This document shows positions 1-64,000 of a stretch of DNA of 64,000 nt, one piece after another. Positions within the stretch are counted from its first letter, which is position 1. Each line of letters starts with the position of its first letter. The position numbers and the translations under genes were made by a program. Origin of the DNA: Candidatus Latescibacterota bacterium (GTDB taxonomy: Bacteria > Latescibacterota > UBA2968); assembly GCA_965116885.1 (NCBI GenBank), contig OZ220741.1, positions 5,472,001 through 5,536,000 of the forward strand, in the 5' to 3' direction. The notes below the pieces were generated by a model. It was given only the letters and a program-made list of their open reading frames with translations. It was not told the DNA's origin and ran no database searches.

Positions 1-411
1 TACGTTGAGACCAATACCAACGACAATAGCCGTGCCACCGGGCTGTTTTTGGTCGCTGCGCTCGAGAAGCATACCGCAAATTTTGGCGCCGTCGATCAAA
101 ACATCGTTGGGCCACTTGGTTCGCGTACTTATACCATAAGTTTTCAGCGCATCGGATACACCCAGAGAAATAGCAATGGGAAGGGATGTCAGTTGGGAAA
201 ACGCGGCTCTTGTAATAAGAAGAAAGGAAAACGTCAGATTCTCATTGGCCTGCGCGATCCATTGACGCTGGTAACGTCCCCGCCCAGCGGTTTGCTCCCG
301 CGCGGCGATGACAAAGCCAGAGGCAAGCCTCTCATCTCTATATAGACGCTGAAGAAGGTGCGTATTGGTCGAAGCGAGTTGATCGTGCCATTCGGGCGTT
401 AGAAAATTCAT
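1..411 (-). CDS. birA: biotin--[acetyl-CoA-carboxylase] ligase, partial (3' end outside window)
   Basis: Manual translation of the minus strand from ATG at 411: ...STNTHL...EQTAGRGRYQRQW...KWPNDVLIDGAKICGML...VVGIGLNV, the canonical BirA motifs. Not in the ORF track. Confidence 0.93.
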   Translation of the reverse strand, partial: MNFLTPEWHDQLASTNTHLLQRLYRDERLASGFVIAAREQTAGRGRYQRQWIAQANENLTFSFLLITRAAFSQLTSLPIAISLGVSDALKTYGISTRTKWPNDVLIDGAKICGMLLERSDQKQPGGTAIVVGIGLNV

Positions 412-485
412 AAAATAAAACCTGATCTCGTATGCTCAAGTCTATTTCATAGGACAGAACCCGTATATCTCCCCACCACCGTATC

Positions 486-514
486 TTGACAATAGAATGG
501 AAATAACACATACT
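486..514 (+). promoter_or_regulatory. putative sigma70 promoter for the yej operon
   Basis: TTGACA-N17-CATACT upstream of the ATG at 589. Confidence 0.45.
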
Positions 515-588
515 TCAAAAGGGCAGACGTAGAGGCGAACCTGTGTGTCTGTCCTCCTTCTTGAACATTTTACAACAGGAGCCTGCTC

Positions 589-2421
589 ATGAAAACTATT
601 TTATTCGCGCTGGTATTGAGTCTATGCGTTGCTTTACCCATAGCGTCAGATCAGCCCAATTACAAGGGTCACGCGATCTCAATGTACGGCGATTTGAAAT
701 ACGGGCCTGACTTCAAACACTTCGACTATGCCAACCCCAACGCCCCCAAAGGCGGCGCTGTAAAAATGAGTGCCAGTGGCACCTATGATTGCTTGAATCA
801 ATTCATCCTCAAGGGCGTATCGGCTTATGGATTGGGGTTGATCTACGATTCATTGACAGAGGGCTCGCTGGACGAGCCTTTTTCCGAATACGGTTTGCTC
901 GCAGAATCGATAGAAGTGCCGCCTGATCGTTCATGGGCGCTCTTCACACTGCGCTCTGGGGCGCGCTGGCACGACGGCAAACCCATTACTCCGGAAGATG
1001 TCGTTTTTACTTTTCAAACAATTCAAACCAAAGGTAGCCCCAGATATCGCAATTATTATGCAGATATCAAACAGGTTGAAAAGATTGGCGAACGCCAGAT
1101 AAAATTCACATTTGGAGGAAAGGACAATCGGGAATTGCCCCTCATTGTCGGTCAAATGGCGATCTTGCCCAAACACTATTGGGAAGGCAAAAACTTCGAA
1201 GAAACAACACTGGAACCGCCCCTCGGCAGCGGACCTTACAAAATTGAGGCACATGACCCCGGGCGTTCGATCACATACCGACGTATCGAAAATTATTGGG
1301 GTGCAGATTTGCCATTGAACAAAGGGCGTTATAATCCAGATGTCATTCACTACGATTATTACAAAGACAGAACCGTTGCAACCGAAGCGCAAAAAGGCGG
1401 CGAATTTGATTTTGACCTGCAAAACAATTCCAAGTCGTGGGCAACAGCGTACGATATTCCGGCTGTAGCCGAAGGCAGATTGATAAAGGAATTAATCCCG
1501 CACGAAAATGGCACCGGGATGCAGGGATTCTGGTTTAACACGCGACGCAGCAAATTTGCCGATCCCAAAGTGCGACACGCCCTGGCTTATGCATTTGATT
1601 TTGCGTGGACCAATACCAATCTATTTTACGGACAATACGCGCGTTCGACGAGTTATTTTTCCAACACAGAACTCGCCTCGTCGGGACTGCCCCAGGGACA
1701 GGAACTCGAAATATTAGAAGCATTTCGCGGACAGATACCCGAGGAAGTATTTACTGCAGAATACAAACCGCCCACAACAGATGGATCGGGCAATATTCGC
1801 CAGAATTTGCGCATAGCCACACGGATGTTAAAAGCAGCCGGGTGGTCCGTAAAAGAAGGGAAGCTTACCAACGATACATCGGGCGAAACCATGATAATTG
1901 AATTTTTAATTAACAATTCGCCCTCCTGGGAGCGCATTGTAGGTCCGTACATTCAAAACCTGGAGCGGCTCGGTGTGGAAGCAACAATTAAAATTGTAGA
2001 TACATCGCAATATCAAAATCGCATTCAAGAATACGATTTTGATGCTATTGTAAGCCTCAGAGCACAGTCGCTAAGCCCCGGCAATGAACAGCGCTATTAT
2101 TGGACATCGGCAGCTGCGGATGAACCCGGTACGAGAAATTATGCGGGCATTAAAGATCCCGTCGTAGATGCGCTGGTAGATCAGCTAATCAACGCACCCG
2201 ATAGAAAAACCCTCGTGGCGACCACCCGGGCACTGGATCGCGCCCTCTTGTGGGGTCACTACGTAGTGCCGCATTGGCATATCCGCGCGCACCGCGTAGT
2301 GTACTGGAACAAATTTGGCAAACCCGATATTTCGCCCAAATACATGCCGCAACCCTGGCTGTATTTTCCCGATACATGGTGGGTTGATGCTGCAAAAGAA
2401 GAGGCATTAAAGAAAAATTAA
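589..2421 (+). CDS. yejA: ABC peptide transporter substrate-binding protein, YejA family
   Basis: Signal peptide; [24 protein letters not shown] and PPLGSGPY motifs; SBP family 5. Confidence 0.9.
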
Positions 2422-2426
2422 GTGTC

Positions 2427-3533
2427 ATGGGATCCTATATATTAAGACGCTTTTTGCTATTCTTCCCAACGCTACTCGGCGTCATGGTGATCAATTTTCT
2501 GATCATTCAAGCCGCGCCCGGTGGGCCTGTTGAGCAAGCCATCGCACAGATACAGGGCCACGATGTGGATGCGTCTGCCCGCGTAGGCGGCGATGGGGGA
2601 GAACTATCCTCATCTCAAACCCCGCGACAGCGCAGTGAAGGATCAACGAGTAAATACCGCGGCGCGCAAGGGCTTGACCCCGAACTAATCGCGGAATTGG
2701 AGCGGATGTATGGCTTTGACAAACCGGCTCATGAACGCTTCTATCAGATGATCGTGCGCTATTTGCAATTCGATTTTGGCGAGAGTTTTTATCGCGACCA
2801 AACCGTTGTCGATATCGTCCTGGACAAAATGCCCGTATCGATCTCCCTCGGCTTATGGACGACATTGCTCGTTTATCTCATCTCCATTCCACTGGGCGTG
2901 ACCAAAGCCGTGCGCGACGGATCCAAATTCGACATATGGACATCGGGCGTGATCGTCATAGGCAATGCCGTGCCCGGATTTATGTTTGCAATCTTCTTAA
3001 TCGTATTATTTGCCGGTGGCAGTTATTTCGACCTTTTTCCACTGCGGGGATTGACCTCCCCCGAATGGGATCAGTTTGGCCTATTTCACAAAATCACCGA
3101 TTATTTTTGGCACCTCGCACTGCCCATCGCCTCCATGGTAATCGGTGGATTTGCCGGGTTGACCCTCTTGACAAAAAATTCGTTTCTGGACGAAATCAAC
3201 AAACAATACGTCATGACGGCACGGGCAAAGGGATTGGAAGAGCGTCGCGTATTGTACGGACACATTTTTCGCAACGCGATGCTCATTGTGATCGCGGGGT
3301 TCCCCAGCGCATTTGTCAACATCTTGTTCACGGGTTCACTACTGACCGAGATAATCTTTTCGCTCGACGGCCTGGGCCTCCTGGGCTATGAAGCCACAGT
3401 CAACCGCGATTACCCGATCATGTTTGCCACACTTTACTTTTTTACCTTGCTGGGATTGGTGATGCAATTGGTAAGCGACCTGACCTACACACTGGTAGAT
3501 CCGAGGATTGATTTTGAAAGCAGAGAAGTGTAG
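2427..3533 (+). CDS. yejB: microcin C / peptide ABC transporter permease
   Basis: [28 protein letters not shown] and VDPRIDFE motifs. Confidence 0.92.
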
Positions 3534-3556
3534 GGACAGTGCCCCCGTGCCTGTCC
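3530..3556 (+). repeat. GTAG-type REP-like palindrome
   Basis: GTAGGGACAG-TGCCCCCGTGC-CTGTCC at the yejB stop. Confidence 0.55.
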
Positions 3557-3591
3557 ACTGTAACATCTTTCTGCGATATCGAGAATAAACT

Positions 3592-4680
3592 ATGGATAAA
3601 CAGGATCTTGTGCGCGAAGATCAATTTCTGGGTTTTCGAATCTCGAGTCTCACGCGCCGACGCCTGGACAATTTTAAGGCAAATCGACGCGGCTATTACA
3701 GCCTGTGGATATTTCTCGTCCTGTTCGGGTTGAGCTTGCCCGCAGAATTTATCGCCAATGACAAACCCCTTTTGGTTCGACACAAGGGGGCGTTTTATTT
3801 TCCAGTATTAAAAGCCTACCCCGAAACGCTTTTTGGCGGCGACTTTGAAACCGAAGCTGAGTACCGAGATCCATTTGTAACAGAATTAATTGAAAAAGAC
3901 GGATGGATCATCTGGCCTCTGGTGCCATTTCGCTACGATACGATCAACTACGACCTCAAGCATCCAGCCCCTGCACCACCTTCTATACAAAACTATCTGG
4001 GCACCGATGATCAGGCACGCGATGTAACCTCGCGATTGCTCTACGGATTTCGGTTATCGGTCTTATTTGCCCTCGCGCTCACGGTATTCAGTTCCATAGT
4101 AGGCATTGCAGCCGGGGCCGTACAAGGTTATTTGGGGGGGTGGGTCGATCTTATTTTTCAAAGATTTATCGAAATTTGGGGCGGGTTGCCCACCCTGTTT
4201 ATCCTCATTATTATCGCCAGCATTATTGAGCCAACTTTCTGGACGCTCTTGCTGATTATGCTGCTATTCTCCTGGATGCGCCTCGTCGGCGTGGTGCGAG
4301 CCGAGTTCTTGCGGGCGCGCAATTTTGATTTTGTACGCGCCGCACGCGCTCTGGGTGTCAATGACTTGACAATTATGTGGCGGCACGTTTTGCCCAATGC
4401 CATGGTGGCAACCCTGACCTTCTTGCCCTTTGTACTGGTGGGATCTGTCACGGTATTGACCTCGCTGGACTTTCTCGGTTTTGGCCTTCCGCCCCCCTCT
4501 CCCTCGCTGGGAGAATTGCTCAATCAGGGCAAGCGCAATCTGCAGGCTCCCTGGCTGGGTCTATCCGGATTTTTTGTCCTGGCAATTATGTTATCGCTAC
4601 TTGTATTTATCGGCGAGGCCGTGCGCGATGCGTTTGATGTCCGCAAGACCCTGTCGCAAACGGAGGGTAAGAGCGCGTGA
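3592..4680 (+). CDS. yejE: peptide ABC transporter permease
   Basis: FKANRRG, AEFIANDKPL, LGTDDQARDV, VRAEFLRARNFDFVRAARALG. Confidence 0.92.
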   Translation: MDKQDLVREDQFLGFRISSLTRRRLDNFKANRRGYYSLWIFLVLFGLSLPAEFIANDKPLLVRHKGAFYFPVLKAYPETLFGGDFETEAEYRDPFVTELIEKDGWIIWPLVPFRYDTINYDLKHPAPAPPSIQNYLGTDDQARDVTSRLLYGFRLSVLFALALTVFSSIVGIAAGAVQGYLGGWVDLIFQRFIEIWGGLPTLFILIIIASIIEPTFWTLLLIMLLFSWMRLVGVVRAEFLRARNFDFVRAARALGVNDLTIMWRHVLPNAMVATLTFLPFVLVGSVTVLTSLDFLGFGLPPPSPSLGELLNQGKRNLQAPWLGLSGFFVLAIMLSLLVFIGEAVRDAFDVRKTLSQTEGKSA

Positions 4681-6302
4681 GCTTGTTAGACGTTCAAAAT
4701 TTGGGCGTGCATTTTCAACTCGAAGACCAGGTCGTCGAAGCTGTACGCGGCGTATCGTTTCACATTGAAAAAGGTGAAACCGTCGCACTCGTAGGCGAAT
4801 CGGGATCGGGCAAATCCGTCTCGGCACTTTCCGTAATGCAATTGCTGCCCTATCCGCGCGCCTCGCATCCACACGGCAGCGTACAATTTGACGGAGAGGA
4901 AATGCTGGGCGCGTCGCAAGACCGACTGCAACAACTGCGCGGCGACCGCATTGCGATGATTTTTCAGGAGCCGATGACCTCACTGAATCCGCTGCATACA
5001 ATTGAGAAACAGATCGGCGAAACCCTGATGTTGCACCGCAAAATGACGCGAGAGCAAGCGCGTGAACACACGATAGACTTATTGCAAAAAGTACACTTGC
5101 CCGATCCCGAAACGCGCCTCAAATCCTATCCCCACCAGCTATCGGGTGGTCAGCGACAACGCGTAATGATCGCCATGGCCCTGGCCAATGAGCCGGATTT
5201 GCTCATTGCCGATGAGCCTACAACTGCGCTGGATGTGACCATCCAGGCACAAATTTTGAAATTGCTCAAAGACCTGCAAGATGAATTTGGCATGGCAATT
5301 TTGCTCATCACGCACGACCTGACAATCGTGCGGCATGTAGCGGATCGCGTTTATGTAATGACCCAGGGAAAAATTGTAGAAGAAGGAGACACCGCGCGCA
5401 TCTTCGATCAGCCGCAACACATCTATACACAAAAACTTCTAAATGCACAGCCAAAGGGGACGGCATCCGCGCTGAATGGATCGGCACCCATTGTGGTCGA
5501 GGCGGATAATCTGAAAGTGTGGTTCCCCATTCAGCGGGGATTGTTGCGGCGAACCATCGGGCATATAAAAGCCGTAGATGGCATTTCAGTAACCATTCGC
5601 GCCGGACATACCGTCGGCGTTGTCGGCGAATCCGGATCGGGCAAAACAACATTGGGATTGGCCCTGTTGCGATTGCTGAGCAGTCAGGGACCGATTGAGT
5701 TTAATGGACAGGGCATTCAGAACCTGCCGGGCAAAGTACTCCGCCCCTTGAGGCGAGAGATGCAAATTGTTTTTCAAGACCCCTTCGGGTCCTTAAGCCC
5801 CCGCCTATCGGTCTTTCACATTATCGCCGAGGGGTTGCGGGTTCACAACATGGGAGACAGCGATCACAAACGCCGAGACCTCGTAGCAGAAATAATGGAT
5901 GAAGTCGGGCTTGAACCCGAAATGATGGACCGGTTTCCACACGAGTTCTCTGGCGGCCAACGGCAGCGCATTGCCATCGCACGCGCCATGGTATTGCGCC
6001 CCCAATTTGTGGTCCTGGACGAACCCACAAGTGCGCTGGACATGACCGTACAGTCCCAAATCATCGACTTGCTCCGGCGCTTGCAAAAAGACCACGATCT
6101 GGCTTATTTATTCATCAGCCACGACCTGCGGGTCGTGCGCGCACTCGCCAATGAACTCGTCGTAATGAAGGACGGCGTCGTTGTAGAACACGGCGCCACA
6201 GAAACCGTATTTGCAAATCCACAAACAGATTATACGCGGGAATTGATTACAGCGGCATTTGATATTGATGTTGTTGAAAGAGACACAGATGGAGGCGGAT
6301 GA
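4677..6302 (+). CDS. yejF: peptide ABC transporter ATP-binding protein with two ATPase domains
   Basis: Two Walker A motifs ([16 protein letters not shown]), two SGGQRQR signatures and DEPT motifs; operon order yejABEF. Confidence 0.92.
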
Positions 6303-6363
6303 TAGGCTTTAGAAAGGTAATAGCGCAACCATCCCCGTCTCTCAAAAACTATCGAACATCTAT

Positions 6364-8196
6364 TTAGCCGCCAAAATAATCGATAACAATTTCGGCCATC
6401 TTTTTCGAAGCCTCATTGTTCTGAATATCTACGACTGATATAGCGTGTTTTCTTCCAAGAGCATCCACTCTATCCCTATTATTTTCTACAACGAGCAAAA
6501 TCGTAGCAGATTGACCCATTATACGCAGTGCCTCTATCGCATCTTGAATATAGGCATCCGAATCACAGGCATTGACAATTAAGATAGAGGCATCCGGTTT
6601 CAGCCCCATCAAGAGACCAATGGATTGAAAAAGCGAAAGGTGGGGGCTATAAATATCATCAGGAATTATTGTTGATCGGGCCGAAAACAAAACGAGATCA
6701 GGCCGCTTTGTGCGGTATAGTTCGTGTAAATTGTAGCTGAGATATGATGTATAGTGCTGCTCAGACATCTCGAGTTTATCTGCCGAATCAATTGGAAATA
6801 CGAAATCCAAATTGAAGAGGTCTGCATATCTCTCTGTTCCAATCTGACTCACTTTATATCCTATTTGAGTAAGCTCTTTGAACAACTTGATCTGAATGCG
6901 AAATGTATCACAATGTGCCTGTGTGCCAAAAATACCTATGACTGGCACATCCACAGCTTGAAAATAAAAATAGCCGTTGGCAACATCCTCTATGTTCAAT
7001 TGAGGATTGAATATCTTTAACCCCTTTTTATTTGCTATCGCAAAGAGATCGTGATTGTATTTGGGTGGCAAACAACTGAAAATGTTGACATTATTTGCTA
7101 AAGTACGATACATAACTTCAGTCAATACATCTCGCCGGACAACGCGACTCAACGGACTCATATCGCCTATGATGAGCGTGTCGGCATTTTTCAGCACATC
7201 CCGAAGACACGCGCTTAGTTCAGAATCTAAGAGGACCGCTCGACCACTGCCATCATATCTAAACAGTCTCTCTTCCAGTGGATCGACAACACGATGTATA
7301 TCGAACTCGAGTAAATCCTCAAAACGCTCTATATTTTTCAGCTCTTTGTGAATCGCAAACAGGGTTGCTCGCCTAATACAAGGATATTGTTGAATCTCTT
7401 TTCTTTTTTTTTGTGATATTGGTTTTTCAGTAATTGGTAATACGACATCATTTTGAATTGATTCTACAGGTTCCGGAAGGGATTGCAGCGATAGAATTTC
7501 CCTTGTCGCATTTAGAGAGGCGCAAGGGTAAATTTGCCGAATCAAACAGACGATCCCTGCAATACGAGATGCGGCAAAACTCGATCCTGCCGTAATGACT
7601 TTAGACGAATTTTTCCAACACAAAATCTGTTCGCCGCCATGCGCGACACATTCAATGTGATTATTTTTTCGGAAATAATAATCATTGAGCTTTTGCAGCG
7701 GCTTTCCCTGCACGCCAATGACATCTGGGAAAATAGCTGGATAACTTTCGATTCCTCTGTTGTGAGCTGCTGCAACGAGAATGATATCTTCTTGGGCAGC
7801 TTGCCGACACAATTCTTGGATAGGCTCAAAATACTGACGATCCGTTGTGCCCAAACTCAAATTGACAACATCTATCCCGCGATCTATGACCCACTGCAAA
7901 GCTGCTATTAACAATTTGCCATCCGCAACCAAAGATTGTTCGAAAATGCGGATAATATAGATTTCAGCATCAGGCGCGATTTGGCGAATGATTCCCGTGC
8001 AAGCAGTGCCATGGCCTGATCGATCCGCATAATCAGTTCCCCAAATAATCTGTCCATCGGAATCTATTTTGATATCCATACCCTGAGTAATAGATCCGAT
8101 TTCGGGATGTTCATAATCGACCCCACTATCGATGATTGCTATTTTGACGTCCTGCCCCGTCAATCTGCCAAAATCCAGCTTATCCGTGTCCTCCAT
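6364..8196 (-). CDS. S8 (subtilisin-like) serine peptidase fused to a DUF1611/TIGR04066-like peptide-maturation domain
   Basis: Catalytic triad motifs IIDSG, HGTAC and GSSFA; C-half VPVIGIFGT....F..Q..L...L...GYKVSQIGTE; no signal peptide. Confidence 0.8.
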   Translation of the reverse strand: MEDTDKLDFGRLTGQDVKIAIIDSGVDYEHPEIGSITQGMDIKIDSDGQIIWGTDYADRSGHGTACTGIIRQIAPDAEIYIIRIFEQSLVADGKLLIAALQWVIDRGIDVVNLSLGTTDRQYFEPIQELCRQAAQEDIILVAAAHNRGIESYPAIFPDVIGVQGKPLQKLNDYYFRKNNHIECVAHGGEQILCWKNSSKVITAGSSFAASRIAGIVCLIRQIYPCASLNATREILSLQSLPEPVESIQNDVVLPITEKPISQKKRKEIQQYPCIRRATLFAIHKELKNIERFEDLLEFDIHRVVDPLEERLFRYDGSGRAVLLDSELSACLRDVLKNADTLIIGDMSPLSRVVRRDVLTEVMYRTLANNVNIFSCLPPKYNHDLFAIANKKGLKIFNPQLNIEDVANGYFYFQAVDVPVIGIFGTQAHCDTFRIQIKLFKELTQIGYKVSQIGTERYADLFNLDFVFPIDSADKLEMSEQHYTSYLSYNLHELYRTKRPDLVLFSARSTIIPDDIYSPHLSLFQSIGLLMGLKPDASILIVNACDSDAYIQDAIEALRIMGQSATILLVVENNRDRVDALGRKHAISVVDIQNNEASKKMAEIVIDYFGG

Positions 8197-8214
8197 TAAA
8201 ACCTCATCGGTTGA

Positions 8215-9918
8215 TCATCCATAAAGCTGACTATACACTTTACCATGATGTATAAGTTCATCATGAGTGCCTTGTTCCGCCACCCGATGATCTTCAATGA
8301 CCAGGATATGATCCGCATGTCTGATTGTTGAAAGTCTATGAGAAATAATAATCGTTGTTTTCTCTTTCCTGATCTCTTGTAAAGCTTGTAGAATTTTTGT
8401 TTCAGATTCCGTATCCAGGGCTGAAGTCGCTTCATCCAGAATCAGAATGGGTGTATTGCGAAGAATGGCTCTGGCGATCACGATCCTCTGTTTCTGTCCC
8501 TGTGACAACTGCGCGCCTCGTTCTCCCACCTGGGTCTCATACCCTTCTGAAAATTCTTGGATGAAATCATGGGCATGTGCCAACCTTGCTGCCTTCTCTA
8601 CTTGCCACGTTTCCACTCTTTTATTTCCCACGGATATATTTTCAAATACCGAGCCGTAAAACAAAAATGGATCCTGCTGCACAAGCCCAATTTGTCCTCT
8701 CAGAGATGAGAGCCTCATCTGTCTTATATCATATCCATCAATAGTAATAGCACCTGCCTGAGGATCGTAAAATCTCGGGATCAATTGGACGAATGTCGTT
8801 TTGCCATTGCCACTTTTTCCCACAATAGCTGTAGTCTTTCCTCTCTCAATCTCGACAGTGACATCGCTGATAACGGATTGTGATTCTCTATATGAAAAAG
8901 ACACATTGCGAAATTCAATGTGTCCTTCAAGTGGAGGGCCTTCGGGTAATTCTGGAGTCTCTTTTATCTCTGGAACAATGTGGTGAACCTCGAGAAAGCG
9001 ATCAATGTGGACAATAACCGTGCGAAAGTCCATCAGGAGACTCAGCAAACCTTGCATTGGGCCGGAGAGGTAGCCTACATAAGCAGTAAACGCCAAATAG
9101 CTACCCAGACTCATATCACCAGAGAGAATCTGCGTCCAGCCATACCAGCCATACAAAAGCGTCCCACCAGCATGAAGGGCATTAATTAGAAAGCCCGATG
9201 CACCCTGCCAGCAATACATGTTCAGTCGTATCCTTGCTGCTCCTATGGTGGGGTTCTTGATTCGCGAAAACATATAATCTTCGATATTCAAAGCCTGGAT
9301 GGTTCTGATCCCCGAAATAAACTCGATCCTCTTTGCAGAGGCTTCGGCAGTTGTTTCAGCAATTTCTCTGGTTTTTTTAGCCGTATATTTCGACATGAAC
9401 CACGATATCACAGCATCAAATGGCAATACTGCCATACTCAGCAAAGCCAACTTCCAGTTCATGTAGAACAAGATAGGTGGAAACAAGAGCAGCGTCCCCA
9501 CGCTCATAAACGTTGTGCCAATGATACCCATAATTCCAGCTACTGATGATAGGGCATCTCGTGATCTCGATATAATCTCACCGGCTTCTCTCTGATCGAA
9601 AAAACTGAAATTGAGGTATCCGATATGATGATAAAATCCCAGCCCCGTTTTGAGACTTAATCTCATGTTGAGATTATCAGAAAAATATTCATTTAGTGAA
9701 GATATCAGATTGGAAAAAATAGAAATAAAGGCTGTGGAGACGAGAACGACATAAAGTAAGTTTGCGTCTTTGGTGTGATAGACATTATCGATGAGAACTT
9801 TTGTAAAGTAGGGTGGGAGAAGAGAGAAGAAAATCAGAAAGGCACTGACAAACAATGTCTGTATGATCATCTTTCGATGTCCACGCAGCAATAATAAGAT
9901 ATGGGCAAGCTTCTGCAA
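8215..9918 (-). CDS. ABC exporter (TMD+NBD), bacteriocin/T1SS type, without an N-terminal C39 domain
   Basis: Multi-TM N-half, Walker A GKSGNGKT, LSQGQKQR signature, ILDEATSALD. Confidence 0.9.
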   Translation of the reverse strand: MQKLAHILLLLRGHRKMIIQTLFVSAFLIFFSLLPPYFTKVLIDNVYHTKDANLLYVVLVSTAFISIFSNLISSLNEYFSDNLNMRLSLKTGLGFYHHIGYLNFSFFDQREAGEIISRSRDALSSVAGIMGIIGTTFMSVGTLLLFPPILFYMNWKLALLSMAVLPFDAVISWFMSKYTAKKTREIAETTAEASAKRIEFISGIRTIQALNIEDYMFSRIKNPTIGAARIRLNMYCWQGASGFLINALHAGGTLLYGWYGWTQILSGDMSLGSYLAFTAYVGYLSGPMQGLLSLLMDFRTVIVHIDRFLEVHHIVPEIKETPELPEGPPLEGHIEFRNVSFSYRESQSVISDVTVEIERGKTTAIVGKSGNGKTTFVQLIPRFYDPQAGAITIDGYDIRQMRLSSLRGQIGLVQQDPFLFYGSVFENISVGNKRVETWQVEKAARLAHAHDFIQEFSEGYETQVGERGAQLSQGQKQRIVIARAILRNTPILILDEATSALDTESETKILQALQEIRKEKTTIIISHRLSTIRHADHILVIEDHRVAEQGTHDELIHHGKVYSQLYG

Positions 9919-9965
9919 GAAAACCTCCTAACACTGCCAAAAATCCCATCCTAACCTGAAAAAGG

Positions 9966-10322
9966 TCATTTGATTTTTTCATCCTTCGTATCAGTTTCAG
10001 TCTTAGTCTCAAGGGTATCCATGTATCTATGAGCCATATCCCATACCAGGTATGTCAGCATCTCTTCCCAAATTTCACCCACTTCCTCCTTCTGGATTTC
10101 ACTCTGAATTTCACTCTGGGTAATAACCAAATTGTGAACAAGCGTGGTATCTGTATAGGTTGTATCTCGACCATCGTTTGTAATTTTACCCCGCATTACA
10201 GTACCACTGACTCTGACAGAATCTACATGATGTGCTATAGTCATATTCTCAAGCCTTACCACTATGATACCCGATGAATCATGATCATCGCAACTACCAA
10301 GCAGAACTAAACCAGCGATCAT
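9966..10322 (-). CDS. small putative lipoprotein, paralogue of the 107-aa leader-bearing protein; ancestral start probably the AGG at 10349
   Basis: Lipobox LGSC; DSVRVSGTVMRG..DTTY aligns with DTIKVTGTVKQG..DTTW of 12587-12910; GAGGAG lies 7 nt upstream of the in-frame AGG. Confidence 0.65.
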   Translation of the reverse strand: MIAGLVLLGSCDDHDSSGIIVVRLENMTIAHHVDSVRVSGTVMRGKITNDGRDTTYTDTTLVHNLVITQSEIQSEIQKEEVGEIWEEMLTYLVWDMAHRYMDTLETKTETDTKDEKIK

Positions 10323-10362
10323 ATATAGAATAGATATTCGTTTCCGCCTGCTTAATCTCCTC

Positions 10363-12426
10363 TCAATTCGCGTGGGTAATAGAGTCTGTAACCGTATTGG
10401 ATTTTATGATTAGAAAGCTAAAGTTAGCTTCTCCACGCTCCAAATTCTTCACCAACTCTACATCGACAGCAGTTCCCGGTTTATCCATAGCCTGAAGCAA
10501 GTCATTACTCGCCTGTTGTCTTGGATCATCTTGGGGCAAGAGAGCCAAAATTTGATGCAGAGATTCTTTTGTTACTTCAGGCTGTTTATACAAGATGCCT
10601 AAACCTGTGTGTTTTTTAAGGGCTTGAAATTTTTCCTCTAATGTGGATGATAGTTCTATAAGCTCTTGATTTGCTTCAATGGCTTTTCCATAGTTTTCTA
10701 AAAAAATATAGCTCACCAAGAGCCCGGTATTGATTTGCTTTTGATCGCGACAGTAAGTTGTTCGGTTACAGTGTTCTTTTTGCTTTTCCAACTCAATCAT
10801 TGCATTGGCATAATCTCGAAGTTTAAGATAGTGCGAGGCCAATTCTTTACGCAGTGCATGAGCATTTGGATAAAGTTCCAATCCCTTTTTGAATATAGAA
10901 GCTGCTTTTGCGTTTTCATTGCGGATGCGATAAAATATCCCTGCTTGTAACAAGGTGGCACCATTTGTGGGGCCCATTGCGAGGGCTGTTGAAAGATATT
11001 GATCTGCTTGTGCATTTTTTACCGGATCATTTTCATTTGCATAAAGTTTGGCGAGCAAGGCATAAGTGCCTGGCAAGGGCGGCTGATTCGATACTGCTGC
11101 CTCAAGTTCCCTGAAAGCATCTTCTTTATTTCCCTCGTCGTATAGAAATCCACCTCTGTCAGTTTGTAGACAATTTTGTGCATAAATATTTGTTTCGAAG
11201 TTATGAGGCAAATCAACACCTATAGGAAAGATGAATAGCGAAGATTGGTCATAAAAATTCCAGGCATGTTGAAAATCGACAGTGGGAATTTCTCGGTTAT
11301 AAATCCAGTGAAGTACATCATAAGAAATGATAATGTCTTTAATTTCGTCATACCCCACAACCAATGTGAAATGCCCATAACCGTATTCGGGTTCAAGAAT
11401 GAGTACAAGAACTGGGTAGCCTCGATTGACCCAATATTTAATTTTAGGAAGGTCTGCTACGCCCAAATAGGCTTGAAATCCTCTTTCAACAGCAAAATTC
11501 CACAGGGCATAAGGAGTAGTGCCAGCATCATCTCCTATTTTCTTTGCGATCGATTTCTGGGAGACCGAATCGTTGAGAAAATTTAATACCATTTTGAGGG
11601 TTGCAGAACCGCACGCACCCAGTGTCTGCACGATGTAGCCCCGAGGGGGAAAGGGAACACCATCGATGATTTTTCTTTTTGCATCATCAGGCACATTATT
11701 TAGCGATTTTATGTAGTGTTGCGCTTGTTGATAAGTGGCTTGATTATGTTCCAACTCAATCATAGAATAATTCTCAATGGCTTTGCCATGTTTTCCCATT
11801 GCATAATACACATCACCGATCTTGAGCCTTGCTTTAGCCAACAGTTCAGGCGTTTTTTCCGTTTTGATAATCCGATTAAACGCATCTATCGCCTGCTCAT
11901 ATCGCTGCAATCTCATAAGACATATCGCAAGTACCCGTAGAATGAAGGTATCTTCTCCTTTCAGACGCAGTGTTTCTTTTAAATATTGAATTGCCTTCTC
12001 ATATCGGCCTTGTCCTGCCAAAAGTAAGCCAAGATGTCCATTTACTTCCACATCCTCCGGTGAGAGCGCGAGCAGACTTTCGTAACAGCTAATCGCATCT
12101 TCATATCGCTCCAATCTTTTATACGCATAGATCAGTTGATGGTATGTAGTCTGATTATTAGGATTAGTTCTTAATATAGCCTTTCCATATGCAACGGACT
12201 GATCATAGTCTTCCATCCCAATAAAGGCGGCTTGCAGAAGCCCCAATACATCAATATCTTCTGGATTATTTTTTAAAACTTCTTGGAATAATTCAATAGC
12301 CTGTGGATAATTTTCTTGCTCATATAATTCGAAGCCTCTTTCTATTTTGCTATCCAGCTTATTTGAACAAGCAGAAAGCAGAATCAAACCTGCGATAATG
12401 CATAGAATAGATACTCGTTTCCACAT
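10363..12426 (-). CDS. lipoprotein with N- and C-terminal TPR arrays flanking a C39-like cysteine peptidase domain
   Basis: MWKRVSILCIIAGLILLSAC lipoprotein signal (start 12426 or 12438, not 12504); TPR repeats; QTLGACGSATLKMVL (Cys), GHFTLVVGYD (His), SYD (Asp). Confidence 0.8.
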   Translation of the reverse strand: MWKRVSILCIIAGLILLSACSNKLDSKIERGFELYEQENYPQAIELFQEVLKNNPEDIDVLGLLQAAFIGMEDYDQSVAYGKAILRTNPNNQTTYHQLIYAYKRLERYEDAISCYESLLALSPEDVEVNGHLGLLLAGQGRYEKAIQYLKETLRLKGEDTFILRVLAICLMRLQRYEQAIDAFNRIIKTEKTPELLAKARLKIGDVYYAMGKHGKAIENYSMIELEHNQATYQQAQHYIKSLNNVPDDAKRKIIDGVPFPPRGYIVQTLGACGSATLKMVLNFLNDSVSQKSIAKKIGDDAGTTPYALWNFAVERGFQAYLGVADLPKIKYWVNRGYPVLVLILEPEYGYGHFTLVVGYDEIKDIIISYDVLHWIYNREIPTVDFQHAWNFYDQSSLFIFPIGVDLPHNFETNIYAQNCLQTDRGGFLYDEGNKEDAFRELEAAVSNQPPLPGTYALLAKLYANENDPVKNAQADQYLSTALAMGPTNGATLLQAGIFYRIRNENAKAASIFKKGLELYPNAHALRKELASHYLKLRDYANAMIELEKQKEHCNRTTYCRDQKQINTGLLVSYIFLENYGKAIEANQELIELSSTLEEKFQALKKHTGLGILYKQPEVTKESLHQILALLPQDDPRQQASNDLLQAMDKPGTAVDVELVKNLERGEANFSFLIIKSNTVTDSITHAN

Positions 12427-12586
12427 GCGTAAAACCATCACTTGTAACTCCAAATGTATATCTGAAAAATCGGGGCCTATATTTGAGGTAGGGTAGGTAA
12501 TCAAATTAATATAGACCCCGATAATGAATTTTAAGCCACAAGAAAAAGCGAAAAGACAGCATTAATGGAATGAGGTCAAGGCCGAT

Positions 12587-12910
12587 TTAAGTGTCATCAA
12601 TCTGATCCATTACCCAATCCCAGATTCGACCAACTATACCTTTTGTACCGAATGGTGCTTCTTTCTTCACATCCTCCTTGGTCGCGGTAATTTCAATCTT
12701 TTTTGGCTCTGACCAAGTTGTATCTCCCGGTGCCTCAACTCTACCTTGCTTGACCGTTCCCGTAACCTTAATGGTATCACCAGGAGTTTTAACGAAGGTA
12801 GTAGGCTCAGTCGTCTGATAAACTATGGTTTTTTCATCATCCCCATAAGCTTCAACACATCCCAATTCCAGATGATAAGATCTCTGCACGCGTTTCACAA
12901 GCGTTTTCAT
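12587..12910 (-). CDS. putative exported precursor with a CLI_3235-like leader (MKTLVKR...VEAY)
   Basis: Strong RBS AAGGAGG; basic N-terminus ending in VEAY; Thr-rich core; lies between hlyD and the peptidase/exporter genes. Confidence 0.65.
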   Translation of the reverse strand: MKTLVKRVQRSYHLELGCVEAYGDDEKTIVYQTTEPTTFVKTPGDTIKVTGTVKQGRVEAPGDTTWSEPKKIEITATKEDVKKEAPFGTKGIVGRIWDWVMDQIDDT

Positions 12911-13078
12911 ACATCCCTCCTTGAAAGAGTGAAAACACGCTCTTTCCGTTTACATCGGTTTAGAAAGAGAGTATTCAAAAATTGACGGTCTTTCCTCTTC
13001 TCCTTGTGGTTATTTCAATTCCCAAAGGCGATGCGGAAGGCAACAGAAAAGTACTCCCAGAATTTCCTCCTTTCTTTT

Positions 13079-14287
13079 TTAATTCGCCTTTTTGGGATCG
13101 AAAATATAGAAATCATGTTCGGGAATTTTTCCCGCTGTGCGAAGAAACCTGTTCCATATCAGATCGAGAATTCTTCCCTTTTCCACGGCTATCTTCGCTT
13201 CAACGCTCATGCCGTAAGCAAGTGAATAGGTATTGCTATTTACAGAAATTTCGGGGTTCTGAATCGTTATTTTTATAGGATAAACTTTTGTCTCTTGATA
13301 GGGATTATCCGATACAGACTGTGCAGCAATTTCTGCGACTGTACCCTCAAAAATTTTGTATTCCATGTGAGGAAAGGCATTCACGAAAAGATTCACGGGT
13401 TGTCCGACTTGCACTTTGTGAATCTCTGTTTCTTTGATCATCACTTTTGCCTGCCAATCACCCAGGCGTGCAAGTTCCATTACAGCCTCTCCCATCTGGA
13501 GGTGGTCGCCAACGCGTCGTTCTAAATCGCCAGTTAAAACCGTGCCAGATACAGGCGCATAAACCACGGTGTTTTCTATTCGACGCAGCAAGACACGTTG
13601 GTCTTCTCTCAGTTTTTGGTTCATTTTTTTTAGCGTCTCAATTTCTCGGTGCCTGCGGTCAACCGTTTTCAATCTTTCCTGGTCTGTTTGTAATTTGACC
13701 TGCGCCTGTTTTAAAATGGATCTTTTTAGTCTTATGGGTAGCAACTGATCAATTCCTGATTTACTATTCACGAGATTGTATTTTTCAACGAGTTGATACT
13801 CCCGTTCTACTTGATCCAGTTGCAAACGCAAGGTCTCTATCTCGGACTGTGTTTGACGAATCTCACTTTGTAGAATTTTTTTTTCTGATCTCATCTGTTC
13901 TTCTATCTCTGCCATCCTGCTTCTGTTAATTTCTTGCTCTTTGCCGACTTTCTCCAATTCGGCTTCCCACTCCCTGCTTTCCAACTTAAAAAGAAGGCCT
14001 CCTTTTGCCACCTTGTCCCATCTATCGACATAGACTTCATGTATTATTCCCGAAAGCTTTGTCTTCACTTCAAAGCGACCTGAAGGTTCAACAACACCTG
14101 TCCCTTCCACATTTACATTCATTCCAATATTCCACACCAAAAAGAGGATACCTGCAATCAAAGTGATAACGGATAGCAAGATGAACAGGAGAAATCGTTT
14201 GACAAATCCAAAGCCTATTCCCTTAAAATCGTCTATAATGTCTATTGGGACTTTTGTCTGGTCGTTTTGAATAGCGGGGGACTTCAT
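13079..14287 (-). CDS. HlyD-family secretion adaptor (membrane fusion protein)
   Basis: Single N-terminal TM, lipoyl-like halves (SGIIHEVYV, YAPVSGTV), long coiled coil, GMSVEAKI. Confidence 0.9.
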   Translation of the reverse strand: MKSPAIQNDQTKVPIDIIDDFKGIGFGFVKRFLLFILLSVITLIAGILFLVWNIGMNVNVEGTGVVEPSGRFEVKTKLSGIIHEVYVDRWDKVAKGGLLFKLESREWEAELEKVGKEQEINRSRMAEIEEQMRSEKKILQSEIRQTQSEIETLRLQLDQVEREYQLVEKYNLVNSKSGIDQLLPIRLKRSILKQAQVKLQTDQERLKTVDRRHREIETLKKMNQKLREDQRVLLRRIENTVVYAPVSGTVLTGDLERRVGDHLQMGEAVMELARLGDWQAKVMIKETEIHKVQVGQPVNLFVNAFPHMEYKIFEGTVAEIAAQSVSDNPYQETKVYPIKITIQNPEISVNSNTYSLAYGMSVEAKIAVEKGRILDLIWNRFLRTAGKIPEHDFYIFDPKKAN

Positions 14288-14330
14288 TCTCTTGTCAGTG
14301 GCAAATTTTACACCGCTCCAAACGTTGCCT

Positions 14331-15608
14331 CTATAGGCTCGACAACAATTGCTCTGTACGCTCGGCTCCGTTTAGCAAAATGTTGTGTTTCATCCGGGGG
14401 CTTTCCAAACGCTCTAAAATTGCGTTTGCCATTCGCTCTAATGTCAGTTCTTCAGAGCGTATCATATCCGCTATACCTAATTCGGAAAGTTTCTCTGCTC
14501 GAGGTGCTTGATCAAGGTCTGTCTTTGCTGGAATCGGTACCAAAATAGCTTTTACACCTGTCTCAAGGACATTCATACACGTATTATAGCCCGCCTGACT
14601 GATAGACAATTCTGCGCCCTGCATCCACTGAAGAAAGTCGTTCGTGAACTTCGACAGATAGAAGAAATCTTCTGTACACATTTCTTCTATCGCATCATAC
14701 TCAGCGTCCTTCATAAAAACCCCAGCAAAGATCACCATCTTCATGTTTTGAACATAACCATTCTCGCAAAGTATCTTCCAGGCAGTTACCGCTGTTGTAA
14801 TCATGTCCCAACCGAGGATACCGCCACCAACACTGACCAAAACATAAGGTCCCTGTTTCTCTATCGTTTTTTGGGTATCGGAATCAAGGCTTTTCAATTT
14901 TTCAGAAACATATCCTGTATATTCAATTGGAATCTCGATATTCTCTATCCAGGGAAAAAATGATTCCAATTGAAAAAGTCTCGGATCACCGTGAATGAGG
15001 ACGTAATCAAAATATCGATTCAACACAGGAACAACGCGTTCGTAATACAATCGTGACAACCTTTTGTTTTTTTGGTCCTTACGCAAAAAAGAAACTGCAT
15101 ACCAAATCATCCTGGGTATGAAAAACAAAGTTTCCGGATGTGGCGGTTTCTTTGTAGAAAGCTCTTTTTCAGGAGTCTTTCTTATTATTTCACGTACGGA
15201 ACAGATCACCTTCACTTTTGGATTTACACTCTTTGCCTTTTGAATCGCAGGGATCAACTCTTTGTACAGTATAGATCTGGCAAATGGAAAAAGTTCAATC
15301 ACGAAAATATCTGGCTGTATCTGTGCAATTTTTTCGAGCAAAATTTGCCTGCGCTTCTCCTGAGCCTTCCGCAGACTGAATTTTGGGTCTTCACACACTA
15401 TGCGCTGAGACTCTAAATCCTTAAAGAGAGCTGGCAAACGAATGGTCGTAACTGACGGTATATCAATACGATGAATTTCGCGTCCCCCATCTACAAAATA
15501 GACTTTATAGCTTTTTGCCAATGCGCGAACGATCTGAAAATTTCTAAAATGATGACCAACACCTAACAAGTGTTGACTGAAGAAAACAATGCGTTTTTTG
15601 GATAACAT
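14331..15608 (-). CDS. glycosyltransferase, GT-B fold (COG4671 / GT28 C-terminal-like)
   Basis: QHLLGVGH, IELFPF, VSVGGG, SQAGYNT and DQ..RA motifs. Confidence 0.85.
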   Translation of the reverse strand: MLSKKRIVFFSQHLLGVGHHFRNFQIVRALAKSYKVYFVDGGREIHRIDIPSVTTIRLPALFKDLESQRIVCEDPKFSLRKAQEKRRQILLEKIAQIQPDIFVIELFPFARSILYKELIPAIQKAKSVNPKVKVICSVREIIRKTPEKELSTKKPPHPETLFFIPRMIWYAVSFLRKDQKNKRLSRLYYERVVPVLNRYFDYVLIHGDPRLFQLESFFPWIENIEIPIEYTGYVSEKLKSLDSDTQKTIEKQGPYVLVSVGGGILGWDMITTAVTAWKILCENGYVQNMKMVIFAGVFMKDAEYDAIEEMCTEDFFYLSKFTNDFLQWMQGAELSISQAGYNTCMNVLETGVKAILVPIPAKTDLDQAPRAEKLSELGIADMIRSEELTLERMANAILERLESPRMKHNILLNGAERTEQLLSSL

Positions 15609-15641
15609 TTATCAGAATCCTCTGAGACCCATGATTTTGAT

Positions 15642-16085
15642 CTAAGAGCCACGTTCAGCCTCTAAATCTACACGGGATGAATTTTTTTGAATAAGGCTTT
15701 CGCATCTCACTTTTGCGCGGTAAGCAGTAAGAGACATGTCATTTACCTTCATAAACACCTCACAAAAATACTTTGAGGAATGAAATCCACACATGCCTGC
15801 AACCTCATAGGTCAACAGGGATTGTTCGCTTATTAAGTGCTTTGCATGGGCAATTCTGATCTCTCTCAATTTTTCTCGGAAAGGCTTGCCAACATGCTTT
15901 TTGAACAAGGCACTCAGATGCGTTCTGGAAAGTTTGAAATGATCTACGAGATCACTAAATTTGAGGTCCGGGTTGCTGTAATGCGCCTCCAAAAAGGCTT
16001 CAAACGCAATTTTCCAACTCGAATCTGATGGGATATAGGTTTTGACCTTCGCCAAAAACTTGCTCCTTTCAACTACACTATTCAA
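15642..16085 (-). CDS. AraC-family regulator, HTH domain only
   Basis: HLSALFKKHVG...RIAHAK.L....EVAGMCGF.SSKYFCEVF double HTH; no sensor domain. Confidence 0.8.
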   Translation of the reverse strand: MNSVVERSKFLAKVKTYIPSDSSWKIAFEAFLEAHYSNPDLKFSDLVDHFKLSRTHLSALFKKHVGKPFREKLREIRIAHAKHLISEQSLLTYEVAGMCGFHSSKYFCEVFMKVNDMSLTAYRAKVRCESLIQKNSSRVDLEAERGS

Positions 16086-16114
16086 ATAGATTTTTCACTG
16101 TTTAAACAGATATG

Positions 16115-16131
16115 TGCAATATGTGTGCCAA
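16115..16131 (-). promoter_or_regulatory. sigma54 (-24/-12) promoter of the island operon
   Basis: Minus strand TTGGCACACATATTGCA = TGGCAC-N5-TTGCA, about 30 nt upstream of the first island gene. Confidence 0.75.
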
Positions 16132-16228
16132 TATGAACTTCTCAAGTAATAATGCTCATAAAGTATTGTTTTTATTTCGTATAAAAATTATTACCGAGCA
16201 AAAGACAGGTAGAATACCGAATTAAAAG

Positions 16229-16277
16229 GTGAAAACATCGTTCACTTTTCTCTTTTCGAGTGAACATTATGTACACT
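16229..16277. promoter_or_regulatory. two dyad sites, candidate upstream activator sequences
   Basis: GTGAAAACATCGTTCAC and AGTGAACATTATGTACACT, 100-145 bp upstream of the sigma54 promoter. Confidence 0.45.
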
Positions 16278-16321
16278 TTAATTCGCGTTGACAATCGCGT
16301 TCCGGATTGTTATTTTTTACA

Positions 16322-16397
16322 TCCTTCTCAAGTTCTCAGCTTGAGATATTTACCTGCCGCTGACAGTTGACTTGCCCGGTCTTGTCGGCGGCTTTTT
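16322..16397 (+). ncRNA. candidate ~75-nt sRNA or terminated leader
   Basis: TTGACA(16288)-N17-TATTTT promoter; hairpin TCTCAAG/CTTGAGA; GC stem GCCGCTGACA/TGTCGGCGGC followed by TTTTT. Confidence 0.4.
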
Positions 16398-16531
16398 CAT
16401 ACAACAATAATGATAATACCAACCTTTCAGTCGCTGCAACAAAAAAAGATTCCACTTATGTCTTATCTGACCTCTTTATGTCTTATTTTTGGTATTTTTT
16501 TTCGAAATGTTGTTTTTTTTATTATTCCTGA

Positions 16532-17515
16532 ATGGAAGGCCAAATGAATCAACTCGTTAATCAAAACGGTCAAATTATTCCACTCTCTTCACTAACAGAA
16601 TGGAAAGAAAAGCGCGCGAAAATACTCGAATCAGCGCAGGAAATCATGGGTCCTTTACCGGGAGGTGAAAAGCGATGCTCAATCGCCGTAAATCTGGTAG
16701 AAGAAGTAGATTGCGGGACGTATATCAGGCGGATGATCACCTACGCCGCAGAACCCGGCGACCGCGCACAGGCGTATTTGCTAATCCCAAAACAGGCGTT
16801 GGATGGTCATGAATGTCCAGTCGTCTTATGTCCACACCCAACGCATGCGACATTGGGATACAAAACCGTCGTGGGACTGGGCGACCGCCCCAATCGGGCT
16901 TATGCCAGCGAATTGGCCGAACGCGGCTTTGTCACCATCGCACCGTCCTATCCCATGCTCGCGGAATATTGGCCCGATGTATTCGGTCTGGGCTATGAAA
17001 GTGGAACTATGAAGGCGATATGGGACAATATCCGAGCCATCGATCTTCTGGAAACACTGCCGTATGTAAAGCGGGGACCTGTCGGGACAATCGGGCACTC
17101 TCTGGGCGGGCACAACTCGGTCTATACCGCTGTTTTTGAACCGCGCATCGGCGTTGTGGTATCGAGTTGCGGGTTAGACTCCTACATAGACTACAAAGAC
17201 GGTAATCTCGCTGGATGGACGCAGGATCGGTACATGCCCAAATTGAAAAATTACGTCCATCGCCTGTGGGATATCCCCTTTGATTTTCACGACTTAATCG
17301 CGGCTCTGGCACCCCGGCCCTGTTTTATTGCCGCGCCTCTGCGCGACAGCAATTTCAAATGGCAAAGTGTAGATGCCGTTGTCAACGCAGCCGCTCGCGT
17401 GTACGCCCTTTACGATGCAACAGAAAATCTAATCGTCGAACACCCCGATTGCGAACACGATTTTCCCAACGCCATGCGCGAACAGGCGTATCAATTATTC
17501 GAAAAACACCTTTGA
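16532..17515 (+). CDS. alpha/beta hydrolase (dienelactone hydrolase / acetylxylan esterase-like); start may be 16544
   Basis: GHSLGG nucleophile elbow, LIAALAPRP, C-terminal HDF. Confidence 0.85.
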   Translation: MEGQMNQLVNQNGQIIPLSSLTEWKEKRAKILESAQEIMGPLPGGEKRCSIAVNLVEEVDCGTYIRRMITYAAEPGDRAQAYLLIPKQALDGHECPVVLCPHPTHATLGYKTVVGLGDRPNRAYASELAERGFVTIAPSYPMLAEYWPDVFGLGYESGTMKAIWDNIRAIDLLETLPYVKRGPVGTIGHSLGGHNSVYTAVFEPRIGVVVSSCGLDSYIDYKDGNLAGWTQDRYMPKLKNYVHRLWDIPFDFHDLIAALAPRPCFIAAPLRDSNFKWQSVDAVVNAAARVYALYDATENLIVEHPDCEHDFPNAMREQAYQLFEKHL

Positions 17516-17530
17516 TGATTCGAGATCCCC

Positions 17531-18820
17531 ATGCAAAGCAAAGTCGCTGTCCTCCGCACATCGCCGCATACGGTCTTTGAAGACTACCATCGCCTGCTCA
17601 ATCTGGCGGATTACCAGAATATAATTGCCAAAGAGGTAGAAACCGCACTCAAGATCAACATTTCCTGGCACTTTTTTTTCCCCGGATGTTCCACAACGCC
17701 ATGGCAACTCGACGGTGTTATCCGCGCCATGAAACGAGATGGCTACGATCCCGACCTCATTCATGGCTGCCACAACCGAACCGTAGTCATCGACGCGCGC
17801 TTGGGCGAAAAAGAAAACAAACACCTCCCCGTCATCGAAGCACACGGCTTGAAAAATATACATCTCTACGAAGGCGAAGAATGGATCAACGTACGCGATG
17901 CCGTAGGCGACCTCACCGAAAAATTTCTCTGCCTGAACGAAGTCTATCCCAAAGGCTTTCACATTCCCAAACGCTTTATCGATGAAAACATCATTCATTT
18001 CCCCACAGTAAAAACCCACGTCTTTACCACCACCACAGGCGCCATGAAAAATGCCTTTGGCGGCCTGCTCAACGAGCGTCGTCACTGGACCCACCCGGTC
18101 ATTCACGAAACCCTCGTCGATCTGCTCATGATACAAAAGAAAATCCACCGCGGTGTCTTCGCAGTCATGGACGGCACCTTTGCAGGCGATGGACCCGGTC
18201 CGCGCTGTATGATCCCCCACACAAAAAACGTCATCCTCGCCAGTGCCGACCAGGTCGCCATTGACGCAGTCGCCGCCAAAATGATGGGCTTTGATCCACT
18301 TTCAATCAAATACATCCGCATAGCACACGACCTGGGCCTCGGATGCGGAGATCCCTCCCAAATCGAAATTGCGGGTGATCTATCCGCTGCAGAAGAAAAT
18401 TGGGACTTTGTCGGCCCGTACAAAAAAATGACCTTTGCCTCTAAAATGCAGCACAAGATCTACTGGGGAGGCCTCAAAAAACCCATCGAATGGTCGCTCA
18501 AAACCATTCTCGCACCCTGGGCTTATATGGCTTCGGTACTCTACCACGACAGTTTCTGGTATCCTTTTCATGCCAAAAATAAAATGCAAGATGTACTAAA
18601 CAGCGACTGGGGCCGCCTCTTCCGCAACTGGGAACACCTCACCCCCAACGCGCAAGGCTTCCCCGATGTGGGCGACGCCTCTGCCAAACTACAAAAAACG
18701 AATCTGCAAGCCTTATGGGATTCGCTCGGCATCTTGCGCGATTGCATTGTCGAAGCCCCCGAATTCATCCAGTCGCGCAAAAGAGAAAACACCCTGCATG
18801 CCCATGACCGAAAACATTAA
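17531..18820 (+). CDS. DUF362 domain protein
   Basis: LKINISWH, PTVKTHVFTTTTGAMKNAFGGL, DQVAIDA. Confidence 0.85.
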   Translation: MQSKVAVLRTSPHTVFEDYHRLLNLADYQNIIAKEVETALKINISWHFFFPGCSTTPWQLDGVIRAMKRDGYDPDLIHGCHNRTVVIDARLGEKENKHLPVIEAHGLKNIHLYEGEEWINVRDAVGDLTEKFLCLNEVYPKGFHIPKRFIDENIIHFPTVKTHVFTTTTGAMKNAFGGLLNERRHWTHPVIHETLVDLLMIQKKIHRGVFAVMDGTFAGDGPGPRCMIPHTKNVILASADQVAIDAVAAKMMGFDPLSIKYIRIAHDLGLGCGDPSQIEIAGDLSAAEENWDFVGPYKKMTFASKMQHKIYWGGLKKPIEWSLKTILAPWAYMASVLYHDSFWYPFHAKNKMQDVLNSDWGRLFRNWEHLTPNAQGFPDVGDASAKLQKTNLQALWDSLGILRDCIVEAPEFIQSRKRENTLHAHDRKH

Positions 18821-19790
18821 CCACCTGTTCCGCGACAAATTGCCAGAACAGCGCATTGCAAAAATCGAACCGCTCTCCGAAACCCGGGCGCACGCAGTCT
18901 GGAAAGTCACGACTGACCGCTCGGTATTTGCTGTAAAACACCACCTCTTTGCATCGCTCACCCGCGGCAAACCATACCACTTACTCTCCGTTGAACAAAA
19001 AGTCACAAACCATCTCCTCGCCAATGGTGTCTCTGTCCCCCGCATAATCGCAACCGACCACGACATGGTCATCTACGAATGGTGCGGCAATCACACCCTC
19101 GACGACATCTGCCAGACCACTGACCCCAGACCATTCGCACCCACTGTCATCAACACCCTTTGCGCCCTTGAAAAAGCGTTTTACAAACGCAGCGCCAAAT
19201 TCATCCCGCACATTGCGCCCGGATGTAGCGCAGATGACCTGCGAGAACAGTGGCATAGCACCACCCAATCACTCACAGAAACGCTTCCATCACTCGTACG
19301 CGATCCAAATGCCCCAGATCTGCTATCGACCTGGGAAACCCTCGTAAATGAACTCATCCACGCACCGCCAGCACTCGGTCCCACCGACTACAACGCCCGC
19401 AACATCGCGTGTCCAAATCCAGAAACGGCAACCGTTCTCGAACTCGCCAAAATTGGCTATGACTGGCCCGAACGCCGCCTGATACAATACACGACATCGC
19501 TCGGCGCGCACAAGCCCCACGGCCGCATCATTGGCCTTCTCACACCAGCACTTGCGCGGCACTACGCCCATTTTGCATCAAAATTGTATTCGACTCCAAC
19601 CGAAACCATCCTCCTGCGTCTCGATGCACACCACCTCATCTATCACCTGTTCGCAGCCCATATATGCCTGACAACGCCACACTGGCAAAATATCAAAACC
19701 CGCATCGCACAACACCAAAGCCAGATATCCCAGCCCTTATCCGAACATCCCCTGACAAACAAATTCCGCACGTATTTTGAAAAAAAATAA
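18798..19790 (+). CDS. aminoglycoside/choline phosphotransferase-like kinase-fold protein
   Basis: FAVKH, VPRII, GPTDYNARNI catalytic-loop-like motif. Confidence 0.6.
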   Translation: MPMTENINHLFRDKLPEQRIAKIEPLSETRAHAVWKVTTDRSVFAVKHHLFASLTRGKPYHLLSVEQKVTNHLLANGVSVPRIIATDHDMVIYEWCGNHTLDDICQTTDPRPFAPTVINTLCALEKAFYKRSAKFIPHIAPGCSADDLREQWHSTTQSLTETLPSLVRDPNAPDLLSTWETLVNELIHAPPALGPTDYNARNIACPNPETATVLELAKIGYDWPERRLIQYTTSLGAHKPHGRIIGLLTPALARHYAHFASKLYSTPTETILLRLDAHHLIYHLFAAHICLTTPHWQNIKTRIAQHQSQISQPLSEHPLTNKFRTYFEKK

Positions 19791-19818
19791 AGGCGATCCC
19801 ATTTCCTGGATCGCCTTT
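19789..19818. terminator. intrinsic (probably bidirectional) terminator
   Basis: AAAGGCGATCC / GGATCGCCTTT 11-bp inverted repeat between convergent genes. Confidence 0.7.
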
Positions 19819-19844
19819 CCTATCCATCACACAATGCCCTGCCC

Positions 19845-22800
19845 CTACGCGATATTTACCACCCGCTCAAAAATCGCCCGCGTCTGTGCCATATCATTCT
19901 TCAAAACATCTTCAAACACCTCAGCCGTATCAAACCCCATAGCCCGGGCTACTGCTGTCAACGCGCGGTCTTCGGTGGGCAAATGGGTGCGTGCCTGCTC
20001 ATCCTGGCGCCTGATCACTTTTTCTACAGTACGCAAAAAAACAAATGCTTGCTGAAGCCGTTGTGCATCTTCTGCCTCTAAAAACCCGCCTTCTACCAAT
20101 CTTCTCAGCGCCTCAAGCGTATTGGCACTGCGCAACTCCGGATGATCTTTGGCGAACTTCAACTGCAAAATTTGTGCAACAAACTCAATATCTACAATCC
20201 CCCCCGCATCTGTTTTGATACTCAACACCTTACGAGATCTTTGCCCATCCTTGCGCTCCATCTTCTTGCGAATATCCAACATTGTAGCTACCTCTTCATC
20301 CGAAAACCCGCTACCCACGACAAAAGGCTCAAACAAATTCAGCAACTTTTCTCCCAGAGCCGCATCGCCAGCGACGACCCGGCTGCGAGACAATGCCATG
20401 CGCTCCCACGTTGACGCGCGCGTCTCCAAATAGCGACTATAAGATTCCAGAGACAGTGCCAAAAGCCCGCTTGCCCCCTCGGGACGCAACCTCGGATCCA
20501 CTGGATAGAGCTTTCCCTGTGGCGTATTCTGTTCCAGCATCGCGATCATCTGCTGCGCCAGATCGATGAAAAATTGCAAATTCCCCTGCGGCCTTGCGCC
20601 ATCTGTTTCGCCATCTTCACCATATACAAATACGATATCCAGATCCGAACCAAAACTCAATTCGCCCCCCCCCATCTTGCCCAGGCCCAGCACCACAAAC
20701 CCGACCTCCTCACCGCTGCGATTGCGCGGCACCCCGCGTTTTTCCACCAACCGCGCATAAACCACCTCATAAACCGCCTGCACAACCGCATCGACCAACA
20801 TCGTCAACGCCTCAAATGTTTCAAACGTATCGGTCAAGCCCACGAGATCGCGCGTACCAAAACGCAACAATTCCCGATTTTTTACAGCATTTATTCCCCC
20901 CACCAATTCGGGTGTATCGCCATACCGCTCAACCTGTGCGCGAAACTGTTCTCGCAAAGCATCCATACCCGGACTGAGATGCAGCACTTCTGCCTCTGGA
21001 TCCAGATACAAAACCTCTGGACGAACCAGCCAATCGAGCAATCCGGGGTTGCGCCTTATCACCTGCACCAGAAATTGGCTGCCAACACACAAGGACAGCA
21101 TCAGTTGGCGAAATCCCTGATTGGATGCCAAAATTCGGAAAAACATATCGCCTGCACCATAAGCAGACACCAGACTCTCCAGATTGCTCAACCCCTGATC
21201 CGGATCGGCGGACTCCTGAAGTGCTTGCATCAATGCCGGTGCCAGTTCTGTAAAGCTCTCACGCGCTCGTGTACCCCGAATCCGCGGCACATGTCCAAAA
21301 GCCAGATAAATGAGATTGCGATGCGCCTCGCCCGGACGATCAAACCCGATCTCTTCCAACAACCCGCTGGCCTCTGCATCGCCTATTTCCATATTTACCA
21401 GCGCGCCTATAGAACGACCCTCGCTTTCTCGCGCCTCCGCAAAGACCTGGGCATACACCTCCTGCACAGCCTTCAAATGGACATCCAGTATTTTGCGATA
21501 CGCCTCAGCAGATCCCATATCCATCGTGCGCGCCAATACACCCTGTTCATCCTCCCCTTCGGGCAGCGAATAATCACTGCGATTGTGCATCATCTGCAAT
21601 CGGTGTTCCAAACGCCTGAAAAATACATAAGCATCCCTGAGCTGATCGGCTTCCTTACCCGACAGCGCAGACACCCGTTGCAACTGCCGAATAGCCTCAA
21701 GCGTATTGTCCGATCGCGCATTCTCGTGTATGCGCCCCACCAGCAATTGCAAACACTGCACAATAAATTCGATATCCCGAATGCCACCCGATCGCAACTT
21801 CAAATGCGTTTCGCGCTGCCCCTTGCTTCCAATCTGATCTTCTATACGCGCCTTAATGCGGTTGATCTCCGTTGCCGGACTGGTGTCAAAATAGCGCGGA
21901 TAAACAAAGGGTTGTACCATCTTCAAAAATCGCTGCCCCAGAGCTTCAGATCCCGCACAACAACGAGCCTTGATCAGCATTTGCCGCTCCCACAACTCGC
22001 CCCGCCGCATATAGTAGCCCTCATATCCGGCAAGAGGCATCACGAGCGCGCCAGCCGCGCCATCGGGGCGCAGGCGCATATCCATACGATACAAAAACCC
22101 CTCTGGCGTCACTTCTGTTGCCGCACGCACAATTTGCTCACACAATCGGGAGAAAAACTCCTGATTGGTCACAGAACGTTCACCATCCGTATTGCCCTCG
22201 GCACTATAGACAAACATCAAATCGATATCCGAACTAAAATTGAGCTCCATACCGCCCAACTTACCCAGCCCAAAAATCGCAAAATCCACGGGCTGTCCCT
22301 CGCCATTTCGCGGCATGCCATAACGCGCTTGCAGGTCGGGCAACAAAATATCAATCAGCTTTTGCAAACACACATCTGCCAAAACCGACAAATCAGCCGC
22401 AACATATTGAATAGCGCGCCCACCGGCCAGATCGCCCACGCCAATACGCAACAACTCGCGTCGCGAACTTCGCCGAATAGCATTGAGCTTGTCATCGCGC
22501 GTATCCACAGCCTCGACAGCCCCACCAAAAGACGCCAGCAATTGCTCTTTATCACACGATTGCTCGAAGTGATCGGAGGCATCTGACAACCAGTCAAAAA
22601 TATCGGGGTCGCGCACCAGCATATCAGCCATAAAAGGGCTACCGCCCAAAACGCACAACAACATGCGACACAACTCGGGATGCGCTTTGAGCGTGTGCAA
22701 AAACGATGCGCGATCAGCCTGCACAATGCGCAAAAAATTATTCAGCGCCATATCGGGGTCGGGCGCATCAATTAACGCCTGAAAAAAATCATCGGGAAGT

Positions 22801-22922
22801 TGGCCCCCAGCCTCTGAGCCAGCTAATTCTTCGAGATTGTGCAACGCGCGTTCAACATCCCGAAATCCCGCCTGTACAAGCGCGCCTTTCGCGTCAGATG
22901 TGTTAAAATCAAAAAAATTCAT
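19845..22922 (-). CDS. glnE: bifunctional glutamine synthetase adenylyltransferase/adenylyl-removing enzyme
   Basis: Two nucleotidyltransferase domains GKLGGMELNFSSDIDL and GKMGGGELSFGSDLD; RLRP.G..G; GGIRDIEF. Confidence 0.95.
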   Translation of the reverse strand: MNFFDFNTSDAKGALVQAGFRDVERALHNLEELAGSEAGGQLPDDFFQALIDAPDPDMALNNFLRIVQADRASFLHTLKAHPELCRMLLCVLGGSPFMADMLVRDPDIFDWLSDASDHFEQSCDKEQLLASFGGAVEAVDTRDDKLNAIRRSSRRELLRIGVGDLAGGRAIQYVAADLSVLADVCLQKLIDILLPDLQARYGMPRNGEGQPVDFAIFGLGKLGGMELNFSSDIDLMFVYSAEGNTDGERSVTNQEFFSRLCEQIVRAATEVTPEGFLYRMDMRLRPDGAAGALVMPLAGYEGYYMRRGELWERQMLIKARCCAGSEALGQRFLKMVQPFVYPRYFDTSPATEINRIKARIEDQIGSKGQRETHLKLRSGGIRDIEFIVQCLQLLVGRIHENARSDNTLEAIRQLQRVSALSGKEADQLRDAYVFFRRLEHRLQMMHNRSDYSLPEGEDEQGVLARTMDMGSAEAYRKILDVHLKAVQEVYAQVFAEARESEGRSIGALVNMEIGDAEASGLLEEIGFDRPGEAHRNLIYLAFGHVPRIRGTRARESFTELAPALMQALQESADPDQGLSNLESLVSAYGAGDMFFRILASNQGFRQLMLSLCVGSQFLVQVIRRNPGLLDWLVRPEVLYLDPEAEVLHLSPGMDALREQFRAQVERYGDTPELVGGINAVKNRELLRFGTRDLVGLTDTFETFEALTMLVDAVVQAVYEVVYARLVEKRGVPRNRSGEEVGFVVLGLGKMGGGELSFGSDLDIVFVYGEDGETDGARPQGNLQFFIDLAQQMIAMLEQNTPQGKLYPVDPRLRPEGASGLLALSLESYSRYLETRASTWERMALSRSRVVAGDAALGEKLLNLFEPFVVGSGFSDEEVATMLDIRKKMERKDGQRSRKVLSIKTDAGGIVDIEFVAQILQLKFAKDHPELRSANTLEALRRLVEGGFLEAEDAQRLQQAFVFLRTVEKVIRRQDEQARTHLPTEDRALTAVARAMGFDTAEVFEDVLKNDMAQTRAIFERVVNIA

Positions 22923-22941
22923 GTTGGATATCCAATACGAC

Positions 22942-22998
22942 GGGCGAAAGATCTTTCGCCCCTACAATCATCTGCGTTCATCTGCGTCATCTGCGGAT
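22942..22998 (-). repeat. GTAG-type REP palindrome plus (TCATCTGCGT)n repeat
   Basis: GGGCGAAAGATCTTTCGCCCCTAC, followed by ATCTGCGTTCATCTGCGTCATCTGCGG. Confidence 0.7.
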
Positions 22999-23002
22999 CA
23001 CT

Positions 23003-23789
<787 letters not shown>

Positions 23790-23796
23790 GCGAACT

Positions 23797-24366
23797 ATGA
23801 CTATTCGGGCCATCATCTTCGACATGGACGGTACACTCACAGAATCTTATATCAACTGGCCAGATCTGCGTTCAAAAATCAATTGTCCGCCCGAAAAAAC
23901 CATCATCGAACACATCGACAACTTACCCACAAAACAACGCAAACAGGCCACTGATATCCTTCTCCAAAAAGAATGGGAAGCAGCACAGCACGCCGCCATT
24001 CGCGCTGGCGCAGCAGAACTCATTGACGCACTGCGAGCGCGCAAGTACAAACTCGGCCTGGTCACCAACAACCACGGCGGCGCCATGCACTGCGTAATCA
24101 ACCGACTCAATCGCGCCTTTGACATCGCCCTCAGCCGAGACGACGGTCCCATAAAACCCAGCCCCTACCTCATCCACAAAACGCTCCAGGCCCTCGACAC
24201 TTCCCCAAACGAAGCCATAAGCATCGGCGATAGCCGTTACGATCTCATGGCCTCTGCCGCCGCCCACGTGCGCTGTATTCACTTCACCGATGGCGCATCC
24301 GACCTCACGCACGATCTCCAGGTCGCGTCACTACCTGCGATCATACCGCTCCTGGACCGGCTTTAG
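23797..24366 (+). CDS. HAD-family hydrolase
   Basis: FDMDGTL, VTNN, KPSP, IGDSRYD motifs. Confidence 0.9.
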   Translation: MTIRAIIFDMDGTLTESYINWPDLRSKINCPPEKTIIEHIDNLPTKQRKQATDILLQKEWEAAQHAAIRAGAAELIDALRARKYKLGLVTNNHGGAMHCVINRLNRAFDIALSRDDGPIKPSPYLIHKTLQALDTSPNEAISIGDSRYDLMASAAAHVRCIHFTDGASDLTHDLQVASLPAIIPLLDRL

Positions 24367-25537
24367 CAGAAACTAACTTTTCTGCACACATTCGGATACG
24401 CGCCAACGCCTTTTCGATATTTTCCACAGAATTCGCGTAAGAAAACCGCAAATATCCCTCGCCGTATTCCCCAAAGTCCGACCCTGCCAGACACGCTACG
24501 TGTCCCTCATTCAAAATCACATCCGCAACTTCTGCAGACGACTTGCCCAATCCTTTGATATTTGGAAACGCGTAAAAAGCCCCCTCGGGCATCGGACATG
24601 TAATCCCCTCAATCTCATTCAACCCCTCTACAATAAGCGCACGCCGTTTGCGAAACGCAGCCATCATATCTCCAACCGCATCCTGCGGACCCTTCAACGC
24701 AGCCACAGCCGCCATTTGCGTAAACGCAGCCGTACACGAATTGCTATTGACCATCAGCCGGTCAAAATGCGGCACGAGATCCATCGGCATTACCCCATAA
24801 CCAATGCGCCAACCCGTCATCGCATACGTCTTGGAAAACCCATCGAGAATAATCAACAAATCGGCAATCCCCTCACACGCCGAAATACTGTGAAACGCAT
24901 CGCCATAGACCATCCGGGAATAAATCTCATCGGACAACACGGGAATCTGGTGCTCGACCGCCACCTCGGCAATCGCCTGCAAATCGCCTTCGGGAATTAT
25001 GCCTCCCGTGGGATTTTGCGGTGAATTTAGAATAATCAGCTTTGTGCGTTCCGTCACCAGATCGCGCAACTGATCCGCATTCAGGCTAAACCCGCGATCC
25101 TCCGTCAAAGGCACAGGCACGGGTTGCGCACCCGCAAAGCGAATCACCGACTCGTAAATCGGAAAACCCGGATTCGGATAAATCACCTCATCATCCTGCT
25201 CTGCCAATGCGAGAATAGAATAAAACATAATTGGCTTGGCACCGGGTGTCACCACCACCTGATCGGGGTGCACGTCAATCTGCCGCGTTGTCGAAATCTC
25301 TTCGGCTATTGCTTCCCGTAACTCGGGCAATCCCACGGGCGGACCGTAATGCGTAAATCCATCGGACAGCGCTCTTTGCCCCGCCTCGACAATATGCGCG
25401 GGCGTATCAAAATCCGGCTCGCCAATCTCCAGATGCACCACATCGTGCCCCATCGCCTCCAGCGCGCGCGCCTTTACCAGCACCTCAAAAGCCGATTCCG
25501 TACCCAACAGCGACATGCGATTTGCAATATTCATCAT
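24341..25537 (-). CDS. PLP-dependent aminotransferase class I/II (aspartate aminotransferase-like)
   Basis: GEPDFDTP, NSPQNPTG, SDEIY, SKTYAMTGWRIG. Confidence 0.93.
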   Translation of the reverse strand: MMNIANRMSLLGTESAFEVLVKARALEAMGHDVVHLEIGEPDFDTPAHIVEAGQRALSDGFTHYGPPVGLPELREAIAEEISTTRQIDVHPDQVVVTPGAKPIMFYSILALAEQDDEVIYPNPGFPIYESVIRFAGAQPVPVPLTEDRGFSLNADQLRDLVTERTKLIILNSPQNPTGGIIPEGDLQAIAEVAVEHQIPVLSDEIYSRMVYGDAFHSISACEGIADLLIILDGFSKTYAMTGWRIGYGVMPMDLVPHFDRLMVNSNSCTAAFTQMAAVAALKGPQDAVGDMMAAFRKRRALIVEGLNEIEGITCPMPEGAFYAFPNIKGLGKSSAEVADVILNEGHVACLAGSDFGEYGEGYLRFSYANSVENIEKALARIRMCAEKLVSAKAGPGAV

Positions 25538-25550
25538 CTCACCTCACGCC

Positions 25551-26114
25551 TTACTTGATAACAATTGCGTGTGCAACTTCGGGACCGTGAACCCCCAGCG
25601 TCAACCGCATCTCAATATCTGCGGTTCGGCTCGGTCCAGAAATAAAAGTCGCCGTTGCATTTTCGGGATGATCCAGATAAAACTGGCGCAACGGCTCAGC
25701 CGCATCCCTCAAATTTGCCAGCAGTGTACTCGCCCTAAAAATACCGATATGTACGCGGGGCAATGTCGAAACAAGACGCACGGCATCATCCAGAGCAAAC
25801 TCGACGAGACTACCCGACTCAGCCACCGCAAAAACCGCCCAGGACACCCCCGCCTCGGCAGCATCAATCGCGTGGGGCAATTCGGAACTGTCAAAAGGCG
25901 GCACGCGCACATCAATCCCCGCATCCACACACGCGCGTTCAACAGCATCGTCTAACCCATCGGGCAACTCGGCAAACACAACCCGCTCACACCCCACCTT
26001 CCTGAGCACACTCACCACAATGGGCGCAACCGCATCAGCATCCTCAGCCACATGCGCGACACCGGATAAAGACGCGTACTTTTTCACAAAAGCATCGATC
26101 AATTCATCACTCAT
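25551..26114 (-). CDS. LUD domain protein (LutC/YkgG family)
   Basis: AESGSL, LPRVH, ISGPSRTADIE..L.LGVHGP. Confidence 0.88.
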   Translation of the reverse strand: MSDELIDAFVKKYASLSGVAHVAEDADAVAPIVVSVLRKVGCERVVFAELPDGLDDAVERACVDAGIDVRVPPFDSSELPHAIDAAEAGVSWAVFAVAESGSLVEFALDDAVRLVSTLPRVHIGIFRASTLLANLRDAAEPLRQFYLDHPENATATFISGPSRTADIEMRLTLGVHGPEVAHAIVIK

Positions 26115-26383
26115 AATCCACCTGATCAATTGAGAATTAAAAATTAAAAATTAAAAATTATCCCCGCCCCCCAATTCGCGTTTTAATTTTCATTCAGGGG
26201 ACATTCATTGCAACGCTTTAATTTGCCATCGAAGTATCAAAGAACATTCAAATTAATGTGAAATACCTTTCCACGCAAGTACACATACAGAGTACACCAC
26301 TACTTTACCCTTTACCCTTTGAACTCTCCACTTTATCTTTACTCCATTCCGCACTTACTATCCATTGTTCACTGGAAACTACC

Positions 26384-27382
26384 ATGCACTCTCCAATACG
26401 CATCGCACAAATCGGCCTCGGGCCACTCGGCCAGATGCTCACCCCTTATCTGGCAAAACGATCGGGCATTGAAATCGTCAGCGCCGTTGACATTGACCCA
26501 TCCAAAACAAATCGCGACCTGGGCGACGTGAGCCAATGCGACCAACCCCTCGGCATAGCCATCACCGACGATCTCGACAGGGGCTTGGCCGACGCAGACC
26601 TCGCCGTAGTGACAACCGTATCAGAACTCCAACGCATCGCCCCCACATTAAAAGCAATTATCGACCGGGGCGTCAACATCGTCTCAACCTGCGAAGAACT
26701 GTCTTATCCCTGGACAACACACCCCGAATTATCCGCAACCATCGACACCTGGGCAAAAGAACGCGACGTCTCAGTCCTCGGAACCGGCATCAACCCCGGC
26801 TTCCTCATGGACTTCTTGCCCACAGCGGCCACGGGCGTGTGTCACACCGTGCAATCCATACGCATAGAACGCATCCAGGACGCCTCTGCGCGCCGCCTCC
26901 CCTTTCAGCAAAAAATAGGAGCGGGACTCACCGTTGAAGAATTTCAAAACCTCGTCGCCCAACAAAAAATCCGACACGTCGGCCTCACCGAATCCATGCA
27001 CATGATCGCGGCGCGATTGGGATGGCAACTCGACCACACCGAAGACATCGTAGAACCCGTCCTCGCAAAACCGGGACATTGTGCAGGCGTACTACAAACG
27101 GGACGGGGATACCATAACGGACGGGAAGTCCTCACCCTCATCTTCAAAGCAGCCGTCGGACAACTGATACACAACGGCGACTCAATCGAATCTCAGGAGC
27201 GCATCCAGATCAAGGGCACGCCCGCTTACGACCTCATCATACCCGGCGGCATCAACGGCGACATCGCCACCTGTGCGGTCATCGCCAATGCCATCCCAAT
27301 AGTCGCATCTGCCGCCCCCGGACTGCGCACCATGATCGACATCCCCCCGCTCTCCTGTGCCCAGGAAATCCCCGAGGGATAA
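26384..27382 (+). CDS. NAD(P)-dependent dihydrodipicolinate-reductase-like / 2,4-diaminopentanoate dehydrogenase-like oxidoreductase
   Basis: GLGPLG Rossmann motif, STCEEL.YPW, GTGINPGFLMD, GDIAT. Confidence 0.8.
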   Translation: MHSPIRIAQIGLGPLGQMLTPYLAKRSGIEIVSAVDIDPSKTNRDLGDVSQCDQPLGIAITDDLDRGLADADLAVVTTVSELQRIAPTLKAIIDRGVNIVSTCEELSYPWTTHPELSATIDTWAKERDVSVLGTGINPGFLMDFLPTAATGVCHTVQSIRIERIQDASARRLPFQQKIGAGLTVEEFQNLVAQQKIRHVGLTESMHMIAARLGWQLDHTEDIVEPVLAKPGHCAGVLQTGRGYHNGREVLTLIFKAAVGQLIHNGDSIESQERIQIKGTPAYDLIIPGGINGDIATCAVIANAIPIVASAAPGLRTMIDIPPLSCAQEIPEG

Positions 27383-29263
27383 ATGCCACCTCTTCTAAGC
27401 GATTTCGACCTGCACCTGCACAGCGAAGGCAATCACCACCACATCTACGATTGCCTCGGCGCACACCCCACAGAAAAAGGCGTACATTTTGCCGTGTGGG
27501 CGCCCAATGCTCAGCGCGTAAGCGTGGTTGGCGACTTCAACGCCTGGAATAGATGCCAGCACCCCATGCAAAACAGAGGCAGCACAGGTGTATGGGAACT
27601 ATTTATCCCCCACCTGACGCCCGGCACCCTCTACAAATACGAAATCAAAACCCAAAACGGCGATATCTTCACCAAAAGCGACCCCTATGCCTTCTGTATG
27701 GAACACCGCCCGCGCACAGCCTCTGTCGTGTACCAGCCCAACGACGCCCTGTGGTCCGATGCCGAATGGCTGCAAACCCGCCAGCAAAGAGACCCATACA
27801 CAGACCCAATCGCCATATACGAAGTACACCCCGGCTCATGGCGGCGCAACCCACAAGAAAACAACCGACCACTCACCTATCGCGAACTCGCGCATGAACT
27901 CGTCGAATACGTCCTCGAAATGGGCTACACCCACATCGAACTCCTCCCCATCATGGAACACCCCTTAGACGAATCCTGGGGATATCAGGTCACGGGCTAT
28001 TACGCGCCAACCAGCCGTTTTGGCACGCCAGACGATTTCAAATACCTCGTCAACCATTGCCACACCCACGGCATAGGCGTCATCCTCGATTGGGTACCCG
28101 CACACTTCCCAACAGACGCACATGGGCTCGCACAATTTGACGGATCTGCCCTGTACGAACACGCCGACCCCCGGCAGGGCACACACCCCGATTGGGGCAC
28201 CTTAATTTTCAATTACGGACGCAATGAAGTGCGCAACTTTCTCATCGCCAATGCCCTCTTCTGGATCGAAAAATATCACATCGACGGATTGCGCGTCGAT
28301 GCCGTTGCCTCCATGCTCTACCTCGACTATTCCCGCAAAGAAGGCGAATGGATCCCCAACCAATATGGCGGCAGGGAAAATTTAGACGCCATCGCCTTTA
28401 TGCACCAGCTCAACACCTTGATCCACGAAAAGTTCCCGGGCGTCTTGATGATCGCCGAAGAATCCACCTCCTGGCCCGGCGTCTCTCGCCCCGTCTATCT
28501 GGGCGGCCTCGGCTTTGGATTCAAATGGAACATGGGCTGGATGAACGACACCCTATCCTACATCTCCAAAGAACCGATCCACCGCAAATACCACCACGAC
28601 AACCTCACCTTTGGCCTCGTCTATGCCTTCCACGAAAACTTCATCCTCGTACTCTCCCACGACGAAGTCGTTCACGGCAAACGCGCCCTCATCGACAAAA
28701 TGCCCGGCGACCGCTGGCAAAAATTCGCCAATCTGCGCGCCTTTTACGCCTTTCAATACGCCCATCCCGGCAAAAAGTTGCTCTTTATGGGCGGCGAACT
28801 CGGCCAGTGGCAAGAGTGGAACTCACAGGAAAGCGTACACTGGCACCTGCTCGAAGACCCCGACCACGCGGGCCTGAAACGCTTTGTAAGAGACCTCAAC
28901 ACCCTCTACCGGGGAGAACCGGCACTCTACGAACGGGATTTTGAACCCGAAGGCTTTGAATGGATCTCGCTCCACGACGCCTCCAACAGCGTCCTATCCT
29001 TCCTGCGCCGCGCGCGATCACACAATGCCCCTTTAATTTTTGCCTGCAACTTTACCCCCGTCCCAAGAGAAAACTACCGCATTGGCGTACCCACCCCGGG
29101 CACCTACCGCGAACTCATCAACAGCGACGCCGAACGCTATGGCGGCAGCAACATGGGCAACCTCGGCACCGTCCACACCGAACCCATCGCAAGTCACGGA
29201 CATCCACAATCCCTGCAAATCACCCTCCCCCCACTCGCCGCTGTCATGTTCAAACCCGAGTAA
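27383..29263 (+). CDS. glgB: 1,4-alpha-glucan branching enzyme
   Basis: [53 protein letters not shown]. Confidence 0.97.
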
Positions 29264-29542
29264 AATGCAAAAACTGGGTATCAAGCGTCCCTGATTACCG
29301 TCCGTATATGGATTATAGTCCATATACGGATGTTTATATATAACTATTTATTAATCAATAACATAAGAGCCAGTCTGAATTTTTTTGAACCATATACGGT
29401 TCAAAGGACATAAAATTCGGGCTGGTTTTTTTGTTGGCATATAAATTTTATCTCAAATAAAAATAATATCTTATGAGTATTTATTTGGATTCTGTTCACG
29501 TTGGCACGCTTTTTGCATTATATCCAAACATTTAATGCCATA
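29262..29542 (+). repeat. ~280-bp near-identical direct repeat (copy 1) of 40146-40427: activator 3' end, UAS dyads and sigma54 promoter
   Basis: Read by eye, the two stretches differ at only a few positions. Confidence 0.93.
29501..29517 (+). promoter_or_regulatory. sigma54 promoter (copy 1)
   Basis: TTGGCACGCTTTTTGCA; CCRTATAYGG dyads at 29301, 29319 and 29385. Confidence 0.85.
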
Positions 29543-29972
29543 CATACGTGAGGTGGCGGACAGTGCTGAAGATGAGATTTATGCCTACGGCGGCCTGGGC
29601 ACCACCAGTGAGCAGGACATCCAGGACTTTTCAATGAAAATCAGAGGCTCGACGGGAACCCTGAAAATTTGCGTACGTGACCACGAATGCGAAGATGGCG
29701 ATAGGATCAGGGTTGAGGTCAATGGCAGGAGCATATTTTCCGGAGAAATTGACAACGACTGGGACTGCTACACGCTGGATGTGTGGTCAGGAGAGAGCTA
29801 TGCAGTGGAATTGACAGCCCTCAACGGCACGGGATACAAGGGAGACTGTAGCTACCGAGACGAAAACACGGGTGAGATCCGCGTTACTGGGGAGAACACA
29901 GAGACGCAGGTATGGCGTCATCGTGGAGGAGCCGGATCGAAAGCGCGGATCATCGTGGAAACAGCGAGGTGA
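29535..29972 (+). pseudogene. 5'-deleted copy of the GIWSDG-repeat protein (C-terminal domain only)
   Basis: Nearly identical to the last ~130 aa of 40669-41805; lacks signal peptide, repeats and RBS. Confidence 0.7.
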
Positions 29973-30014
29973 GATCCAAATGTCGTTCAAAATATTAATG
30001 AAAGGAGAGCCAAG

Positions 30015-30830
30015 ATGTATCGTCACTGTATTTGTGCAGGTGTATTAATTCTTCTGAGCCTTCCCCTATGGTCACAACAGAACACCGGGGATAGTGTGCC
30101 TTCACCTGGGGAGACATTTCAAGACTGTGCTGAATGTCCAAAGATGGTTGTTGTGCCATCGGGAAGGTTCACGATGGGGTCACCCAAGCGTGAGGGGGGT
30201 GATGATGATGAAAAACCGATGCGCAGGGTGCGTATAGATTACCGGTTTGCGGTGGGTGTATATGAGGTGACCTTTGACGAATGGTATGCCTGTGCGGATG
30301 CAGGAGGTTGTGGAAGCTATGTGCCGGATGATGAGGGCTGGGGCCGCGGGAATCGTCCGGTGGTGAATGTGAGTTGGAAAGATGCCCAGTCTTATTTGCG
30401 TTGGCTGTCTGCCCGGACGGGTAAAACGTATCGTTTATTGAGTGAAGCGGAATGGGAGTATGTGGCACGCGCAGGCACAGAGACAGCGTATAGCTGGGGT
30501 GACAGCGTAGGTGTCAACCGCGCCAATTGCGATGGTTGCGGCAGTCAGTGGGATGATAAGATGACAGCACCAGTGGGATCTTTCGCGGCCAATGCTTGGG
30601 GCGTGTACGATATGCACGGGAATGTAGGGGAATGGGGGCAGGATCATTGGAATGAGAATTACAGGGGCGCACCTTTAGACGGTTCTGCGAGGGAGCCTGA
30701 GGATACCCTTTATCGCGTATTACGTGGTGGTTCGTGGCTCGACAGACCGGGGGACTTGCGTTCGGCGAATCGCGACAAGGGCTTCATCCGGTCCTCCCGC
30801 CGCGGTTTTCGAGTTGCCCGGTCTTTTTAA
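30015..30830 (+). CDS. secreted FGE-sulfatase (SUMF1/CLec-fold) domain protein 1
   Basis: Signal peptide; FQDC.ECPKMV, YEVTF, RLLSEAEWEY, DMHGNV.EW, RGGSW, GFRVAR. Confidence 0.9.
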   Translation: MYRHCICAGVLILLSLPLWSQQNTGDSVPSPGETFQDCAECPKMVVVPSGRFTMGSPKREGGDDDEKPMRRVRIDYRFAVGVYEVTFDEWYACADAGGCGSYVPDDEGWGRGNRPVVNVSWKDAQSYLRWLSARTGKTYRLLSEAEWEYVARAGTETAYSWGDSVGVNRANCDGCGSQWDDKMTAPVGSFAANAWGVYDMHGNVGEWGQDHWNENYRGAPLDGSAREPEDTLYRVLRGGSWLDRPGDLRSANRDKGFIRSSRRGFRVARSF

Positions 30831-30873
30831 CTCGTGATTCTTTACAGAAACATCAACGAAAGGAAGGTGCGTC

Positions 30874-31713
30874 ATACAGAGCATAATCAAAGGCATTCTT
30901 TTTACAGTCTTATTGGGACTTTTCGCGGTTGCATCTGCCCAACTGCCGCACACCGGGGATAGTGCGCCTTCACCTGGAGAAACTTTTCAAGATTGTGCTG
31001 AATGTCCAAAGATGGTGGTGATACCATCGGGATCGTTCAGGATGGGATCACCCGCGCGTGAGAGGGGTGATGCTAATGAAAGGCCGTTGCATAGGGTACG
31101 TATAGATTACCGGTTTGCGGTGGGGGTATATGAGGTAACATTTGACGAATGGTATGCTTGTCTGGATGCAGGAGGTTGTGGAAACTATCTTCCGGATATT
31201 CCAGATAATAGCTGGGACCGCGAGAATCGTCCTGTGATCAATGTGAGTTGGGACGATGCACAGTCTTATGTTAGTTGGTTGTCAGACCGGACGGGTAAAA
31301 CGTATCGTTTATTGAGTGAATCGGAATGGGAGTATGTGGCGCGTGCTGGTTCAACGACGAAGTATAGCTGGGGAGACAGCATCGGTGTCAACCGTGTCAA
31401 TTGTGTCGCTTGCGGCGATCAGTGGGGTAGTAAGACAGCGCCAGCGGGATCGTTCGCGGCCAATGCTTGGGGCGTTCACGATATGCACGGGAATGTAATG
31501 GAATGGGTACAGGACTGTAGGAACGACAGTTATGAAGGTGCGCCTACTGATGGAAGTGCCTGGCTATCTGGAGACTGCGACAGGCGCATGTTTCGTGGTG
31601 GTTCGTGGTGCCTCGCTCCGAGTTACTTGCGCTCTGCAGAACGCTACGGGATCTCCACCGATGATCGGGAATTCGTCTGCGGACTCGGTTTTCGAGTTGC
31701 CCGGTCTTTTTAG
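30874..31713 (+). CDS. FGE-sulfatase (CLec-fold) domain protein 2; signal peptide begins at an in-frame ATA (probable mutated ATG)
   Basis: Same motifs as protein 1; AAGGAAGG RBS 6 nt before ATA-CAG-AGC (xQSIIKGILFTVLLGLFAVASA). Confidence 0.8.
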   Translation: MQSIIKGILFTVLLGLFAVASAQLPHTGDSAPSPGETFQDCAECPKMVVIPSGSFRMGSPARERGDANERPLHRVRIDYRFAVGVYEVTFDEWYACLDAGGCGNYLPDIPDNSWDRENRPVINVSWDDAQSYVSWLSDRTGKTYRLLSESEWEYVARAGSTTKYSWGDSIGVNRVNCVACGDQWGSKTAPAGSFAANAWGVHDMHGNVMEWVQDCRNDSYEGAPTDGSAWLSGDCDRRMFRGGSWCLAPSYLRSAERYGISTDDREFVCGLGFRVARSF

Positions 31714-31968
31714 CTCCTCTCATCTAACAGATGCCCAAATGCTTCAAGACTGGACACCTGAATCGCCGCTCGGTGCAACTGCTTGAGGCGTTGCAGATCG
31801 TCGATAGCGGCAATGCGAGCAGATATGGGGTGTGACTCAGACATATCAAATCTCTAACACTTCGAGGATATCTTCAAGCGTGCTTTTTCTTTCCCCTTGC
31901 TCAAAACTTTCCTCTCTGCTTTGTTGGGTAAGGTGTTGAAAAAGAGATGATTCGCGAATGAGATCCAT
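31710..31968 (-). pseudogene. frameshifted Rpn/YhgA-like C-terminal tail (RpnS-like)
   Basis: MDLIRESSLFQHLTQQSREESFEQGERKSTLEDILEVLE / ..SARIAAIDDLQRLKQLHRAAIQVSSLEAF; 5-nt deletion relative to the intact tail at 44175-44340. Confidence 0.65.
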
Positions 31969-31997
31969 GTGGGCTTCTCTTTGTAAAGTTTTTATAC

Positions 31998-32186
31998 TCA
32001 CTGACCGTTTGTTGTATTCCCATTTTGATCTTCTAAGGCAGTGCGTATGGCTTCTATGTCAATATCCGGATGCATTTTTTTAACGATAGCAATGGTTTCC
32101 TCATGTCCTTTTCTTTGCCCATCCTGGAAGCGTTTTTCAAGATACCTTTCAGTCTCAGCACGGATTTTTTGAACTGGGACGATCAT
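31998..32186 (-). pseudogene. truncated homologue of 44173-44721 with a different C-terminus
   Basis: MIVPVQKIRAETERYLEKRFQDG is identical in both; upstream TM-coding part deleted. Confidence 0.65.
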
Positions 32187-32418
32187 GAGATTTACCCCCT
32201 CTATAATGAAGAATGCTAATATGCCCTTAAATATGCTGTATTGCGCAGTTGTTCACAACTTGAATTTGTGGATTGCCTGTTAAAGCGGAGATGGAGCAGA
32301 ACAGATGTTGGTGTATATTTTGAGCGACGAATGAGAGGTATGGTGAAAGATATGTACTTCTGTATTATACACTAAAGCGGGGTAATTCCAATGGCCGAGT
32401 ACCAGGTGGGAAAAGATC

Positions 32419-32934
32419 CTACAACCGCCGAGATAGTCGCCTTATGCGCTGGCGCGTTTCATGAGAAGGTAGGAACACCAGTTCATCTTCAAGAAAAAGC
32501 TGTAACGCATTATACAGAACCTCAACCGGCACGACCCCCTGGGTTTCCATCTCGTCTGTGGTCCAGAGTACGCCATGGACCTCAATTCCTTTCTCCTCTG
32601 CTATTCTCCGCAAGAGACCATCACCCGTCAACAGGATGCAGTCCTCGATTTGTTCAGCCAGTACCAGCGCAAAGCAATCATTGAGCGCGAGCCTGGCATA
32701 TTGATTGAAATACCGGGCGGCGTGCTGTACGAGGGGTCCCGGCAATGTGTGTACTTCAAGTCCCAGATCGAGCAAGGCTCTTTTTTCGTCCGCGCTCAAA
32801 CCCAGCCATTCATTCTCGAAAAGAGTATCGGGCATTACAAATGAATAGGGGAGTTGCAACATCGCTTCGAGAAGACCGCCCTTCCTCAGATCGATCATAC
32901 AACTCGTATCGCTAACTACTGTCTGCATTGCCAC
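32419..32934 (-). CDS. PIN-like nuclease domain protein (DUF3368-like), putative toxin
   Basis: VVSDTSCMIDL, LALNDCFALVLA, LLTGDGLLR, VHGVLW acidic PIN pattern. Confidence 0.75.
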   Translation of the reverse strand: MAMQTVVSDTSCMIDLRKGGLLEAMLQLPYSFVMPDTLFENEWLGLSADEKRALLDLGLEVHTLPGPLVQHAARYFNQYARLALNDCFALVLAEQIEDCILLTGDGLLRRIAEEKGIEVHGVLWTTDEMETQGVVPVEVLYNALQLFLEDELVFLPSHETRQRIRRLSRRL

Positions 32935-33988
32935 TGGCAGGTCCTTTCAGCCCTTTTTCGATGTCTGCCAATGGCTTTTGCAACAACTCGCAAGCTTTTC
33001 CTGGATCGATGAGTTTCTCGGCAAGTGCCCAATAACAAAGCCTCTCAAATCGCTGCGGCACTTCGTGATTTCCTTTCAACAATTCCGGTTCGCGCTTCCG
33101 CCAGCCGCGCGCAAACGTCCGGAACGCATAGTCGAAAGTCGATTGATTGATGATGCCGACCTGCCTGAGACGGACCAAAAGCGTTGCCGCGCTTACCCGG
33201 TATATGCGCTTGATCTGGATCAATTCCCGATAACAGAGGGCCTTTCTCTGTTCGCCTATTGCGCGCATCAGATGATCTTTAGGCATCAGAAAAGCTCCAG
33301 CGAAGATGTCTGACGCCTTTTCACGATTGACAGGCGAGGTTTTATCGATTAGCTGGTGTGCAAGTTCGTGGGCGAGGGCAAACCGCCGCCTTTCCTGCGA
33401 GGCCTCCGCGTTTACAACAATAACCGGTATCCTAATCTTTTGCTGCGACCTGTACACAAAACAGGTGAGTCCCGAGACGCGATCGGGCAGGGGCATCATG
33501 AGCACCTTGATGCCTCGATCCTCCAGCAAAGCGGTCATATTGGGGATGGGATCAACTCCCAGTTGCCATTTTTGGCGCAGATTCTGTGCCAGAACTTCAC
33601 TGTCTTCCTCGCGTTCCAGCCACCGTTTACCCAATCGGGGAGCCTTCGAGGTCCCACTATCGCCTGAGAGTATCTCTTCAATGGCAAAGTAGCGTTGCAG
33701 GCTGTCAATGACCGCCGCCTCAACGCGTGCTCGATTACCGGCACTCATGCCCGGGTGCTTGCGAAACTCGGGGATTTTGAGGGCTTCGACGCGTTCGCTG
33801 AGCAGATAGTCCAGTGAAACGCCGAGCACGCTGGCGAGATGAATCAGTACGCTGGAGCGCGGCATCATTTCTCCGCGTTCATATTTTCCAATGGCCTGCG
33901 CAGTCACTTCACCGTCCAGCGCGTAGGAGAGACCGCGCAGTGAATAACCGGCCTTTTTTCGGGCGAGTTGCAAGTGCTTTCCAAACAT
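32912..33988 (-). CDS. XRE-type HTH fused to an ImmA/IrrE (M78) metallopeptidase
   Basis: N-terminal HTH_3 (ARKKAGYSLRGL..IGKYERG); RRFALAHELAH HExxH; FAGAFLMP. Confidence 0.9.
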   Translation of the reverse strand: MFGKHLQLARKKAGYSLRGLSYALDGEVTAQAIGKYERGEMMPRSSVLIHLASVLGVSLDYLLSERVEALKIPEFRKHPGMSAGNRARVEAAVIDSLQRYFAIEEILSGDSGTSKAPRLGKRWLEREEDSEVLAQNLRQKWQLGVDPIPNMTALLEDRGIKVLMMPLPDRVSGLTCFVYRSQQKIRIPVIVVNAEASQERRRFALAHELAHQLIDKTSPVNREKASDIFAGAFLMPKDHLMRAIGEQRKALCYRELIQIKRIYRVSAATLLVRLRQVGIINQSTFDYAFRTFARGWRKREPELLKGNHEVPQRFERLCYWALAEKLIDPGKACELLQKPLADIEKGLKGPASGNADSS

Positions 33989-34008
33989 GTAATTCCTCAG
34001 CCTTGTGG

Positions 34009-34042
34009 TTTACAATTTTCTATTTTATATTCAAAATGTAAA
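34009..34042. promoter_or_regulatory. inverted repeat upstream of HTH-ImmA gene, candidate autoregulatory operator
   Basis: TTTACAATTTT ... AAAATGTAAA. Confidence 0.4.
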
Positions 34043-34106
34043 TATAAATGTTGCGTTGCACAACCAAAAATCAGGAGGTTAAAATTGGAGAAAGAGATGG
34101 AACAAC

Positions 34107-34236
34107 TAGCTGGGGTGACAGCGTAGGTGTCAACCGTGCCAATTGCGTTGGTTGCGGCAGTGCGTGGGATGGTGAGCAGACAGTGCCAGTGGGCTCATTC
34201 GAGGCCAATGGTTGGGGCTTTACGACATGCACGGCA
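34107..34236 (+). pseudogene. internal fragment of a fifth FGE-domain gene
   Basis: SWGDSVGVNRANCVGCGSAWDGEQTVPVGSFEANGWG, then frameshifted YDMHG. Confidence 0.8.
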
Positions 34237-34287
34237 GCGCGCGTATGGCATCTATGTCAATATGGTGAAAGAAATGTTCCCTGGATC

Positions 34288-36714
34288 TCACTCACTTCGC
34301 AGGGAATCCACAGGATTAGCGCCCGCAGTTCTGACTGCCTGCCACCCCACCGTCATCAGAGCGATGATCAGCGTCAACACCCCACTCAAAATGAAAAACC
34401 CGATACTCAGGTCAATGCGATAGGCGAAGTTGTGGAGCCAGCCGCTCATCGCGTAATAAGCGACGGGCCAGGCAAGGAGATTTGCCAGAACAACGGGCTT
34501 TACAAAATCCTTTGTAAACAGCAGCACAATATTCGCGACGGATGCCCCCAGCACCTTCCGAATCCCCACCTCCTTCGTCCGCTGTTCCGCTATATAAGAA
34601 GCCAGACCAAACAGACCAAGACAGGCGATACAAATAGCCAGCGCCGTCAAACCGCCAAGCATCTTGCCGCGCTGTTCATCTGCGCGATACTGGCGTTCAA
34701 AATAATCGTCCAAAAATGCGTATTCAAATGGAGAATAGGGAACATAGGACTCCCACTTCTCTTTCAAAAAACTCAGCGCATCCGAACTCCGATTGGGACG
34801 AACCCTGACCAAAAAATAATAACCGCCACTCGGCGAAATATGCAAGAACATCGGTTCAATCTGCTGATAAAGAGATTGAACGTGAAAATCCTTCACCACG
34901 CCTATGACAGTACGAGGACGGCTCTCCCGAAAGGTCAACACCAATTCCTTACCAAGAGCTTCTTTGGGCGAACCCCAGCCAAAATGCACGACCGCTGTTT
35001 CGTTTACAACAACCGCGTCAGATTCGTCGGTCGAAAAATCTTTTGAAAAATCCCTCCCCTCGACTATCTCGATTCCAAGCGTCTTTATAAAATCGTGATC
35101 GACCGCATAGCCCGGCACCTGCATTTCACCCTGAACGCCTTCCGGATGCACTGGCCGTCTGCGAAGAGGAAATCCCGTTGACCGCGTTGGCACAGGTACA
35201 CGAGATGATAGCGTGCAACTCAGGAGATCGGGACTCTGCAAAAAGTCAGCCTTGATCGCCTCGTATTTTGCACGGAGATCTCGATGTCTGAAAAGCGGCA
35301 GAGAAATAACATTCGCCCTTTCAAACCCCAGATCCTTGTCTTTCACATACGCCATTTGCGAATAAATAACGCTCGTACCTGTAATCAGCGCGATTGAAAT
35401 GGCAAATTGGACAACCACGAGCAATTGCCTGATGCGCGAAGTCTGCAAACCCGCATGCCGCACGCCCTTTAACACCGTCACAGGTTGAAATGCAGAAAGA
35501 AAAAACGCCGGATAACTCCCGGCAACAATACCCGTAACAAGCGCGACACCTGCCAAACCCAATATTGCAGATATACTGGTGTATTCAACGACCAATTGCT
35601 GACCGATCAAACGATTAAAAAGCGGCAGTGAAAGTTCGACAAGAGAAACCGCAAACAAAAGCGCAATAAATGCCAGCAGTGCAGATTCACCTATAAATTG
35701 CCGGATCAATTGCAGGCGGTAAGCTCCGACAACCTTTCTTATACCCACCTCCTTCGCACGCGCAGCAGAACGCGCCGTGGAAAGATTCATAAAATTGATA
35801 CAGGCGATCAAGAGCACAAAGCAGGCGAGAGCGGAAAAGATATAGACGTGAACAATATCGCTATTCGGCTCGATCTCGTGACTCAAATGTGAGTAGAGGT
35901 GGATTCTCGTAAGGGGCTGTAAGAAGAATCTCACACCCATTCCACGCTCTGACAGCACCTCTCCCATGTATTTTTTCACAAACGTGGGAAATTTATCCTC
36001 AAGCTCCTGGGGCGAATATCCCTTCGGAAGAACCAGGTATGTATAGAGCAACGGATTTGACAGCCAATTCTTCAGAATAGCACTTGTCGCGCCTCTCTCA
36101 TGTAAACTCGCATACGAAGCCAGAATTTCGAATCTAAAATGAGAATTGCGCGGAATTTCCCGTATAATCCCCGTCACCGTGTAATGGTTTTGCACGACAG
36201 GTGTTACAAATGTGAGAACCTGACCCATAGGATCTTTTGTGCCAAAGTACTTGCGTGCCGCTCTCTCGGTAAGCACGACAGAATAGGGTGACTGAAGAGC
36301 CGTATGCCGGTCTCCCTTAATTAAGGGAAAATCAAAAACCTCCAAAACCGATGCATCTCCAAAAAGGATAGACTCTTGAAAGCGGTTATTCTCATGAAAG
36401 ATCACAGATGACCCACGTATGAACCTGGCGGCCTGGACAACCTCGGGAAATTCGGCGCGCAAAGCCGGAGCCAATGGAGGAGGAGAAGTCGCCGTTGGCA
36501 TAACCTGTCCATCTGTGGCTATTCGCTCCTGTGCAACCCTGTAAATCCGATCTGCTTTTTCATGGTACGTATCATAACTGAGTTCAAAGCGGACAAAACT
36601 CAAAATCAAGACACAGGTAGCTATGCCAATCGCCAATCCCGCTATGTTGACAAATGAATAAACCTTTTGCCGAAACAGATTGCGAAAAGCAACTGTCAGA
36701 TAATTTCTTAACAT
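34288..36714 (-). CDS. ABC transporter permease, duplicated MacB_PCD/FtsX type
   Basis: MLRNYLTVAFRNL, ACINFMNLSTARS..RAKEVGIRKV.GA, EQRTKEVGIRKVLGAS, NPVDSLRSE. Confidence 0.93.
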   Translation of the reverse strand: MLRNYLTVAFRNLFRQKVYSFVNIAGLAIGIATCVLILSFVRFELSYDTYHEKADRIYRVAQERIATDGQVMPTATSPPPLAPALRAEFPEVVQAARFIRGSSVIFHENNRFQESILFGDASVLEVFDFPLIKGDRHTALQSPYSVVLTERAARKYFGTKDPMGQVLTFVTPVVQNHYTVTGIIREIPRNSHFRFEILASYASLHERGATSAILKNWLSNPLLYTYLVLPKGYSPQELEDKFPTFVKKYMGEVLSERGMGVRFFLQPLTRIHLYSHLSHEIEPNSDIVHVYIFSALACFVLLIACINFMNLSTARSAARAKEVGIRKVVGAYRLQLIRQFIGESALLAFIALLFAVSLVELSLPLFNRLIGQQLVVEYTSISAILGLAGVALVTGIVAGSYPAFFLSAFQPVTVLKGVRHAGLQTSRIRQLLVVVQFAISIALITGTSVIYSQMAYVKDKDLGFERANVISLPLFRHRDLRAKYEAIKADFLQSPDLLSCTLSSRVPVPTRSTGFPLRRRPVHPEGVQGEMQVPGYAVDHDFIKTLGIEIVEGRDFSKDFSTDESDAVVVNETAVVHFGWGSPKEALGKELVLTFRESRPRTVIGVVKDFHVQSLYQQIEPMFLHISPSGGYYFLVRVRPNRSSDALSFLKEKWESYVPYSPFEYAFLDDYFERQYRADEQRGKMLGGLTALAICIACLGLFGLASYIAEQRTKEVGIRKVLGASVANIVLLFTKDFVKPVVLANLLAWPVAYYAMSGWLHNFAYRIDLSIGFFILSGVLTLIIALMTVGWQAVRTAGANPVDSLRSE

Positions 36715-36998
36715 GGCCTCCCCTTTTTAAAATTGAATCAGCCTCCTCAATATAGATTTAGACAAGATGTTTTTTTTAAGGTTTCTAAAAAATCTTCACA
36801 TCCAGACCACCAATATCGGGCAGCAATCGCCCCGTTTTACCCCGCTTGACATTGGACATCAACGTAGTATTTTCTTACACAAAGATATTATCAAATGTTG
36901 TGGATGGCGTCGCGCGCATCATTAGAATTAAAGCGTGAACGAGCCTGGACCAGTTGTATCCCATCCCCAATGCAGGCGCGTGATAATAAGGGTTTTTT

Positions 36999-39900
36999 AT
37001 GATCAGATCACTTGACCGCAAAGGCATCTGGCAGACTTATTCTATGGCCGATGGTCTGGCTGGAGTACGCATTGAACACATCGCCGAAGATAGCGAAGGT
37101 TATCTCTGGTTCGCCACATGGGACAACGGTGTTAGTCGCTTCGATGGAGACGAGTTTCAGAATTTTACCAAACAGAATGGTCTTGTTAACGACCACGTTT
37201 ATTTTATTTCAAAGGACAGTCAGAAGCGGTTGTGGTTCGGTACATTAAGTGGTGTCTGCTGGTATGACGGATCAGAGTTCCGCCATTTGGAAGATACCGG
37301 GATCGCACGCCGACCTGTCCAGTTCATCTACGAAGATAATGAAGGGCGTATATGGTGTGGCGGTCACAGGACCCTGGGATATTACGACGGTACTGTGTTC
37401 CGAGACATGATTCCGCTCTACCTTCAGCAGTATCAGGAACCACCTTCTCCTGAGTGGCCCAACCAGTGCCGGGGCATTGTCGAGGACCCAGAAGGCCACA
37501 TGTGGTTTGGCTTTAACTACCTCATCCGTTTCGATGGTCAATCCTTCCACCGCTATGAAGAGAAAGAGGGGTTTCCGCGAGGCAAGATAAACTATGCTGT
37601 GGGGCAGGACAATACCGGTAAGGTGTGGGTGGGGCAGCACGAAAGCAAAAACGAACTCTGGTGCTATACCCATGGCACCTTTGAGCCGGTTGAGATAAAT
37701 TTGGGTAGCCCACTGCGCAAAATCCAGTGTGACCGGGAAGGCCGAATGTGGTTCTGCACTTCAGAAGGGGGATTGTATCAGGACGGTGACGGGTTCAGCA
37801 GGTTTACTCCTGCCGATGGCCTGCCCCATCCCGCAGTCAAAGCCGTATTACAGGATCGAGATCATCAGTATTGGTTTGCCACCTGGGGTGGCGTCGGGCT
37901 TTACGATGCACATAGTATCAGCGTTTTCGACTTCAGCTCAAGGGGTTCTAAAAGAGTGAGCGAGATCTCCCACATCGCACAAGATCGGCGAGGTGATATG
38001 TGGGTCGGGTATGTAGCTCCCGCTCTCAACCGGCTGGAGAAAAGCGTTTTTCGCTTTGATGGCGAGGACTTTGACTTTGTAGGCACTGAGGATGGCTTTG
38101 ATATCGACAACTGTTTCGCTATCTACGAGGACTGCGATGGGGACCTGTGGTTTGGTGGCCACAATGGCTTATTCCGCTACAATGGGAAGAAAATAGAAAA
38201 AATGCAAACAATCGCAGGTTTAGGAAAAAGAAGTGTCAGTGCAATTACCCAGGACTCGCAAGGGCGATTCATTTTTGGCCATTGGGAAAGCAACAACATA
38301 ATCGAAAAAATAGATCTTCTTGTCAGTCCTTTGAAGATCATTTATCAGCGGGGTGAGCAGTTCCAAGCCATTTTTGTAGAAGATAAAAATAAGGATCCTT
38401 TCAGCTACATTGGTACTGTGATTACCGGGCGAGATGGCGAGGTCTATTTTCATCTCATTCACCAAAATTTTTCCGACAACGATAGGGGTTTCGCGCGCTG
38501 GCATCCAGAAGAGGGGCTCAAATTCTATGGAATTGAAGACGGACTGATAGACCACAGGGTCAATGATCTTCTCAAAGACCGCGATGGCAACTTGTGGATC
38601 GCTACTCAAAGAGGTCTCAGTTGCTTTGACGGCAGTACCTTCCACAATTTTACGACGAAAGATGGGCTGCCGAGCAATGCCATCCGTTGCTTATTCGAAG
38701 ATTCGCAAGGCCACCTCTGGCTTGGCACAGACGGGGGCGTAGTTCACTACGATGGCCAGCTTTTCCAGACCATCAAATCACCTCACATAGGACCCGTTCT
38801 TCAGATACTCGAAGATCGCGACGGGGCTTTCTGGTTCGGTACAGTCCAAAACACTGTGGTGCGCTACCGGCAACAAAAAAAATCGCCCCAGATTCACCTG
38901 ATTCAAGTTGTCGCCGGTCAGGTCTATGAGAACCTGCAGGAAGGCATCGTATCTACGATAGATCAAGATATAATTTTTGAATACAAGGGCCTGAGTTTTT
39001 CCACGCATCCCCGCGACATGCTCTATGTCTATCGCCTGAAGGATTATGATTCCGACTGGCAACCTGCAACTCGAAAGACGCGGGCCTACTACCGGAACTT
39101 GCCACCGGGAGACTACACCTTTCAGGTCAGGGCGATAGATCGCGATCTCAATTACTCGGAGACCGCACAGGCGCGACTTTCCGTAGAAATGGACCCGCGC
39201 ATCAGCGCGCTGACCTCCATAATCAACAGCACGGATGGCGTTGGCAAAGAATTTATCGGTGAGAGTGCGGCACTGCACGCGTTTCAAATCCAGCTTAGAC
39301 AGGTGGCATCTACTGATCTGTCGGTGCTGTTTAAGGGCGAGACGGGTGTGGGCAAGGGATTGGCTGCGCGGGTGTTACACGCGCTGAGTTCCAAGTGCGA
39401 TGGCCCTTTTATGCAGGTCAACTGCGGTGCCTTGCCAACAGCACTGATCGATAGTGAACTCTTTGGTCACGAGAGGGGCGCATTTACCAGCGCAGTGTCT
39501 CGCAGGCTGGGCAAGGTAGAACTGGCTAAGGGCGGCACGCTCTTTTTGGACGAAGTCGGCGACATGAGCCTGGAAACGCAAGCCAGGATGTTGCGCTTGC
39601 TGGAAGAGGGCACGTTTGAGCGCGTTGGAGGCAGCGAGACGCTATCGATACAGGCGCGGATTGTAGCAGCGACCAATCGCGACCTTGAAGAGATGGTCAA
39701 TGCAGGTACTTTCCGCGAGGATCTCTATTATCGCATCAATGCCTTTCCAATGTCTTTACCGCCCCTGCGCGAGCGCAAGGAGGATATCCCAGACCTTGCC
39801 GAGCTTTTCAAGACTCGCATGGCCACACATCTGGACAAGCAAATCGAGCCTCTGGCGGTAGAGGTGATAGAAGTGCTGCAAGCCTACGATTGGCCAGGCA

Positions 39901-40178
39901 ATGTACGAGAACTGGAACACACGATAAACCGCGCCGTCATCGTGTGTCAAGATTCTCAAATTGAAGTTGCGGACATCGGCCTGATAAACAGTAGCCCTCC
40001 TGTTTCTCCAGACAGCGAAATCGTGCCAATGGCTGAATTTGAACGCGATTATATTCTCAAAGCACTCAAAGCGACCAACTGGAAAATAAGGGGAACCGAA
40101 GGCGCGGCGACACTGCTGCAATTACCGCCTTCTACCCTGTATGGCAAAATGAGAAAACTGGGGATCAAGCGTCCCTGA
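36999..40178 (+). CDS. sigma54-dependent activator with N-terminal Reg_prop beta-propellers and Y_Y_Y domain, AAA+ domain and Fis-type HTH
   Basis: Repeated DGL...V..I.ED..G.LW.T..G; YRL.DYD..W...Y.NLPPGDYTFQVRA; GETGVGK, ELFGHERGAFTSA, FLDEVGD, WPGNVREL; HTH. Confidence 0.92.
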   Translation: MIRSLDRKGIWQTYSMADGLAGVRIEHIAEDSEGYLWFATWDNGVSRFDGDEFQNFTKQNGLVNDHVYFISKDSQKRLWFGTLSGVCWYDGSEFRHLEDTGIARRPVQFIYEDNEGRIWCGGHRTLGYYDGTVFRDMIPLYLQQYQEPPSPEWPNQCRGIVEDPEGHMWFGFNYLIRFDGQSFHRYEEKEGFPRGKINYAVGQDNTGKVWVGQHESKNELWCYTHGTFEPVEINLGSPLRKIQCDREGRMWFCTSEGGLYQDGDGFSRFTPADGLPHPAVKAVLQDRDHQYWFATWGGVGLYDAHSISVFDFSSRGSKRVSEISHIAQDRRGDMWVGYVAPALNRLEKSVFRFDGEDFDFVGTEDGFDIDNCFAIYEDCDGDLWFGGHNGLFRYNGKKIEKMQTIAGLGKRSVSAITQDSQGRFIFGHWESNNIIEKIDLLVSPLKIIYQRGEQFQAIFVEDKNKDPFSYIGTVITGRDGEVYFHLIHQNFSDNDRGFARWHPEEGLKFYGIEDGLIDHRVNDLLKDRDGNLWIATQRGLSCFDGSTFHNFTTKDGLPSNAIRCLFEDSQGHLWLGTDGGVVHYDGQLFQTIKSPHIGPVLQILEDRDGAFWFGTVQNTVVRYRQQKKSPQIHLIQVVAGQVYENLQEGIVSTIDQDIIFEYKGLSFSTHPRDMLYVYRLKDYDSDWQPATRKTRAYYRNLPPGDYTFQVRAIDRDLNYSETAQARLSVEMDPRISALTSIINSTDGVGKEFIGESAALHAFQIQLRQVASTDLSVLFKGETGVGKGLAARVLHALSSKCDGPFMQVNCGALPTALIDSELFGHERGAFTSAVSRRLGKVELAKGGTLFLDEVGDMSLETQARMLRLLEEGTFERVGGSETLSIQARIVAATNRDLEEMVNAGTFREDLYYRINAFPMSLPPLRERKEDIPDLAELFKTRMATHLDKQIEPLAVEVIEVLQAYDWPGNVRELEHTINRAVIVCQDSQIEVADIGLINSSPPVSPDSEIVPMAEFERDYILKALKATNWKIRGTEGAATLLQLPPSTLYGKMRKLGIKRP

Positions 40179-40184
40179 TTACCG

Positions 40185-40288
40185 TCCGTATATGGATTAT
40201 AGTCCATATATGGATGTTTATATATAACTATTTATTAATCAATAACATAAGAGCCAGTCTGAATTTTTTTGAACCATATACGGTTCAA
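40185..40288. promoter_or_regulatory. three CCRTATAYGG dyads, candidate binding sites for the adjacent activator
   Basis: TCCGTATATGGA (40185), TCCATATATGGA (40203), TTGAACCATATACGGTTCAA (40269), 100-200 bp upstream of the -24 box. Confidence 0.65.
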
Positions 40289-40385
40289 AGGACATAAAAT
40301 TCGGGCTGGTTTTTTTTGTTGGTATAGAAATTTTATCTCAAATAAAAATAACATCTTATGAGTATTTATTTGGATTCCATTCACG

Positions 40386-40402
40386 TTGGCACGCTTTTTG
40401 CA
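40386..40402 (+). promoter_or_regulatory. sigma54 promoter (copy 2)
   Basis: TTGGCACGCTTTTTGCA matches the consensus. Confidence 0.88.
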
Positions 40403-40668
40403 CTATATCTAAACATTTAATGCCATAAAGGAGAAGATTGAAACCCAGGCCCTGAATGCCTCACTTAGAGAACTTGCCGGGCGAATCACCCCCGACTAGC
40501 CCGGCCCAGGGCGATAGATGAGATTTTAGGCATAATTCTATCGCCCCTCTGCATTTTCAATGCCATATCAGCGCATTTCACTTCTTCAAGTATGCGCCGT
40601 GTGGCTTTATCAGTAGATCCACCAACATCGCGTGTGAGTCGAAGAACAAGCATATAAAGGAGGCATCT

Positions 40669-41805
40669 ATGTGGAACCGTATGATCTTAACCATTTGTCT
40701 GGTATTCGTGTTGCCAGGTCTGGCATTGACTGGCGACATGACCCACGTCCCGGACAGGGACTTCGATAAGCTACGTGCCGCAGGAAACAGAAACCCCACA
40801 GGGGTCTGGTCAAACGGAACGACCATGTGGGTGGCGGACAGGCGCGCTAAAATTTATGCCTACAACATGAGGACCAGAGCTCGTGACCGAGGCAGGGAAT
40901 TCAATACGTTAGCCACTGAAAACGAATCTCCTGCAGGAATCTGGTCAGACGGCACGACTATGTGGGTAGTGGACCTTGCTGACGGTAGGATTTTTGCCTA
41001 CAGCATGAGATCTAAAGCCCATGATCCGGACAAGAGCTTCTATCTCGCCGTAGAACACGACGTCCCTGAAGGAATCTGGTCGGATGGGACAACCATGTGG
41101 GTGAAGGAAAGCTCTTACCAATTCGATAAAATTTATGCCTACAACATGAGGTCTAAAGCCCGTGATCCGAACAAGGACTTCAATACGCTAAAAGCCGCCG
41201 GAGAGCAAAGCACTGACGGAATTTGGTCAGACGGAACGACCATGTTGGTAGCAGACGGATATCGGCATAAAATTTACGCCTACAACATGAGATCTAAAGC
41301 CCGTGACCGGGGCAAGGAATTCGATCTCGCCGCAGGAAACACCTCCCCTACGGGTATCTGGTCGGACGGAACGACTATATGGGTAGCGGACTACGACAGG
41401 GGCCACATTTATGCCTACGGCGGCCTGGGCACCACCAGTGATCAGGCCATCCAGGACTTTTCAATGAAAATCAGAGGCTCGACGGGAACCCTGAAGGTTT
41501 GCGTGCGTGACCACGAGTGCGAAGACGGCGATAAGATCAGGGTTGATATAGATGGCAGGAGCATATTTTCCGGAGAAATTGACAACGACTGGGACTGCTA
41601 CAATCTGACGGTCTGGTCAGGCGAGAGCTATGCAGTGGAATTGACAGCGCTCAACGGGACGGGATACAAGGGGGACCACTGTAGCCACAGAGACGTTAAC
41701 ACGGGCGAGATCCGCGTTACTGGAGAGAACACAAAAACGCAGGTCTGGCGTCATCGCGGAGGTGCCGGGTCGAAAGCGCGTATCATCGTGGAAACAGCGA
41801 GGTGA
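40669..41805 (+). CDS. secreted protein with five ~46-aa GIWSDGTTMWV repeats (beta-propeller-like) and a Cys-containing C-terminal domain
   Basis: Signal peptide; AAGGAGG RBS; five repeats of P.GIWSDGTTMWV.D....IYAY.M. Confidence 0.85.
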   Translation: MWNRMILTICLVFVLPGLALTGDMTHVPDRDFDKLRAAGNRNPTGVWSNGTTMWVADRRAKIYAYNMRTRARDRGREFNTLATENESPAGIWSDGTTMWVVDLADGRIFAYSMRSKAHDPDKSFYLAVEHDVPEGIWSDGTTMWVKESSYQFDKIYAYNMRSKARDPNKDFNTLKAAGEQSTDGIWSDGTTMLVADGYRHKIYAYNMRSKARDRGKEFDLAAGNTSPTGIWSDGTTIWVADYDRGHIYAYGGLGTTSDQAIQDFSMKIRGSTGTLKVCVRDHECEDGDKIRVDIDGRSIFSGEIDNDWDCYNLTVWSGESYAVELTALNGTGYKGDHCSHRDVNTGEIRVTGENTKTQVWRHRGGAGSKARIIVETAR

Positions 41806-41851
41806 GATCATCCAAATGTTGTTCAAAAATATTAATGAAAGGATACACAAG

Positions 41852-42670
41852 ATGTATCGTCACTGTATTTGTGCAGGTGTATTAATTCTTCTGAGCCTTC
41901 CCCTTTGGTCACAACAGGACACCGAGGATAGTGCGCCTTCACCTAATGAGACGTTTCAAGATTGCGACGAATGTCCAAAGATGGTGGTGATCCCATCGGG
42001 CAGGTTCACGATGGGATCATCCAGGGGGGAGGCGGGACATAAAGATAATGAAGAACCGTTGCATAGGGTGCGTATAGATTACCAATTTGCCGTAGGCGTA
42101 TATGAGGTGACATTTGCCGAATGGTATGCCTGTGTGGATGCAGGTGGTTGTGGAAACTATATTCCGGATGATTGGCACTGGGGCCGCGGGAATCGCCCTG
42201 TGATGAATGTGAGTTGGGAAGATGCCCAGTCTTATGTGCGTTGGCTGTCTGTCCGGACGGGTAAATCATACCGTTTATTGAGTGAAGCGGAATGGGAGTA
42301 TGTGGCGCGTGCAGGGACAGAGACAGCGTATAGCTGGGGAGACAGCATAGGTGTCAACCGTGCCAATTGCTTGGGTTGCGGCGATCAATGGGATAAGACC
42401 GCGCCTGTGGGATCTTTCGCAGCCAATGCTTGGGGTGTTCACGATATGCACGGCAATGTGCAGGAGTGGGTACAGGACTGTTGGAATGACAGTTATGAGG
42501 GCGCACCTACAGACGGTTCTGCGCGGGAGGAGGAGGAGTGCAATGATCGCGTTGTCCGTGGTGGTCCGTGGTACTATACTCCGAAGTACGTGCGTTCTGC
42601 GTCTCGCAGCTCGGACTTCTCCGACTACCGGTTCCGCGGCCTCGGCTTTCGAGTTGCCCGGGATTTTTGA
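41852..42670 (+). CDS. secreted FGE-sulfatase (CLec-fold) domain protein 3
   Basis: Signal peptide identical to protein 1 (MYRHCICAGVLILLSLPLWSQQ); FGE motifs. Confidence 0.9.
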   Translation: MYRHCICAGVLILLSLPLWSQQDTEDSAPSPNETFQDCDECPKMVVIPSGRFTMGSSRGEAGHKDNEEPLHRVRIDYQFAVGVYEVTFAEWYACVDAGGCGNYIPDDWHWGRGNRPVMNVSWEDAQSYVRWLSVRTGKSYRLLSEAEWEYVARAGTETAYSWGDSIGVNRANCLGCGDQWDKTAPVGSFAANAWGVHDMHGNVQEWVQDCWNDSYEGAPTDGSAREEEECNDRVVRGGPWYYTPKYVRSASRSSDFSDYRFRGLGFRVARDF

Positions 42671-43053
42671 ACCTTTGGGTTCACCTCTTTGCCCTTTTGT
42701 AGGGGATAGGAGAGGTTGGTTTTACGATTTTTTTAAGCAACCACGGATGAATACCGATAAACACGAATGAAAGGCAAAAAGCCGAAAGCAACCACAGCAT
42801 AGGCAGGCAACACAACAGAGTGTCTAAAATCCCTAAAATTCGATAAGCAGCATCAATCACAGGGATTGACCCCAAGCCCTAAACTCTCCACCGAAGCGGG
42901 GTAACTCCAGCACAATAAAAACCCTGCAAGATAGCGTAAGCGCCCTGCAAGATTCGGTGAACAAACATCCAGATAGACACCTTCACATTATAGCGGCGAA
43001 ACTTGATACCTTGAGAGACCTTTACAAAGTGACCAAGGAATAGGAGAAACACC

Positions 43054-43890
43054 ATGCGACAAGTGCTTATTGCCTTCTTTATTCCGGCCTTATTGGGACT
43101 TTTCGCGGTTGCATCTGCCCAACTGCCGCACACCGGGGATAGTGCGCCTTCACCTAATGAGACTTTTCAAGACTGTGATGAATGCCCAAAGATGATTGTC
43201 GTGCCGTCAGGATCGTTCACGATGGGGTCACGCGCGCGTGAGAGGGGTCCTGCTAATGAAAGGCCGAGGCATAGGGTTCGTATAGATTACCAGTTTGCAG
43301 TGGGTGTATATGAGGTGACATTTGACGAATGGTATGCTTGTCTGGATGCAGGAGGTTGTGGAAACTATCTTCCGGATATTCCAGATGATAGCTGGGACCG
43401 CGGGAATCGTCCTGTGATCAATGTGAACTGGGAAGATGCCCAGTCTTATGTTCGTTGGTTGTCAGCCCGGACGGGTAAAACGTATCGTTTATTGAGTGAA
43501 GCGGAATGGGAGTATGTGGCACGGGCAGGTACAGAGACGGCGTATAGCTGGGGGGACAGTATCGGTGTCAACCGTGCCAATTGCTCTGGTTGCGGCAGTC
43601 AGTGGGATGGTAAGATGACAGCACCAGTGGGATCATTCGCGGCGAATGCCTGGGGCGTTTACGATATGCACGGGAATGTGTGGGAATGGGTTCAAGATTG
43701 CTGGAATGATAGCTATGTGGGCGCACCTTCAGACAGTTCTGCATGGGAGTCTGGGGATTGCTCTGAGCATGTGATACGTGGTGGTTCGTGGGGCGAAGTA
43801 CCGAGAAACCTGCGTTCTGCGTATCGCTACGGGATGAACACCGAGTACCGGTTCAGATTCCTCTGTTTTCGAGTTGTCCGGGATCTTTAA
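43054..43890 (+). CDS. secreted FGE-sulfatase (CLec-fold) domain protein 4
   Basis: AGGAG RBS, signal peptide, FGE motifs. Confidence 0.9.
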   Translation: MRQVLIAFFIPALLGLFAVASAQLPHTGDSAPSPNETFQDCDECPKMIVVPSGSFTMGSRARERGPANERPRHRVRIDYQFAVGVYEVTFDEWYACLDAGGCGNYLPDIPDDSWDRGNRPVINVNWEDAQSYVRWLSARTGKTYRLLSEAEWEYVARAGTETAYSWGDSIGVNRANCSGCGSQWDGKMTAPVGSFAANAWGVYDMHGNVWEWVQDCWNDSYVGAPSDSSAWESGDCSEHVIRGGSWGEVPRNLRSAYRYGMNTEYRFRFLCFRVVRDL

Positions 43891-43968
43891 CTCCTCTCAT
43901 CTAACAGGTGCCCAAATGCTTCAAGACTGGACACCTGTATCGCCGCGCGGTGCAACTGCTTGAGGCGT
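43891..43968 (-). pseudogene. third, short copy of the Rpn-like tail
   Basis: Encodes RLKQLHRAAIQVSSLEAFGHLLDE; matches 31714-31791 and 44177-44249. Confidence 0.7.
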
Positions 43969-43998
43969 GAGATAGGGGCATTTCAGGCATCAAAAGTT

Positions 43999-44120
43999 AT
44001 AGACATAATCCTACAGTTGTCTATATCAATAATTCCGCAATTGTCAGTTTCAATAGAGACAATTTCCTACAATTGTCATTCTCAATAGCGACAACTTTCC
44101 GCAATTGTCTATCTCGATAG
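43999..44120. repeat. degenerate tandem array of ~4 palindromic units (period 24-32 bp)
   Basis: Core GACAA-N10-TTGTC, e.g. GACAATT-TCCTAC-AATTGTC, each followed by a short spacer and (C/G)ATA or AATA. Confidence 0.65.
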
Positions 44121-44172
44121 GTGTTTTATCAAGAACACTTCCAACACCGCTCTTTTATCTTAGGAGATCGCG

Positions 44173-44721
44173 TCACTCATCTAAGAGATGCCCAAATGCT
44201 TCAAGGCTGGACACCTGAATCGCCGCGCGGTGCAATTGCTTGAGACGTTGCAGATCGTCGATAGCGGCAATGCGAGCAGATAGGGGATCTGTCTTGAGGA
44301 GATCAAATCGAATCTCCAGCACGTCGAGAATACTTTCCCGGAGTCCTTGCTCTATGCCTTGCTCTATGCCTTGTTCAATTCCTTTTCTTTTCCCATCCTG
44401 GAAGCGTTTTTCAAGATATCTTTCAGTCTCAGCACGGATTTTTTGAACTGGGACGATCATGAGATTTACCCCCTCTATAATGAAGAATGCTAAAGTGATA
44501 GCAGAGAGACCTATGGATCCTATAATACTGATTACCGTAATAATTGCATCGTAATCAGGTTCAGTAATTTTGTACCAATTGTACCAAAGAACCAGTGCCA
44601 GAGAAGAGACAAAGAACAGTGCTGCTAAAGCTATCAGCCATGTTCTTTCTGTATCTCCGGTGCTCCAAATCGACACCCTTTCTTCTTCCGTTTTCTCCGC
44701 CATTCTGTTGTGCCTTTTCAC
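44173..44721 (-). CDS. membrane protein (2 TM) with EQG repeats and an Rpn/YhgA-like C-terminal tail
   Basis: Two hydrophobic segments; GIEQGIEQGIEQGLRESILDVLEIRF...IDDLQRLKQLHRAAIQVSSLEAF. Confidence 0.7.
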   Translation of the reverse strand: MKRHNRMAEKTEEERVSIWSTGDTERTWLIALAALFFVSSLALVLWYNWYKITEPDYDAIITVISIIGSIGLSAITLAFFIIEGVNLMIVPVQKIRAETERYLEKRFQDGKRKGIEQGIEQGIEQGLRESILDVLEIRFDLLKTDPLSARIAAIDDLQRLKQLHRAAIQVSSLEAFGHLLDE

Positions 44722-45207
44722 TTCTCTAATATAAGTATAGAGAAAATAGATTTCTAATGCAATTTCGGCCTGGGTATGGTTTCAATGTCTGCCATAAGAG
44801 ATGCCTCAGGTCTGAGAGTTGGTTGTACTCTGGACGAACGCAACAGTCAGAACTCAAGCAAATATCAGGCCAAAAATGCAAACATCACAAAATTGCACGA
44901 TAAAAAGGCTCAAAAGAAGTTCGGGCACCTCTTATTATGCTGTATTGTGCAGTTGTTCACAATTTGAATTAAGAATCACTTGTGAAATCGGAGATGGTGG
45001 AGAACAAGCGTTGGCGGCAAAAGTGTATATTTTGAGCAATAAATGAGCGGTATGGTGAAAGAAATGTACTTCTCCTCCAGACCAATCTCGTGCAGCAAAT
45101 CCAACTTTTTTTATCGCAAAGTTCTTGTGTACTCAACAACAGTGTTTTATAATGTGCTTCATCAAACAAGACCCCAATCTAATCACACAAAAACAAAAGA
45201 GGCCGCG

Positions 45208-46452
45208 ATGAACAACACCGCCACAATACACACCCGTGCCTGGGCGGGTGATGAAGCCCTCACCCTCACCTTTCCCGAAGGCTGGACAGTCGAAACCTTT
45301 GGACCAGAGGAATGCCCCCAAGTCACCGCAGACCAGATCCAAACCGCCTTTGACAACCCCATCGGCACACCGCGGATAGCGGAACTCGCCAAAGGGAAAA
45401 ACAGTGCCGCAATCATCGTAGATGACCTGAGCCGTCCCACACCCGCAGCCGAACTCATCCCCTATGTCCTCAAAGAACTCGACGACGCCGGCATACCCAA
45501 AAATCAAATCCGCTTTGTCGTAGGTGGAGGCTCTCACCGCCCAATCGACGCGGAAGAAATCGACAAAAAAGTAGGCGCTGATATTGCCCGCGCCTATCAA
45601 GTCACGAATCACTATTTCATGAGCGGCGACCTGCGCGCCCTGGGCAGCCTGGACAGCGGCCTCCCCATTTACATCGACAGAGTTGTCGCAGATGCCGACC
45701 TCAAGCTCTGCGTAGGCGGCATCTACCCTCACGGCAACGTGGGATTTGGCGGCGGCGCCAAACTCATCTTGCCAGGCGTCTCGGGCTTTGCCACCATGTT
45801 CTACTTCCACACCTTTTACGCAAATCGAGGACACGCCAATATTGAACGACAGGGCGACGAACCCGACCATCGAGACGCCGCCGAAGCAGTCGCAAAAGTC
45901 CTGGGCCTCGATGCCGTCGTCAACGTGACACTCAACCGCAAACGCCAGATCAGCGGTGTCTTTGTGGGCGACTTCATCCAGGCGCAGCGCACAGGCGCCC
46001 GATTCGCTCTCAAAACCTACGCAACCCAGGCACCAGAAACAGAGCCTGACCTCATCATTGCCAACTGCTATCCGCTCGACTACGACCCCATTCAAACCGG
46101 CAAAGCACTCTGGCCGCTTCGACTGTTCAAAAACGCGTACAAAGTCGCCATCAATCCCGCCACCGATGGCATCTGTCACCACGGACTATACGACGAAATA
46201 GACTACGCGCGGTTTTGCAAACTAAAAGCCGAACAACCTGACCAAGAACTTCCCGATCCCAAAATCGAAGGCCCGCACCAGACCCTGATGTGGTCTGAAA
46301 ACTTTCCGGTTGACGAATTTTACAAACGCAATCCTGACGGTGTCCTCTTCCGCGATTGGGACACACTCCGCAACCAACTCATCGAAAAATTGCCCGATAA
46401 TGCCCGCGTCGCCGTATTTCCCAATGCAGCCATCCAAGTTTCTGCAAAATAA
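45208..46452 (+). CDS. LarA-like (DUF2088) nickel-pincer racemase/epimerase family protein
   Basis: NPIGTPRI, IIVDDLSRPTP, GGSHRP, PHGNVGFGGGAKLILPGV; start at 45208 with GAGG RBS. Confidence 0.85.
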   Translation: MNNTATIHTRAWAGDEALTLTFPEGWTVETFGPEECPQVTADQIQTAFDNPIGTPRIAELAKGKNSAAIIVDDLSRPTPAAELIPYVLKELDDAGIPKNQIRFVVGGGSHRPIDAEEIDKKVGADIARAYQVTNHYFMSGDLRALGSLDSGLPIYIDRVVADADLKLCVGGIYPHGNVGFGGGAKLILPGVSGFATMFYFHTFYANRGHANIERQGDEPDHRDAAEAVAKVLGLDAVVNVTLNRKRQISGVFVGDFIQAQRTGARFALKTYATQAPETEPDLIIANCYPLDYDPIQTGKALWPLRLFKNAYKVAINPATDGICHHGLYDEIDYARFCKLKAEQPDQELPDPKIEGPHQTLMWSENFPVDEFYKRNPDGVLFRDWDTLRNQLIEKLPDNARVAVFPNAAIQVSAK

Positions 46453-46618
46453 TGGCCTGAAAAAGCGGAATTTTACTTTCACTCACGCGCCTATCATGCT
46501 ATATTGGGCGCCGATGCAATTATGAAAAAAATCACGCAAGAGAACGGGGTGCGGTAGGGACTGGGGGAGATCCTTGCCAATCCCTTGTTCTCTTGCGTTA
46601 TTATATTTGGAGGACGCC

Positions 46619-47419
46619 ATGTTGACACAAGAACAAATCGACTTCTACCACGAAAATGGGTACCTCAAATGCGAAGCCCTCTTTACCCCTGAAGAAACCG
46701 CCGAACTCGGCTCGGAAATGGTGCGCATCATCGAAAACTGGGGCAATGAGACCATCGGCTGGCGGGGCCCCTGGCGCGATCGATACCTGCCCGAAGACGA
46801 ACGCCTCAACACCAAAGCCGTCTTCATGCACAATCCCCAATTCTACTCCGCAACCTGGGGACGCGCCATCTTTAACGACCGACTCGTCGGCTGTGTGGAA
46901 GACCTGATCCGCGACACCGTTCAATGGCACCACACCGTACTCCATGCCAAACCGCCAGAACTCGGCACGCCTTTTCCCATGCACCAGGACTATCCCTTTT
47001 ATCCGCACGACGGCCCCGACTTTGTCGATTGCTTGCTACACCTGGACGACACCCCAATAGAAAGCGGGTGCTTGCGCGTGGTACCCGGCAGCCACAAAAA
47101 GGGTCCGCTCGTCCACGTCCTGGGGCCAGACACCTCTCCTCATCTGCCGCCAGACGAATACCACCCCGACAAAATCGACTCCATCCTGATCCCGGCAAAA
47201 GCAGGAGACGTCATCTTCTTTAGCTATCAGATCATTCACTGGTCCGACTGCAACCGCACCGACGAATGGCGAAAATCCGTGCGCTTCGGCTACCACAGCA
47301 CCCAAATGCAACCCGTGGGCCGCGCAGAAGACGACCCCTACCGCATCGACCCCAACAACATCCTGGAACGCAAAGACAGCACCATTGTATCCGGCTTTAG
47401 AATGAACGAAGCGAATTAA
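46619..47419 (+). CDS. phytanoyl-CoA dioxygenase (PhyH) family protein
   Basis: MLTQEQIDFYHENGY, HQD, GCLRVVPGSH, H.S..N...R. Confidence 0.9.
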   Translation: MLTQEQIDFYHENGYLKCEALFTPEETAELGSEMVRIIENWGNETIGWRGPWRDRYLPEDERLNTKAVFMHNPQFYSATWGRAIFNDRLVGCVEDLIRDTVQWHHTVLHAKPPELGTPFPMHQDYPFYPHDGPDFVDCLLHLDDTPIESGCLRVVPGSHKKGPLVHVLGPDTSPHLPPDEYHPDKIDSILIPAKAGDVIFFSYQIIHWSDCNRTDEWRKSVRFGYHSTQMQPVGRAEDDPYRIDPNNILERKDSTIVSGFRMNEAN

Positions 47420-47423
47420 CCGT

Positions 47424-48668
47424 ATGAACAAACCCAACATCATCATCGTACTCGCCGACGACATGGGCTATGGCGATTCCAGTGCGTACGGGGGCTGGAT
47501 CGACACGCCCGCAATGGAACAAATGGCCCGCGAAGGGCTTAAATTCACCGACTTCCACGCCAGCGGTGCGGTTTGCAGCCCCACGCGCGCCGGACTCCTC
47601 ACCGGACGCTATCAACAGCGCGCAGGCGTACCCAAAGTAATCGGTGCCAATCCCCAAAGTGCCGACCACTATGTGGGATTGTACCCCTCTGAAATCACCT
47701 TTCCCAAACTGCTCAAAAAAGCGGGCTACACCTCTGCCATCTTTGGCAAATGGCACCTCGGATACGACAAAAAATTCAATCCCCTGCACCACGACTTTGA
47801 TCGCTTTCGCGGATATGTAAGCGGCAACATCGACTACATCTCGCACTACGACCGCATGGAAACTTACGACTGGTGGGAGGGCCTCGAACACATCGAAGAA
47901 GAAGGCTATACCACACACCTCATCACCCAGCATTCCGTACAATTCATCAAAGACCATAAAGACACGCCCTTTTGCCTCTACGTCGCACACGAAGCCGTAC
48001 ACACCCCATTGCAGGGACCTGACGACCCCGCCATTCGCGGTCCAGAAAAAGCGGCCTTTCATCCCGACGACCCCCGGGAAACCTATTGCCAGATGATGAA
48101 AGCCATGGACGACAGCCTGGCCGAAATCATGGGCACAGTGCGGGAACTCGGAATTGAAGAAAACACCCTCGTCTTCTTCTTTTCCGACAACGGCGGCACC
48201 CGTCAAAATCCCGAATCCAACGCCCCATTGCGCGGGAACAAAGGCACCGTATGGGAAGGCGGCCACCGCGTCCCCGCCATTGCCTGGTGGCCCGGAACAA
48301 TAGCCCCCCACAGCGTCACCGACCAACTCGCCATCAGCATCGACCTCTTTCCCACCATGTGCGACCTCGCAGGGGCACCTGCGCCCGACAATCACTTTGA
48401 CGGCATCAGCCTCAAATCCACCTTCCTGGGCGAAAATGAACCCGGTGCCCGACAACTATTCTGGAATGGCCTTGCCATGCGCGACGACAAGTACAAGCTC
48501 GTAATCGACAAAGGCACGCCACATCTCTTCGATCTATCCCGTGACATATCGGAAAGCAACGACCTCGCATCGCAACAACCCGACCGCGTCCGGCAAATGT
48601 GCCATGCAATCGATGCCTGGAAACGCGACGTAGCCGACGGCGCAACACCGCAAAAAGATACATTCTGA
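47424..48668 (+). CDS. Cys-type sulfatase (S1 family), no signal peptide
   Basis: PNIIIVLADDMGYGD, CSPTRAGLLTGR, GKWHLG, SDNGG, WEGGHRVP. Confidence 0.93.
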   Translation: MNKPNIIIVLADDMGYGDSSAYGGWIDTPAMEQMAREGLKFTDFHASGAVCSPTRAGLLTGRYQQRAGVPKVIGANPQSADHYVGLYPSEITFPKLLKKAGYTSAIFGKWHLGYDKKFNPLHHDFDRFRGYVSGNIDYISHYDRMETYDWWEGLEHIEEEGYTTHLITQHSVQFIKDHKDTPFCLYVAHEAVHTPLQGPDDPAIRGPEKAAFHPDDPRETYCQMMKAMDDSLAEIMGTVRELGIEENTLVFFFSDNGGTRQNPESNAPLRGNKGTVWEGGHRVPAIAWWPGTIAPHSVTDQLAISIDLFPTMCDLAGAPAPDNHFDGISLKSTFLGENEPGARQLFWNGLAMRDDKYKLVIDKGTPHLFDLSRDISESNDLASQQPDRVRQMCHAIDAWKRDVADGATPQKDTF

Positions 48669-48680
48669 TAGAGGAAATTT

Positions 48681-50222
48681 ATGCTTGGACTACACCTGCT
48701 GGACTTTGCCACGCTCGCCATCTATTTAATCGGCATCATGATTGCCGGCTTATGGGTCGCCCGCAAAATCAAAAATACGGGCGACTATTTTATGGGCGGG
48801 CGCAGCTTTGGCAAAGCATTTATGATCATGCACGCCTTTGGCACCGGCACCCACACCGATCAGGCCGTAACCGTTGCAGGCGCCTCCTACAAACTGGGCA
48901 TGGCGGGAATCTGGTATCAATGGCTCTATCTATTTGCCACCCCCTTCTACTGGCTCATCGCGCCAATATGGCGAAGGCTGCGCTACCTCACCATCGCGGA
49001 CTTCTTTGAAGACCGATTCAGCAACTCGCTCGGTTACTTCTACGCCCTCTATGGCCTGCTCTACTTTGCCATACAAATCGGCATCATGCTCCTGGGCACC
49101 GGCAAAACAGCCAGCGCCATGACCGGCGGCGCGATATCTCCCGAAATCGCCATCGGTGTGATGACTGTCCTCTTCCTCTCCTACGGTCTCTTAGGCGGCC
49201 TGCCCGCGGCCATCATCACCGACTTTATCCAGGGCATCTTCATCATCGTCCTCTCGTTTCTCCTCGTCCCCTTTGTCATCGACGGCGTCGGCGGCTTCAC
49301 CGGCCTTCACCAGCAAGTACCCATTGAAAAATTCAGCCTCGAAGCACCCGGTGATCCCCCGCCCGGATACGACCGCATCACCCCCTTCTTCATCGTCATG
49401 GTCGTCATCAACGCCCTCGTCGGCATCATTGCCCAACCCCACCACATGGAAATTGGCGGCGCGGGCAAAACCGAACGCGAAGCCCGCGTGGGATTCACAT
49501 ACGGCAACATGATCAAACGCCTCTGCACCGTAGCCTGGGCATTTACCGGCGTAGCCTGCATTGCCCTTTATCCCAACATCGACGATCCCGAACACGCTTT
49601 TGGGCTCGCCTCGCGCGACCTCTTGCCCATCGGTCTCGTCGGCATCATGCTCGCCTCGATGATCGCCGCGGTCATGTCCACCTGCGACTCATTCATGGTC
49701 GATGGCGCTGCCCTCTTTGTCGAAAACTTTTACAAACCCCTCTTCAAGCCCGAAGCCGACGACAAACACTACCTCACCACGGGCCGCATCGTCGCCCTCA
49801 TACTCGTCATATTCGGCATAATCATCGCACTCTATTTCACCTCTGTCGTCGCAATTATCCGCCTCTCCTGGTCCCTCGTGGCGTTCTTTGGGATTGCATT
49901 TTGGGGCGGAATTCTCTGGCGCAGATGCAATGCGCCCGGCGCCTGGGCGGGCCTGATCGTCTCGGCGTTCTTATTCGCCATATCCGGTCAAACAATCATC
50001 AATTTGGAAAGCCTGGGCATCTACATTGGCGGCCTCGACTGGGAATTGCCCTATCGCTACGTACTCTACATCGCCGGAGGCTTTGCCGCACTCATCATCG
50101 TAAGCAAACTCACCAAACCGCAAGACAAAGAGCGACTCGACCGCTTTTACACCTTGCTCCACACACCTGTGGGACAAGAGCACAAATTGCGCGAAGCCGG
50201 TATAAAAGTCGTTCTGGAGTAA
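48681..50222 (+). CDS. sodium:solute symporter family protein
   Basis: DYFMGGRSF, GG..A.I.TD.IQG, AAVMSTCDS; polytopic membrane protein. Confidence 0.92.
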   Translation: MLGLHLLDFATLAIYLIGIMIAGLWVARKIKNTGDYFMGGRSFGKAFMIMHAFGTGTHTDQAVTVAGASYKLGMAGIWYQWLYLFATPFYWLIAPIWRRLRYLTIADFFEDRFSNSLGYFYALYGLLYFAIQIGIMLLGTGKTASAMTGGAISPEIAIGVMTVLFLSYGLLGGLPAAIITDFIQGIFIIVLSFLLVPFVIDGVGGFTGLHQQVPIEKFSLEAPGDPPPGYDRITPFFIVMVVINALVGIIAQPHHMEIGGAGKTEREARVGFTYGNMIKRLCTVAWAFTGVACIALYPNIDDPEHAFGLASRDLLPIGLVGIMLASMIAAVMSTCDSFMVDGAALFVENFYKPLFKPEADDKHYLTTGRIVALILVIFGIIIALYFTSVVAIIRLSWSLVAFFGIAFWGGILWRRCNAPGAWAGLIVSAFLFAISGQTIINLESLGIYIGGLDWELPYRYVLYIAGGFAALIIVSKLTKPQDKERLDRFYTLLHTPVGQEHKLREAGIKVVLE

Positions 50223-50231
50223 GGATTCATC

Positions 50232-51773
50232 ATGCGTCTCAGGTCCATATTGCTTATCGCCGCACTCTACACGAGTTTGGGGTATTCCTCTCAAGCCGCC
50301 GATCCCGTACTACATCTAAAAACTGACCAGACGCAACCCCTCCCCAAAAGCCTCTATGGCTTCAACACGAACATGATGAGCGGTGACTACGGCTATCTCG
50401 ACGCCAACTTCGTCGCACTCACAAAAGACCTTCAACCCCAGATACTGCGTTTTCCCGGAGGCACAATCGGCAATTTTTACCACTGGAAAATAGCTGGCTT
50501 CATCCAGAGCGAAATGAGTTCAACCGGCAGCGAGCAACTCAACAGACGAAACAGAGGCAATTTTGTCAGACTGCGAAAAAGGAGAAATGGGAGACTCGCA
50601 TTTGACGACTTCATGCAGATGTGCAACGCGCTAAAAATAACGCCCATCGTAGTCGTCAACCTGTGGACGGGGAGCCCGGAAGAAAGTGCCGGATGGGTCC
50701 AATACGCAAAAAACAAGGGATATGAGATCGCGCATTGGGAACTCGGCAACGAGCATTATCTGCCGTGGTACGCGGAAAAATACCCCTCTGCCGAAACCTA
50801 TATCGCACAAGCCAAAAAACATGCACAGGCGATGAAAGCCGTTGACCCAACCATAAAAGTCTCGGTTTGTGCAAGCCCGGTAGCCTTCCACAAAAACGGC
50901 TTTGAAAAAAACATAGACCAACGCAACTGGGACAGTGCCTTGGCGGCTGCGGATCAATTCTACGACGCCTATACCGTTCACGCCTATGCTTATCGAACCG
51001 CTCGAAAAAAAGAAATTGAGGAATATCGGGGCTATCTCTTTGGTTGGATCCACTGCGATTTCGATGACGCCATGGCCTATTATAAAAAATTATTCCCCAG
51101 CAAAGAAATGTGGATAACAGAATGGAATATCGCCAACCCCGCAAACCGGGTCGCCAACACACAACTCCACGCTATGTACACGGGCGACTTCTTCTTAAAA
51201 ATGCTCACACAACCGCGCATCACCCATGCAAATTTTCACGTCATTGCTGGCCCCGGCAAAGGATTCCCCACATTCTCCCCAATCACCCCCCCATCGCCGA
51301 GAACCAATTGGAAATACGGAGGTGAACCAGAGTCGGACTTTGGAAAAACAATTCGGCGCGCGACCTACTATCCCCTCCAGTTAATCGGAGAAGCATTCGC
51401 GCAATCGGACACAAAATACTCCCTCGCCATCCAAAATCCACCCATCCTCAACGGACAACTCGAATACGAGGGAAAACAAATACCGGGCGTTCAAGCACAG
51501 GCAGTCGGAAGTGCCGCGCACCTTTTTGTACTCATCAGCAACCGCACAGCAGACGACCTATCGCCGGGCCTCACCATCGACGGCAAAAAATATGAAGGCG
51601 CGCTCACATATCGCTACGTAGCCCATGAAAGACTCAATGCATCAAATGGCGGAAATGCGGAAATGGAAGGCGCGGGCAAAATAGAAGTCGCGATCCGCGA
51701 ATGGTCTGGCGCCTGCACTAATCTCTTGATTCCCAAAAATAGTTTTGGCATTTTAAAGCTATCGCTCAACTAA
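50232..51773 (+). CDS. secreted clan GH-A glycoside hydrolase (GH51/GH79-like)
   Basis: Signal peptide; LRFPGG, WELGNE (acid/base), WITEWN (nucleophile). Confidence 0.75.
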   Translation: MRLRSILLIAALYTSLGYSSQAADPVLHLKTDQTQPLPKSLYGFNTNMMSGDYGYLDANFVALTKDLQPQILRFPGGTIGNFYHWKIAGFIQSEMSSTGSEQLNRRNRGNFVRLRKRRNGRLAFDDFMQMCNALKITPIVVVNLWTGSPEESAGWVQYAKNKGYEIAHWELGNEHYLPWYAEKYPSAETYIAQAKKHAQAMKAVDPTIKVSVCASPVAFHKNGFEKNIDQRNWDSALAAADQFYDAYTVHAYAYRTARKKEIEEYRGYLFGWIHCDFDDAMAYYKKLFPSKEMWITEWNIANPANRVANTQLHAMYTGDFFLKMLTQPRITHANFHVIAGPGKGFPTFSPITPPSPRTNWKYGGEPESDFGKTIRRATYYPLQLIGEAFAQSDTKYSLAIQNPPILNGQLEYEGKQIPGVQAQAVGSAAHLFVLISNRTADDLSPGLTIDGKKYEGALTYRYVAHERLNASNGGNAEMEGAGKIEVAIREWSGACTNLLIPKNSFGILKLSLN

Positions 51774-51790
51774 CTCCCGAGGAGGCTATC

Positions 51791-51910
51791 GTGTTTGGCC
51801 TTGAAATTCGCAAACCATCCAAAGAAACAGTCATAGGATTCATCGTCACATGGATCTGTGTAATCGGCATCATCTTTCTCACACTCGCCCTCGTCCGAAT
51901 CGGTGCGTAA
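51791..51910 (+). CDS. 39-aa single-TM small protein
   Basis: GAGGAGG RBS + GTG; MFGLEIRKPSKETVIGFIVTWICVIGIIFLTLALVRIGA; fills the gap between two operon genes. Confidence 0.7.
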   Translation: MFGLEIRKPSKETVIGFIVTWICVIGIIFLTLALVRIGA

Positions 51911-51922
51911 AGGACTCATCCC

Positions 51923-52402
51923 ATGATCAGAAAATACCGCCCTGAAGACCTCGACGCCCTCAAAGCAATCACCGTTATCTGTTTTGATGGGGTATCGATT
52001 GACCAGAACATCGAAAAAAACTTCGGTCAATTTGCCGACACAGATTGGCGAGCACGCAAAGCCAAACACATAGACGCGGACGTCGCCGCCAATGCCGACG
52101 GCATCTTCGTCTGGGAAGACGAAGGCAAAGTCGCGGCCTACATCACCACGCGCATAGACCATGAAAGCAAAATAGGCGGCATACCCAACCTCGCCGTCTT
52201 GCCCGAATACCAGGGCAAAGGAATCGGCAAAGCATTGATGACAGCCGCCTTTGACTACTTTGAAGAACAGGGCATGGCCGTGGCAAAAATCGAAACCCTC
52301 GACCAGAACCCCGTTGGACAGAACTTTTATCCGCGCTCGGGCTTTACCGCAGTCGCCCGACAAATCCACTACGCAATGCCCATGAAAGATCGCAAAGTGT
52401 AG
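51923..52402 (+). CDS. GNAT N-acetyltransferase
   Basis: LAVLPEYQGKGIGKAL acetyl-CoA motif; N....FY...GF. Confidence 0.92.
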   Translation: MIRKYRPEDLDALKAITVICFDGVSIDQNIEKNFGQFADTDWRARKAKHIDADVAANADGIFVWEDEGKVAAYITTRIDHESKIGGIPNLAVLPEYQGKGIGKALMTAAFDYFEEQGMAVAKIETLDQNPVGQNFYPRSGFTAVARQIHYAMPMKDRKV

Positions 52403-52406
52403 CTCT

Positions 52407-53195
52407 TTATTCAGTCCTCCACACCGTCGGAAAGTGTTCCCCCCGCAAAATCTCGCCATCTTCCACAGTCACAAATTCCTTCATCACGTGATTGCCGCTC
52501 GCATCGTAATACGTATCCTGCGTCATATAGTGAATCGCAATCGCGCGCCGGGGTCGCTTGCTGCGATTATCGTGCGAACCGTGCCAGGTCAGAGCGTGGT
52601 GATAATGAACCTCGCCCTTTTTCACCGGTCGGCGCACCACCGATATGGGATGGCCTTCAAACTCTGACGGCATAGCACCAAAGTCCTTTACCTTCCTTAC
52701 AAACGCAATCTGATTGCCCCACTTGTGCGAACCCGGCACCATACTCATACACCCATTTTCCACATCCACATCGTCCAATGCCACCCACGCGCTCACCTCT
52801 GTCATCGGTCGAATAATCGGCCACAGCGGCGCGTCCTGATGCCATCCGGTCGTCCCCCCAATTTCAGCGGGCTTGTACTGAATCTGATCGTGCCAAATAC
52901 GCAACTCCGTCGCCCCGGTCAACTGCGCCATTTCCTCCACAATTTTCTCTGAATACATCAAATCCCTGAACGCCTCGCTCGCCTCCCAGATATTCACAAT
53001 CTGCCAGACCGGCGCCGAATCATCACCGCCCAAATTGCGCAACAAAACCGGCTGCGATACATCATCGCGGTCTTTACTCTCAATCACCCGGTACAACTCC
53101 TCGCGCAACACCTCAACCTGCGCGTCCTCCAGCACCGGACCCCCATTCAAAAACCCATTCTCGTGAAATTCCGCCACCTGCTCTTCTGTTAGCAT
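52407..53195 (-). CDS. phytanoyl-CoA dioxygenase (PhyH) family protein
   Basis: WHQD, WVALDD..ENGCM..VPGSH, HGS..N.S..PRR. Confidence 0.92.
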   Translation of the reverse strand: MLTEEQVAEFHENGFLNGGPVLEDAQVEVLREELYRVIESKDRDDVSQPVLLRNLGGDDSAPVWQIVNIWEASEAFRDLMYSEKIVEEMAQLTGATELRIWHDQIQYKPAEIGGTTGWHQDAPLWPIIRPMTEVSAWVALDDVDVENGCMSMVPGSHKWGNQIAFVRKVKDFGAMPSEFEGHPISVVRRPVKKGEVHYHHALTWHGSHDNRSKRPRRAIAIHYMTQDTYYDASGNHVMKEFVTVEDGEILRGEHFPTVWRTE

Positions 53196-53246
53196 GATTC
53201 ATCTCCTGAAAAAACATCCTTCACACTACGCCCTGCCGATGGGTGC

Positions 53247-53361
53247 GGGCGACCACAGGGGGTCGCCCCTACATTTCATACCAATCTGTCCTCAGTCCTT
53301 CTTTTTTATCTGCGTTTATCTGCGAAAAACGCTCAAATTACTCGCGTTTTTTTCTGCGGAT
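53247..53361 (-). repeat. GTAG-type REP plus ATCTGCG-family element
   Basis: GGGCGACCACAGGGGGTCGCCCCTAC; TATCTGCGAAAAACGCTCAAATTACTCGCGTTTTTTTCTGCGGAT, nearly identical to 54662-54706. Confidence 0.7.
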
Positions 53362-54593
53362 CATACCAAATTCCCCTCTGCCCGGCTATTTCTCCCCACA
53401 ACAGCAACAGCTTTATCCATCCCCACACACAAATTACCACTAATCAAGTTATAGTCGCTCTCACCACTCTCCTCAATACCCTTCAACTGCGTCGGCTTCT
53501 CCTGATCATCAGCGCACCGATTGCCCTGCACAATCGAATGCGTCAAATCGTGCACGCGGATACCGGGATATTTCCCCTTCTCCGCCCGAGAATTGCTCAG
53601 CAACAAATTCCCCGTAATCACCTGCTCATCCCCTCTATTGGCATCTATCCCACACATCCCATTGTACGAACACACATTATTACTCACAATATTGTGGTGA
53701 TCCCCGCCATTTGCCACACCGCCAATCCCGTGTTGTCCATTTTCGGAAAACACGCTATCGCTACACACCGAATGATGCACCCGCGCACAAAAATAATACC
53801 CATCGCCCCCATTTCCCTTCCCGATATTGTGCGACCACACACTGCGCGCCAACCCCGTTCCGGGATGAAATCCATGCCCGCGACACCCGTGAGCCTGACA
53901 ATGCGCCACCTGGGCATCGCAACCGCGCTGAATCCCAAACCCATCGCTGGGCCATCCAAACACCGAACAATTCAGAACCCGCACGCGCTCACACCCCACA
54001 ATATGCATTGCCGAATACGTAAAATCCCACCAATCACCCTCGTAATCTTCGGGACCCTTAATCGTCAAATCCCGTATCTCAATATCCGTCTCGTTCTCTG
54101 CCCATATACAGGGAAACAGATTCACCACCCGGGCATTGTCTCGCGCCAACAACCGCCGATTAAACGGCACACTCATCCACACGCGATTGCCCACAACCCG
54201 CTCAACCTCCCCGTGCGTACCCCACCACCCCCTGTGCTTATCGTCGCAAACCCCAATCCCCTCACCCACGCGAAAAGGCGGCCTGGTCTTACAGGTCAAC
54301 ACCCGACCGCCTTTGCGAATATCCTTTGCCAGATAAGCCACCTGCAAAGGCCGAATCTTCAACACAGTCGCCGGCCCATCGCCGACCAAACTCACCCGAC
54401 TGGGCACGTACAGCGTCTTCCGCAAAAGATACGTACCCGCCGGAACACGCACCCTACCCCCGCTCTCTGGCAAAGAGGCAACCGCGTCTTCCAACCCACA
54501 GGTCATCGACTCCCGATCAAAAAAATCCGCAGCATTCACCTCATCTCGCGGCGCATCGGGCAACGGAATCTCTCTCGCTGGCATAGCAGGCAT
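53361..54593 (-). CDS. right-handed parallel beta-helix protein (pectate lyase 3-like N-terminus)
   Basis: GGRVRVPAGTY, LVGDG; repeated N...N...GI beta-helix pattern. Confidence 0.75.
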   Translation of the reverse strand: MPAMPAREIPLPDAPRDEVNAADFFDRESMTCGLEDAVASLPESGGRVRVPAGTYLLRKTLYVPSRVSLVGDGPATVLKIRPLQVAYLAKDIRKGGRVLTCKTRPPFRVGEGIGVCDDKHRGWWGTHGEVERVVGNRVWMSVPFNRRLLARDNARVVNLFPCIWAENETDIEIRDLTIKGPEDYEGDWWDFTYSAMHIVGCERVRVLNCSVFGWPSDGFGIQRGCDAQVAHCQAHGCRGHGFHPGTGLARSVWSHNIGKGNGGDGYYFCARVHHSVCSDSVFSENGQHGIGGVANGGDHHNIVSNNVCSYNGMCGIDANRGDEQVITGNLLLSNSRAEKGKYPGIRVHDLTHSIVQGNRCADDQEKPTQLKGIEESGESDYNLISGNLCVGMDKAVAVVGRNSRAEGNLV

Positions 54594-54618
54594 AACATTA
54601 TCCTCCTGATTCTTTCAA

Positions 54619-54740
54619 GCACTCTCCAAAAACACCGTCGTATCCGCCTTTCATCTGTGTCTATCTGCGAAAAACGCTCAAATTATTCGCGTTTTTTTCT
54701 GCGGATGACATGTCTTTACGCACTCTCCAAAAACACCGTC
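54619..54740. repeat. ATCTGCG-family element flanked by a 21-bp direct repeat
   Basis: GCACTCTCCAAAAACACCGTC at 54619-54639 and 54720-54740. Confidence 0.75.
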
Positions 54741-55435
54741 ACCCCCATATCGGCGTATTTCTCGCGCGTATCCGGTGTGCGGTTGCGATGACAGACCGCT
54801 ACGCCAGTCCCTTCCAAAGACCTGCACAAATACGCGATCGTATCATCCACAGACTTCAACCAGTGCTGCGGATGTGCCTTAATACTCATAGACAAATCCG
54901 TCGGACCCATCGACAAACAATCCACACCCGCCTTCGCGAGCAAATGCCCGCGCGTTGCGGCCTCTACCGACTCAATTTGCAACCACAAGATCCCAAAACT
55001 ATTCCACCAATCGGCGTACTCCTCCGTAGTTTTATCTTCCGCGCCTCGCCGATGCCCCCCGCCAAAACTGCGCCCTCCAGCCGGTGGATAATAAAAATAA
55101 TGCAACGCATCATCAACCGTCTCTTCCAACTCGGTCTGCGGAATCTCAATCCCACACGGACCCAAATCGAGATAATTGCCAATCAAATAGGCATTGCGCG
55201 TGTGTTTGATCCGAAACTGCACGAACACATCGCGCTCGGCAGCCATATCGCAAAACGCCGCAATGCGCTCTTCGCTCAACGGCGTATGCTGGCTGTCAAT
55301 AGACACGAAATCGTAATCATCTCCATCCATAATCTGATCAAACCGATCCGGCGGTGTATTCGGTGCCATAGACACGCCAATAATGCGTTCACCATTGCGA
55401 TATTTTTGTTTCAGTCCAATTGCATTTTCAAACAT
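54716..55435 (-). CDS. HpcH/HpaI aldolase family protein
   Basis: IDSQH, LDLGP.GI.IP, YPP.G.RS.G, QIES, GPTDLS. Confidence 0.85.
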   Translation of the reverse strand: MFENAIGLKQKYRNGERIIGVSMAPNTPPDRFDQIMDGDDYDFVSIDSQHTPLSEERIAAFCDMAAERDVFVQFRIKHTRNAYLIGNYLDLGPCGIEIPQTELEETVDDALHYFYYPPAGGRSFGGGHRRGAEDKTTEEYADWWNSFGILWLQIESVEAATRGHLLAKAGVDCLSMGPTDLSMSIKAHPQHWLKSVDDTIAYLCRSLEGTGVAVCHRNRTPDTREKYADMGVTVFLESA

Positions 55436-55437
55436 AA

Positions 55438-56682
55438 TTATCTCCTCTCCCATTCTCGAAGTTTATCTGCATTCTCGCGCACCTTGACAAATGCGCGCGA
55501 CATATCCCGCATCCGCGTCTCAGAAGCCAGCAAAGCCCTCTGGCTTATCGACAGCCGCTCCTTGCAATACTGCTCAACCTTTGGCAAGTGCAACGAGCGA
55601 TAATCCTGCGCCGCATCTGTCCACGCAAAAGGCGTATAATCGCGGGCTTTCCAATCCTCTTGAAAAACCGGATGTTTGTAAACCGGCGTCTCGTATCCCG
55701 TACTCACCGGCACCCCTTCAGCGCGTATCGCCCTGACAAATGCATCGCGAGAAATGCCCTCAAACGCCTCGGATAAATACCTCGCACCATACACATGCCA
55801 GTTGACGCAGGTCGCATCTTCCAATCGGTGAATCGGCTCAATACCCTCAACCTCCGACAACGTGCGCGTCAACATCGCCCCATTTTGTTCGCGGATCTCC
55901 GTATGCTCGGGAATGCGCTTCAACTGGCACAACAAGACCGCAGCGACAAATTCCGTCATCCGATGATTGCCGCCCCATTGTCGAGATTCCTCCGTACGAC
56001 CATACCGCGACCGCCCCACATTGACCGCACAGCCAATCGCATCGGCAACTGCCTCGTCATTGGTCAGGGCAATGCCCCCATCTCCACCCGTCATATTTTT
56101 GCTCTGCTGAAAAGAAAATCCCGAAGCCAGTCCCCAACTGCCCAGCCCGCGATCCCGATAAGTCGATCCCCACCCGTGCGCCGCATCTTCTAAAATCGCG
56201 AGATTGTGTCGCTCGGCAATATCCAACAACCGCTGGAGATCACACGCCAACCCACCAAAATGCACCGGCATAATCCCCTTCGTACGATCTGTAATAAGGC
56301 TCTCCACCTCCGCCACATCGAGATTATTGGTATCCGGATCTATATCGCAAAAAACAACCGTAGCACCTGCTTTTAGAATCCCCGAACACGTACCGATAAA
56401 TGTATAGGCACTCGTAATCACCTCATCGCCTACACCAATACCCGCCCCGCGACAAATCATCTCCAGAGCCACCGTGCCACCCGTACACGCAATCCCGTAT
56501 TTCGCATCTTGAAATGCCGCAAATGTCTCTTCAAACTCCTGGCACTTCGAGGAATTGTACCACGCCCGACTCTCCAGCACCTCAATAAGCGCATCTCTTT
56601 CGGCCACATCGTACATCGGCCATGAAATATCATCCTTTTCTTTAACCTCACGCTCGCCACCCAACAGTGCTAACTCTGCCAT
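55438..56682 (-). CDS. DegT/DnrJ/EryC1/StrS aminotransferase
   Basis: PVHFGG, LEDAAHGWG, FSFQQSKNMTGGDGG. Confidence 0.92.
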   Translation of the reverse strand: MAELALLGGEREVKEKDDISWPMYDVAERDALIEVLESRAWYNSSKCQEFEETFAAFQDAKYGIACTGGTVALEMICRGAGIGVGDEVITSAYTFIGTCSGILKAGATVVFCDIDPDTNNLDVAEVESLITDRTKGIMPVHFGGLACDLQRLLDIAERHNLAILEDAAHGWGSTYRDRGLGSWGLASGFSFQQSKNMTGGDGGIALTNDEAVADAIGCAVNVGRSRYGRTEESRQWGGNHRMTEFVAAVLLCQLKRIPEHTEIREQNGAMLTRTLSEVEGIEPIHRLEDATCVNWHVYGARYLSEAFEGISRDAFVRAIRAEGVPVSTGYETPVYKHPVFQEDWKARDYTPFAWTDAAQDYRSLHLPKVEQYCKERLSISQRALLASETRMRDMSRAFVKVRENADKLREWERR

Positions 56683-56696
56683 ATTTCCCTCCTTGA

Positions 56697-57185
56697 TCAA
56701 TCTCGCTGCAAACATTCGACCAGCAGGTCCAATGCTTCGCGGGCAAACACCTCCATATTCTCGCCCCGTTTATCGCTGCCCGTTGCGATCGCAATCGCTC
56801 GCTCGGCATCTGGCCCCACAACGCCGATACACGTATGGCCGGGCGGATCGCCGTACCGATTTCCCGTCGGACCAGCCGCACCCGTCTCGCCAATACCCCA
56901 GTCCGCCCCCAAACGCTCGCGCGCAGCGCGTGCCAGATGCAGGGCATGCGTCTTTGTCGCGGCCCTCGCCTCGCCCATTGCCGCATCGGAAACAGCCATC
57001 AATATTTGCTTGGAATCACCCGTATAACACACCCCACCGCCCTTAAAATAAGCCGACGCCCCCGGCACAGCCAAAAGAGCTGCAGAAATGATGCCACCCG
57101 CCGAAGACTCGGCCACCGCCACGGTCTGCCCCTTTTCTTTTAACAATGCACCCACATCTGCGGCCATTGTCTTAAAATCCGCCAT
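56697..57185 (-). CDS. CinA C-terminal / PncC-like nicotinamide mononucleotide deamidase family
   Basis: AVAESSAGG, PGASAYF.GG..Y, ETGAAGPTG. Confidence 0.88.
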   Translation of the reverse strand: MADFKTMAADVGALLKEKGQTVAVAESSAGGIISAALLAVPGASAYFKGGGVCYTGDSKQILMAVSDAAMGEARAATKTHALHLARAARERLGADWGIGETGAAGPTGNRYGDPPGHTCIGVVGPDAERAIAIATGSDKRGENMEVFAREALDLLVECLQRD

Positions 57186-57275
57186 ATTAAACCTCTATAG
57201 TTTTGGTGATTGAGTATGTACTGAAGGCATAACAATATGCACTTGTGCCACGGCATCTACATACCATTTAGCCGT

Positions 57276-59060
57276 TCATCTGCGTTCATCTGCGTAATCT
57301 GCGGATGCTTTTCTATCCCCCACCGGAGCCTCAACGCGAACCGTTACAATATCCGCATCGTGATATTGCTGGTGGCGCACAGACGACGCGAAATGCTGAA
57401 GCAAGCGCAGCGAGATCTCATGCTCTACTGGCATCTCGTCTGTATGTTCTCTGAGATAGGCCAGGCGGTCTTCAATATTCCCCTCACCTGTCGAAGCGAT
57501 AAACTCGAGTTCCGCGCCATTGTTTCCATCGCTGCGAACAATCAGAAGCAGGCGTTTCTTCGCTTGTTCGCCCTCCCCTTGCTGAATGAGAATCAGAAGG
57601 GTTTCTTCGGCAGACAGACACAGCCGATTTGTCATCTCGGCATTCCACCCCCTGCGCGAGGCGAATTTTTCGAGAAACGCCACAATCTCTGGCAAAGCCT
57701 CGACAGCGAGCGCGGCCTCCAGGCGCTGTCGGCGCGGGGCTGTCAACTCCATAAACAACGTCAAAAAAATCGCCGTAAGGCCACCGGACGTCATGCCATT
57801 GCCAAGCAGTGACCCCCACCACTCGCCGAGATAGTCCGCAAAAATCGCCTGATTCTGGAAGCCTACGCCAATCCAGAACGCGGTCCCCGCAATCAGCGCC
57901 TTGCGATAATCCACACCATCCTGCACGATGATCCGCATACCCACGACAAAAAGCAGTGCCAGCAACACGATCACATAAGCCCCAACCACGGGATTGGGGA
58001 TAGCCAGAAGAAGTGCCGCCACCTTGGGCAGAAAGGACGCCACCACAAATACAATGCCAATACACACGCCGACGCCGCGTGCGGCAACGCCGGTGAGTTC
58101 TGTGAGCGAAACACTGGACGAATAGGTCGTATTGGGAACAGTTCCTGCAATACCAGAAAGCAGATTGCCCACGCCATCTGCGGTAACTGCACCCTGTACT
58201 ACGCGAAAATCGGACGCCCGTGGCGTGCGCCACGAAACCTTCTGGATAGCGATAGAATCGCCAATTGTTTCGATCGCACCGACCAGGGTCACAAATATGA
58301 AGGCGGGAAGAAGCGACCAGAAAACAGGGCCAAAGCCGAGATCCAAACCCGGCCAACCGCCCGCTTCGGGAATCCCTATCCAAGGCGCTTGGATAACGCG
58401 CTGAATATCGTACAGCCCAAAAAATGAGGCGACAACACATCCCACAACGATTCCGATGATCGGCACCCAAAGACGCCACATCCCCGAAACCCGCAGCGCG
58501 AGCACCACCACAAAGATCAGCGTCACGACCGCACACACCGGCGCGGCCTCTACCGGCGTTCCCTCGGGCACATCCGCCAACATATCAAAGACAATCGGCA
58601 TCACGGTCACCGCGATCAGCATGATCACCGTTCCAGCCACGGTTGGCGTAATGATTCGCCGCAACAATGAGAGCCGCGTCGAGAGCGCGAATTGGAACAA
58701 CGACGAAATAATGACCAGAGTTGCGAGCATCGCTGGCCCACCCTTGACAAGTGCCGTCACACAAACCGCGATAAACGCGCCAGAAGTACCCATAAGAAGC
58801 ACGTAACCAGCACCAATGCGCCAAACGCGCACAGCCTGTAATATCGTCGTTATCCCGCTGACCATCAGCGCGGCAAAAACCGCCCACGACAAAAAAGGCT
58901 CGCCCCCACCCGCGGCCCTCACCACGATGAGCGGCGTGATCACAATGCCCGCTATACAAAGCAGCGCAGCCTGAAACCCAAGTGCGAAAGTAATAGTATT
59001 TGGAGGCTGCTCATCGGGTTCGTAAAGTACTCTTTGACTACCGTCTTCAGATTGCATCAT
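57276..59060 (-). CDS. NCS2 (xanthine/uracil) permease with a C-terminal soluble extension
   Basis: ETIGD, ADGVGN, PNTTYS, TGVAAR, P.PVVGA; last ~140 aa hydrophilic. Confidence 0.85.
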   Translation of the reverse strand: MMQSEDGSQRVLYEPDEQPPNTITFALGFQAALLCIAGIVITPLIVVRAAGGGEPFLSWAVFAALMVSGITTILQAVRVWRIGAGYVLLMGTSGAFIAVCVTALVKGGPAMLATLVIISSLFQFALSTRLSLLRRIITPTVAGTVIMLIAVTVMPIVFDMLADVPEGTPVEAAPVCAVVTLIFVVVLALRVSGMWRLWVPIIGIVVGCVVASFFGLYDIQRVIQAPWIGIPEAGGWPGLDLGFGPVFWSLLPAFIFVTLVGAIETIGDSIAIQKVSWRTPRASDFRVVQGAVTADGVGNLLSGIAGTVPNTTYSSSVSLTELTGVAARGVGVCIGIVFVVASFLPKVAALLLAIPNPVVGAYVIVLLALLFVVGMRIIVQDGVDYRKALIAGTAFWIGVGFQNQAIFADYLGEWWGSLLGNGMTSGGLTAIFLTLFMELTAPRRQRLEAALAVEALPEIVAFLEKFASRRGWNAEMTNRLCLSAEETLLILIQQGEGEQAKKRLLLIVRSDGNNGAELEFIASTGEGNIEDRLAYLREHTDEMPVEHEISLRLLQHFASSVRHQQYHDADIVTVRVEAPVGDRKASADYADERR

Positions 59061-59072
59061 TCAAATCCCTTC

Positions 59073-60077
59073 TTAATACGATGTCAACAACTCATTGCCA
59101 TAAGCAAATAGCGCAGGCGTCCCACCCGTATGCACAAATACAACCGTCTGATCCCTGCGATACCATCCCTCGCGGATATGCTCAATCATTGCACCATACG
59201 TTTTGCCCGCATAAACGGGATCGAGCAATAACCCTTCGGTTTGCGCGGCCAACAAAACGGCCTCTCGCGCCCCTGGCGTCAGGACCCCATAAGCTGGCCC
59301 CGCGTACTTGCCATAACTCTCAAATTCACCCGCTGTAAAACTCAGATCCAAATTCAAAATTTTGCACACCTCATTTGCAACCTCGGCGAGTTGCACATTC
59401 TTTTTTTCATCGTCCTGTGGACTCGGACTTATGCCAATAATCCGCACATCAACACCCAGTGCTTTTGCCCCAACGACAAGCCCGGTATGCGTATGCACGC
59501 CCGCACACACATAGATGGCATCGGGTATCACATCCATAGCCTGCATCTGCTCCCACAATTCCAAAAACCCATCTACATAGGACACGCTGCGATAATAATA
59601 CCCATCCGAACTCGTGTTATAGACCCTGTGTCCATCGGCCTTTAACTTTTCAATAACAGCTACCTTCTCCTGCGCGCTCTCAATCAAATGCACCTCTGCG
59701 CCAAACAGATGCGTGAGCAGCAAATTGCCATTCACGGGATCTGCGTGGTCATCCTTGCGCCCCACCATCACCGCCTTCAGACCCAACCTCGCCGCAACCG
59801 CTGCGGTCAACCGCGATTGATTCGACTGCGATGCCGCGCCGTGAAGCAACACATCATACCCTTCATCCACAGCGGGTGCCACGGAATATTCAAACTCGCG
59901 CACCTTATTCCCCCCAAACGCCAACCCCGTCTGATCCTCGCGCTTGACCAGAATGCGCGGACCGCCCAACTTTGCCGCCAACCTCGGGCAATCCATCAAC
60001 GGCGTGGGCAAATCGGCAAGCGACAATCGGCTGCACGTCCCCAACGCCTCTCGGACCTCTCGAATCGAATAACTCAA
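59073..60077 (-). CDS. D-cysteine desulfhydrase / ACC deaminase family PLP enzyme
   Basis: PTPL, KREDQTGLAFGGNKVR, QSNQ, LDPVYAGK, HTGG. Confidence 0.92.
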   Translation of the reverse strand: MSYSIREVREALGTCSRLSLADLPTPLMDCPRLAAKLGGPRILVKREDQTGLAFGGNKVREFEYSVAPAVDEGYDVLLHGAASQSNQSRLTAAVAARLGLKAVMVGRKDDHADPVNGNLLLTHLFGAEVHLIESAQEKVAVIEKLKADGHRVYNTSSDGYYYRSVSYVDGFLELWEQMQAMDVIPDAIYVCAGVHTHTGLVVGAKALGVDVRIIGISPSPQDDEKKNVQLAEVANEVCKILNLDLSFTAGEFESYGKYAGPAYGVLTPGAREAVLLAAQTEGLLLDPVYAGKTYGAMIEHIREGWYRRDQTVVFVHTGGTPALFAYGNELLTSY

Positions 60078-60094
60078 GGGTATCGCTCCTCTTT

Positions 60095-61141
60095 TTAATT
60101 TTCTAACTCAACCGCCTGAAGCAGGGCTTTAATAAAGCCAAATTGAAAGGCAAATGCCTGCTCGAAATGCCCTTGTGCAGTGTGTCCGGGCGCGTGATCG
60201 GGAACAATCATGTGCGGATAGCCCACCTCCTTGAGCGCTTTCATCAGCACAAACATATTCATATCGCCCTCATCGGGATAAACCTCCTGAAACTTATTGC
60301 GCCCACCCGTAATATTGCGAAAATGGATGAGATGAATTTTTTTTCTCTCCCCAAAATAGCGAATAATATCGGCCACCTCATTGCGCGGATCCACAACGCT
60401 CTCCGCCATGCAGCCGAGACAGAGATTGAGACCGTGATAAGGACTTGGACAAATATCGATAAAACTCTTGAACCCATCGTATCCACCCAACACGCGATCA
60501 ACACTCTTATAACCCGGCGGCAACCAGGGATCGCACGGGTGACAGGCCATACGCACCTTGCATTCGGTGGCAACGGGAATAACGCGCTCCAAAAAGAAAG
60601 TGACATATTCCCAATTCTGTTCCGCTGTAACCGGTTCATCATACCGCGGCTTATCCGCATCGGCCTTAGACAAGTCCCACGTGGAATAGCGTATGCCCCC
60701 CCGCCCGAGCGGAACGCTTTCCGTGCGTTGATTTTCCATCTCGCAGAGAAAATACTTCAGCGCGGGAATACCCGCATCTGCAGCAGCGCGCACCATATCG
60801 CAGGCAATCTCGATTTCTTTTTCACCATCCTTCATATTCCCGCGCATAAACTCGGGCACAAAACTGCCATCGACATTGAGATGTTGCACCGGCAATGCCA
60901 CCATCTCCACGGTAATGCCGTGTTTTGCCGCCTTTTCTTTTTTTTCTACAATCTCTTCCACTGTCCAGCCGCGACTGGGGTCTGGCGTAATTTCTCTGGC
61001 ATCGTTGAGCGCCATATTTGTAACACCACACCGAGCGAGAAATTCGAGATGCTCATCCGACGTAGAAAAACGCTGTGTACCAATGTGCATGTGCGGGTTC
61101 TCCGGATCCCATTCTGCGCCTGCATACATTTCGGCTGCCAT
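60095..61141 (-). CDS. uxuA: mannonate dehydratase family protein
   Basis: FLERVIPVA, MACHPCDP, GLNLCLG, IHFRN, DEGDMNM, PDHAP. Confidence 0.8.
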   Translation of the reverse strand: MAAEMYAGAEWDPENPHMHIGTQRFSTSDEHLEFLARCGVTNMALNDAREITPDPSRGWTVEEIVEKKEKAAKHGITVEMVALPVQHLNVDGSFVPEFMRGNMKDGEKEIEIACDMVRAAADAGIPALKYFLCEMENQRTESVPLGRGGIRYSTWDLSKADADKPRYDEPVTAEQNWEYVTFFLERVIPVATECKVRMACHPCDPWLPPGYKSVDRVLGGYDGFKSFIDICPSPYHGLNLCLGCMAESVVDPRNEVADIIRYFGERKKIHLIHFRNITGGRNKFQEVYPDEGDMNMFVLMKALKEVGYPHMIVPDHAPGHTAQGHFEQAFAFQFGFIKALLQAVELEN

Positions 61142-61306
61142 GGTAATTCTCCTGTAATTTTTAATTTTTAATTCCTAATTCCTAATCTTAATTTTTCATG
61201 ATAATGCAAGAATTTCTGGATAGCAACATGATTGGGGATTGTGAGACGTGTAAAATTGTGGTATCTTCTCACCCCTCAAGCCCACCCTCAGAAACAGGAG
61301 CTTCTT

Positions 61307-62545
61307 ATGCGAGTCGAAATCAACAAACACGCCTTAGACCGCGTGCCGATCTCGATAATTTTTGATGACTCGACTGTACTGGTAAATCTAAACTATTTTT
61401 TTATGCGAGACCGCCAGGCTGTAGATGGAACGGATTATCGCTGGGAAGATGTACCCGTAGTACATCCGGAATCGTTCACCCGCGAATTTGCCGAATTCTG
61501 CCTGGAACACGACGTAAAGGGCAAATTCAGTGTGGTCCCCTGCCCCGCTGCGATTGGGCGAGTAGATCACGGACTCCCCCTGTTCTCCAAAGCGCAGCAA
61601 GAAAGCTGGTTGGCGATGTGCAGGGAACTGATTATGCCCAATTACGACATCACCCCGGAAATGATCACACACACCTTCGTGGTAGATCTGGAAACATTGC
61701 AACCTGTTGATCCAAACTTGTGGGAACAATGGGGATGGAACAATTTGCCAACCGACGAAGAAGAGCGGGTAACAAATTATATCGCGCTGGCGTGTGAGAT
61801 CTTGCACAATGTGGGCCTGACACCTGCAGGCGTCACAAGCCCGGGAGGATTTGGCAATCCAATAGACTTTTATGCAAAATGTGCGGAAAACGCCGTGCGA
61901 AGGATAACGGGCAATCCAACACCCTATCTATTCAAGCGCGTATCGTCCAGCGGTCCGGTAGATTGCCCGGTGTGGTATCCCAAACCCGAACGCGGCGAAG
62001 CAATGGGTGAAGTAATCGCAGCAACGGGTGATCGCACGGGATCGTGGACCGGATATGGCGAGGTAGATGTAGATTATTACATCACATCGGATCTTCAAGG
62101 TGGGCGTTTGCCCGAAGTCATCGACGCAGGCGACCCTGCCGTGATGATCAGCCACTGGCAGGGATTTTACGGGATTCACAATGAGGACCGCCGCGGATTT
62201 CGGGCATTTCAGACCATTGTGCGGCGGCTCAAAGAACGCGACCCCAATGGCGAGAAATCGCAGTGGCGCAAATGCAGTGAAATTACCAATTATGCAATCG
62301 CGCGCGAAATGGCTGATATAAAGGTAGAAAATCAAATAATAACACTCGATTTGCCCGTACAGGTGCCCGAATTCACATTGCGATTGCGCGATATAACAGT
62401 TACAGGCATAAAAATAAACGACAAAACTCTGACACCCGCGCTGACGAAAGCTGCCTTTCGAGATGGCACATATTATCGAGATGGCGATATAACACTGATA
62501 GCTTTTACACCCGAAGGCCGAAATGTCAAGATTGAAATAGAATAA
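61307..62545 (+). CDS. hypothetical protein, possibly NodB/polysaccharide-deacetylase-like fold
   Basis: AGGAG RBS; IIFDDS, KGKFSVVP, GVTSPGGFG, SHWQ; fold call is tentative. Confidence 0.5.
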   Translation: MRVEINKHALDRVPISIIFDDSTVLVNLNYFFMRDRQAVDGTDYRWEDVPVVHPESFTREFAEFCLEHDVKGKFSVVPCPAAIGRVDHGLPLFSKAQQESWLAMCRELIMPNYDITPEMITHTFVVDLETLQPVDPNLWEQWGWNNLPTDEEERVTNYIALACEILHNVGLTPAGVTSPGGFGNPIDFYAKCAENAVRRITGNPTPYLFKRVSSSGPVDCPVWYPKPERGEAMGEVIAATGDRTGSWTGYGEVDVDYYITSDLQGGRLPEVIDAGDPAVMISHWQGFYGIHNEDRRGFRAFQTIVRRLKERDPNGEKSQWRKCSEITNYAIAREMADIKVENQIITLDLPVQVPEFTLRLRDITVTGIKINDKTLTPALTKAAFRDGTYYRDGDITLIAFTPEGRNVKIEIE

Positions 62546-62560
62546 CGGGAAAACAAAAGA

Positions 62561-64000
62561 ATGACAAACGCAAAACTCAAACGGGAAATCGGCTTACTCG
62601 GTGTTTATGCAATCTCAACGGGTGCTACTCTGAGTGCTGGATTCTTTTTATTACCAGGTCTGGCTGCTGAACAGGCTGGTGCGGCCATTGTGCTGGCCTA
62701 TATTATCGCCGCTGTTCCACTGGTACCAGCGATGTTCAGCATTATTGAACTGGCAACCGCCATGCCTCGCGCAGGTGGCGTGTATTATTTTTTAGACCGG
62801 TCCCTCGGACCGTGGATGGGCACGCTTGGAGGCATTGGCACCTGGCTGGCACTCGTATTAAAAGTATCGTTCGCACTCGTGGGCCTGGGAGCTTACATCG
62901 CGCTCTATGTACCCGAGTTGCCAATAACCCCCGTAGCTGTCGCAATTGCGGTTGGACTGGGCATACTGAATCTATTGGGCACAGAGAAAAGCGGTGGATT
63001 TCAGATCGCACTGGTGCTGGGTTTGTTGATGATTCTGGGGATATTTATCGGAGGGGGCGTACCCGATATTGAACGCGCGCGATTGCCCGCCATATTCGAG
63101 GTAGATACCCACACAATTTTATCCACAGCGGGCCTGGTCTATATCAGTTATATCGGCGTGACAAAAGTCGCGAGTTTATCTGAAGAAATAAAACATCCCG
63201 AGCGCAATTTGCCTCTGGGCGTCATCTTATCATTGATCACAGCAGTTCTGGTATATGCTCTCGGCACGGGCGTCATGGTCGGTGTATTGCCGCTCGAACA
63301 ACTGGTTGGAGATTTGACCCCCGCCGCCTCAGCGGCCAAAGCCGTATTTGGCGACTGGGGCGCGATTATCATCTCCGTGGCTGCCCTCCTCGCCTTTACG
63401 TCGGTCGCCAATGCCGGAATGCTATCGTCTTCTCGCTACCCTCTGGCAATGAGCCGCGACCACATGATGCCGGGATTTTTTCAGCATTTGAATGCAAAAG
63501 GCGCACCTGTTCAAGGGGTATTGGTGACCATGGGCGTAATTGTTTTAATCCTCATCTTTCTCGATCCAACCAGAATTGCCAAATTGGCCAGTGCGTTTCA
63601 ATTATTGATGTTCGCGCTGTTGTGCCTGGCGGTAATTGTCATGCGCGAAAGCGGATTGGATTCCTACGACTCGGGATATCATTCGCCGCTATACCCGTGG
63701 ATGCAGTTATTCGGCATAGTATCTTCGTGTGTATTAATTGTCGAAATGGGCTGGCTCCCATCCCTGTTTTCTGCTGCACTGATCCTGCTGGGAACGATCT
63801 GGTACTTCAAATTTGCCCGGGACAAAGTCACCCGCGATGGTGCGATTTATCACATGTTTGAACGCTGGGGACAAAAGCGATACACCGGACTGGATGCCGA
63901 ACTGCGGGGCATATTAAAAGAAAAGGGATTGCGCGATGAAGACCCCTTTGAAGAGATCGCCGCACGAAGTCTGGTCATCGATCTGGACCGCCCCGCTGAG
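62561..64000 (+). CDS. APC-family amino acid permease, partial (runs off the window end)
   Basis: Manual translation MTNAKLKREIGLLGVYAISTGATLSAGFFLLPGLAA...ELATAMPRAGG...SEEIKHPERNLP; open to 64000. Confidence 0.9.
   Translation, partial: MTNAKLKREIGLLGVYAISTGATLSAGFFLLPGLAAEQAGAAIVLAYIIAAVPLVPAMFSIIELATAMPRAGGVYYFLDRSLGPWMGTLGGIGTWLALVLKVSFALVGLGAYIALYVPELPITPVAVAIAVGLGILNLLGTEKSGGFQIALVLGLLMILGIFIGGGVPDIERARLPAIFEVDTHTILSTAGLVYISYIGVTKVASLSEEIKHPERNLPLGVILSLITAVLVYALGTGVMVGVLPLEQLVGDLTPAASAAKAVFGDWGAIIISVAALLAFTSVANAGMLSSSRYPLAMSRDHMMPGFFQHLNAKGAPVQGVLVTMGVIVLILIFLDPTRIAKLASAFQLLMFALLCLAVIVMRESGLDSYDSGYHSPLYPWMQLFGIVSSCVLIVEMGWLPSLFSAALILLGTIWYFKFARDKVTRDGAIYHMFERWGQKRYTGLDAELRGILKEKGLRDEDPFEEIAARSLVIDLDRPAE

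Follow-up and report, generated by a model that had tools for sequence, protein, structure and literature searches.

Gene content and setting of the island

The window, a 64,000-nucleotide stretch of contig OZ220741.1, comes from an uncultivated, sponge-associated Candidatus Latescibacterota bacterium with a diderm envelope. It holds a block of eight minus-strand ORFs, all co-oriented and located where they had been predicted, and the GC content of the block (0.376-0.454, against 0.50-0.54 outside) agrees with its earlier description as AT-richer. The features are as follows.

4677-6302: left flank, oligopeptide-type ABC ATPase gene
6275..16542 (no strand): inserted AT-rich island, 10,268 bp, from GC profile and empty-site junctions
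6364-8196, minus: fusion protein, 610 aa, S8 (QhpE model) plus TIGR04066
6364..7296, minus: degenerate TIGR04066/DUF1611-like domain of the fusion, by TIGR04066 match
7477..8196, minus: S8 (QhpE-like) protease domain of the fusion (NF049966, 137 bits; PF00082, 79 bits)
8215..9918, minus: ABC exporter, transmembrane domain plus ATPase, 567 aa (PF00664, PF00005; TIGR01846)
9966..10322, minus: small lipoprotein, 118 aa, no family
10363..12426 (ORF 10363-12504), minus: TPR - C39-like cysteine peptidase - TPR lipoprotein, signal MWKRVSILCIIAGLILLSAC
12587..12910, minus: precursor, 107 aa, with AAGGAGG ribosome-binding site
12842-12910, minus: precursor leader MKTLVKRVQRSYHLELGCVEAY(G), residues 1-22/23
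13079..14287, minus: HlyD-type membrane-fusion (periplasmic adaptor) protein, 402 aa (PF16576, PF13437; TIGR01843, 100 bits)
14331..15608, minus: cytoplasmic glycosyltransferase, 425 aa (PF04101, 52.6 bits; GT28_C-type)
15642..16085, minus: AraC-type HTH-only regulator, 147 aa, TTG start (PF12833, 60 bits; HTH_18/HTH_AraC)
16086..16265, minus: promoter module
16115..16130, minus: sigma-54 -24/-12 element TGGCACACATATTGCA
16229..16266, minus: GTTCACT / AGTGAAC inverted repeat with an extra TTCAC, read from the sequence
16532-17515: right flank, alpha/beta-hydrolase gene

The ~10-kb AT-rich block is an insertion with an empty-site form: one metagenome contig fuses position 6274 to 16543, and the flanking genes are directly adjacent in sister genomes G047 and G033. 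As had been anticipated, the genes co-occur elsewhere. The complete set recurs in G035, G048 carries it minus the 118-aa gene and with its precursor at a different genomic site, and three members were seen in G036, along with the low score of its fusion and the gene order. In the G048-type cluster the receiver-AraC regulator is complete, the DUF1611 motif is intact and an acyl-carrier protein (ACP) is encoded. The precursor has a patchy distribution: of 20 further genomes in the genus 3 contain it, and of 32 from the rest of the order none does. The insertion site is a hypervariable locus; in G046, G041 and G049 it is occupied by a different island, whose products are a GG-leader precursor, two CPBP proteins, HlyD and an exporter of cNMP-C39-ABC type. 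In the window's island each of the eight genes has an open frame, and dN/dS values against G035 are 0.07-0.58. Identity to G035 is 95-98% across the precursor/TPR-C39 segment and 82-91% across the remaining island, and the fusion diverges fastest (77% amino acid identity, against 86-96% for the others).

Promoter and regulator

The predicted sigma-54 promoter is supported by sequence comparison. TGGCACACATATTGCA, which precedes the regulator ORF by 30 nt, is a perfect consensus, of which the window contains three matches with 0.06 expected. TTGGCAYN5TTGCA occurs at 22 sites genome-wide and at 0 in the reversed control, and the genome has one rpoN gene. A conserved counterpart, TGGCATACATGTTGCA, lies upstream of the regulator in the paralogous cluster L006, and the element belongs to a promoter module common to four sites. 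The island's module shares 80% identity with the sequence upstream of the regulator in L006 and stands in place of the receiver-domain coding part known from G035. At minimum, the predicted site would drive the truncated regulator gene. The inverted repeat is likewise conserved in the L006 promoter region and is a candidate activator-binding site. The gene annotated earlier as AraC-HTH does encode the HTH domain and is 86% identical to the C-terminal part of a 267-aa receiver-AraC protein of G035 (dN/dS 0.27); judged by this alignment, it is an HTH-only remnant that has lost the receiver domain.

The precursor and its leader

The translation of the 107-aa protein begins as originally quoted. 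Its sole Cys is C18, in the leader, which confirms that the 85-aa core is Cys-free; this core is acidic (pI 4.7). The precursor matches no Pfam or NCBIfam family, and its AlphaFold model is of low confidence (pLDDT 53.8). The proposed kinship of the leader with TIGR04065 did not hold, as no match to that model appeared even at E values up to 10, nor did any other profile match; the cleavage site is thus a guess from the alignment. In that alignment, the MKxLVKR...EAY leader is conserved and the Cys-free core variable: 13 of the 17 invariant columns fall in residues 1-22, and the G048 precursor shares the leader only (76% identity over 25 aa). The family appears tiny, at about nine cluster representatives, with 10 hits among 1.84 billion representatives and 4 clusters among 5.8 billion proteins. 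Of these 10 hits, P0007, with 2162 aa and many repeats, was considered spurious, and P0012 reads through from the HlyD gene. At seven of the fusion loci scanned there are small ORFs whose leaders have the form MKxLxK...(A/G)Y, namely L006, L007, L018, L019, L029, L032 and, on a Gemmatimonadota contig, L036; the matches at L032 (E 1.1), L029 (E 3.4) and L036 (E 0.015) are weak. A 536-nt contig from a sponge-sample RNA library spans 12519-13052, covering only the precursor gene and untranslated flanks; this is weak evidence from a single contig of a relative, from which the transcript end is not derivable and in which DNA carry-over is possible.

The S8-TIGR04066/DUF1611-like fusion

The S8 half of the fusion has QhpE as its best NCBIfam match (137 bits, below the cut-off of 165). 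Its catalytic triad, D23, H62 and S206, is invariant in 6 of 6 aligned fusions, the three S8 sequence motifs were found in 21 of 21, and the domain has a dN/dS of 0.24. The fusion is without a signal peptide, and the S8 half is predicted to be cytoplasmic.

The earlier comparison of the other half with TIGR04066 stood as to homology (60.2 bits, E 1.7e-16, residues 327-504), but the score lies far below the cut-off of 200 and is the lowest in the genus, and the GK motif and ACP gene are gone. The expected PF07755 match is absent from the island fusion, though its paralogues match. GTQAHCDTFR (6898-6927) occupies the place of the relatives' GTSSQQGKFT, and the domain shows the lowest DNA identity to G035 (82%), with a dN/dS of 0.33. 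The weak score, lost motif and absent partner together make this half look vestigial rather than a working maturase. Among 21 fusion loci examined, 19 keep the GT..QGKF motif and an adjacent acyl-carrier gene, and the window and G035 are the only two lacking both. An ABC exporter gene is found in 17 of these loci, HlyD in 11 and a glycosyltransferase of the island kind in 4.

The genome itself carries four clusters built on such a fusion, the island being the most diverged, and the fusion is present in 80 of 153 Latescibacterota genomes, none above the TIGR04066 cut-off. What had been taken for a lone undescribed branch is, by these shared parts, a derived form of the protease-DUF1611 fusion cassette, which is widespread yet uncharacterised. 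The original prediction as a whole is partly supported.

Lipoproteins

The TPR-C39 lipoprotein matches Peptidase_C39_2 (39 bits) and the PA2778-type C39 model (59 bits) and carries the motifs QTLGACGSATL and GHFTLVVGYD. The Cys motif is conserved in the window, G035 and G048, all 4 of the 4 sequences compared agree in the His and Asp columns, and dN/dS is 0.32. The small lipoprotein is paralogous to the precursor core (BLASTP E 4e-06, 29% over 59 aa). The ORF exists as predicted, and its homologues in G035 and G046 have MRKRLS(I/L)LC..(F/L)ASC lipoprotein signal peptides, but the native ATG start reads AGG here (10347-10349), which makes expression doubtful. G046 keeps a copy 83% identical without the precursor.

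Such losses invite the view that a G048-type cluster is decaying here and has left a largely non-functional remnant, which would explain the receiver-less regulator, the lost lipoprotein start, the missing GK motif and ACP, the lowest TIGR04066 score in the genus and the fast divergence of the fusion. We hold this to be improbable. All eight open frames have dN/dS below 1, with 0.07-0.15 for the ABC, glycosyltransferase and HlyD genes and 0.33 for the degenerate C-terminal domain; the ACP-less form persists in G035 at a dS of ~0.4, with a low-scoring fusion and the gene order also in G036; a complete sigma-54 promoter module replaced the lost regulator part, and the RNA-library contig covers the precursor.

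Equally improbable is the idea that the small protein is a signal, or a periplasmic or surface subunit pairing with its lipoprotein paralogue, much as QhpC joins an enzyme complex. The QhpE-like processing protease, the lipoprotein paralogue encoded together with a TPR scaffold protein, and the regulator heading the cluster are consistent with it. Against this, no genes for a partner enzyme lie in the island, the small protein occurs patchily, in certain strains and at a hypervariable locus, G048 has the precursor without the lipoprotein paralogue, and the lipoprotein gene is start-less here.

Export and glycosyltransferase genes

The ABC exporter (dN/dS 0.07) has no C39 or C39-like N-terminal domain and scores 399 bits on TIGR01846, below its cut-off of 725. 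The HlyD protein has a dN/dS of 0.15. Both stand under every curated cut-off, and lipid or polysaccharide exporters (MsbA, HepA, DevB) score equal to type I secretion models. Outside the island, the genome has seven TolC-like ORFs. GT28 and MurG/MGT models match the glycosyltransferase towards its C-terminus, with partial TIGR01133 and TIGR01426 matches.

These equal scores also fit a system in which the glycosyltransferase, ABC and HlyD proteins make and export a glycolipid or polysaccharide, with the small protein and peptidases as accessories or passengers. The ABC protein scores 399 bits on MsbA-related models, 349 on HepA and 356 on glucan exporters, as good as HlyB (399), HlyD also matches DevB, and glycosyltransferase genes and a sugar epimerase accumulate at the locus in sister species. 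This too has a low probability in our judgement, as Pfam and NCBIfam profile matches within the island include no flippase, polymerase or lipid-carrier gene, and the ABC exporter accompanies the protease fusion and leader-bearing small ORFs at 17 of 21 loci, the glycosyltransferase at four. Moreover, the exporter of the alternative island bears a C39 peptidase domain; C39 exporter domains cleave peptide leaders.

Somewhat better placed, yet still unlikely, is the original proposal in its fuller form, a radical-SAM-less undescribed branch of the CLI_3235/TIGR04066 RiPP systems whose product is leader-cleaved, glycosylated and then exported by a type I route. The glycosyltransferase is under strong purifying selection (dN/dS 0.14), is retained in all three sequenced island versions and has a 43%-identical paralogue in fusion cluster L005; the core is rich in Thr/Ser (16/85), GDT being invariant in it and DTT a repeated motif; and the alternative island encodes, next to its GG-leader precursor, a UDP-GlcNAc 2-epimerase and three GT domains. 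Membership of CLI_3235 fails on precursor, radical SAM, ACP and TIGR04066 cut-off. As stated originally, no radical SAM gene occurs in the island, nor in the window, the nearest TIGR04068-like genes (named CcpM by NCBIfam, as stated originally) being at 0.08, 0.26 and 1.93 Mb of the genome. The rarity of such a glycosyltransferase at fusion loci (4/21) also counts against glycosylation of the product, and since it accompanies very different precursors, it may serve another acceptor. Acceptors of GT28/MurG-like enzymes are usually lipids or small molecules, and we know of no peptide-glycosylating member of the family.

Proposed function

We favour, at a probability of about one half, the reading that the leader is cut off by the S8 domain and that the cargo of the ABC/HlyD pair is an acidic protein of 85 aa, probably acting in competition. 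The island would then be a self-contained system making, trimming and exporting one small protein. Transcription would begin at the sigma-54 promoter ahead of the receiver-less regulator, and the precursor gene probably has an additional promoter of its own. The 22-23-residue leader, MKxLVKR..LELG.VEAY(G), may be the mark of substrates of a Latescibacterota-wide cassette and would be cut near the AY-G junction by the cytoplasmic QhpE-like S8 domain. The core would leave the cytoplasm through the C39-less exporter and HlyD adaptor, and outer-membrane crossing may use a TolC-like protein encoded elsewhere. In relatives, the TIGR04066/DUF1611-like half probably works with an acyl-carrier protein; with the GK motif and this partner lost, the product is probably unmodified by that module. 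The Thr-rich core might conceivably be glycosylated by the glycosyltransferase. Two lipoproteins, the periplasmic TPR-C39 protein and the paralogue of the core, may come into play after export, in a second cut, in holding the product or in immunity.

This reading draws on the insertion, patchiness, dN/dS values, S8 triad, QhpE match, leader conservation, leader-bearing ORFs, ABC and HlyD genes at fusion loci, TolC-like ORFs and, weakly, the RNA contig. Against it count the two peptidases, cytoplasmic S8 and periplasmic C39, either of which could remove the leader, as well as the signs of decay (regulator, lipoprotein start, GK motif, ACP, fusion divergence), the leader without a profile, the sub-cut-off ABC/HlyD scores, the low pLDDT and the single RNA contig. 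The product is most likely a strain-specific competition or interaction factor, a bacteriocin-like protein. For such a role we count the alternative bacteriocin-type island at the same site in three genomes, the lipoprotein copy without precursor in G046 and the identity of the precursor/TPR-C39 segment to G035 above that of the rest of the island.

Comparison with known systems

The CLI_3235/SacP23 type of cluster in Firmicutes comprises a TIGR04065 precursor, TIGR04066, the TIGR04068 radical SAM enzyme CcpM, a TIGR04069 ACP-related protein, an S8 protease and an ABC exporter. The make-up originally described matches the SacP23 cluster (PMC10731318). The island shares with it a TIGR04066-homologous domain, S8 protease, ABC exporter and small leader-bearing precursor. 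It differs in fusing the protease to the TIGR04066-like part (60 bits, cut-off 200), in a precursor that is not TIGR04065, in having neither radical SAM gene nor ACP, in an 85-aa core without Cys where that of CLI_3235 is ~40 aa and Cys-rich, and in an added HlyD adaptor, glycosyltransferase and two lipoprotein genes in a diderm host.

The unnamed protease-DUF1611 cassette, which has a carrier-protein gene next to the fusion, is common in Latescibacterota and found also on KSB1, Gemmatimonadota and Rosettibacter records. It has the same fusion with an intact S8 triad, an adjoining C39-less ABC exporter and HlyD, a receiver-AraC-type regulator and the MKxLxK...(A/G)Y leader; the island type has its own precursor family and TPR-C39 lipoprotein.

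The S8 domain resembles QhpE, a cytoplasmic subtilisin-like protease which, according to PMC7876137, takes the N-terminal leader off small QhpC before Sec-free ABC export. Unlike the QhpE/QhpF system, the island scores 137 bits against a cut-off of 165, has no QhpC, QhpD, QhpG or dehydrogenase subunits, adds the HlyD adaptor and carries an unrelated cargo family.

In contrast to double-glycine-leader bacteriocin export, the exporter here has no C39 domain, which belongs instead to a periplasmic TPR lipoprotein; a GG/GA site is absent from the leader, and there is a second, cytoplasmic S8 protease. Both systems combine a small protein that bears a leader with an ABC exporter, an adaptor of HlyD type and a C39-family peptidase having the catalytic Cys and His, and in sister species an island of the true double-glycine-leader type is found at this very chromosomal site.

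Gene content of the island and its relation to the CLI_3235 system

All eight genes called in the original prediction were found co-oriented on the minus strand. Searches against Pfam and NCBIfam named six of the eight, and the island comprises the following features:

15642-16085, minus strand, AraC-type HTH protein (Pfam/NCBIfam)
14331-15608, minus strand, GT28_C-type glycosyltransferase (Pfam/NCBIfam)
13079-14287, minus strand, HlyD adaptor (Pfam/NCBIfam)
12587-12910, minus strand, precursor of 107 aa (no Pfam/NCBIfam match)
10363-12504, minus strand, TPR protein with a C39-like peptidase domain (Pfam/NCBIfam)
9966-10322, minus strand, 118-aa protein (no Pfam/NCBIfam match)
8215-9918, minus strand, ABC exporter without a peptidase domain (Pfam/NCBIfam)
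6364-8196, minus strand, 610-aa fusion with the S8 protease in the N-terminal 240 residues and the TIGR04066 match at residues 327-504 (NCBIfam)

The block is indeed AT-richer, with a GC content of 0.38-0.45 inside against 0.50-0.54 on both flanks. An Rfam scan of 5800-17000 gave no match at gathering scores, sequence searches of the PDB gave nothing but subtilisins and generic TPR proteins apart from a weak match to MurG, and two ESM Atlas look-ups gave no usable match. Compared with G035, the relative genome that carries a near twin of the island, the glycosyltransferase is strongly conserved (dN/dS 0.14). The TPR-C39 lipoprotein has kept the Cys and His motifs of C39 peptidases.

The island had been likened to the CLI_3235/TIGR04066 peptide-maturation clusters, minus the radical SAM enzyme and the Cys-rich core. 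Both absences were borne out, as no radical SAM enzyme occurs among the eight proteins and the 85-aa core contains no Cys, and the likeness itself held in part. The fusion is homologous to TIGR04066 (60.2 bits, E 1.7e-16, model positions 56-232 of 361) but falls below the 200-bit cut-off and outside the curated family. Likewise, the 107-aa protein is a leader-bearing small protein, but the CLI_3235-type assignment of its leader failed, with no match to TIGR04065 (cut-off 26 bits) at E ≤10; nothing in the whole genome matched this model at E ≤1. The TIGR04068 model (CcpM) gave five weak matches in the genome, none of them in the window (best 163 bits against a cut-off of 500), and the TIGR04069 ACP-related protein had no match in the genome.

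A protease-DUF1611 fusion cassette without its carrier protein

Three further protease-TIGR04066 fusions are encoded in the same genome, at 1.77 (L006), 1.84 (L005) and 1.94 Mb (L007). Each adjoins an ACP-like gene, with an ABC exporter nearby and a receiver-AraC regulator in the locus, and the variable genes of the three clusters encode HlyD, TPR proteins, a GT28-type glycosyltransferase and BtrH_N-like, thioredoxin-like, MauE-like, sulfotransferase and GNAT proteins. Their candidate precursors are as follows:

L005:3272-3526, Gly-rich with two Cys
L006:6063-6446, Cys-free, 127 aa
L007:12024-12239 and 16585-16785, two Cys-rich peptides

The loci with Cys-containing candidate precursors also have thioredoxin-like and MauE/DoxX-like genes, an arrangement reminiscent of methylamine dehydrogenase maturation.

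A scan of one genome per species for the fusion yielded 585 relatives among 599 candidate stretches. Among the best 80 of the 585 relatives, which were examined, full-length fusions came mostly from Latescibacterota contigs and also from KSB1, Gemmatimonadota and Rosettibacter, and the matches from Actinomycetota and Chloroflexota covered the S8 part only. In the form of a protease fusion, the TIGR04066-type module is found in about half of the Latescibacterota genomes searched (TIGR04066-like match at E ≤1e-10 in 80 of the 153 with completeness of 80% or more, ORFs mostly of 620-700 aa), and the curated TIGR04066 cut-off was exceeded in none of these 153.

We compared 21 loci with full-length fusions, namely the window, the three paralogues, G035, G048 (another relative) and 15 loci from the one-genome-per-species scan, excluding L018, L021, L026, L027, L031, L033 and L035, loci that are short or contain only part of a fusion, and all S8-only loci. 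The S8 sequence motifs were present in all 21, and D23, H62 and S206 were invariant in a six-way alignment. In 19 loci an ACP-like gene, matching generic ACP models, lies at most 239 nt from the fusion, and the same 19 carry a P-loop-like GT..QGKF(T/S) motif in the C-terminal domain of the fusion. The remaining two are the window and G035, where the motif position reads GTQAHCDTFR and STQAHCDTFR, respectively, and the ACP gene is missing; just 61 nt separate the window's fusion stop from the convergent flanking gene, and no carrier-protein gene lies beside the fusion. Because these two are close relatives, the loss of motif and ACP is one evolutionary event, not two. The G048 island, with the window's gene order minus the 118-aa gene, retains both. 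Within the island, conservation is lowest in the degenerate C-terminal domain (82% DNA identity to G035), whose dN/dS against G035 of 0.33, compared with 0.24 for the S8 domain, indicates that it is not free of constraint. Radical SAM/SPASM peptide maturases adjoin the fusion in Rosettibacter (L048) and KSB1 (L028), and one lies 6.6 kb off in the Latescibacterota locus L025.

By descent the island clearly belongs to this protease-DUF1611 fusion cassette. It has the S8 protease fused N-terminally to a TIGR04066/DUF1611-like domain, an intact catalytic triad and a precursor with an MKxLxK...(A/G)Y leader near the fusion, and it lacks two of the five features of the unnamed cassette, the GT..QGKF motif and the adjacent carrier-protein gene. 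To our knowledge, no chemistry has been assigned to the TIGR04066/TIGR04069 module since its definition. No paper turned up by our literature searches deals with a DUF1611-type enzyme in the maturation of peptides; the papers found for DgcN/DUF1611 were all unrelated, and in the portions of text accessible to us TIGR04066/TIGR04069 appeared only as annotations. The island is a natural experiment: carrier protein and nucleotide-binding motif disappeared jointly, and the protease, exporter and precursor are still under selection. This joint loss separates two functions of an uncharacterised, widespread maturation enzyme.

The precursor, its leader and the 118-aa paralogue

Relatives of the precursor form just four clusters among 5.8 billion proteins, and a precursor profile gave ten matches against 1.84 billion representatives. 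One of the ten, a repetitive 2,162-aa protein, was regarded as spurious, and another is a read-through from the end of an HlyD gene, which places the same neighbourhood on another contig. Of 17 invariant columns, 13 fall within the N-terminal 22 residues, and the G048 homologue has little in common with the window's protein beyond the leader. With a leader profile built from the precursor family sequences and the three paralogous precursors, we found further small ORFs with MKxLxK...(A/G)Y starts beside fusions in L018, L019, L029, L032 and L036 (weak matches in L029, E 3.4, L032, E 1.1, and L036, E 0.015). The cores of these ORFs range from Cys-rich to Gly-rich to Cys-free, and TIGR04065 matched none of the leader-bearing small ORFs.

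After a cut behind Y22, the predicted core of the window's precursor would be an 85-aa, 9.4-kDa, hydrophilic and Cys-free protein with a pI of 4.7 and 16 Thr/Ser. The AlphaFold2 model of the precursor (pLDDT 53.8), with strands over residues 28-77 followed by two helices, was too uncertain for a fold search, and the predicted complex of the fusion with precursor residues 1-40 scored 0.22 against a mark of 0.32, a value that argues neither way. Two other leader types were rejected. Lipobox-like lipidation at C18 in 'LELGC' finds no hydrophobic segment, and residue 18, C in the window, is W in G035 and in the relative G036 and H in distant members; C18 of the leader is dispensable. A double-glycine leader would need a GG, GA or GS site, and there is none. 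At the other end of the protein, most family members (database homologues P0002, P0005, P0006, P0008 and P0009 and the window, G035 and G048 proteins) have an acidic C-terminus of the form D(D/E)T or LDT, in many of them DDT/EDT; we know of no sorting or secretion signal that resembles it. Together with the fusion and the exporter, the precursor makes a small testable system, with which the leader rule and cleavage site of the whole precursor class could be worked out.

The 118-aa ORF downstream of the precursor is a paralogue of the precursor core (E 4e-06 for the pair). Its homologues in G035 and in the relative G046 have a lipoprotein signal peptide, and in the window the native ATG of the gene has become AGG. 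The G046 copy (L096:1621-2073) is intact, 83% identical, equipped with the full signal peptide and located directly beside the flank, and the 107-aa precursor was not found in the G046 genome. This copy looks like an orphan immunity-type gene.

Regulation

Control by sigma-54, claimed for the island in the original prediction, is supported for the first gene, and the island as a whole may comprise more than one transcript. The island's first ORF is preceded at a distance of 30 nt by a perfect sigma-54 consensus (16115-16130), one of three in the window where 0.06 would be expected; the element is conserved in L006, and the genome has one rpoN. Genome-wide, TTGGCAYN5TTGCA sites number 22, with none of the reversed pattern. 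Alignment with G035 showed that the window's regulator gene is without its receiver-domain half. The sequence standing in its place, about 180 nt, shares 80% identity with the promoter region of the L006 paralogue of the regulator, including the sigma-54 element (one mismatch in L006) and upstream GTTCAC/GTGAAC repeats. The same promoter module occurs in a repeat of about 245 bp, whose near-identical copies at 29300-29545 and 40190-40435 bear the sigma-54 element TGGCACGCTTTTTGCA and precede FGE-sulfatase-like gene arrays (30015-31713; 41762-42670). Between these arrays, at 36999-40178 and 21 kb from the island promoter, lies a gene for a sigma-54 activator (enhancer-binding protein) with a Reg_prop/Y_Y_Y sensor part. 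Elsewhere in the genome, a TIGR04068-like radical SAM/SPASM gene (258802-259992) has a sigma-54-type site (G000:C1:260448-260464) at about 450 nt on its upstream side.

Conservation of the 170 nt in front of the precursor extends to G048. From one sponge RNA library, a contig of 536 nt that stems from a relative spans just the precursor gene and its flanks, a weak hint at a separate precursor transcript, with uncovered parts of the island not counted as silence. The number of sigma-70-like sites, 27, is at the level of the 25 expected by chance, and no stable hairpin follows the precursor gene (z 0.39).

Insertion site and distribution

Two genes flank the island, one for an oligopeptide-type ABC ATPase and one for an alpha/beta hydrolase; they lie next to each other in the sister genomes G047 and G033, and one marine-metagenome contig fuses window position 6274 to 16543, omitting 10,268 bases. 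The island is an insertion in a variable chromosomal site. At the same site, three relatives carry a different island (L096 in G046, L098 in G041, L099 in G049), which contains a receiver-AraC regulator, a GT1-GT28 fusion, a further GT1, a precursor with a long GG-ending leader, two CPBP proteins, a cNMP-C39-ABC exporter of about 1,020 aa, HlyD and a UDP-GlcNAc 2-epimerase. In G041 and G049 the HTH part of its regulator shares 77-84% identity with that of the window; no regulator was seen in the stretch of G046 that was covered. An IS3-type transposase pair is present inside the G046 alternative island (L096:9947-11136).

Apart from the window's own genome, 3 of 20 genomes of the genus have the window-type island, as traced by its precursor, and none of 32 in the rest of the order does; in G048 it is located elsewhere on the chromosome. 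An extra GT1 glycosyltransferase gene of about 1.2 kb lies between the fusion gene and the flank in G035 (L012:14213-15307) and in contigs of two sponge runs, and is absent from window 6275-6363. Window 11000-13000, which takes in the precursor and the half of the TPR-C39 gene next to it, is 95-98% identical to G035 at the DNA level, against 82-91% in the rest of the island, with dS of 0.03 for the precursor, 0.11 for the TPR-C39 gene and 0.41-0.46 for the glycosyltransferase, HlyD, ABC and fusion genes. The rise in identity and the low dS suggest a recent exchange of this segment between lineages.

Runs containing the window stretch, from several studies, are mostly labelled sponge metagenomes; the habitat is taken from the labels of runs with at least 0.9 of the sampled words (several studies) and from runs X6, X7 and X20. 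The site is hypervariable in uncultivated bacteria of sponge metagenomes, with alternative exported-peptide cassettes replacing one another, which bears on how these Latescibacterota compete inside the host. In the sources as far as they were accessible, our search found no paper on bacteriocin clusters of sponge Latescibacterota.

Proposed mechanism and comparison with known export systems

The best NCBIfam match of the S8 domain is the QhpE model NF049966 (137.4 bits against a cut-off of 165). In the qhp system, the cytoplasmic subtilisin-like protease QhpE cuts a 28-residue leader off QhpC, and an ABC transporter then moves QhpC to the periplasm (PMC7876137). On the QhpE/QhpF precedent, we propose leader removal by S8 followed by ABC/HlyD export. 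The S8 domain of the fusion would cut the leader near AY-G, and the C39-less ABC exporter and HlyD, which score below the cut-offs of the type I secretion models (399 against 725 bits for TIGR01846, 100 against 209 bits for TIGR01843), would move the core out. The island has no TolC-like gene, and one of the seven TolC-like proteins encoded elsewhere in the genome may complete the channel. The C39-TPR lipoprotein would act on or hold the product outside the cytoplasm, and the role of the lipoprotein paralogue may be to shield the producer cell or to tether the product. Taken as a whole, the island probably works along these proposed lines. Four features suggest a competition factor: the site is hypervariable, an alternative bacteriocin-type island can occupy it, G046 has the lipoprotein as an orphan, and identity to G035 is mosaic (95-98% against 82-91%). 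Should the product be just an ordinary bacteriocin-like protein of strain-specific type, the value of the finding would hardly go beyond that of a helpful annotation.

A more far-reaching reading, which we consider unlikely, is that the cassette cuts and then caps, with S8 exposing a new N-terminus that the DUF1611-like domain acylates from the carrier protein. The window's island would then be a loss-of-capping derivative that uses its remaining protease and exporter to release, independently of Sec, a 9-kDa protein toxin, either unmodified or glycosylated, with the anchored paralogue as immunity protein and the C39-TPR lipoprotein as activator. Hints in this direction are the co-presence or co-absence of the GK motif and the ACP gene in 21 of 21 loci (19 with both, 2 with neither), a weak match of a paralogous fusion to the DgcN N-acetyltransferase model (E 5.7e-05), the orphan lipoprotein copy in G046, and the SacP23 product, whose N-terminus is reported to be blocked (PMC10731318).

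Leader removal and export, the preferred reading, can be set against three known systems. With the CLI_3235 system as curated, the island shares the S8 protease and the ABC exporter, and it departs from four of the five defining features. Bacteriocin systems of the double-glycine type carry C39 on the exporter, whereas the window's exporter starts with the transmembrane domain and its leader has no GG-type site. The partner genes QhpC and QhpD of the qhp system are not in the island. The QhpE/QhpF step is its closest mechanistic precedent. On this comparison, the island would work most like a QhpE/QhpF-type route combined with a bacteriocin-style exporter.

Follow-up and report, generated by a model that had tools for sequence, protein, structure and literature searches.

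A putative exported precursor and its lipoprotein paralogue in an S8 protease/ABC export cluster of a Latescibacterota bacterium

Described export systems and the layout of the cluster

In substrates with a double-glycine leader, a conserved hydrophobic pattern precedes G-G, G-A or G-S at positions -2/-1 of the cleavage site; their ABC transporters carry an N-terminal C39 peptidase domain (PCAT) and have an HlyD partner. HlyA-type T1SS substrates have an uncleaved C-terminal secretion signal, usually with RTX repeats, and go together with an ABC protein, HlyD and TolC. The Qhp system matures the gamma subunit of quinohemoprotein amine dehydrogenase. LanI-type immunity lipoproteins (NisI, SpaI) are small lipoproteins encoded inside the cluster of an exported peptide, and they occur as orphans in non-producers; to our knowledge, immunity proteins are not as a rule related to the exported product as paralogues. 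Pairs of a subunit and a paralogous nucleator or anchor are known from CsgA/CsgB, FapC/FapB, long and short chaplins and type V pili. QhpE is described as cleaving the QhpC leader before ABC export by QhpF (PMC7876137). In the sactipeptide locus described for Paenibacillus polymyxa #23, a TIGR04066 protein, a subtilisin-like protease and an ABC transporter are found together (PMC10731318).

The window analyzed here is a stretch of 64,000 nucleotides from a Candidatus Latescibacterota bacterium, and matching sequence is present in sponge metagenomes. Both small ORFs lie in a low-GC island of ~10 kb, in a cluster with the order AraC regulator, GT28-like glycosyltransferase, HlyD, precursor, TPR/C39-like lipoprotein, small lipoprotein, ABC exporter and S8/TIGR04066-like protease. 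All coordinates given below are on the minus strand. The AraC-type HTH regulator at the head (15642..16085) matches HTH_18 of Pfam (E 2.4e-16). It is followed by a GT-B glycosyltransferase with a GT28 C-terminal domain, MurG/MGT-like (14331..15608; PF04101, E 7e-14), whose gene also occurs in the homologous clusters of genomes G074 and G087, and by an HlyD-family periplasmic adaptor (13079..14287; HlyD_D23 and HlyD_3; TIGR01843 at E 1.3e-28, under its cutoff).

The TPR/C39-like lipoprotein (10363..12504) matches TPR families with E down to 9e-27, and a likely start at the ATG at 12426 gives it a signal peptide with the lipobox L-S-A-C. Between its TPR blocks lies a C39-like domain, which matches Peptidase_C39_2 (PF13529; E 1.1e-9, 39.4 bits against a cutoff of 24) and Peptidase_C39 (PF03412; 23.4 bits against 22), and reaches 59 bits with the PA2778-family C39 model, under the cutoff of 150. 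The Cys in C-G-S-A-T-L and the His in G-H-F-T-L occupy what we take to be the positions of the catalytic pair, and a search for a solved relative of the domain found no match (best E 0.77). Since the domain is carried by a lipoprotein with a Sec signal, it would be located outside the cytoplasm.

The ABC exporter (8215..9918; 567 aa, HlyB/MsbA-like) consists of ABC_membrane and ABC_tran only. The Pfam/NCBIfam scan found no N-terminal C39 peptidase domain on it, and its alignment begins at position 137 of 694 in the HlyB model and at position 144 of 708 in the bacteriocin_ABC model. The last gene (6364..8196) encodes a cytoplasmic S8 serine protease (Peptidase_S8, E 5e-22), the candidate leader peptidase. 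Its QhpE-like part (residues 18-238) matches NF049966 QhpE at E 4.2e-40 and 137.4 bits, under the cutoff of 165. The fused TIGR04066-like part (residues 327-504) covers profile positions 56-232 of 361 (E 1.7e-16, 60.2 bits against a cutoff of 200). Of the phylum's 168 genomes, 88 carry this fusion family, at up to 7 matches each; the present genome has 4 copies. Export clusters that combine a leader-bearing substrate, an S8 protease and an ABC pump are widespread in Latescibacterota. An ACP-like ORF follows the S8 gene in the related clusters of G087 and L034. Among the eight genes of the window cluster, the Pfam/NCBIfam scan found neither a radical SAM gene nor an ACP-like gene.

The cluster resembles the QhpC/QhpE/QhpF set in bringing together genes for a leader-bearing small protein, for a cytoplasmic subtilisin-like S8 protease and for an ABC exporter. 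It differs in lacking the radical SAM protein QhpD, QhpG and the dehydrogenase subunits, in a precursor unrelated to QhpC, and in the fusion of the protease to a TIGR04066-like domain, with HlyD, the TPR/C39-like lipoprotein and the glycosyltransferase present instead. Membership in the qhp system was rejected on the sub-cutoff QhpE score and the missing radical SAM gene. The S8 protease may work like QhpE, though outside the qhp system.

The Firmicutes TIGR04066 'peptide maturation system' is similar in grouping a TIGR04066-family protein, a subtilisin-like protease and an ABC protein around a leader-bearing precursor. The window, in contrast, has no radical SAM maturase or ACP, and its core of ~84 residues is far above sactipeptide size. 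We rejected membership in this system too, given the low score, the partial profile match and the absent partners. Among the matches listed for literature on TIGR04066, PA2778/PA2779 and Latescibacterota in sponges or RiPPs, no account of this family was found.

The precursor and its leader

The precursor gene (12587..12910) encodes 107 aa, lies between the HlyD and ABC genes and has an AGGAGG-type ribosome-binding site 6-7 nt before its ATG. Both small ORFs are present at the coordinates of the original prediction, on the minus strand, and the quoted stretches occur in their translations. No Pfam or NCBIfam family, RTX included, matched the precursor at E <= 0.01. Its relatives include P0001-4; an exhaustive profile search gave 8 true relatives among 10 matches, and there are further ones besides. 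A contig of X19 spans 12519-13000 with 23 differences; its source is an RNA library, which indicates presence there and is no proof of transcription.

Residues 1-23 (12842..12910) form the leader, the best-conserved part of the family, in which M1, K6, R7, Y12, A21 and Y22 are invariant in an alignment of 12 sequences. The leader is non-hydrophobic, with a top 9-residue Kyte-Doolittle mean of 0.82 versus 2.96 in the lipoprotein signal. In the window it ends with ...V-E-A-Y-G. The -2 residue is Y in 12/12 aligned relatives, the G after A-Y becomes E or S or is absent in several of them, and the Cys of the leader G-C is replaced by H or R in some. It had been proposed that both mature regions start with D-D right after the cleavage site. 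The Cys of the lipoprotein is indeed followed by D-D-H-D, but this start is not a feature of the precursor family, in which the invariant A-Y is followed by G-D, E-S-N, S-P or G-K.

A T1SS-type leader, as the original prediction had it, or a double-glycine leader is contradicted by the Y at -2, by the frequent replacement of the G at -1 and by the ABC protein without a C39 domain. The precursor was thus rejected as a double-glycine or PCAT substrate. The window shares with PCAT systems an N-terminal leader, an ABC exporter, an HlyD adaptor and a C39-type domain; unlike theirs, its leader ends in A-Y-(G/E/S), and the C39-like domain sits on the Sec-signal lipoprotein and not on the ABC protein. 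Of the classical HlyA-type features, ABC and HlyD are present; no RTX family was matched in the precursor, and no TolC gene was found in the cluster (ORF list; eight genes scanned).

The core (12590..12841) is predicted to form a beta-rich segment and then a C-terminal amphipathic helix, and ends with D-D-T, which is conserved among relatives. The AF2 model of the precursor, of low confidence (mean pLDDT 55.2), places strands in residues 27-77 and helices at 78-84 and 92-105.

Kinship of the two small proteins and the lipoprotein signal

By BLASTP, the precursor and the small lipoprotein align with 28.5 bits (E 4e-6, 17/59 identities). Their Smith-Waterman score is 73. In 10,000 composition-preserving shuffles this score was never reached, neither with one partner (B) shuffled (mean 28.5, sd 5.1, max 60, 0/5000) nor with the other (A; mean 30.0, max 60, 0/5000). 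Profile comparison by hhalign gave 94.0% (E 1.4e-7, 53 columns) for 5 against 17 sequences, and 95.7% (E 8.8e-9, 68 columns) when 12 precursors were used. When the precursor profile was run against all six frames of the 5.56-Mb genome, the 118-aa ORF was the sole other match (E 7e-5, 16 candidates scored), and the two proteins are each other's only cross-match in the genome. Chance or shared composition, suggested by the low identity (29%) and by the richness of both proteins in D, T and V, is hardly credible and is ruled out by these shuffle, hhalign and genome-wide controls.

The likeness extends beyond the two window proteins. A more typical precursor, P0023, and a full-length lipoprotein, P0006, share 32 of 96 positions (E 3e-7). 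With 8 of 12 precursor cores, the lipoprotein core reaches z 6.4-9.4. A joint alignment of both families covers the whole mature domain and reaches a common ...D-T near the C-terminus, which is terminal in the precursor and internal in the lipoprotein, where a 17-residue tail follows. Judged from their sequences, both small ORFs are true paralogues of one ~85-residue domain, as had been proposed. In an unrooted tree, which gives no direction between the two forms, the lipoproteins form one tight clade (support 100/99, stem length 2.59). Precursor P0042 bears an acidic, T/K-rich C-terminal tail resembling that of the small lipoprotein, which we counted for a mosaic origin.

The small lipoprotein ORF (9966..10322; 118 aa from the first ATG) matched no Pfam or NCBIfam family at E <= 0.01. 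Its homologues fall into 17 protein clusters of 60-100% identity, with many invariant mature positions. Lipoprotein signals consist of a basic n-region, a hydrophobic h-region and a lipobox [LVI][ASTVI][GAS]C. Sixteen homologues combine an M-R-K-R type start with a hydrophobic run and with either L-A-S-C or L-G-S-C. The window has L-G-S-C (10290..10301), most homologues have L-A-S-C, and Cys11 is invariant in 17/17. The lipobox described originally is therefore present with its invariant Cys, but the window ORF is N-terminally short. Translation starts 9 codons upstream at an ATG in 15 of 16 homologues, the 16th being called longer. The ancestral start codon (10347..10349) reads AGG in the window and ATG in G074, G075 and G085, so that the first usable ATG comes only after the n-region. 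The ancestral start is preceded by the ribosome-binding site GAGGAG (10357-10362), and the internal ATG at 10322 has no visible Shine-Dalgarno motif in front of it. The main X1 contigs (depth about 58) agree with the window at 10348, as does an X3 contig of 17.1 kb that comes from another study; ATG is found in a minor X1 contig (depth 15.9).

The DNA of the signal peptide (10299..10355) is almost a duplicate of the TPR/C39 gene's 5' end (12376-12433). In cross-gene blastn, the identities were 84.2% (57 nt), 86.2% (58 nt) and 87.2% (47 nt), and the likeness is also seen in a five-sequence DNA alignment and by tblastn (59% identity over 22 aa). The profile of the small lipoprotein (A1) matches the N-terminus of the TPR/C39 protein at E 1.2e-4. 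Because the two signal DNAs are ~85% identical, the small lipoprotein appears to be a mosaic, with a precursor-type core behind a signal that it has in common with its TPR/C39 neighbour. The likeness could also come from gene conversion between the neighbours instead of dating back to the gene's origin. At the sequence level, the proposal of one fold routed two ways holds: the mature regions are homologous, one behind a conserved non-hydrophobic leader and the other, in the homologues, behind a lipoprotein signal. The locus may be a clear natural example of a small domain that a signal swap moved out of leader/ABC export and into the lipoprotein pathway.

Distribution and possible roles of the small lipoprotein

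The original prediction called for a check that homologous clusters keep both versions. They do so in 3 of the 5 genomes with homologous loci, two of which have identical lipoprotein genes, but not in G087 and G085. G087 (97% complete, single contig) has no small lipoprotein anywhere in its genome; its cluster is otherwise complete, with the TPR/C39 gene directly followed by the ABC gene. G085 has only the lipoprotein gene, with intact ribosome-binding site, ATG and full length. It has no precursor in the genome, the ABC and S8 genes are missing, and the orphan adjoins the conserved flank with no TPR/C39 gene beside it, although ~40 nt of the TPR/C39 3' end are still attached. In run X1, a minor strain with the orphan arrangement occurs beside the main strain (depth 16 vs 58). 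Within the genus, the distribution is patchy (4/21 genomes). Judged by gene content, the small lipoprotein is accessory: absent from the G087 cluster, orphaned in G085 and deprived of its start codon here. It does not look like a part required to make or assemble the exported protein. Its dN/dS ranges over 0.35-0.70, with 0.35-0.44 among intact-start copies; the highest value, between the start-less window copy and the G085 orphan, is compatible with decay.

We propose that the leader would mark the precursor for recognition in the cytoplasm, and that the precursor would be cut by the S8 (QhpE-like)/TIGR04066-like protease at the presumed cleavage site, possibly glycosylated by the GT-B enzyme on D-T-T type motifs, and probably exported by the ABC/HlyD pair, much as QhpC is handled by QhpE and QhpF. 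The small lipoprotein would take the Sec/Lgt route and become lipid-anchored. There, we tentatively suggest, it could be a membrane-tethered partner that binds its exported paralogue like-with-like, for protection, decoy or surface capture. The account as a whole, which joins paralogy, two routings, a mosaic accessory lipoprotein and a tethered partner, is our best explanation, and we give it slightly less than an even chance. If the pair binds, the lipoprotein would be an unusual accessory protein derived from the exported product itself.

For the mature parts, heterodimer prediction gave a score of 0.32, which lies in a range more often wrong than right, against 0.00 for the best of 3 controls, and so lends weak support to a tethered partner. 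The runs share at least 37% of contacts, with partner pLDDT of at least 52. In the benchmark, 116 of 157 solved complexes reached this mark, as did 2 of 215 mismatched pairs; the passes scoring 0.60 or under were 18 of the 157 complexes and both mismatches. The AF2 model of the small lipoprotein (pLDDT 61.5, low confidence) shows strands of 14-16 residues in a three-stranded meander, and the shared domain is predicted to be a beta-meander followed by an amphipathic C-terminal helix. Structure searches with the low-confidence models of both proteins gave no clear match.

The window recalls LanI systems, with a small lipoprotein within the cluster of an exported protein and an orphan copy in G085. 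It differs in that no sequence relation was found (Pfam/NCBIfam), the lipoprotein is a paralogue of the product and the producer copy is start-less. An indispensable immunity protein is hard to square with a start codon lost in the producer genome, unless the internal ATG at 10322 suffices, and the original reading of a toxin with an immunity protein is weakened accordingly, as far as that protein would be obligatory.

The other original reading was a polymer subunit with a lipid-anchored nucleator or anchor, in which the exported copy polymerizes or docks by strand complementation, as in curli CsgA/CsgB, Fap, chaplins or type V pili. The homology across the whole mature domain, the long predicted strands and the heterodimer score are consistent with it, and the window resembles these pairs in having two paralogues of a predicted small beta-rich domain, one free and one tethered. 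The acidic residues behind the lipidated Cys are similar to the surface lipoprotein export signal described for Bacteroidetes (PMC5080379), which would put the anchor on the cell surface, but a Bacteroidetes signal may not be used by Latescibacterota. Moreover, the lipoprotein is missing from the complete G087 cluster and stands alone in G085, which weakens the reading, and the window copy has lost its start. Neither protein shows imperfect repeats, and membership in the curli, Fap or type V pilus (FimA/Mfa) families was rejected, since no Pfam/NCBIfam family, curlin and fimbrial ones included, matched at E <= 0.01. We consider a nucleator or anchor unlikely.

Equally unlikely is a duplicate without a working partnership, which would either be left over from recombination in a hypervariable island, neutral or in decay, or have a separate function. 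The start codon loss, concordant in contig sets of two studies, argues for such a duplicate, as do the remnant-like G085 locus, the dN/dS of 0.70 and the patchy occurrence in the genus. Against it, the frame is intact in 17 protein clusters with many invariant mature positions, dN/dS stays low among intact-start copies, and the G085 orphan keeps its translation signals and full length.

The lipoprotein might also be a periplasmic decoy or regulator of the TPR/C39-like peptidase, a tethered pseudo-substrate competing with the precursor. Its gene lies directly 3' of the TPR/C39 gene (13 nt from that stop to the ancestral ATG) and has the signal sequence in common with it, and the C-terminal ...D-T of the precursor is internal in the lipoprotein, ahead of the tail. 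However, C39 action on either protein is purely putative, the G087 cluster does without the lipoprotein and the G085 orphan has no TPR/C39 neighbour, which makes this role very unlikely.

Returning to the tethered partner, the natural 'knock-outs' (a cluster without lipoprotein, a lipoprotein without cluster and a start-codon loss) lend themselves directly to asking if the tethered copy is protective, acts in capture or has no role. We speculate, and think it rather improbable, that a like-binds-like pair underlies a kin-discrimination or cheater polymorphism in an uncultured symbiont. The tethered copy, made by fusing a precursor-type core to the lipoprotein signal of a neighbour, would confer immunity by mimicry or be a cell-surface receptor for the exported protein of its own strain, sponge strains would keep different halves (a producer without a working anchor and an anchor-only orphan), and the cluster glycosyltransferase would glycosylate the shared invariant D-T-T type motifs.

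O-glycoproteins of the Bacteroidota type bear an attached glycan and are exposed outside the cytoplasm. Their sequon is described as D-(S/T)-(A/I/L/V/M/T) (PMC8550257). Each mature domain holds 2-5 such motifs, at counts above composition shuffles in most members but not in the window precursor, where 2 are observed versus 0.68 expected and 267 of 2000 shuffles reach 2. Two of the motifs fall on the sole columns invariant across both families, D45 and D63-T64.

Kinship of the precursor and the lipoprotein

BLASTP aligns the 107-aa leader-bearing precursor (12587-12910, minus strand) with the 118-aa lipoprotein (9966-10322, minus strand) at E 4e-6 with identities of 17/59, and 0/5000 shuffles of either protein reach their Smith-Waterman score of 73 (shuffle means 28.5 and 30.0, maximum 60). 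The profile-profile comparison yields 94.0% and E 1.4e-7 over 53 columns, and 95.7% and E 8.8e-9 over 68 columns with twelve precursors. When the precursor profile is run against all six frames of the genome, the precursor itself and the 118-aa ORF (E 7e-5) are its sole matches, and the same cross-match is seen in three other Latescibacterota genomes (G074, G075 and G085). P0023, a cluster of a more typical precursor, shares 32 identities over 96 columns with a full-length lipoprotein. The kinship of the two ORFs claimed in the original prediction is therefore borne out, also against shuffled controls. The joint alignment of 28 sequences spans from just past the leader or lipobox to a common D-T near the end, beyond which the lipoprotein extends by a 17-residue T/E/K-rich tail. 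These comparisons show two paralogous domains with different predicted N-terminal routing signals.

Word-based and exhaustive searches gathered about 25 clusters of precursor relatives, all 90-130 aa, none of which carries a name or a Pfam domain. The precursor/lipoprotein family is unnamed, and no account of it was found in the literature among the matches listed. Two apparent relatives were set aside. The leader region matches P0024, a 2162-aa repeat protein, in 28 stretches (E 6e-25); we judged this spurious and the protein unrelated. The matches arise from a recurring P-L-H-L-D-Q-G-C-S-N-T-Y-Y unit, and P0024 looks like translated repeat DNA. The P0029 gene call merges an HlyD end with a precursor and does not stand for a real fusion family.

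The AF2 models, built from the joint alignment, are of low confidence (pLDDT 55.2 for the precursor; 61.5 for the lipoprotein, about 75 in its residues 30-80), and in both the strands come before one or two helices at the C-terminus. Foldseek finds no match of the lipoprotein model in the PDB at E <= 0.001, the top one being the MS2 coat protein at E 0.26. Against 48,161 chains, the best VIA-align match is actin capping protein at Z 6.0, inside the stated noise of Z 7-8, and levivirus coat proteins follow at Z 4-5. The lipoprotein fold is without a match above noise, which does not show it to be new. A protein atlas name from cyanobacterial clusters, 'Myosin N-terminal SH3-like', was rejected with a score of 0.77, below the lead threshold of 0.9.

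Four columns of the joint alignment are invariant, namely V49 and the D columns D45 and D63-T64; these D columns lie in D-(S/T)-(A/I/L/V/M/T) motifs, the O-glycosylation sequon of Bacteroidota according to an excerpt of PMC8550257. Each mature domain holds 2-5 such motifs; the motif-bearing regions are 12590-12841 and 9969-10289, with relatives in P0003 and P0022-P0028. The counts lie above composition-preserving shuffles in most members (at most 9/2000 shuffles match in 8/15 tested, these sequences being related); for the window's own precursor the count is not significant. Since the sequons occur together with a glycosyltransferase within the cluster, glycosylation of both paralogues is suggested, as a lead only.

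The leader and the surrounding gene cluster

The minus strand carries eight genes in a row from 6364 to 16085, with domain calls from Pfam and NCBIfam. An AraC-type regulator (15642-16085), a GT-B glycosyltransferase with a GT28 C-terminal domain (14331-15608) and an HlyD-family adaptor (13079-14287) precede the precursor. It is followed by a 713-aa TPR/C39 protein (10363-12504), in which TPR blocks flank the C39-like peptidase domain on both sides, then by the lipoprotein, a 567-aa ABC exporter without peptidase domain (8215-9918) and a 610-aa fusion of an N-terminal S8 protease and a C-terminal TIGR04066-like domain (6364-8196). The cluster parts are of known kinds: leader-bearing precursor, S8 protease, ABC/HlyD pair and lipoprotein. 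Compared with solved structures, the C39-like region has a sole match, Endoisopeptidase PeiR, which is not significant (E 0.77). Scans of 9800-13400 gave 10 promoter-like sites (9.0 expected) and 6 terminator-like sites (2.5 expected), none of which delimits a precursor transcript.

GC content is 41-43% across 6-16 kb (6001-16000) versus 48-55% in the flanks, which is consistent with an acquired island. The genome is one 5.56-Mb contig; the close relatives of the locus are MAGs labelled Candidatus Latescibacterota, and the public runs holding the window stretch are mostly labelled sponge metagenomes. Elsewhere in the window, GC skew is strongly negative (-0.20 to -0.31) over long stretches of 18001-28000 and 46001-60000, and a 1025-aa ORF (19845-22922, minus strand) lies within such a stretch.

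Residues 1-22 of the precursor are by far the most conserved part of its family and are only weakly hydrophobic, their Kyte-Doolittle maximum being 0.82 versus 2.96 for the lipoprotein signal. The leader had been read as T1SS-type. We reject a T1SS/double-glycine assignment, as the leader terminates in an invariant A-Y, which does not fit the pattern, and the C39 domain is missing from the ABC protein. The cluster's C39-like domain would lie outside the cytoplasm, because its protein has its own lipoprotein signal. Following A-Y, the family has G-D-D, E-S-N with a P/A/T-rich linker, S-P or G-K; because of this variation, the proposed DD after the cleavage site is limited to the window's close relatives. 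We considered the L-G-C of the leader as a degenerate lipobox, with the leader then a decayed signal peptide, and do not claim it. BLASTP pairs this L-G-C with the lipoprotein L-A-S-C one residue out of register, MAFFT differs, and R or H replaces the Cys in some relatives.

The cytoplasmic S8/TIGR04066-like protein appears to be the best leader-peptidase candidate, by analogy with two described systems. According to an excerpt of PMC7876137, QhpE cuts off the QhpC leader, and ABC export by QhpF follows; the window likewise pairs an S8 protease with a leader-bearing protein and an ABC exporter. The S8 domain is nearest to QhpE (E 4.2e-40), with 137 bits, under the NCBIfam cutoff of 165 bits. 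A Paenibacillus locus holds a TIGR04066 protein, a subtilisin-like protease and an ABC transporter together (excerpt of PMC10731318), and the window likewise has TIGR04066-like, S8 and ABC parts. In the proposed route, the S8 fusion would trim the precursor after its recognition through the leader, the GT-B enzyme would perhaps glycosylate it and the ABC/HlyD pair would expel it, and the lipoprotein would be lipidated and tethered. Two rules would place the lipoprotein differently. In E. coli, Asp at position +2 of a lipoprotein means inner-membrane retention, a rule that may not hold in this phylum. The same caution applies to the acidic run after Cys that serves as a surface export signal in Bacteroidetes (excerpt of PMC5080379).

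Start codon and probable mosaic origin of the lipoprotein gene

The 17 lipoprotein clusters share 60-100% identity. In 15/16 homologues the start lies nine codons upstream of the window's ATG, the 16th (P0009) being called longer. In those homologues an M-R-K-R type n-region leads into a hydrophobic run and a lipobox that reads L-A-S-C or L-G-S-C, in agreement with the lipobox foreseen on the membrane-anchored copy. In the window, the ancestral start codon is AGG versus ATG in G074, G075 and G085, and a GAGGAG ribosome-binding site is retained 7 nt upstream of the AGG. The window's base at 10348 is matched by the main contigs of the public run X1 (depth ~58) and by a 17.1-kb contig of X3, from a different study. 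The agreement of these contigs shows that AGG is not an assembly error confined to this genome, with the qualification that the genome may itself derive from X1 or X3. A minor X1 contig (depth 15.9) has ATG at the ancestral start; it departs from the window upstream of 10386, where its translation matches the G085 arrangement.

A putative product from the next ATG (10322) would retain the hydrophobic run and lipobox and lose the basic n-region; no Shine-Dalgarno motif precedes this ATG. The RNA-library contigs leave the lipoprotein gene uncovered, to which no weight is given. Lipoprotein dN/dS is 0.35-0.44 between intact-start copies and rises to 0.70 when the start-less copy is compared with the orphan one, all from small counts.

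The first ~60 nt of the lipoprotein gene and its ribosome-binding region have 84-87% DNA identity to the start of the TPR/C39 gene, a likeness seen within and across genomes; the mature parts of the two genes are unrelated. At the protein level, the mature lipoprotein is 25-33% identical to precursors. Its core is nearest the window type and P0023, P0027 and P0028 (z 8.7-9.4) and furthest from the precursor type found in G087, another genome of the phylum (z 0.4-3.6), and the C-terminal tail of the P0042 precursor resembles that of the lipoprotein. In an ML tree of 20 cores, the nine lipoproteins group in a single tight clade whose stem is long (100/99, length 2.59); this tree gives no direction of change, because it is unrooted and its backbone unresolved. 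On the simplest reading, a single event would have joined a core of the precursor type to a lipoprotein signal that the neighbouring gene also has, and rapid change would have come afterwards. The alternative to such a joining is gene conversion between the two signals.

Distribution and possible role of the lipoprotein

The precursor profile was searched in 168 genomes of the phylum and the lipoprotein profile in 31 genomes of the family. G000, which contains the window, has both genes; G074 and G075 also have both and are not independent of each other, because their lipoprotein genes are identical. In G087 (97% complete, one contig) the cluster is whole, its precursor is divergent and the lipoprotein is missing, and the TPR/C39 gene directly overlaps the ABC gene. 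G085 (98% complete, one contig) has an intact lipoprotein gene and no precursor; some 40 nt from the 3' end of the TPR/C39 gene precede the lipoprotein gene, which abuts the conserved flank lying beyond the S8 gene in the window. Whether homologous clusters keep both versions had been put forward as a check: 3/5 genomes counted have both, and each half also occurs alone. The lipoprotein is shown to be accessory. Scans of metagenome contigs with both alignments found no relatives. Three features are unusual: the exported product has a paralogue that is an accessory lipoprotein, the signal sequence of this lipoprotein recurs in the neighbouring gene, and strains in nature can have one half and lack the other.

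In G085, another export cluster (L003 3387-7858), with a putative cNMP-domain PCAT and HlyD, lies upstream of the orphan lipoprotein. Its 1029-aa ABC protein, as read from the translation, begins with a cyclic-nucleotide-binding-like part and a C39-like segment, and L003 also encodes a UDP-GlcNAc 2-epimerase-like gene. The locus appears to be a hotspot for swapping export islands. Separately, P0011 (lipoprotein) and P0022 (G087-type precursor) both list a 150,038-base longest contig and may share it; if they lie side by side, window-type precursors are not the only ones that the lipoprotein accompanies.

We tentatively favour a binding partner, whether for protection, decoying or capture, a plausible role though short of a probable one. 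It fits better because the lipoprotein is dispensable for the cluster and kept by a non-producer. The decoy/immunity idea of the original prediction overlaps with this reading; the loss of the start codon in the present producer argues against an indispensable immunity role. For the two mature parts, complex prediction scores 0.32 against 0.00 for the best of 3 controls (contact agreement at least 37%, partner pLDDT at least 52). The mark is reached by 116/157 solved complexes and 2/215 mismatches, but at a score of 0.60 or under by 18/157 solved complexes and both passing mismatches, and by the tool's own rating a pass of this kind is wrong more often than right when the pairing was not already likely. 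The predicted hetero-oligomer thus lends weak support. The lipid-anchored nucleator also proposed, or an anchor, is unlikely, as is any other part in biogenesis: the G087 cluster is complete without the lipoprotein, and the non-producers G085 and the minor X1 strain retain it. A duplicate without partnership has a similarly small probability. That the lipoprotein is a decoy of the C39-like peptidase, whose gene is present without it in G087, is very improbable.

Of the 168 genomes of the phylum, 88 have the S8/TIGR04066-like fusion, and a genome can hold as many as 7 matches. G000 has four copies, at window 6364-8196 and at G000:C1 1842315-1844081, 1765845-1767563 and 1939649-1941376 (L033-L035). 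The latter three are near AraC-type regulators and ABC exporters, some with an HlyD or GT28-like gene, and such loci look like a recurrent, unstudied cluster type. In a second G000 cluster (L034), a 127-aa ORF after the ABC gene (6062-6445, plus strand) has an N-terminus like the precursor leader, ending in A-Y-S-G and followed by D-S-T motifs. ACP-like ORFs come after the S8 gene both in L034 (10743-11018, plus strand) and in the G087 cluster (L020 15751-16026, plus strand), which fits the TIGR04066/ACP 'peptide maturation' theme.

Follow-up and report, generated by a model that had tools for sequence, protein, structure and literature searches.

Secreted FGE-domain paralogues of a Latescibacterota bacterium as probable relic targets of a lost diversity-generating retroelement

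Four similar genes for secreted proteins lie in a 64,000-nt stretch of a Candidatus Latescibacterota chromosome (contig OZ220741.1, positions 5,472,001 to 5,536,000; hereafter, the window), and each ends in a hypervariable block that resembles the variable repeat of a diversity-generating retroelement (DGR). The original prediction, which saw neither a reverse transcriptase (RT) nor a template repeat (TR) nearby, left two options for these genes, namely that they are targets of a remote DGR acting in trans or that they are ancestral targets. Which of the two holds, and whether a DGR was involved at all, is the question that this locus raises. The relevant features, all on the + strand, are listed below; G016 is a genome of the same genus that carries a TR.

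29502..29516, +, exact sigma-54 -24/-12 consensus TGGCACGCTTTTTGC, before operon 1
29535..29972, +, first gene of operon 1, 145-aa protein (open reading frame and translation; no Pfam family)
30015..30830, +, g1, secreted PvdO-like FGE-sulfatase-domain protein; putative relic variable repeat 30723-30830 (interior 30738-30803), 6 nt shorter than the G016 TR
30913..31713, +, g2, paralogue of g1; putative relic variable repeat 31594-31713 (interior 31609-31686), 6 nt longer than the G016 TR
34107..34234, +, pseudogene remnant from the interior of a further FGE paralogue; identity of 84% to the g4 query (window 43054-43920) over its positions 492-620
36999..40178, +, sigma-54 enhancer-binding protein (Pfam: Reg_prop/Y_Y_Y sensor, Sigma54_activat, HTH_8), between operons 1 and 2
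40387..40401, +, exact sigma-54 consensus, the same 15-mer as at 29502, before operon 2
40669..41805, +, first gene of operon 2; its 378-aa product has repeats of the WSDGTTMWV type and a shared C-terminal domain (open reading frame and translation)
41852..42670, +, g3, paralogue; putative relic variable repeat 42557-42670 (interior 42572-42643), equal in length to the G016 TR
about 42671-42735, +, remnant of a downstream hairpin element, after the g3 stop codon
43054..43890, +, g4, paralogue; putative relic variable repeat 43777-43890 (interior 43792-43863), equal in length to the G016 TR

Each of g1-g4 gives one full-length Pfam match to PF03781 (FGE-sulfatase, PvdO-like; E 1e-50 to 1e-55) that ends at most two residues from the C-terminus, and the four proteins are 69-77% identical. 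The hypervariable block, 22-26 codons long, lies between RGGSW and GFRV, and the repeat starts that had been proposed (30723, 31594, 42557 and 43777) are in each case the first base of CGTGGTGGT(T/C)CGTGG; the codon sets read from the block (CTC/TGC/TAC/GGC and the others) were likewise correct. The family had been put at four genes, which is too few, as at least three more of the same type (g5, g6 and the 941-aa g7) lie outside the window and two gene fragments are present in the genome. The catalytic FGE active site is a cysteine pair in an RGGS-x-x-C-x-x-x-x-C loop; g1-g4 lack this pair, and the variable block occupies its place. In one other paralogue of the genome (at 1038352), this loop does have the sequence RGGSYLCHDSYCNRYR. 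Sequence matches to PvdO of Pseudomonas aeruginosa (PDB: 5hha; full length, E 5.6e-54, including the RG..W...GFRVAR framework) and to TvpA of Treponema denticola (PDB: 2y3c; E 1.4e-12) already fix the predicted fold. We take the g1-g4 products to be Sec-exported, non-catalytic binders of the FGE/C-type-lectin fold (PvdO-like), with ligand binding suggested by the protein family; the signal peptide of g2 would be truncated if the listed TTG start is used.

The genes were also predicted to be sigma-54 inducible, and this is borne out at the level of motifs by the exact consensus sites ahead of the operons. The motif TGGCAC-N5-TTGC has three exact matches in the window and 55 in the genome, five of which lie on the same strand at most 4 kb upstream of, and together precede, all eight genes of the subfamily (five operons). 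Such an arrangement, together with the enhancer-binding protein encoded at 36999-40178, would place these operons under sigma-54 control. The operons also share an upstream partner: the domain that makes up the 145-aa protein recurs at the C-terminus of the 378-aa product, and in g7 it is joined to the FGE domain, immediately upstream of it. For the 378-aa product Pfam gives nothing beyond NCH3, a marginal hit that at 27.4 bits barely clears the cut-off of 27 and in which no single stretch passes.

One trace of a DGR is in the codon endings. Across g1-g4, two-fold pyrimidine-ending codons end in C in 23 of 29 cases (0.79) in the repeat interiors versus 75 of 224 (0.33) in the gene bodies (Fisher p = 3e-6), and inclusion of two further paralogues gives 36/45 versus 121/338 (p = 2e-8), although paralogues have shared ancestry and the Fisher tests thus overstate independence. 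Columns with at least three residues show the same shift (third-position C, 0.59 in the repeat region versus 0.21 in the body), and eight other PF03781 paralogues of the genome, used as a control, do not (24/52 in the equivalent stretch versus 199/437 in bodies, p = 1.0). The framework codons between the variable ones are in turn more alike than the bodies: among identical-residue codon pairs of g1-g5 and g7, synonymous differences amount to 0.13 in the framework and 0.33 in the body, which fits homogenization by a single template after the paralogues had split.

A template of the expected kind exists within the genus. G016 carries an intact cassette in the order target, bAvd (PF22296), RT (PF00078) and TR, and its eight repeats differ from their own TR at 14-19 of 33 adenine sites but at only 0-1 of 71 other sites. 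In length and reading register this template is matched by g3 and g4 in the window and by g5 and g7 elsewhere, whose mismatches to it number 17-23 at the 33 adenine sites and 12-16 at the 72 other sites (Fisher p 2e-7 to 9e-4). Column entropy of the repeats in the present genome is 1.18 bits at G016-template adenine sites versus 0.24 elsewhere (Mann-Whitney p = 3e-11), so that the variation is enriched at template-adenine positions, as anticipated for former DGR targets, and in a control group of orthologues (g8 type) adenine sites are no more variable than the others (0.15 versus 0.19, p = 0.73). It should be noted that template adenines are by design sites at which variation is tolerated, so that the contrast between adenine and other sites is partly circular; the codon-ending bias and the framework similarity are the only evidence free of this circularity. 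Of the 44 codons opposite template AAC or AAT, 39 have C or T as their last base.

The likeness to the multi-target DGR of G016 extends from repeat length, register and framework to the 3' end, which reads GG(T/C)TTTCGAGTTG(C/T)CCGG in every copy except g4 (where it starts TGT), and to a related downstream element: the hairpin conserved behind the G016 repeats is recognizable behind g3, g6 and g7, but not behind g2, g4 or g5. The G016 targets differ in being 547-933 aa long with N-terminal extensions, and in the FGE domain they are 51-59% identical to those studied here; moreover, the eight G016 repeats fit their template, whereas the repeats of the present genome fit none (the best of 28 external templates leaves 11-15 mismatches at 66 non-adenine sites). 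The G016 island is not syntenic with the window loci. Given this and the 51-59% identity, the cassette that served the present lineage is one that we infer rather than see. In the present genome, the flanks of the island correspond to 3.069-3.0755 and 3.098-3.099 Mb, and as there is no PF03781 or RT match between them, no "empty site" of the lineage's own cassette was found.

Taken together, these observations make it probable that g1-g4, and at least g5, g6 and g7 as well, are former targets of a lost multi-target DGR whose repeats are now frozen, and of the two options originally left standing the ancestral one is thus well supported. An Avd-RT-TR cassette would formerly have overwritten the last ~100 nt of each coding sequence with cDNA from an AAC-rich template whose adenines were read at random, so that NNC codons came to stand among fixed framework codons. 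Later, the cassette would have been lost from the lineage without a trace, and the frozen repeats would since have changed by ordinary mutation alone, the proteins being transcribed from the sigma-54 promoters along with the upstream partner protein.

The distribution of the cassette bears on where this diversification took place. Among 21 genomes of the genus, one (G016) has an intact cassette, three have fragments and 17 have nothing; the fragments comprise Avd and RT residues 1-112 with a stop codon in G008, an RT fragment in G014, and Avd and RT fragments with the 3' 67 nt of a TR in G006, where the repeats adjoining the remnants have the framework of the present genome. Outside the genus, the RT clade is found at 67-86% identity in genome records titled as many phyla, with a homologous template in each, which implies that the element moves. 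It is therefore conceivable that the repeats were diversified in a different organism with a DGR, from which the genes passed horizontally into a lineage that never had a cassette, a scenario with which the contiguity of the G016 island's flanks with other content in this genome also agrees. We consider it unlikely, because the 3' framework spelling GGTTTTCGAGTTGCC of the G016 template recurs in nearly all repeats of the genus and is absent from the templates of other phyla, because the short secreted paralogues have orthologues that are 85-90% identical in several species of the genus, and because three members of the genus retain cassette fragments.

Several observations would be compatible with no DGR history at all, i.e., with ordinary paralogues whose surface loops are under diversifying selection around a fixed structural framework. 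PvdO, for which no role as a DGR target is on record, has the framework itself (RG..W, P, RS..R, GFRVAR) as well. Between orthologues, dN/dS in the block exceeds 1 (1.4-1.6, from small counts). Two more hypervariable codons (in HGNV-x-EW and NC-x-GCG) are found where no plausible repeat extends, so ordinary selection also diversifies this protein surface. Finally, the alternation that had been described for the block, in which codon positions 1 and 2 vary and position 3 is kept, proved not to be repeat-specific among g1-g4, since the share of codon pairs with different residues that have an identical position 3 is 0.68 in the repeat region and 0.63 in the body; the true signal is the surplus of C endings together with the density of changes. 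Yet a preference for C over T in two-fold codons is invisible to selection on residues, which cannot produce this signature, the variation sits on the adenines of a real template of equal length from the same genus, and the g8-type orthologues, which display the ordinary evolution of this stretch, do not have the pattern. A history without a DGR is thus very unlikely.

No DGR cassette was found in the genome. The reported lack of an RT or template repeat nearby extends to the entire genome (one contig, 98.36% complete): RVT_1 has no match at E <= 0.01, the G016 RT and bAvd reach best tblastn E values of 0.85 and 0.50, and a blastn search with the four repeats returns only the paralogues and one 31-nt gene-end fragment, and thus no template. 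The non-adenine changes and indels already noted are real, with differences between repeats at 6-11 of 66 non-adenine sites (for the active G016 repeats the figure is 0-1 of 71) and length changes in g1, g2 and g6 (-6, +6 and +72 nt); homing would erase such indels, and the g1 deletion is also present in three other species. Orthologous repeats in other species are nearly unchanged despite about 10% divergence of the bodies (g1: body 90.7% identical, repeat interior 84.8%; g3: 90.4% and 87.5%). The genes are still under selection, with a body dN/dS of 0.19-0.20 in three orthologue pairs (the pairing of g3 with G012 being left out as the wrong paralogue). Weak evidence of freezing comes from contig pieces of two sequencing runs, one of which may have given rise to the assembly: they span the g3 and g4 repeats and show 0-1 differences there, with the proviso that contigs drop rare variants. 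A third run contributed five raw reads, and among the 40 differences listed, out of 304 in all, none falls within a repeat. Given the lack of a cassette, the non-adenine differences, the indels and the near-constancy of orthologous repeats, ongoing diversification in trans by an RT and TR that the organism carries on a plasmid, a phage or an unassembled element is extremely improbable, even though the genome is a single chromosome contig that does not cover extrachromosomal DNA, the conserved repeat 3' end and, at g3, g6 and g7, the hairpin remnant are retained, and service of this kind is documented elsewhere (10.1101/2023.09.22.558884).

We regard the system in the window as one of a known kind that has become fossil. 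PvdO of Pseudomonas aeruginosa is a single-copy pyoverdine maturation factor; it, and not TvpA, is the closest solved relative of g1-g4, from which it differs in that at least seven paralogues with a hypervariable block are present here. The TvpA-type (FGE-sulfatase/CLec1) DGR proteins have the same C-terminal variable repeat inside PF03781 and the same NNC codons amid a fixed framework, but in the present genome RT, Avd and template are absent and the repeats have drifted at non-adenine sites and acquired indels. This class is reported to be the largest category of DGR targets, with 71 of 372 DGRs (PMC5758913). Thiohalocapsa PB-PSB1 (10.1101/2023.09.22.558884) likewise has targets whose own cassette is incomplete, with DGR loci that lack an RT or TR and whose authors ask if they are "inactive remnants"; there, the genome has further DGRs that are able to act in trans, and the repeats agree with a template at every non-adenine site, unlike in the present genome, which has no RT of any kind and whose repeats do not match. 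We found no account of RT-less genomes with relic repeats, in a literature survey too thin to argue that there is none, nor did we find a paper with both "diversity-generating retroelement" and "sponge" in its title or abstract.

Surveys of DGRs begin with the reverse transcriptase, so that genomes without one are counted as DGR-free. The present case suggests that targets can outlive their DGR, with the past readable from codon endings alone, and within a single genus the stages range from an intact cassette to its complete absence. One can thereby examine how frequently hypermutation is only temporary and gives way to a fixed family of binding proteins. Tentatively, and as a possibility that we rate somewhat below even, the DGR may have served as a transient diversifier of paralogues that was then discarded, leaving a hard-wired, sigma-54-controlled repertoire of secreted binders (compare the dN/dS above 1 in the old repeats), with the cassette family moving between symbionts of many phyla and being gained and lost repeatedly. 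If this is true, the footprint of NNC codons within a fixed framework could reveal former DGR targets in other RT-less genomes. For the organism itself, the sigma-54-controlled secreted proteins are likely to be surface or host-matrix binders of an uncultured Latescibacterota lineage.

The window covers positions 5,472,001–5,536,000 of the genome, a single contig of 5.56 Mb with a completeness score of 98.36%. The genome contains 16 PF03781 matches, eight of which form a close subfamily.

The close PF03781 subfamily of this genome
g1, in the window, 30015–30830
g2, in the window, 30913–31713
g3, in the window, 41852–42670
g4, in the window, 43054–43890
g5 and g6, 5.205–5.208 Mb
g7, C-terminus of a 941-aa protein, 4.398 Mb
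g8, 4.391 Mb

The four window genes, as named in the original prediction, are all genuine ORFs, each with one full-length PF03781 (FGE-sulfatase) match in a Pfam search, and their proteins are 69–77% identical. Read from the translation, g1, g3 and g4 have a hydrophobic, signal-peptide-like N-terminal stretch, which in g2 is only truncated when counted from the listed TTG start (30913); the upstream frame (30868–30915) lacks any ATG, GTG or TTG and still codes for the remaining signal peptide (IQSIIKGILFTVLLGLFAVASAQ), and g2 presumably either uses a rare start codon or has lost export. Catalytic FGE is marked by a cysteine loop; in g1–g4 the variable block stands where this loop would be, and a catalytic role was rejected for them. 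The loop is present in another PF03781 paralogue, at 1,038,352. Among solved structures, the best sequence match is to PvdO (5hha; E 5.6e-54 over the full length), and the DGR target TvpA (2y3c) is matched at 1.4e-12. Close to g2, contigs of both sequencing runs X15 and X16 connect 32304 directly to 34261, skipping an HTH/Peptidase_M78 gene, the adjoining 170-aa gene and part of an FGE fragment; this 1956-nt insert (32305–34260) seems to be missing from some strains.

In the block of g1–g4 (that is, the hypervariable 22–26 codons from RGGSW to GFRV), fixed framework codons alternate with variable ones, and the codon sets agree exactly with those given in the original prediction. Among two-fold pyrimidine-ending codons, C is found in 23/29 in the block versus 75/224 in the gene bodies (Fisher p = 3e-6), and in 36/45 versus 121/338 for g1–g5 plus g7 (p = 2e-8), p-values that overstate independence because the paralogues share ancestry. 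Residue choice cannot yield this excess, whereas an AAC-rich template can. In the equivalent stretch of eight other PF03781 genes of this genome, used as a control, 24/52 such codons end in C versus 199/437 in the bodies (p = 1.0), and synonymous differences per identical-residue pair among g1–g5 and g7 amount to 0.13 in framework codons versus 0.33 in the bodies. The predicted signature is confirmed, except that position 3 is not specially kept: codon pairs for different residues in g1–g4 share the third base in 0.68 of cases in the block versus 0.63 in the body. Well upstream of the repeat, g1–g4 contain two individual codons that are likewise hypervariable among paralogues, HGNV-x-EW (G/M/Q/W/R/L) and NC-x-GCG (D/V/L/S/R/N), and the former varies among active targets of the related genome G016 as well, beyond the template's reach; ordinary selection therefore acts on the same surface too.

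Looking for RVT_1 in 41 related genomes led to a 387-aa open frame in G016, of the same genus, at a locus that reads FGE target, bAvd (PF22296), RT (PF00078) and an AAC-rich non-coding copy of the target end, that is, a canonical DGR. The template translates as RGGSW-NNKPRN-LRSA-N-R-NRNTTENR-NNNN-GFRVAR, and eight repeats differ from it at 14–19 of 33 adenine sites (positions that are A in the template) and 0–1 of 71 others; seven of the eight lie <20 kb from the RT, and two more copies have diverged from the template, with 9 and 20 mismatches at non-adenine sites. [quoted passage not shown] There is no synteny between the G016 island and the window loci, and the G016 targets are larger, with only 51–59% identity over the FGE domain. 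One 933-aa G016 protein has two FGE domains (L060/L061, G016:C1:4200001–4236000).

The repeats of g3, g4, g5 and g7 are identical to the G016 template in length and register, with mismatches at 17–23 of 33 adenine sites and 12–16 of 72 others; several of the non-adenine mismatches are common to all own copies, suggesting a lineage template slightly unlike that of G016. Column entropy in these four repeats is 1.18 bits at adenine sites versus 0.24 elsewhere, and 1.46 versus 0.28 in nine same-type repeats from other species of the genus. Eight g8 orthologues, as a control, give 0.15 versus 0.19, with a constant peptide and ordinary synonymous drift. All copies retain the 3' end of the repeat, apart from a changed start (TGT) in g4; an element that is conserved downstream of the repeats in G016 can be recognised only behind g3, g6 and g7.

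The absence of an RT or template repeat, predicted for the neighbourhood, extends to the entire genome: RVT_1 has zero matches, the relative's DGR RT and Avd have no tblastn match (all E > 0.5), and blastn of the four repeats returns only paralogues and one 31-nt gene-end fragment. An active DGR was rejected because these three defining parts were looked for and are all absent. The 31-nt fragment (GFRVARS plus stop; minus strand, L001 6157–6187, about 5202156–5202186 of the contig) is fused behind a truncated, unrelated TPR-like ORF and is probably the scar of a rearrangement that took out another paralogue.

Among 53 genomes of the order searched with the G016 RT, an intact copy is found only in G016 and G045 and fragments in G006, G008, G014 and G029; other matches share ~30% identity, and most of them are repeated 463-aa RTs belonging to a different kind. 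Nothing of the cassette is found in 17 of the 21 genomes of the genus, this one included.

Cassette remains in the genus (21 genomes)
G016: cassette intact
G008: Avd and RT residues 1–112, stop codon
G006: pieces of Avd and RT and the last 67 nt of a template; adjoining repeats have the framework of the genome studied here
G014: RT residues 227–346

RTs of the same DGR, 67–86% identical, occur in records titled Binatia, Dehalococcoidia, Alphaproteobacteria, Nitrospira, Acidobacteriota, Pseudomonadales and others (L092–L124), nearly all with a homologous template (RGGSWNN..GFR) written in the host's own codon style; this cassette family seems to be mobile between phyla.

Exact sigma-54 consensus sites at 29502 and 40387 each precede an operon of partner protein, FGE and FGE, and between the operons lies the gene of an enhancer-binding protein for sigma-54, whose sensor is Reg_prop/Y_Y_Y. 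Of the 55 exact consensus sites in the genome, five together precede all eight subfamily genes, at distances of no more than 4 kb. The ~140-aa partner domain, which has no Pfam match and ends in TQVWRHRGGAGSKARIIVETAR, is found at 29535–29972 and 40669–41805 in the window, at L001 12100–13281 and at L002 5990–8815; it stands as a gene of its own ahead of the FGE pairs and is joined directly to the FGE domain in the 941-aa g7, a fusion/fission pattern suggesting that partner and FGE proteins work together. The g5/g6 locus (L001, about 13650–16001) is laid out like the window, with a sigma-54 site followed by a repeat protein and the FGE genes. It seems to include a paralogous enhancer-binding protein too, judging by an antisense ORF there that matches the one inside 36999–40178.

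Service in trans by a remote cassette, one of the two predicted readings, is not supported. Loci without RT or TR, and service in trans, are described in 10.1101/2023.09.22.558884, which also asks about "inactive remnants". Here, the genome's repeats disagree with one another at 6–11 of 66 non-adenine sites and carry indels (g1, −6 nt; g2, +6 nt; g6, +72 nt), and of 28 templates taken from other genomes even the best has 11/66 non-adenine mismatches. The g1 deletion is also found in the orthologues of G007, G015 and G017, implying no full homing (rewriting of the repeat from the template) at g1 since those species split. Nearest orthologues retain the repeat (body and block identity 90.7% and 84.8% for g1 versus G007, 90.4% and 87.5% for g3 versus G012), whereas the blocks of more distant pairs are unrelated (e.g., 88.5% and 59% for g4 versus G017). 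The gene bodies remain under purifying selection, with dN/dS of 0.19–0.20 in three orthologue pairs, and block dN/dS is 1.4–1.6, resting on 8–26 non-synonymous changes.

Neither an RT-free genome bearing relic repeats nor a sponge-symbiont DGR came up in a thin literature search; 10.64898/2026.02.18.706561 models how DGR function is lost when the environment is stable. We infer the cassette that served this lineage from G016 and other relatives, rather than having seen it itself. The concentration of variation at the adenine sites of the G016 template, the drift, the indels and the missing cassette support the other predicted reading, ancestral targets: the repeats are probably relics of a lost DGR, the fossil form of a system whose kind is already known.
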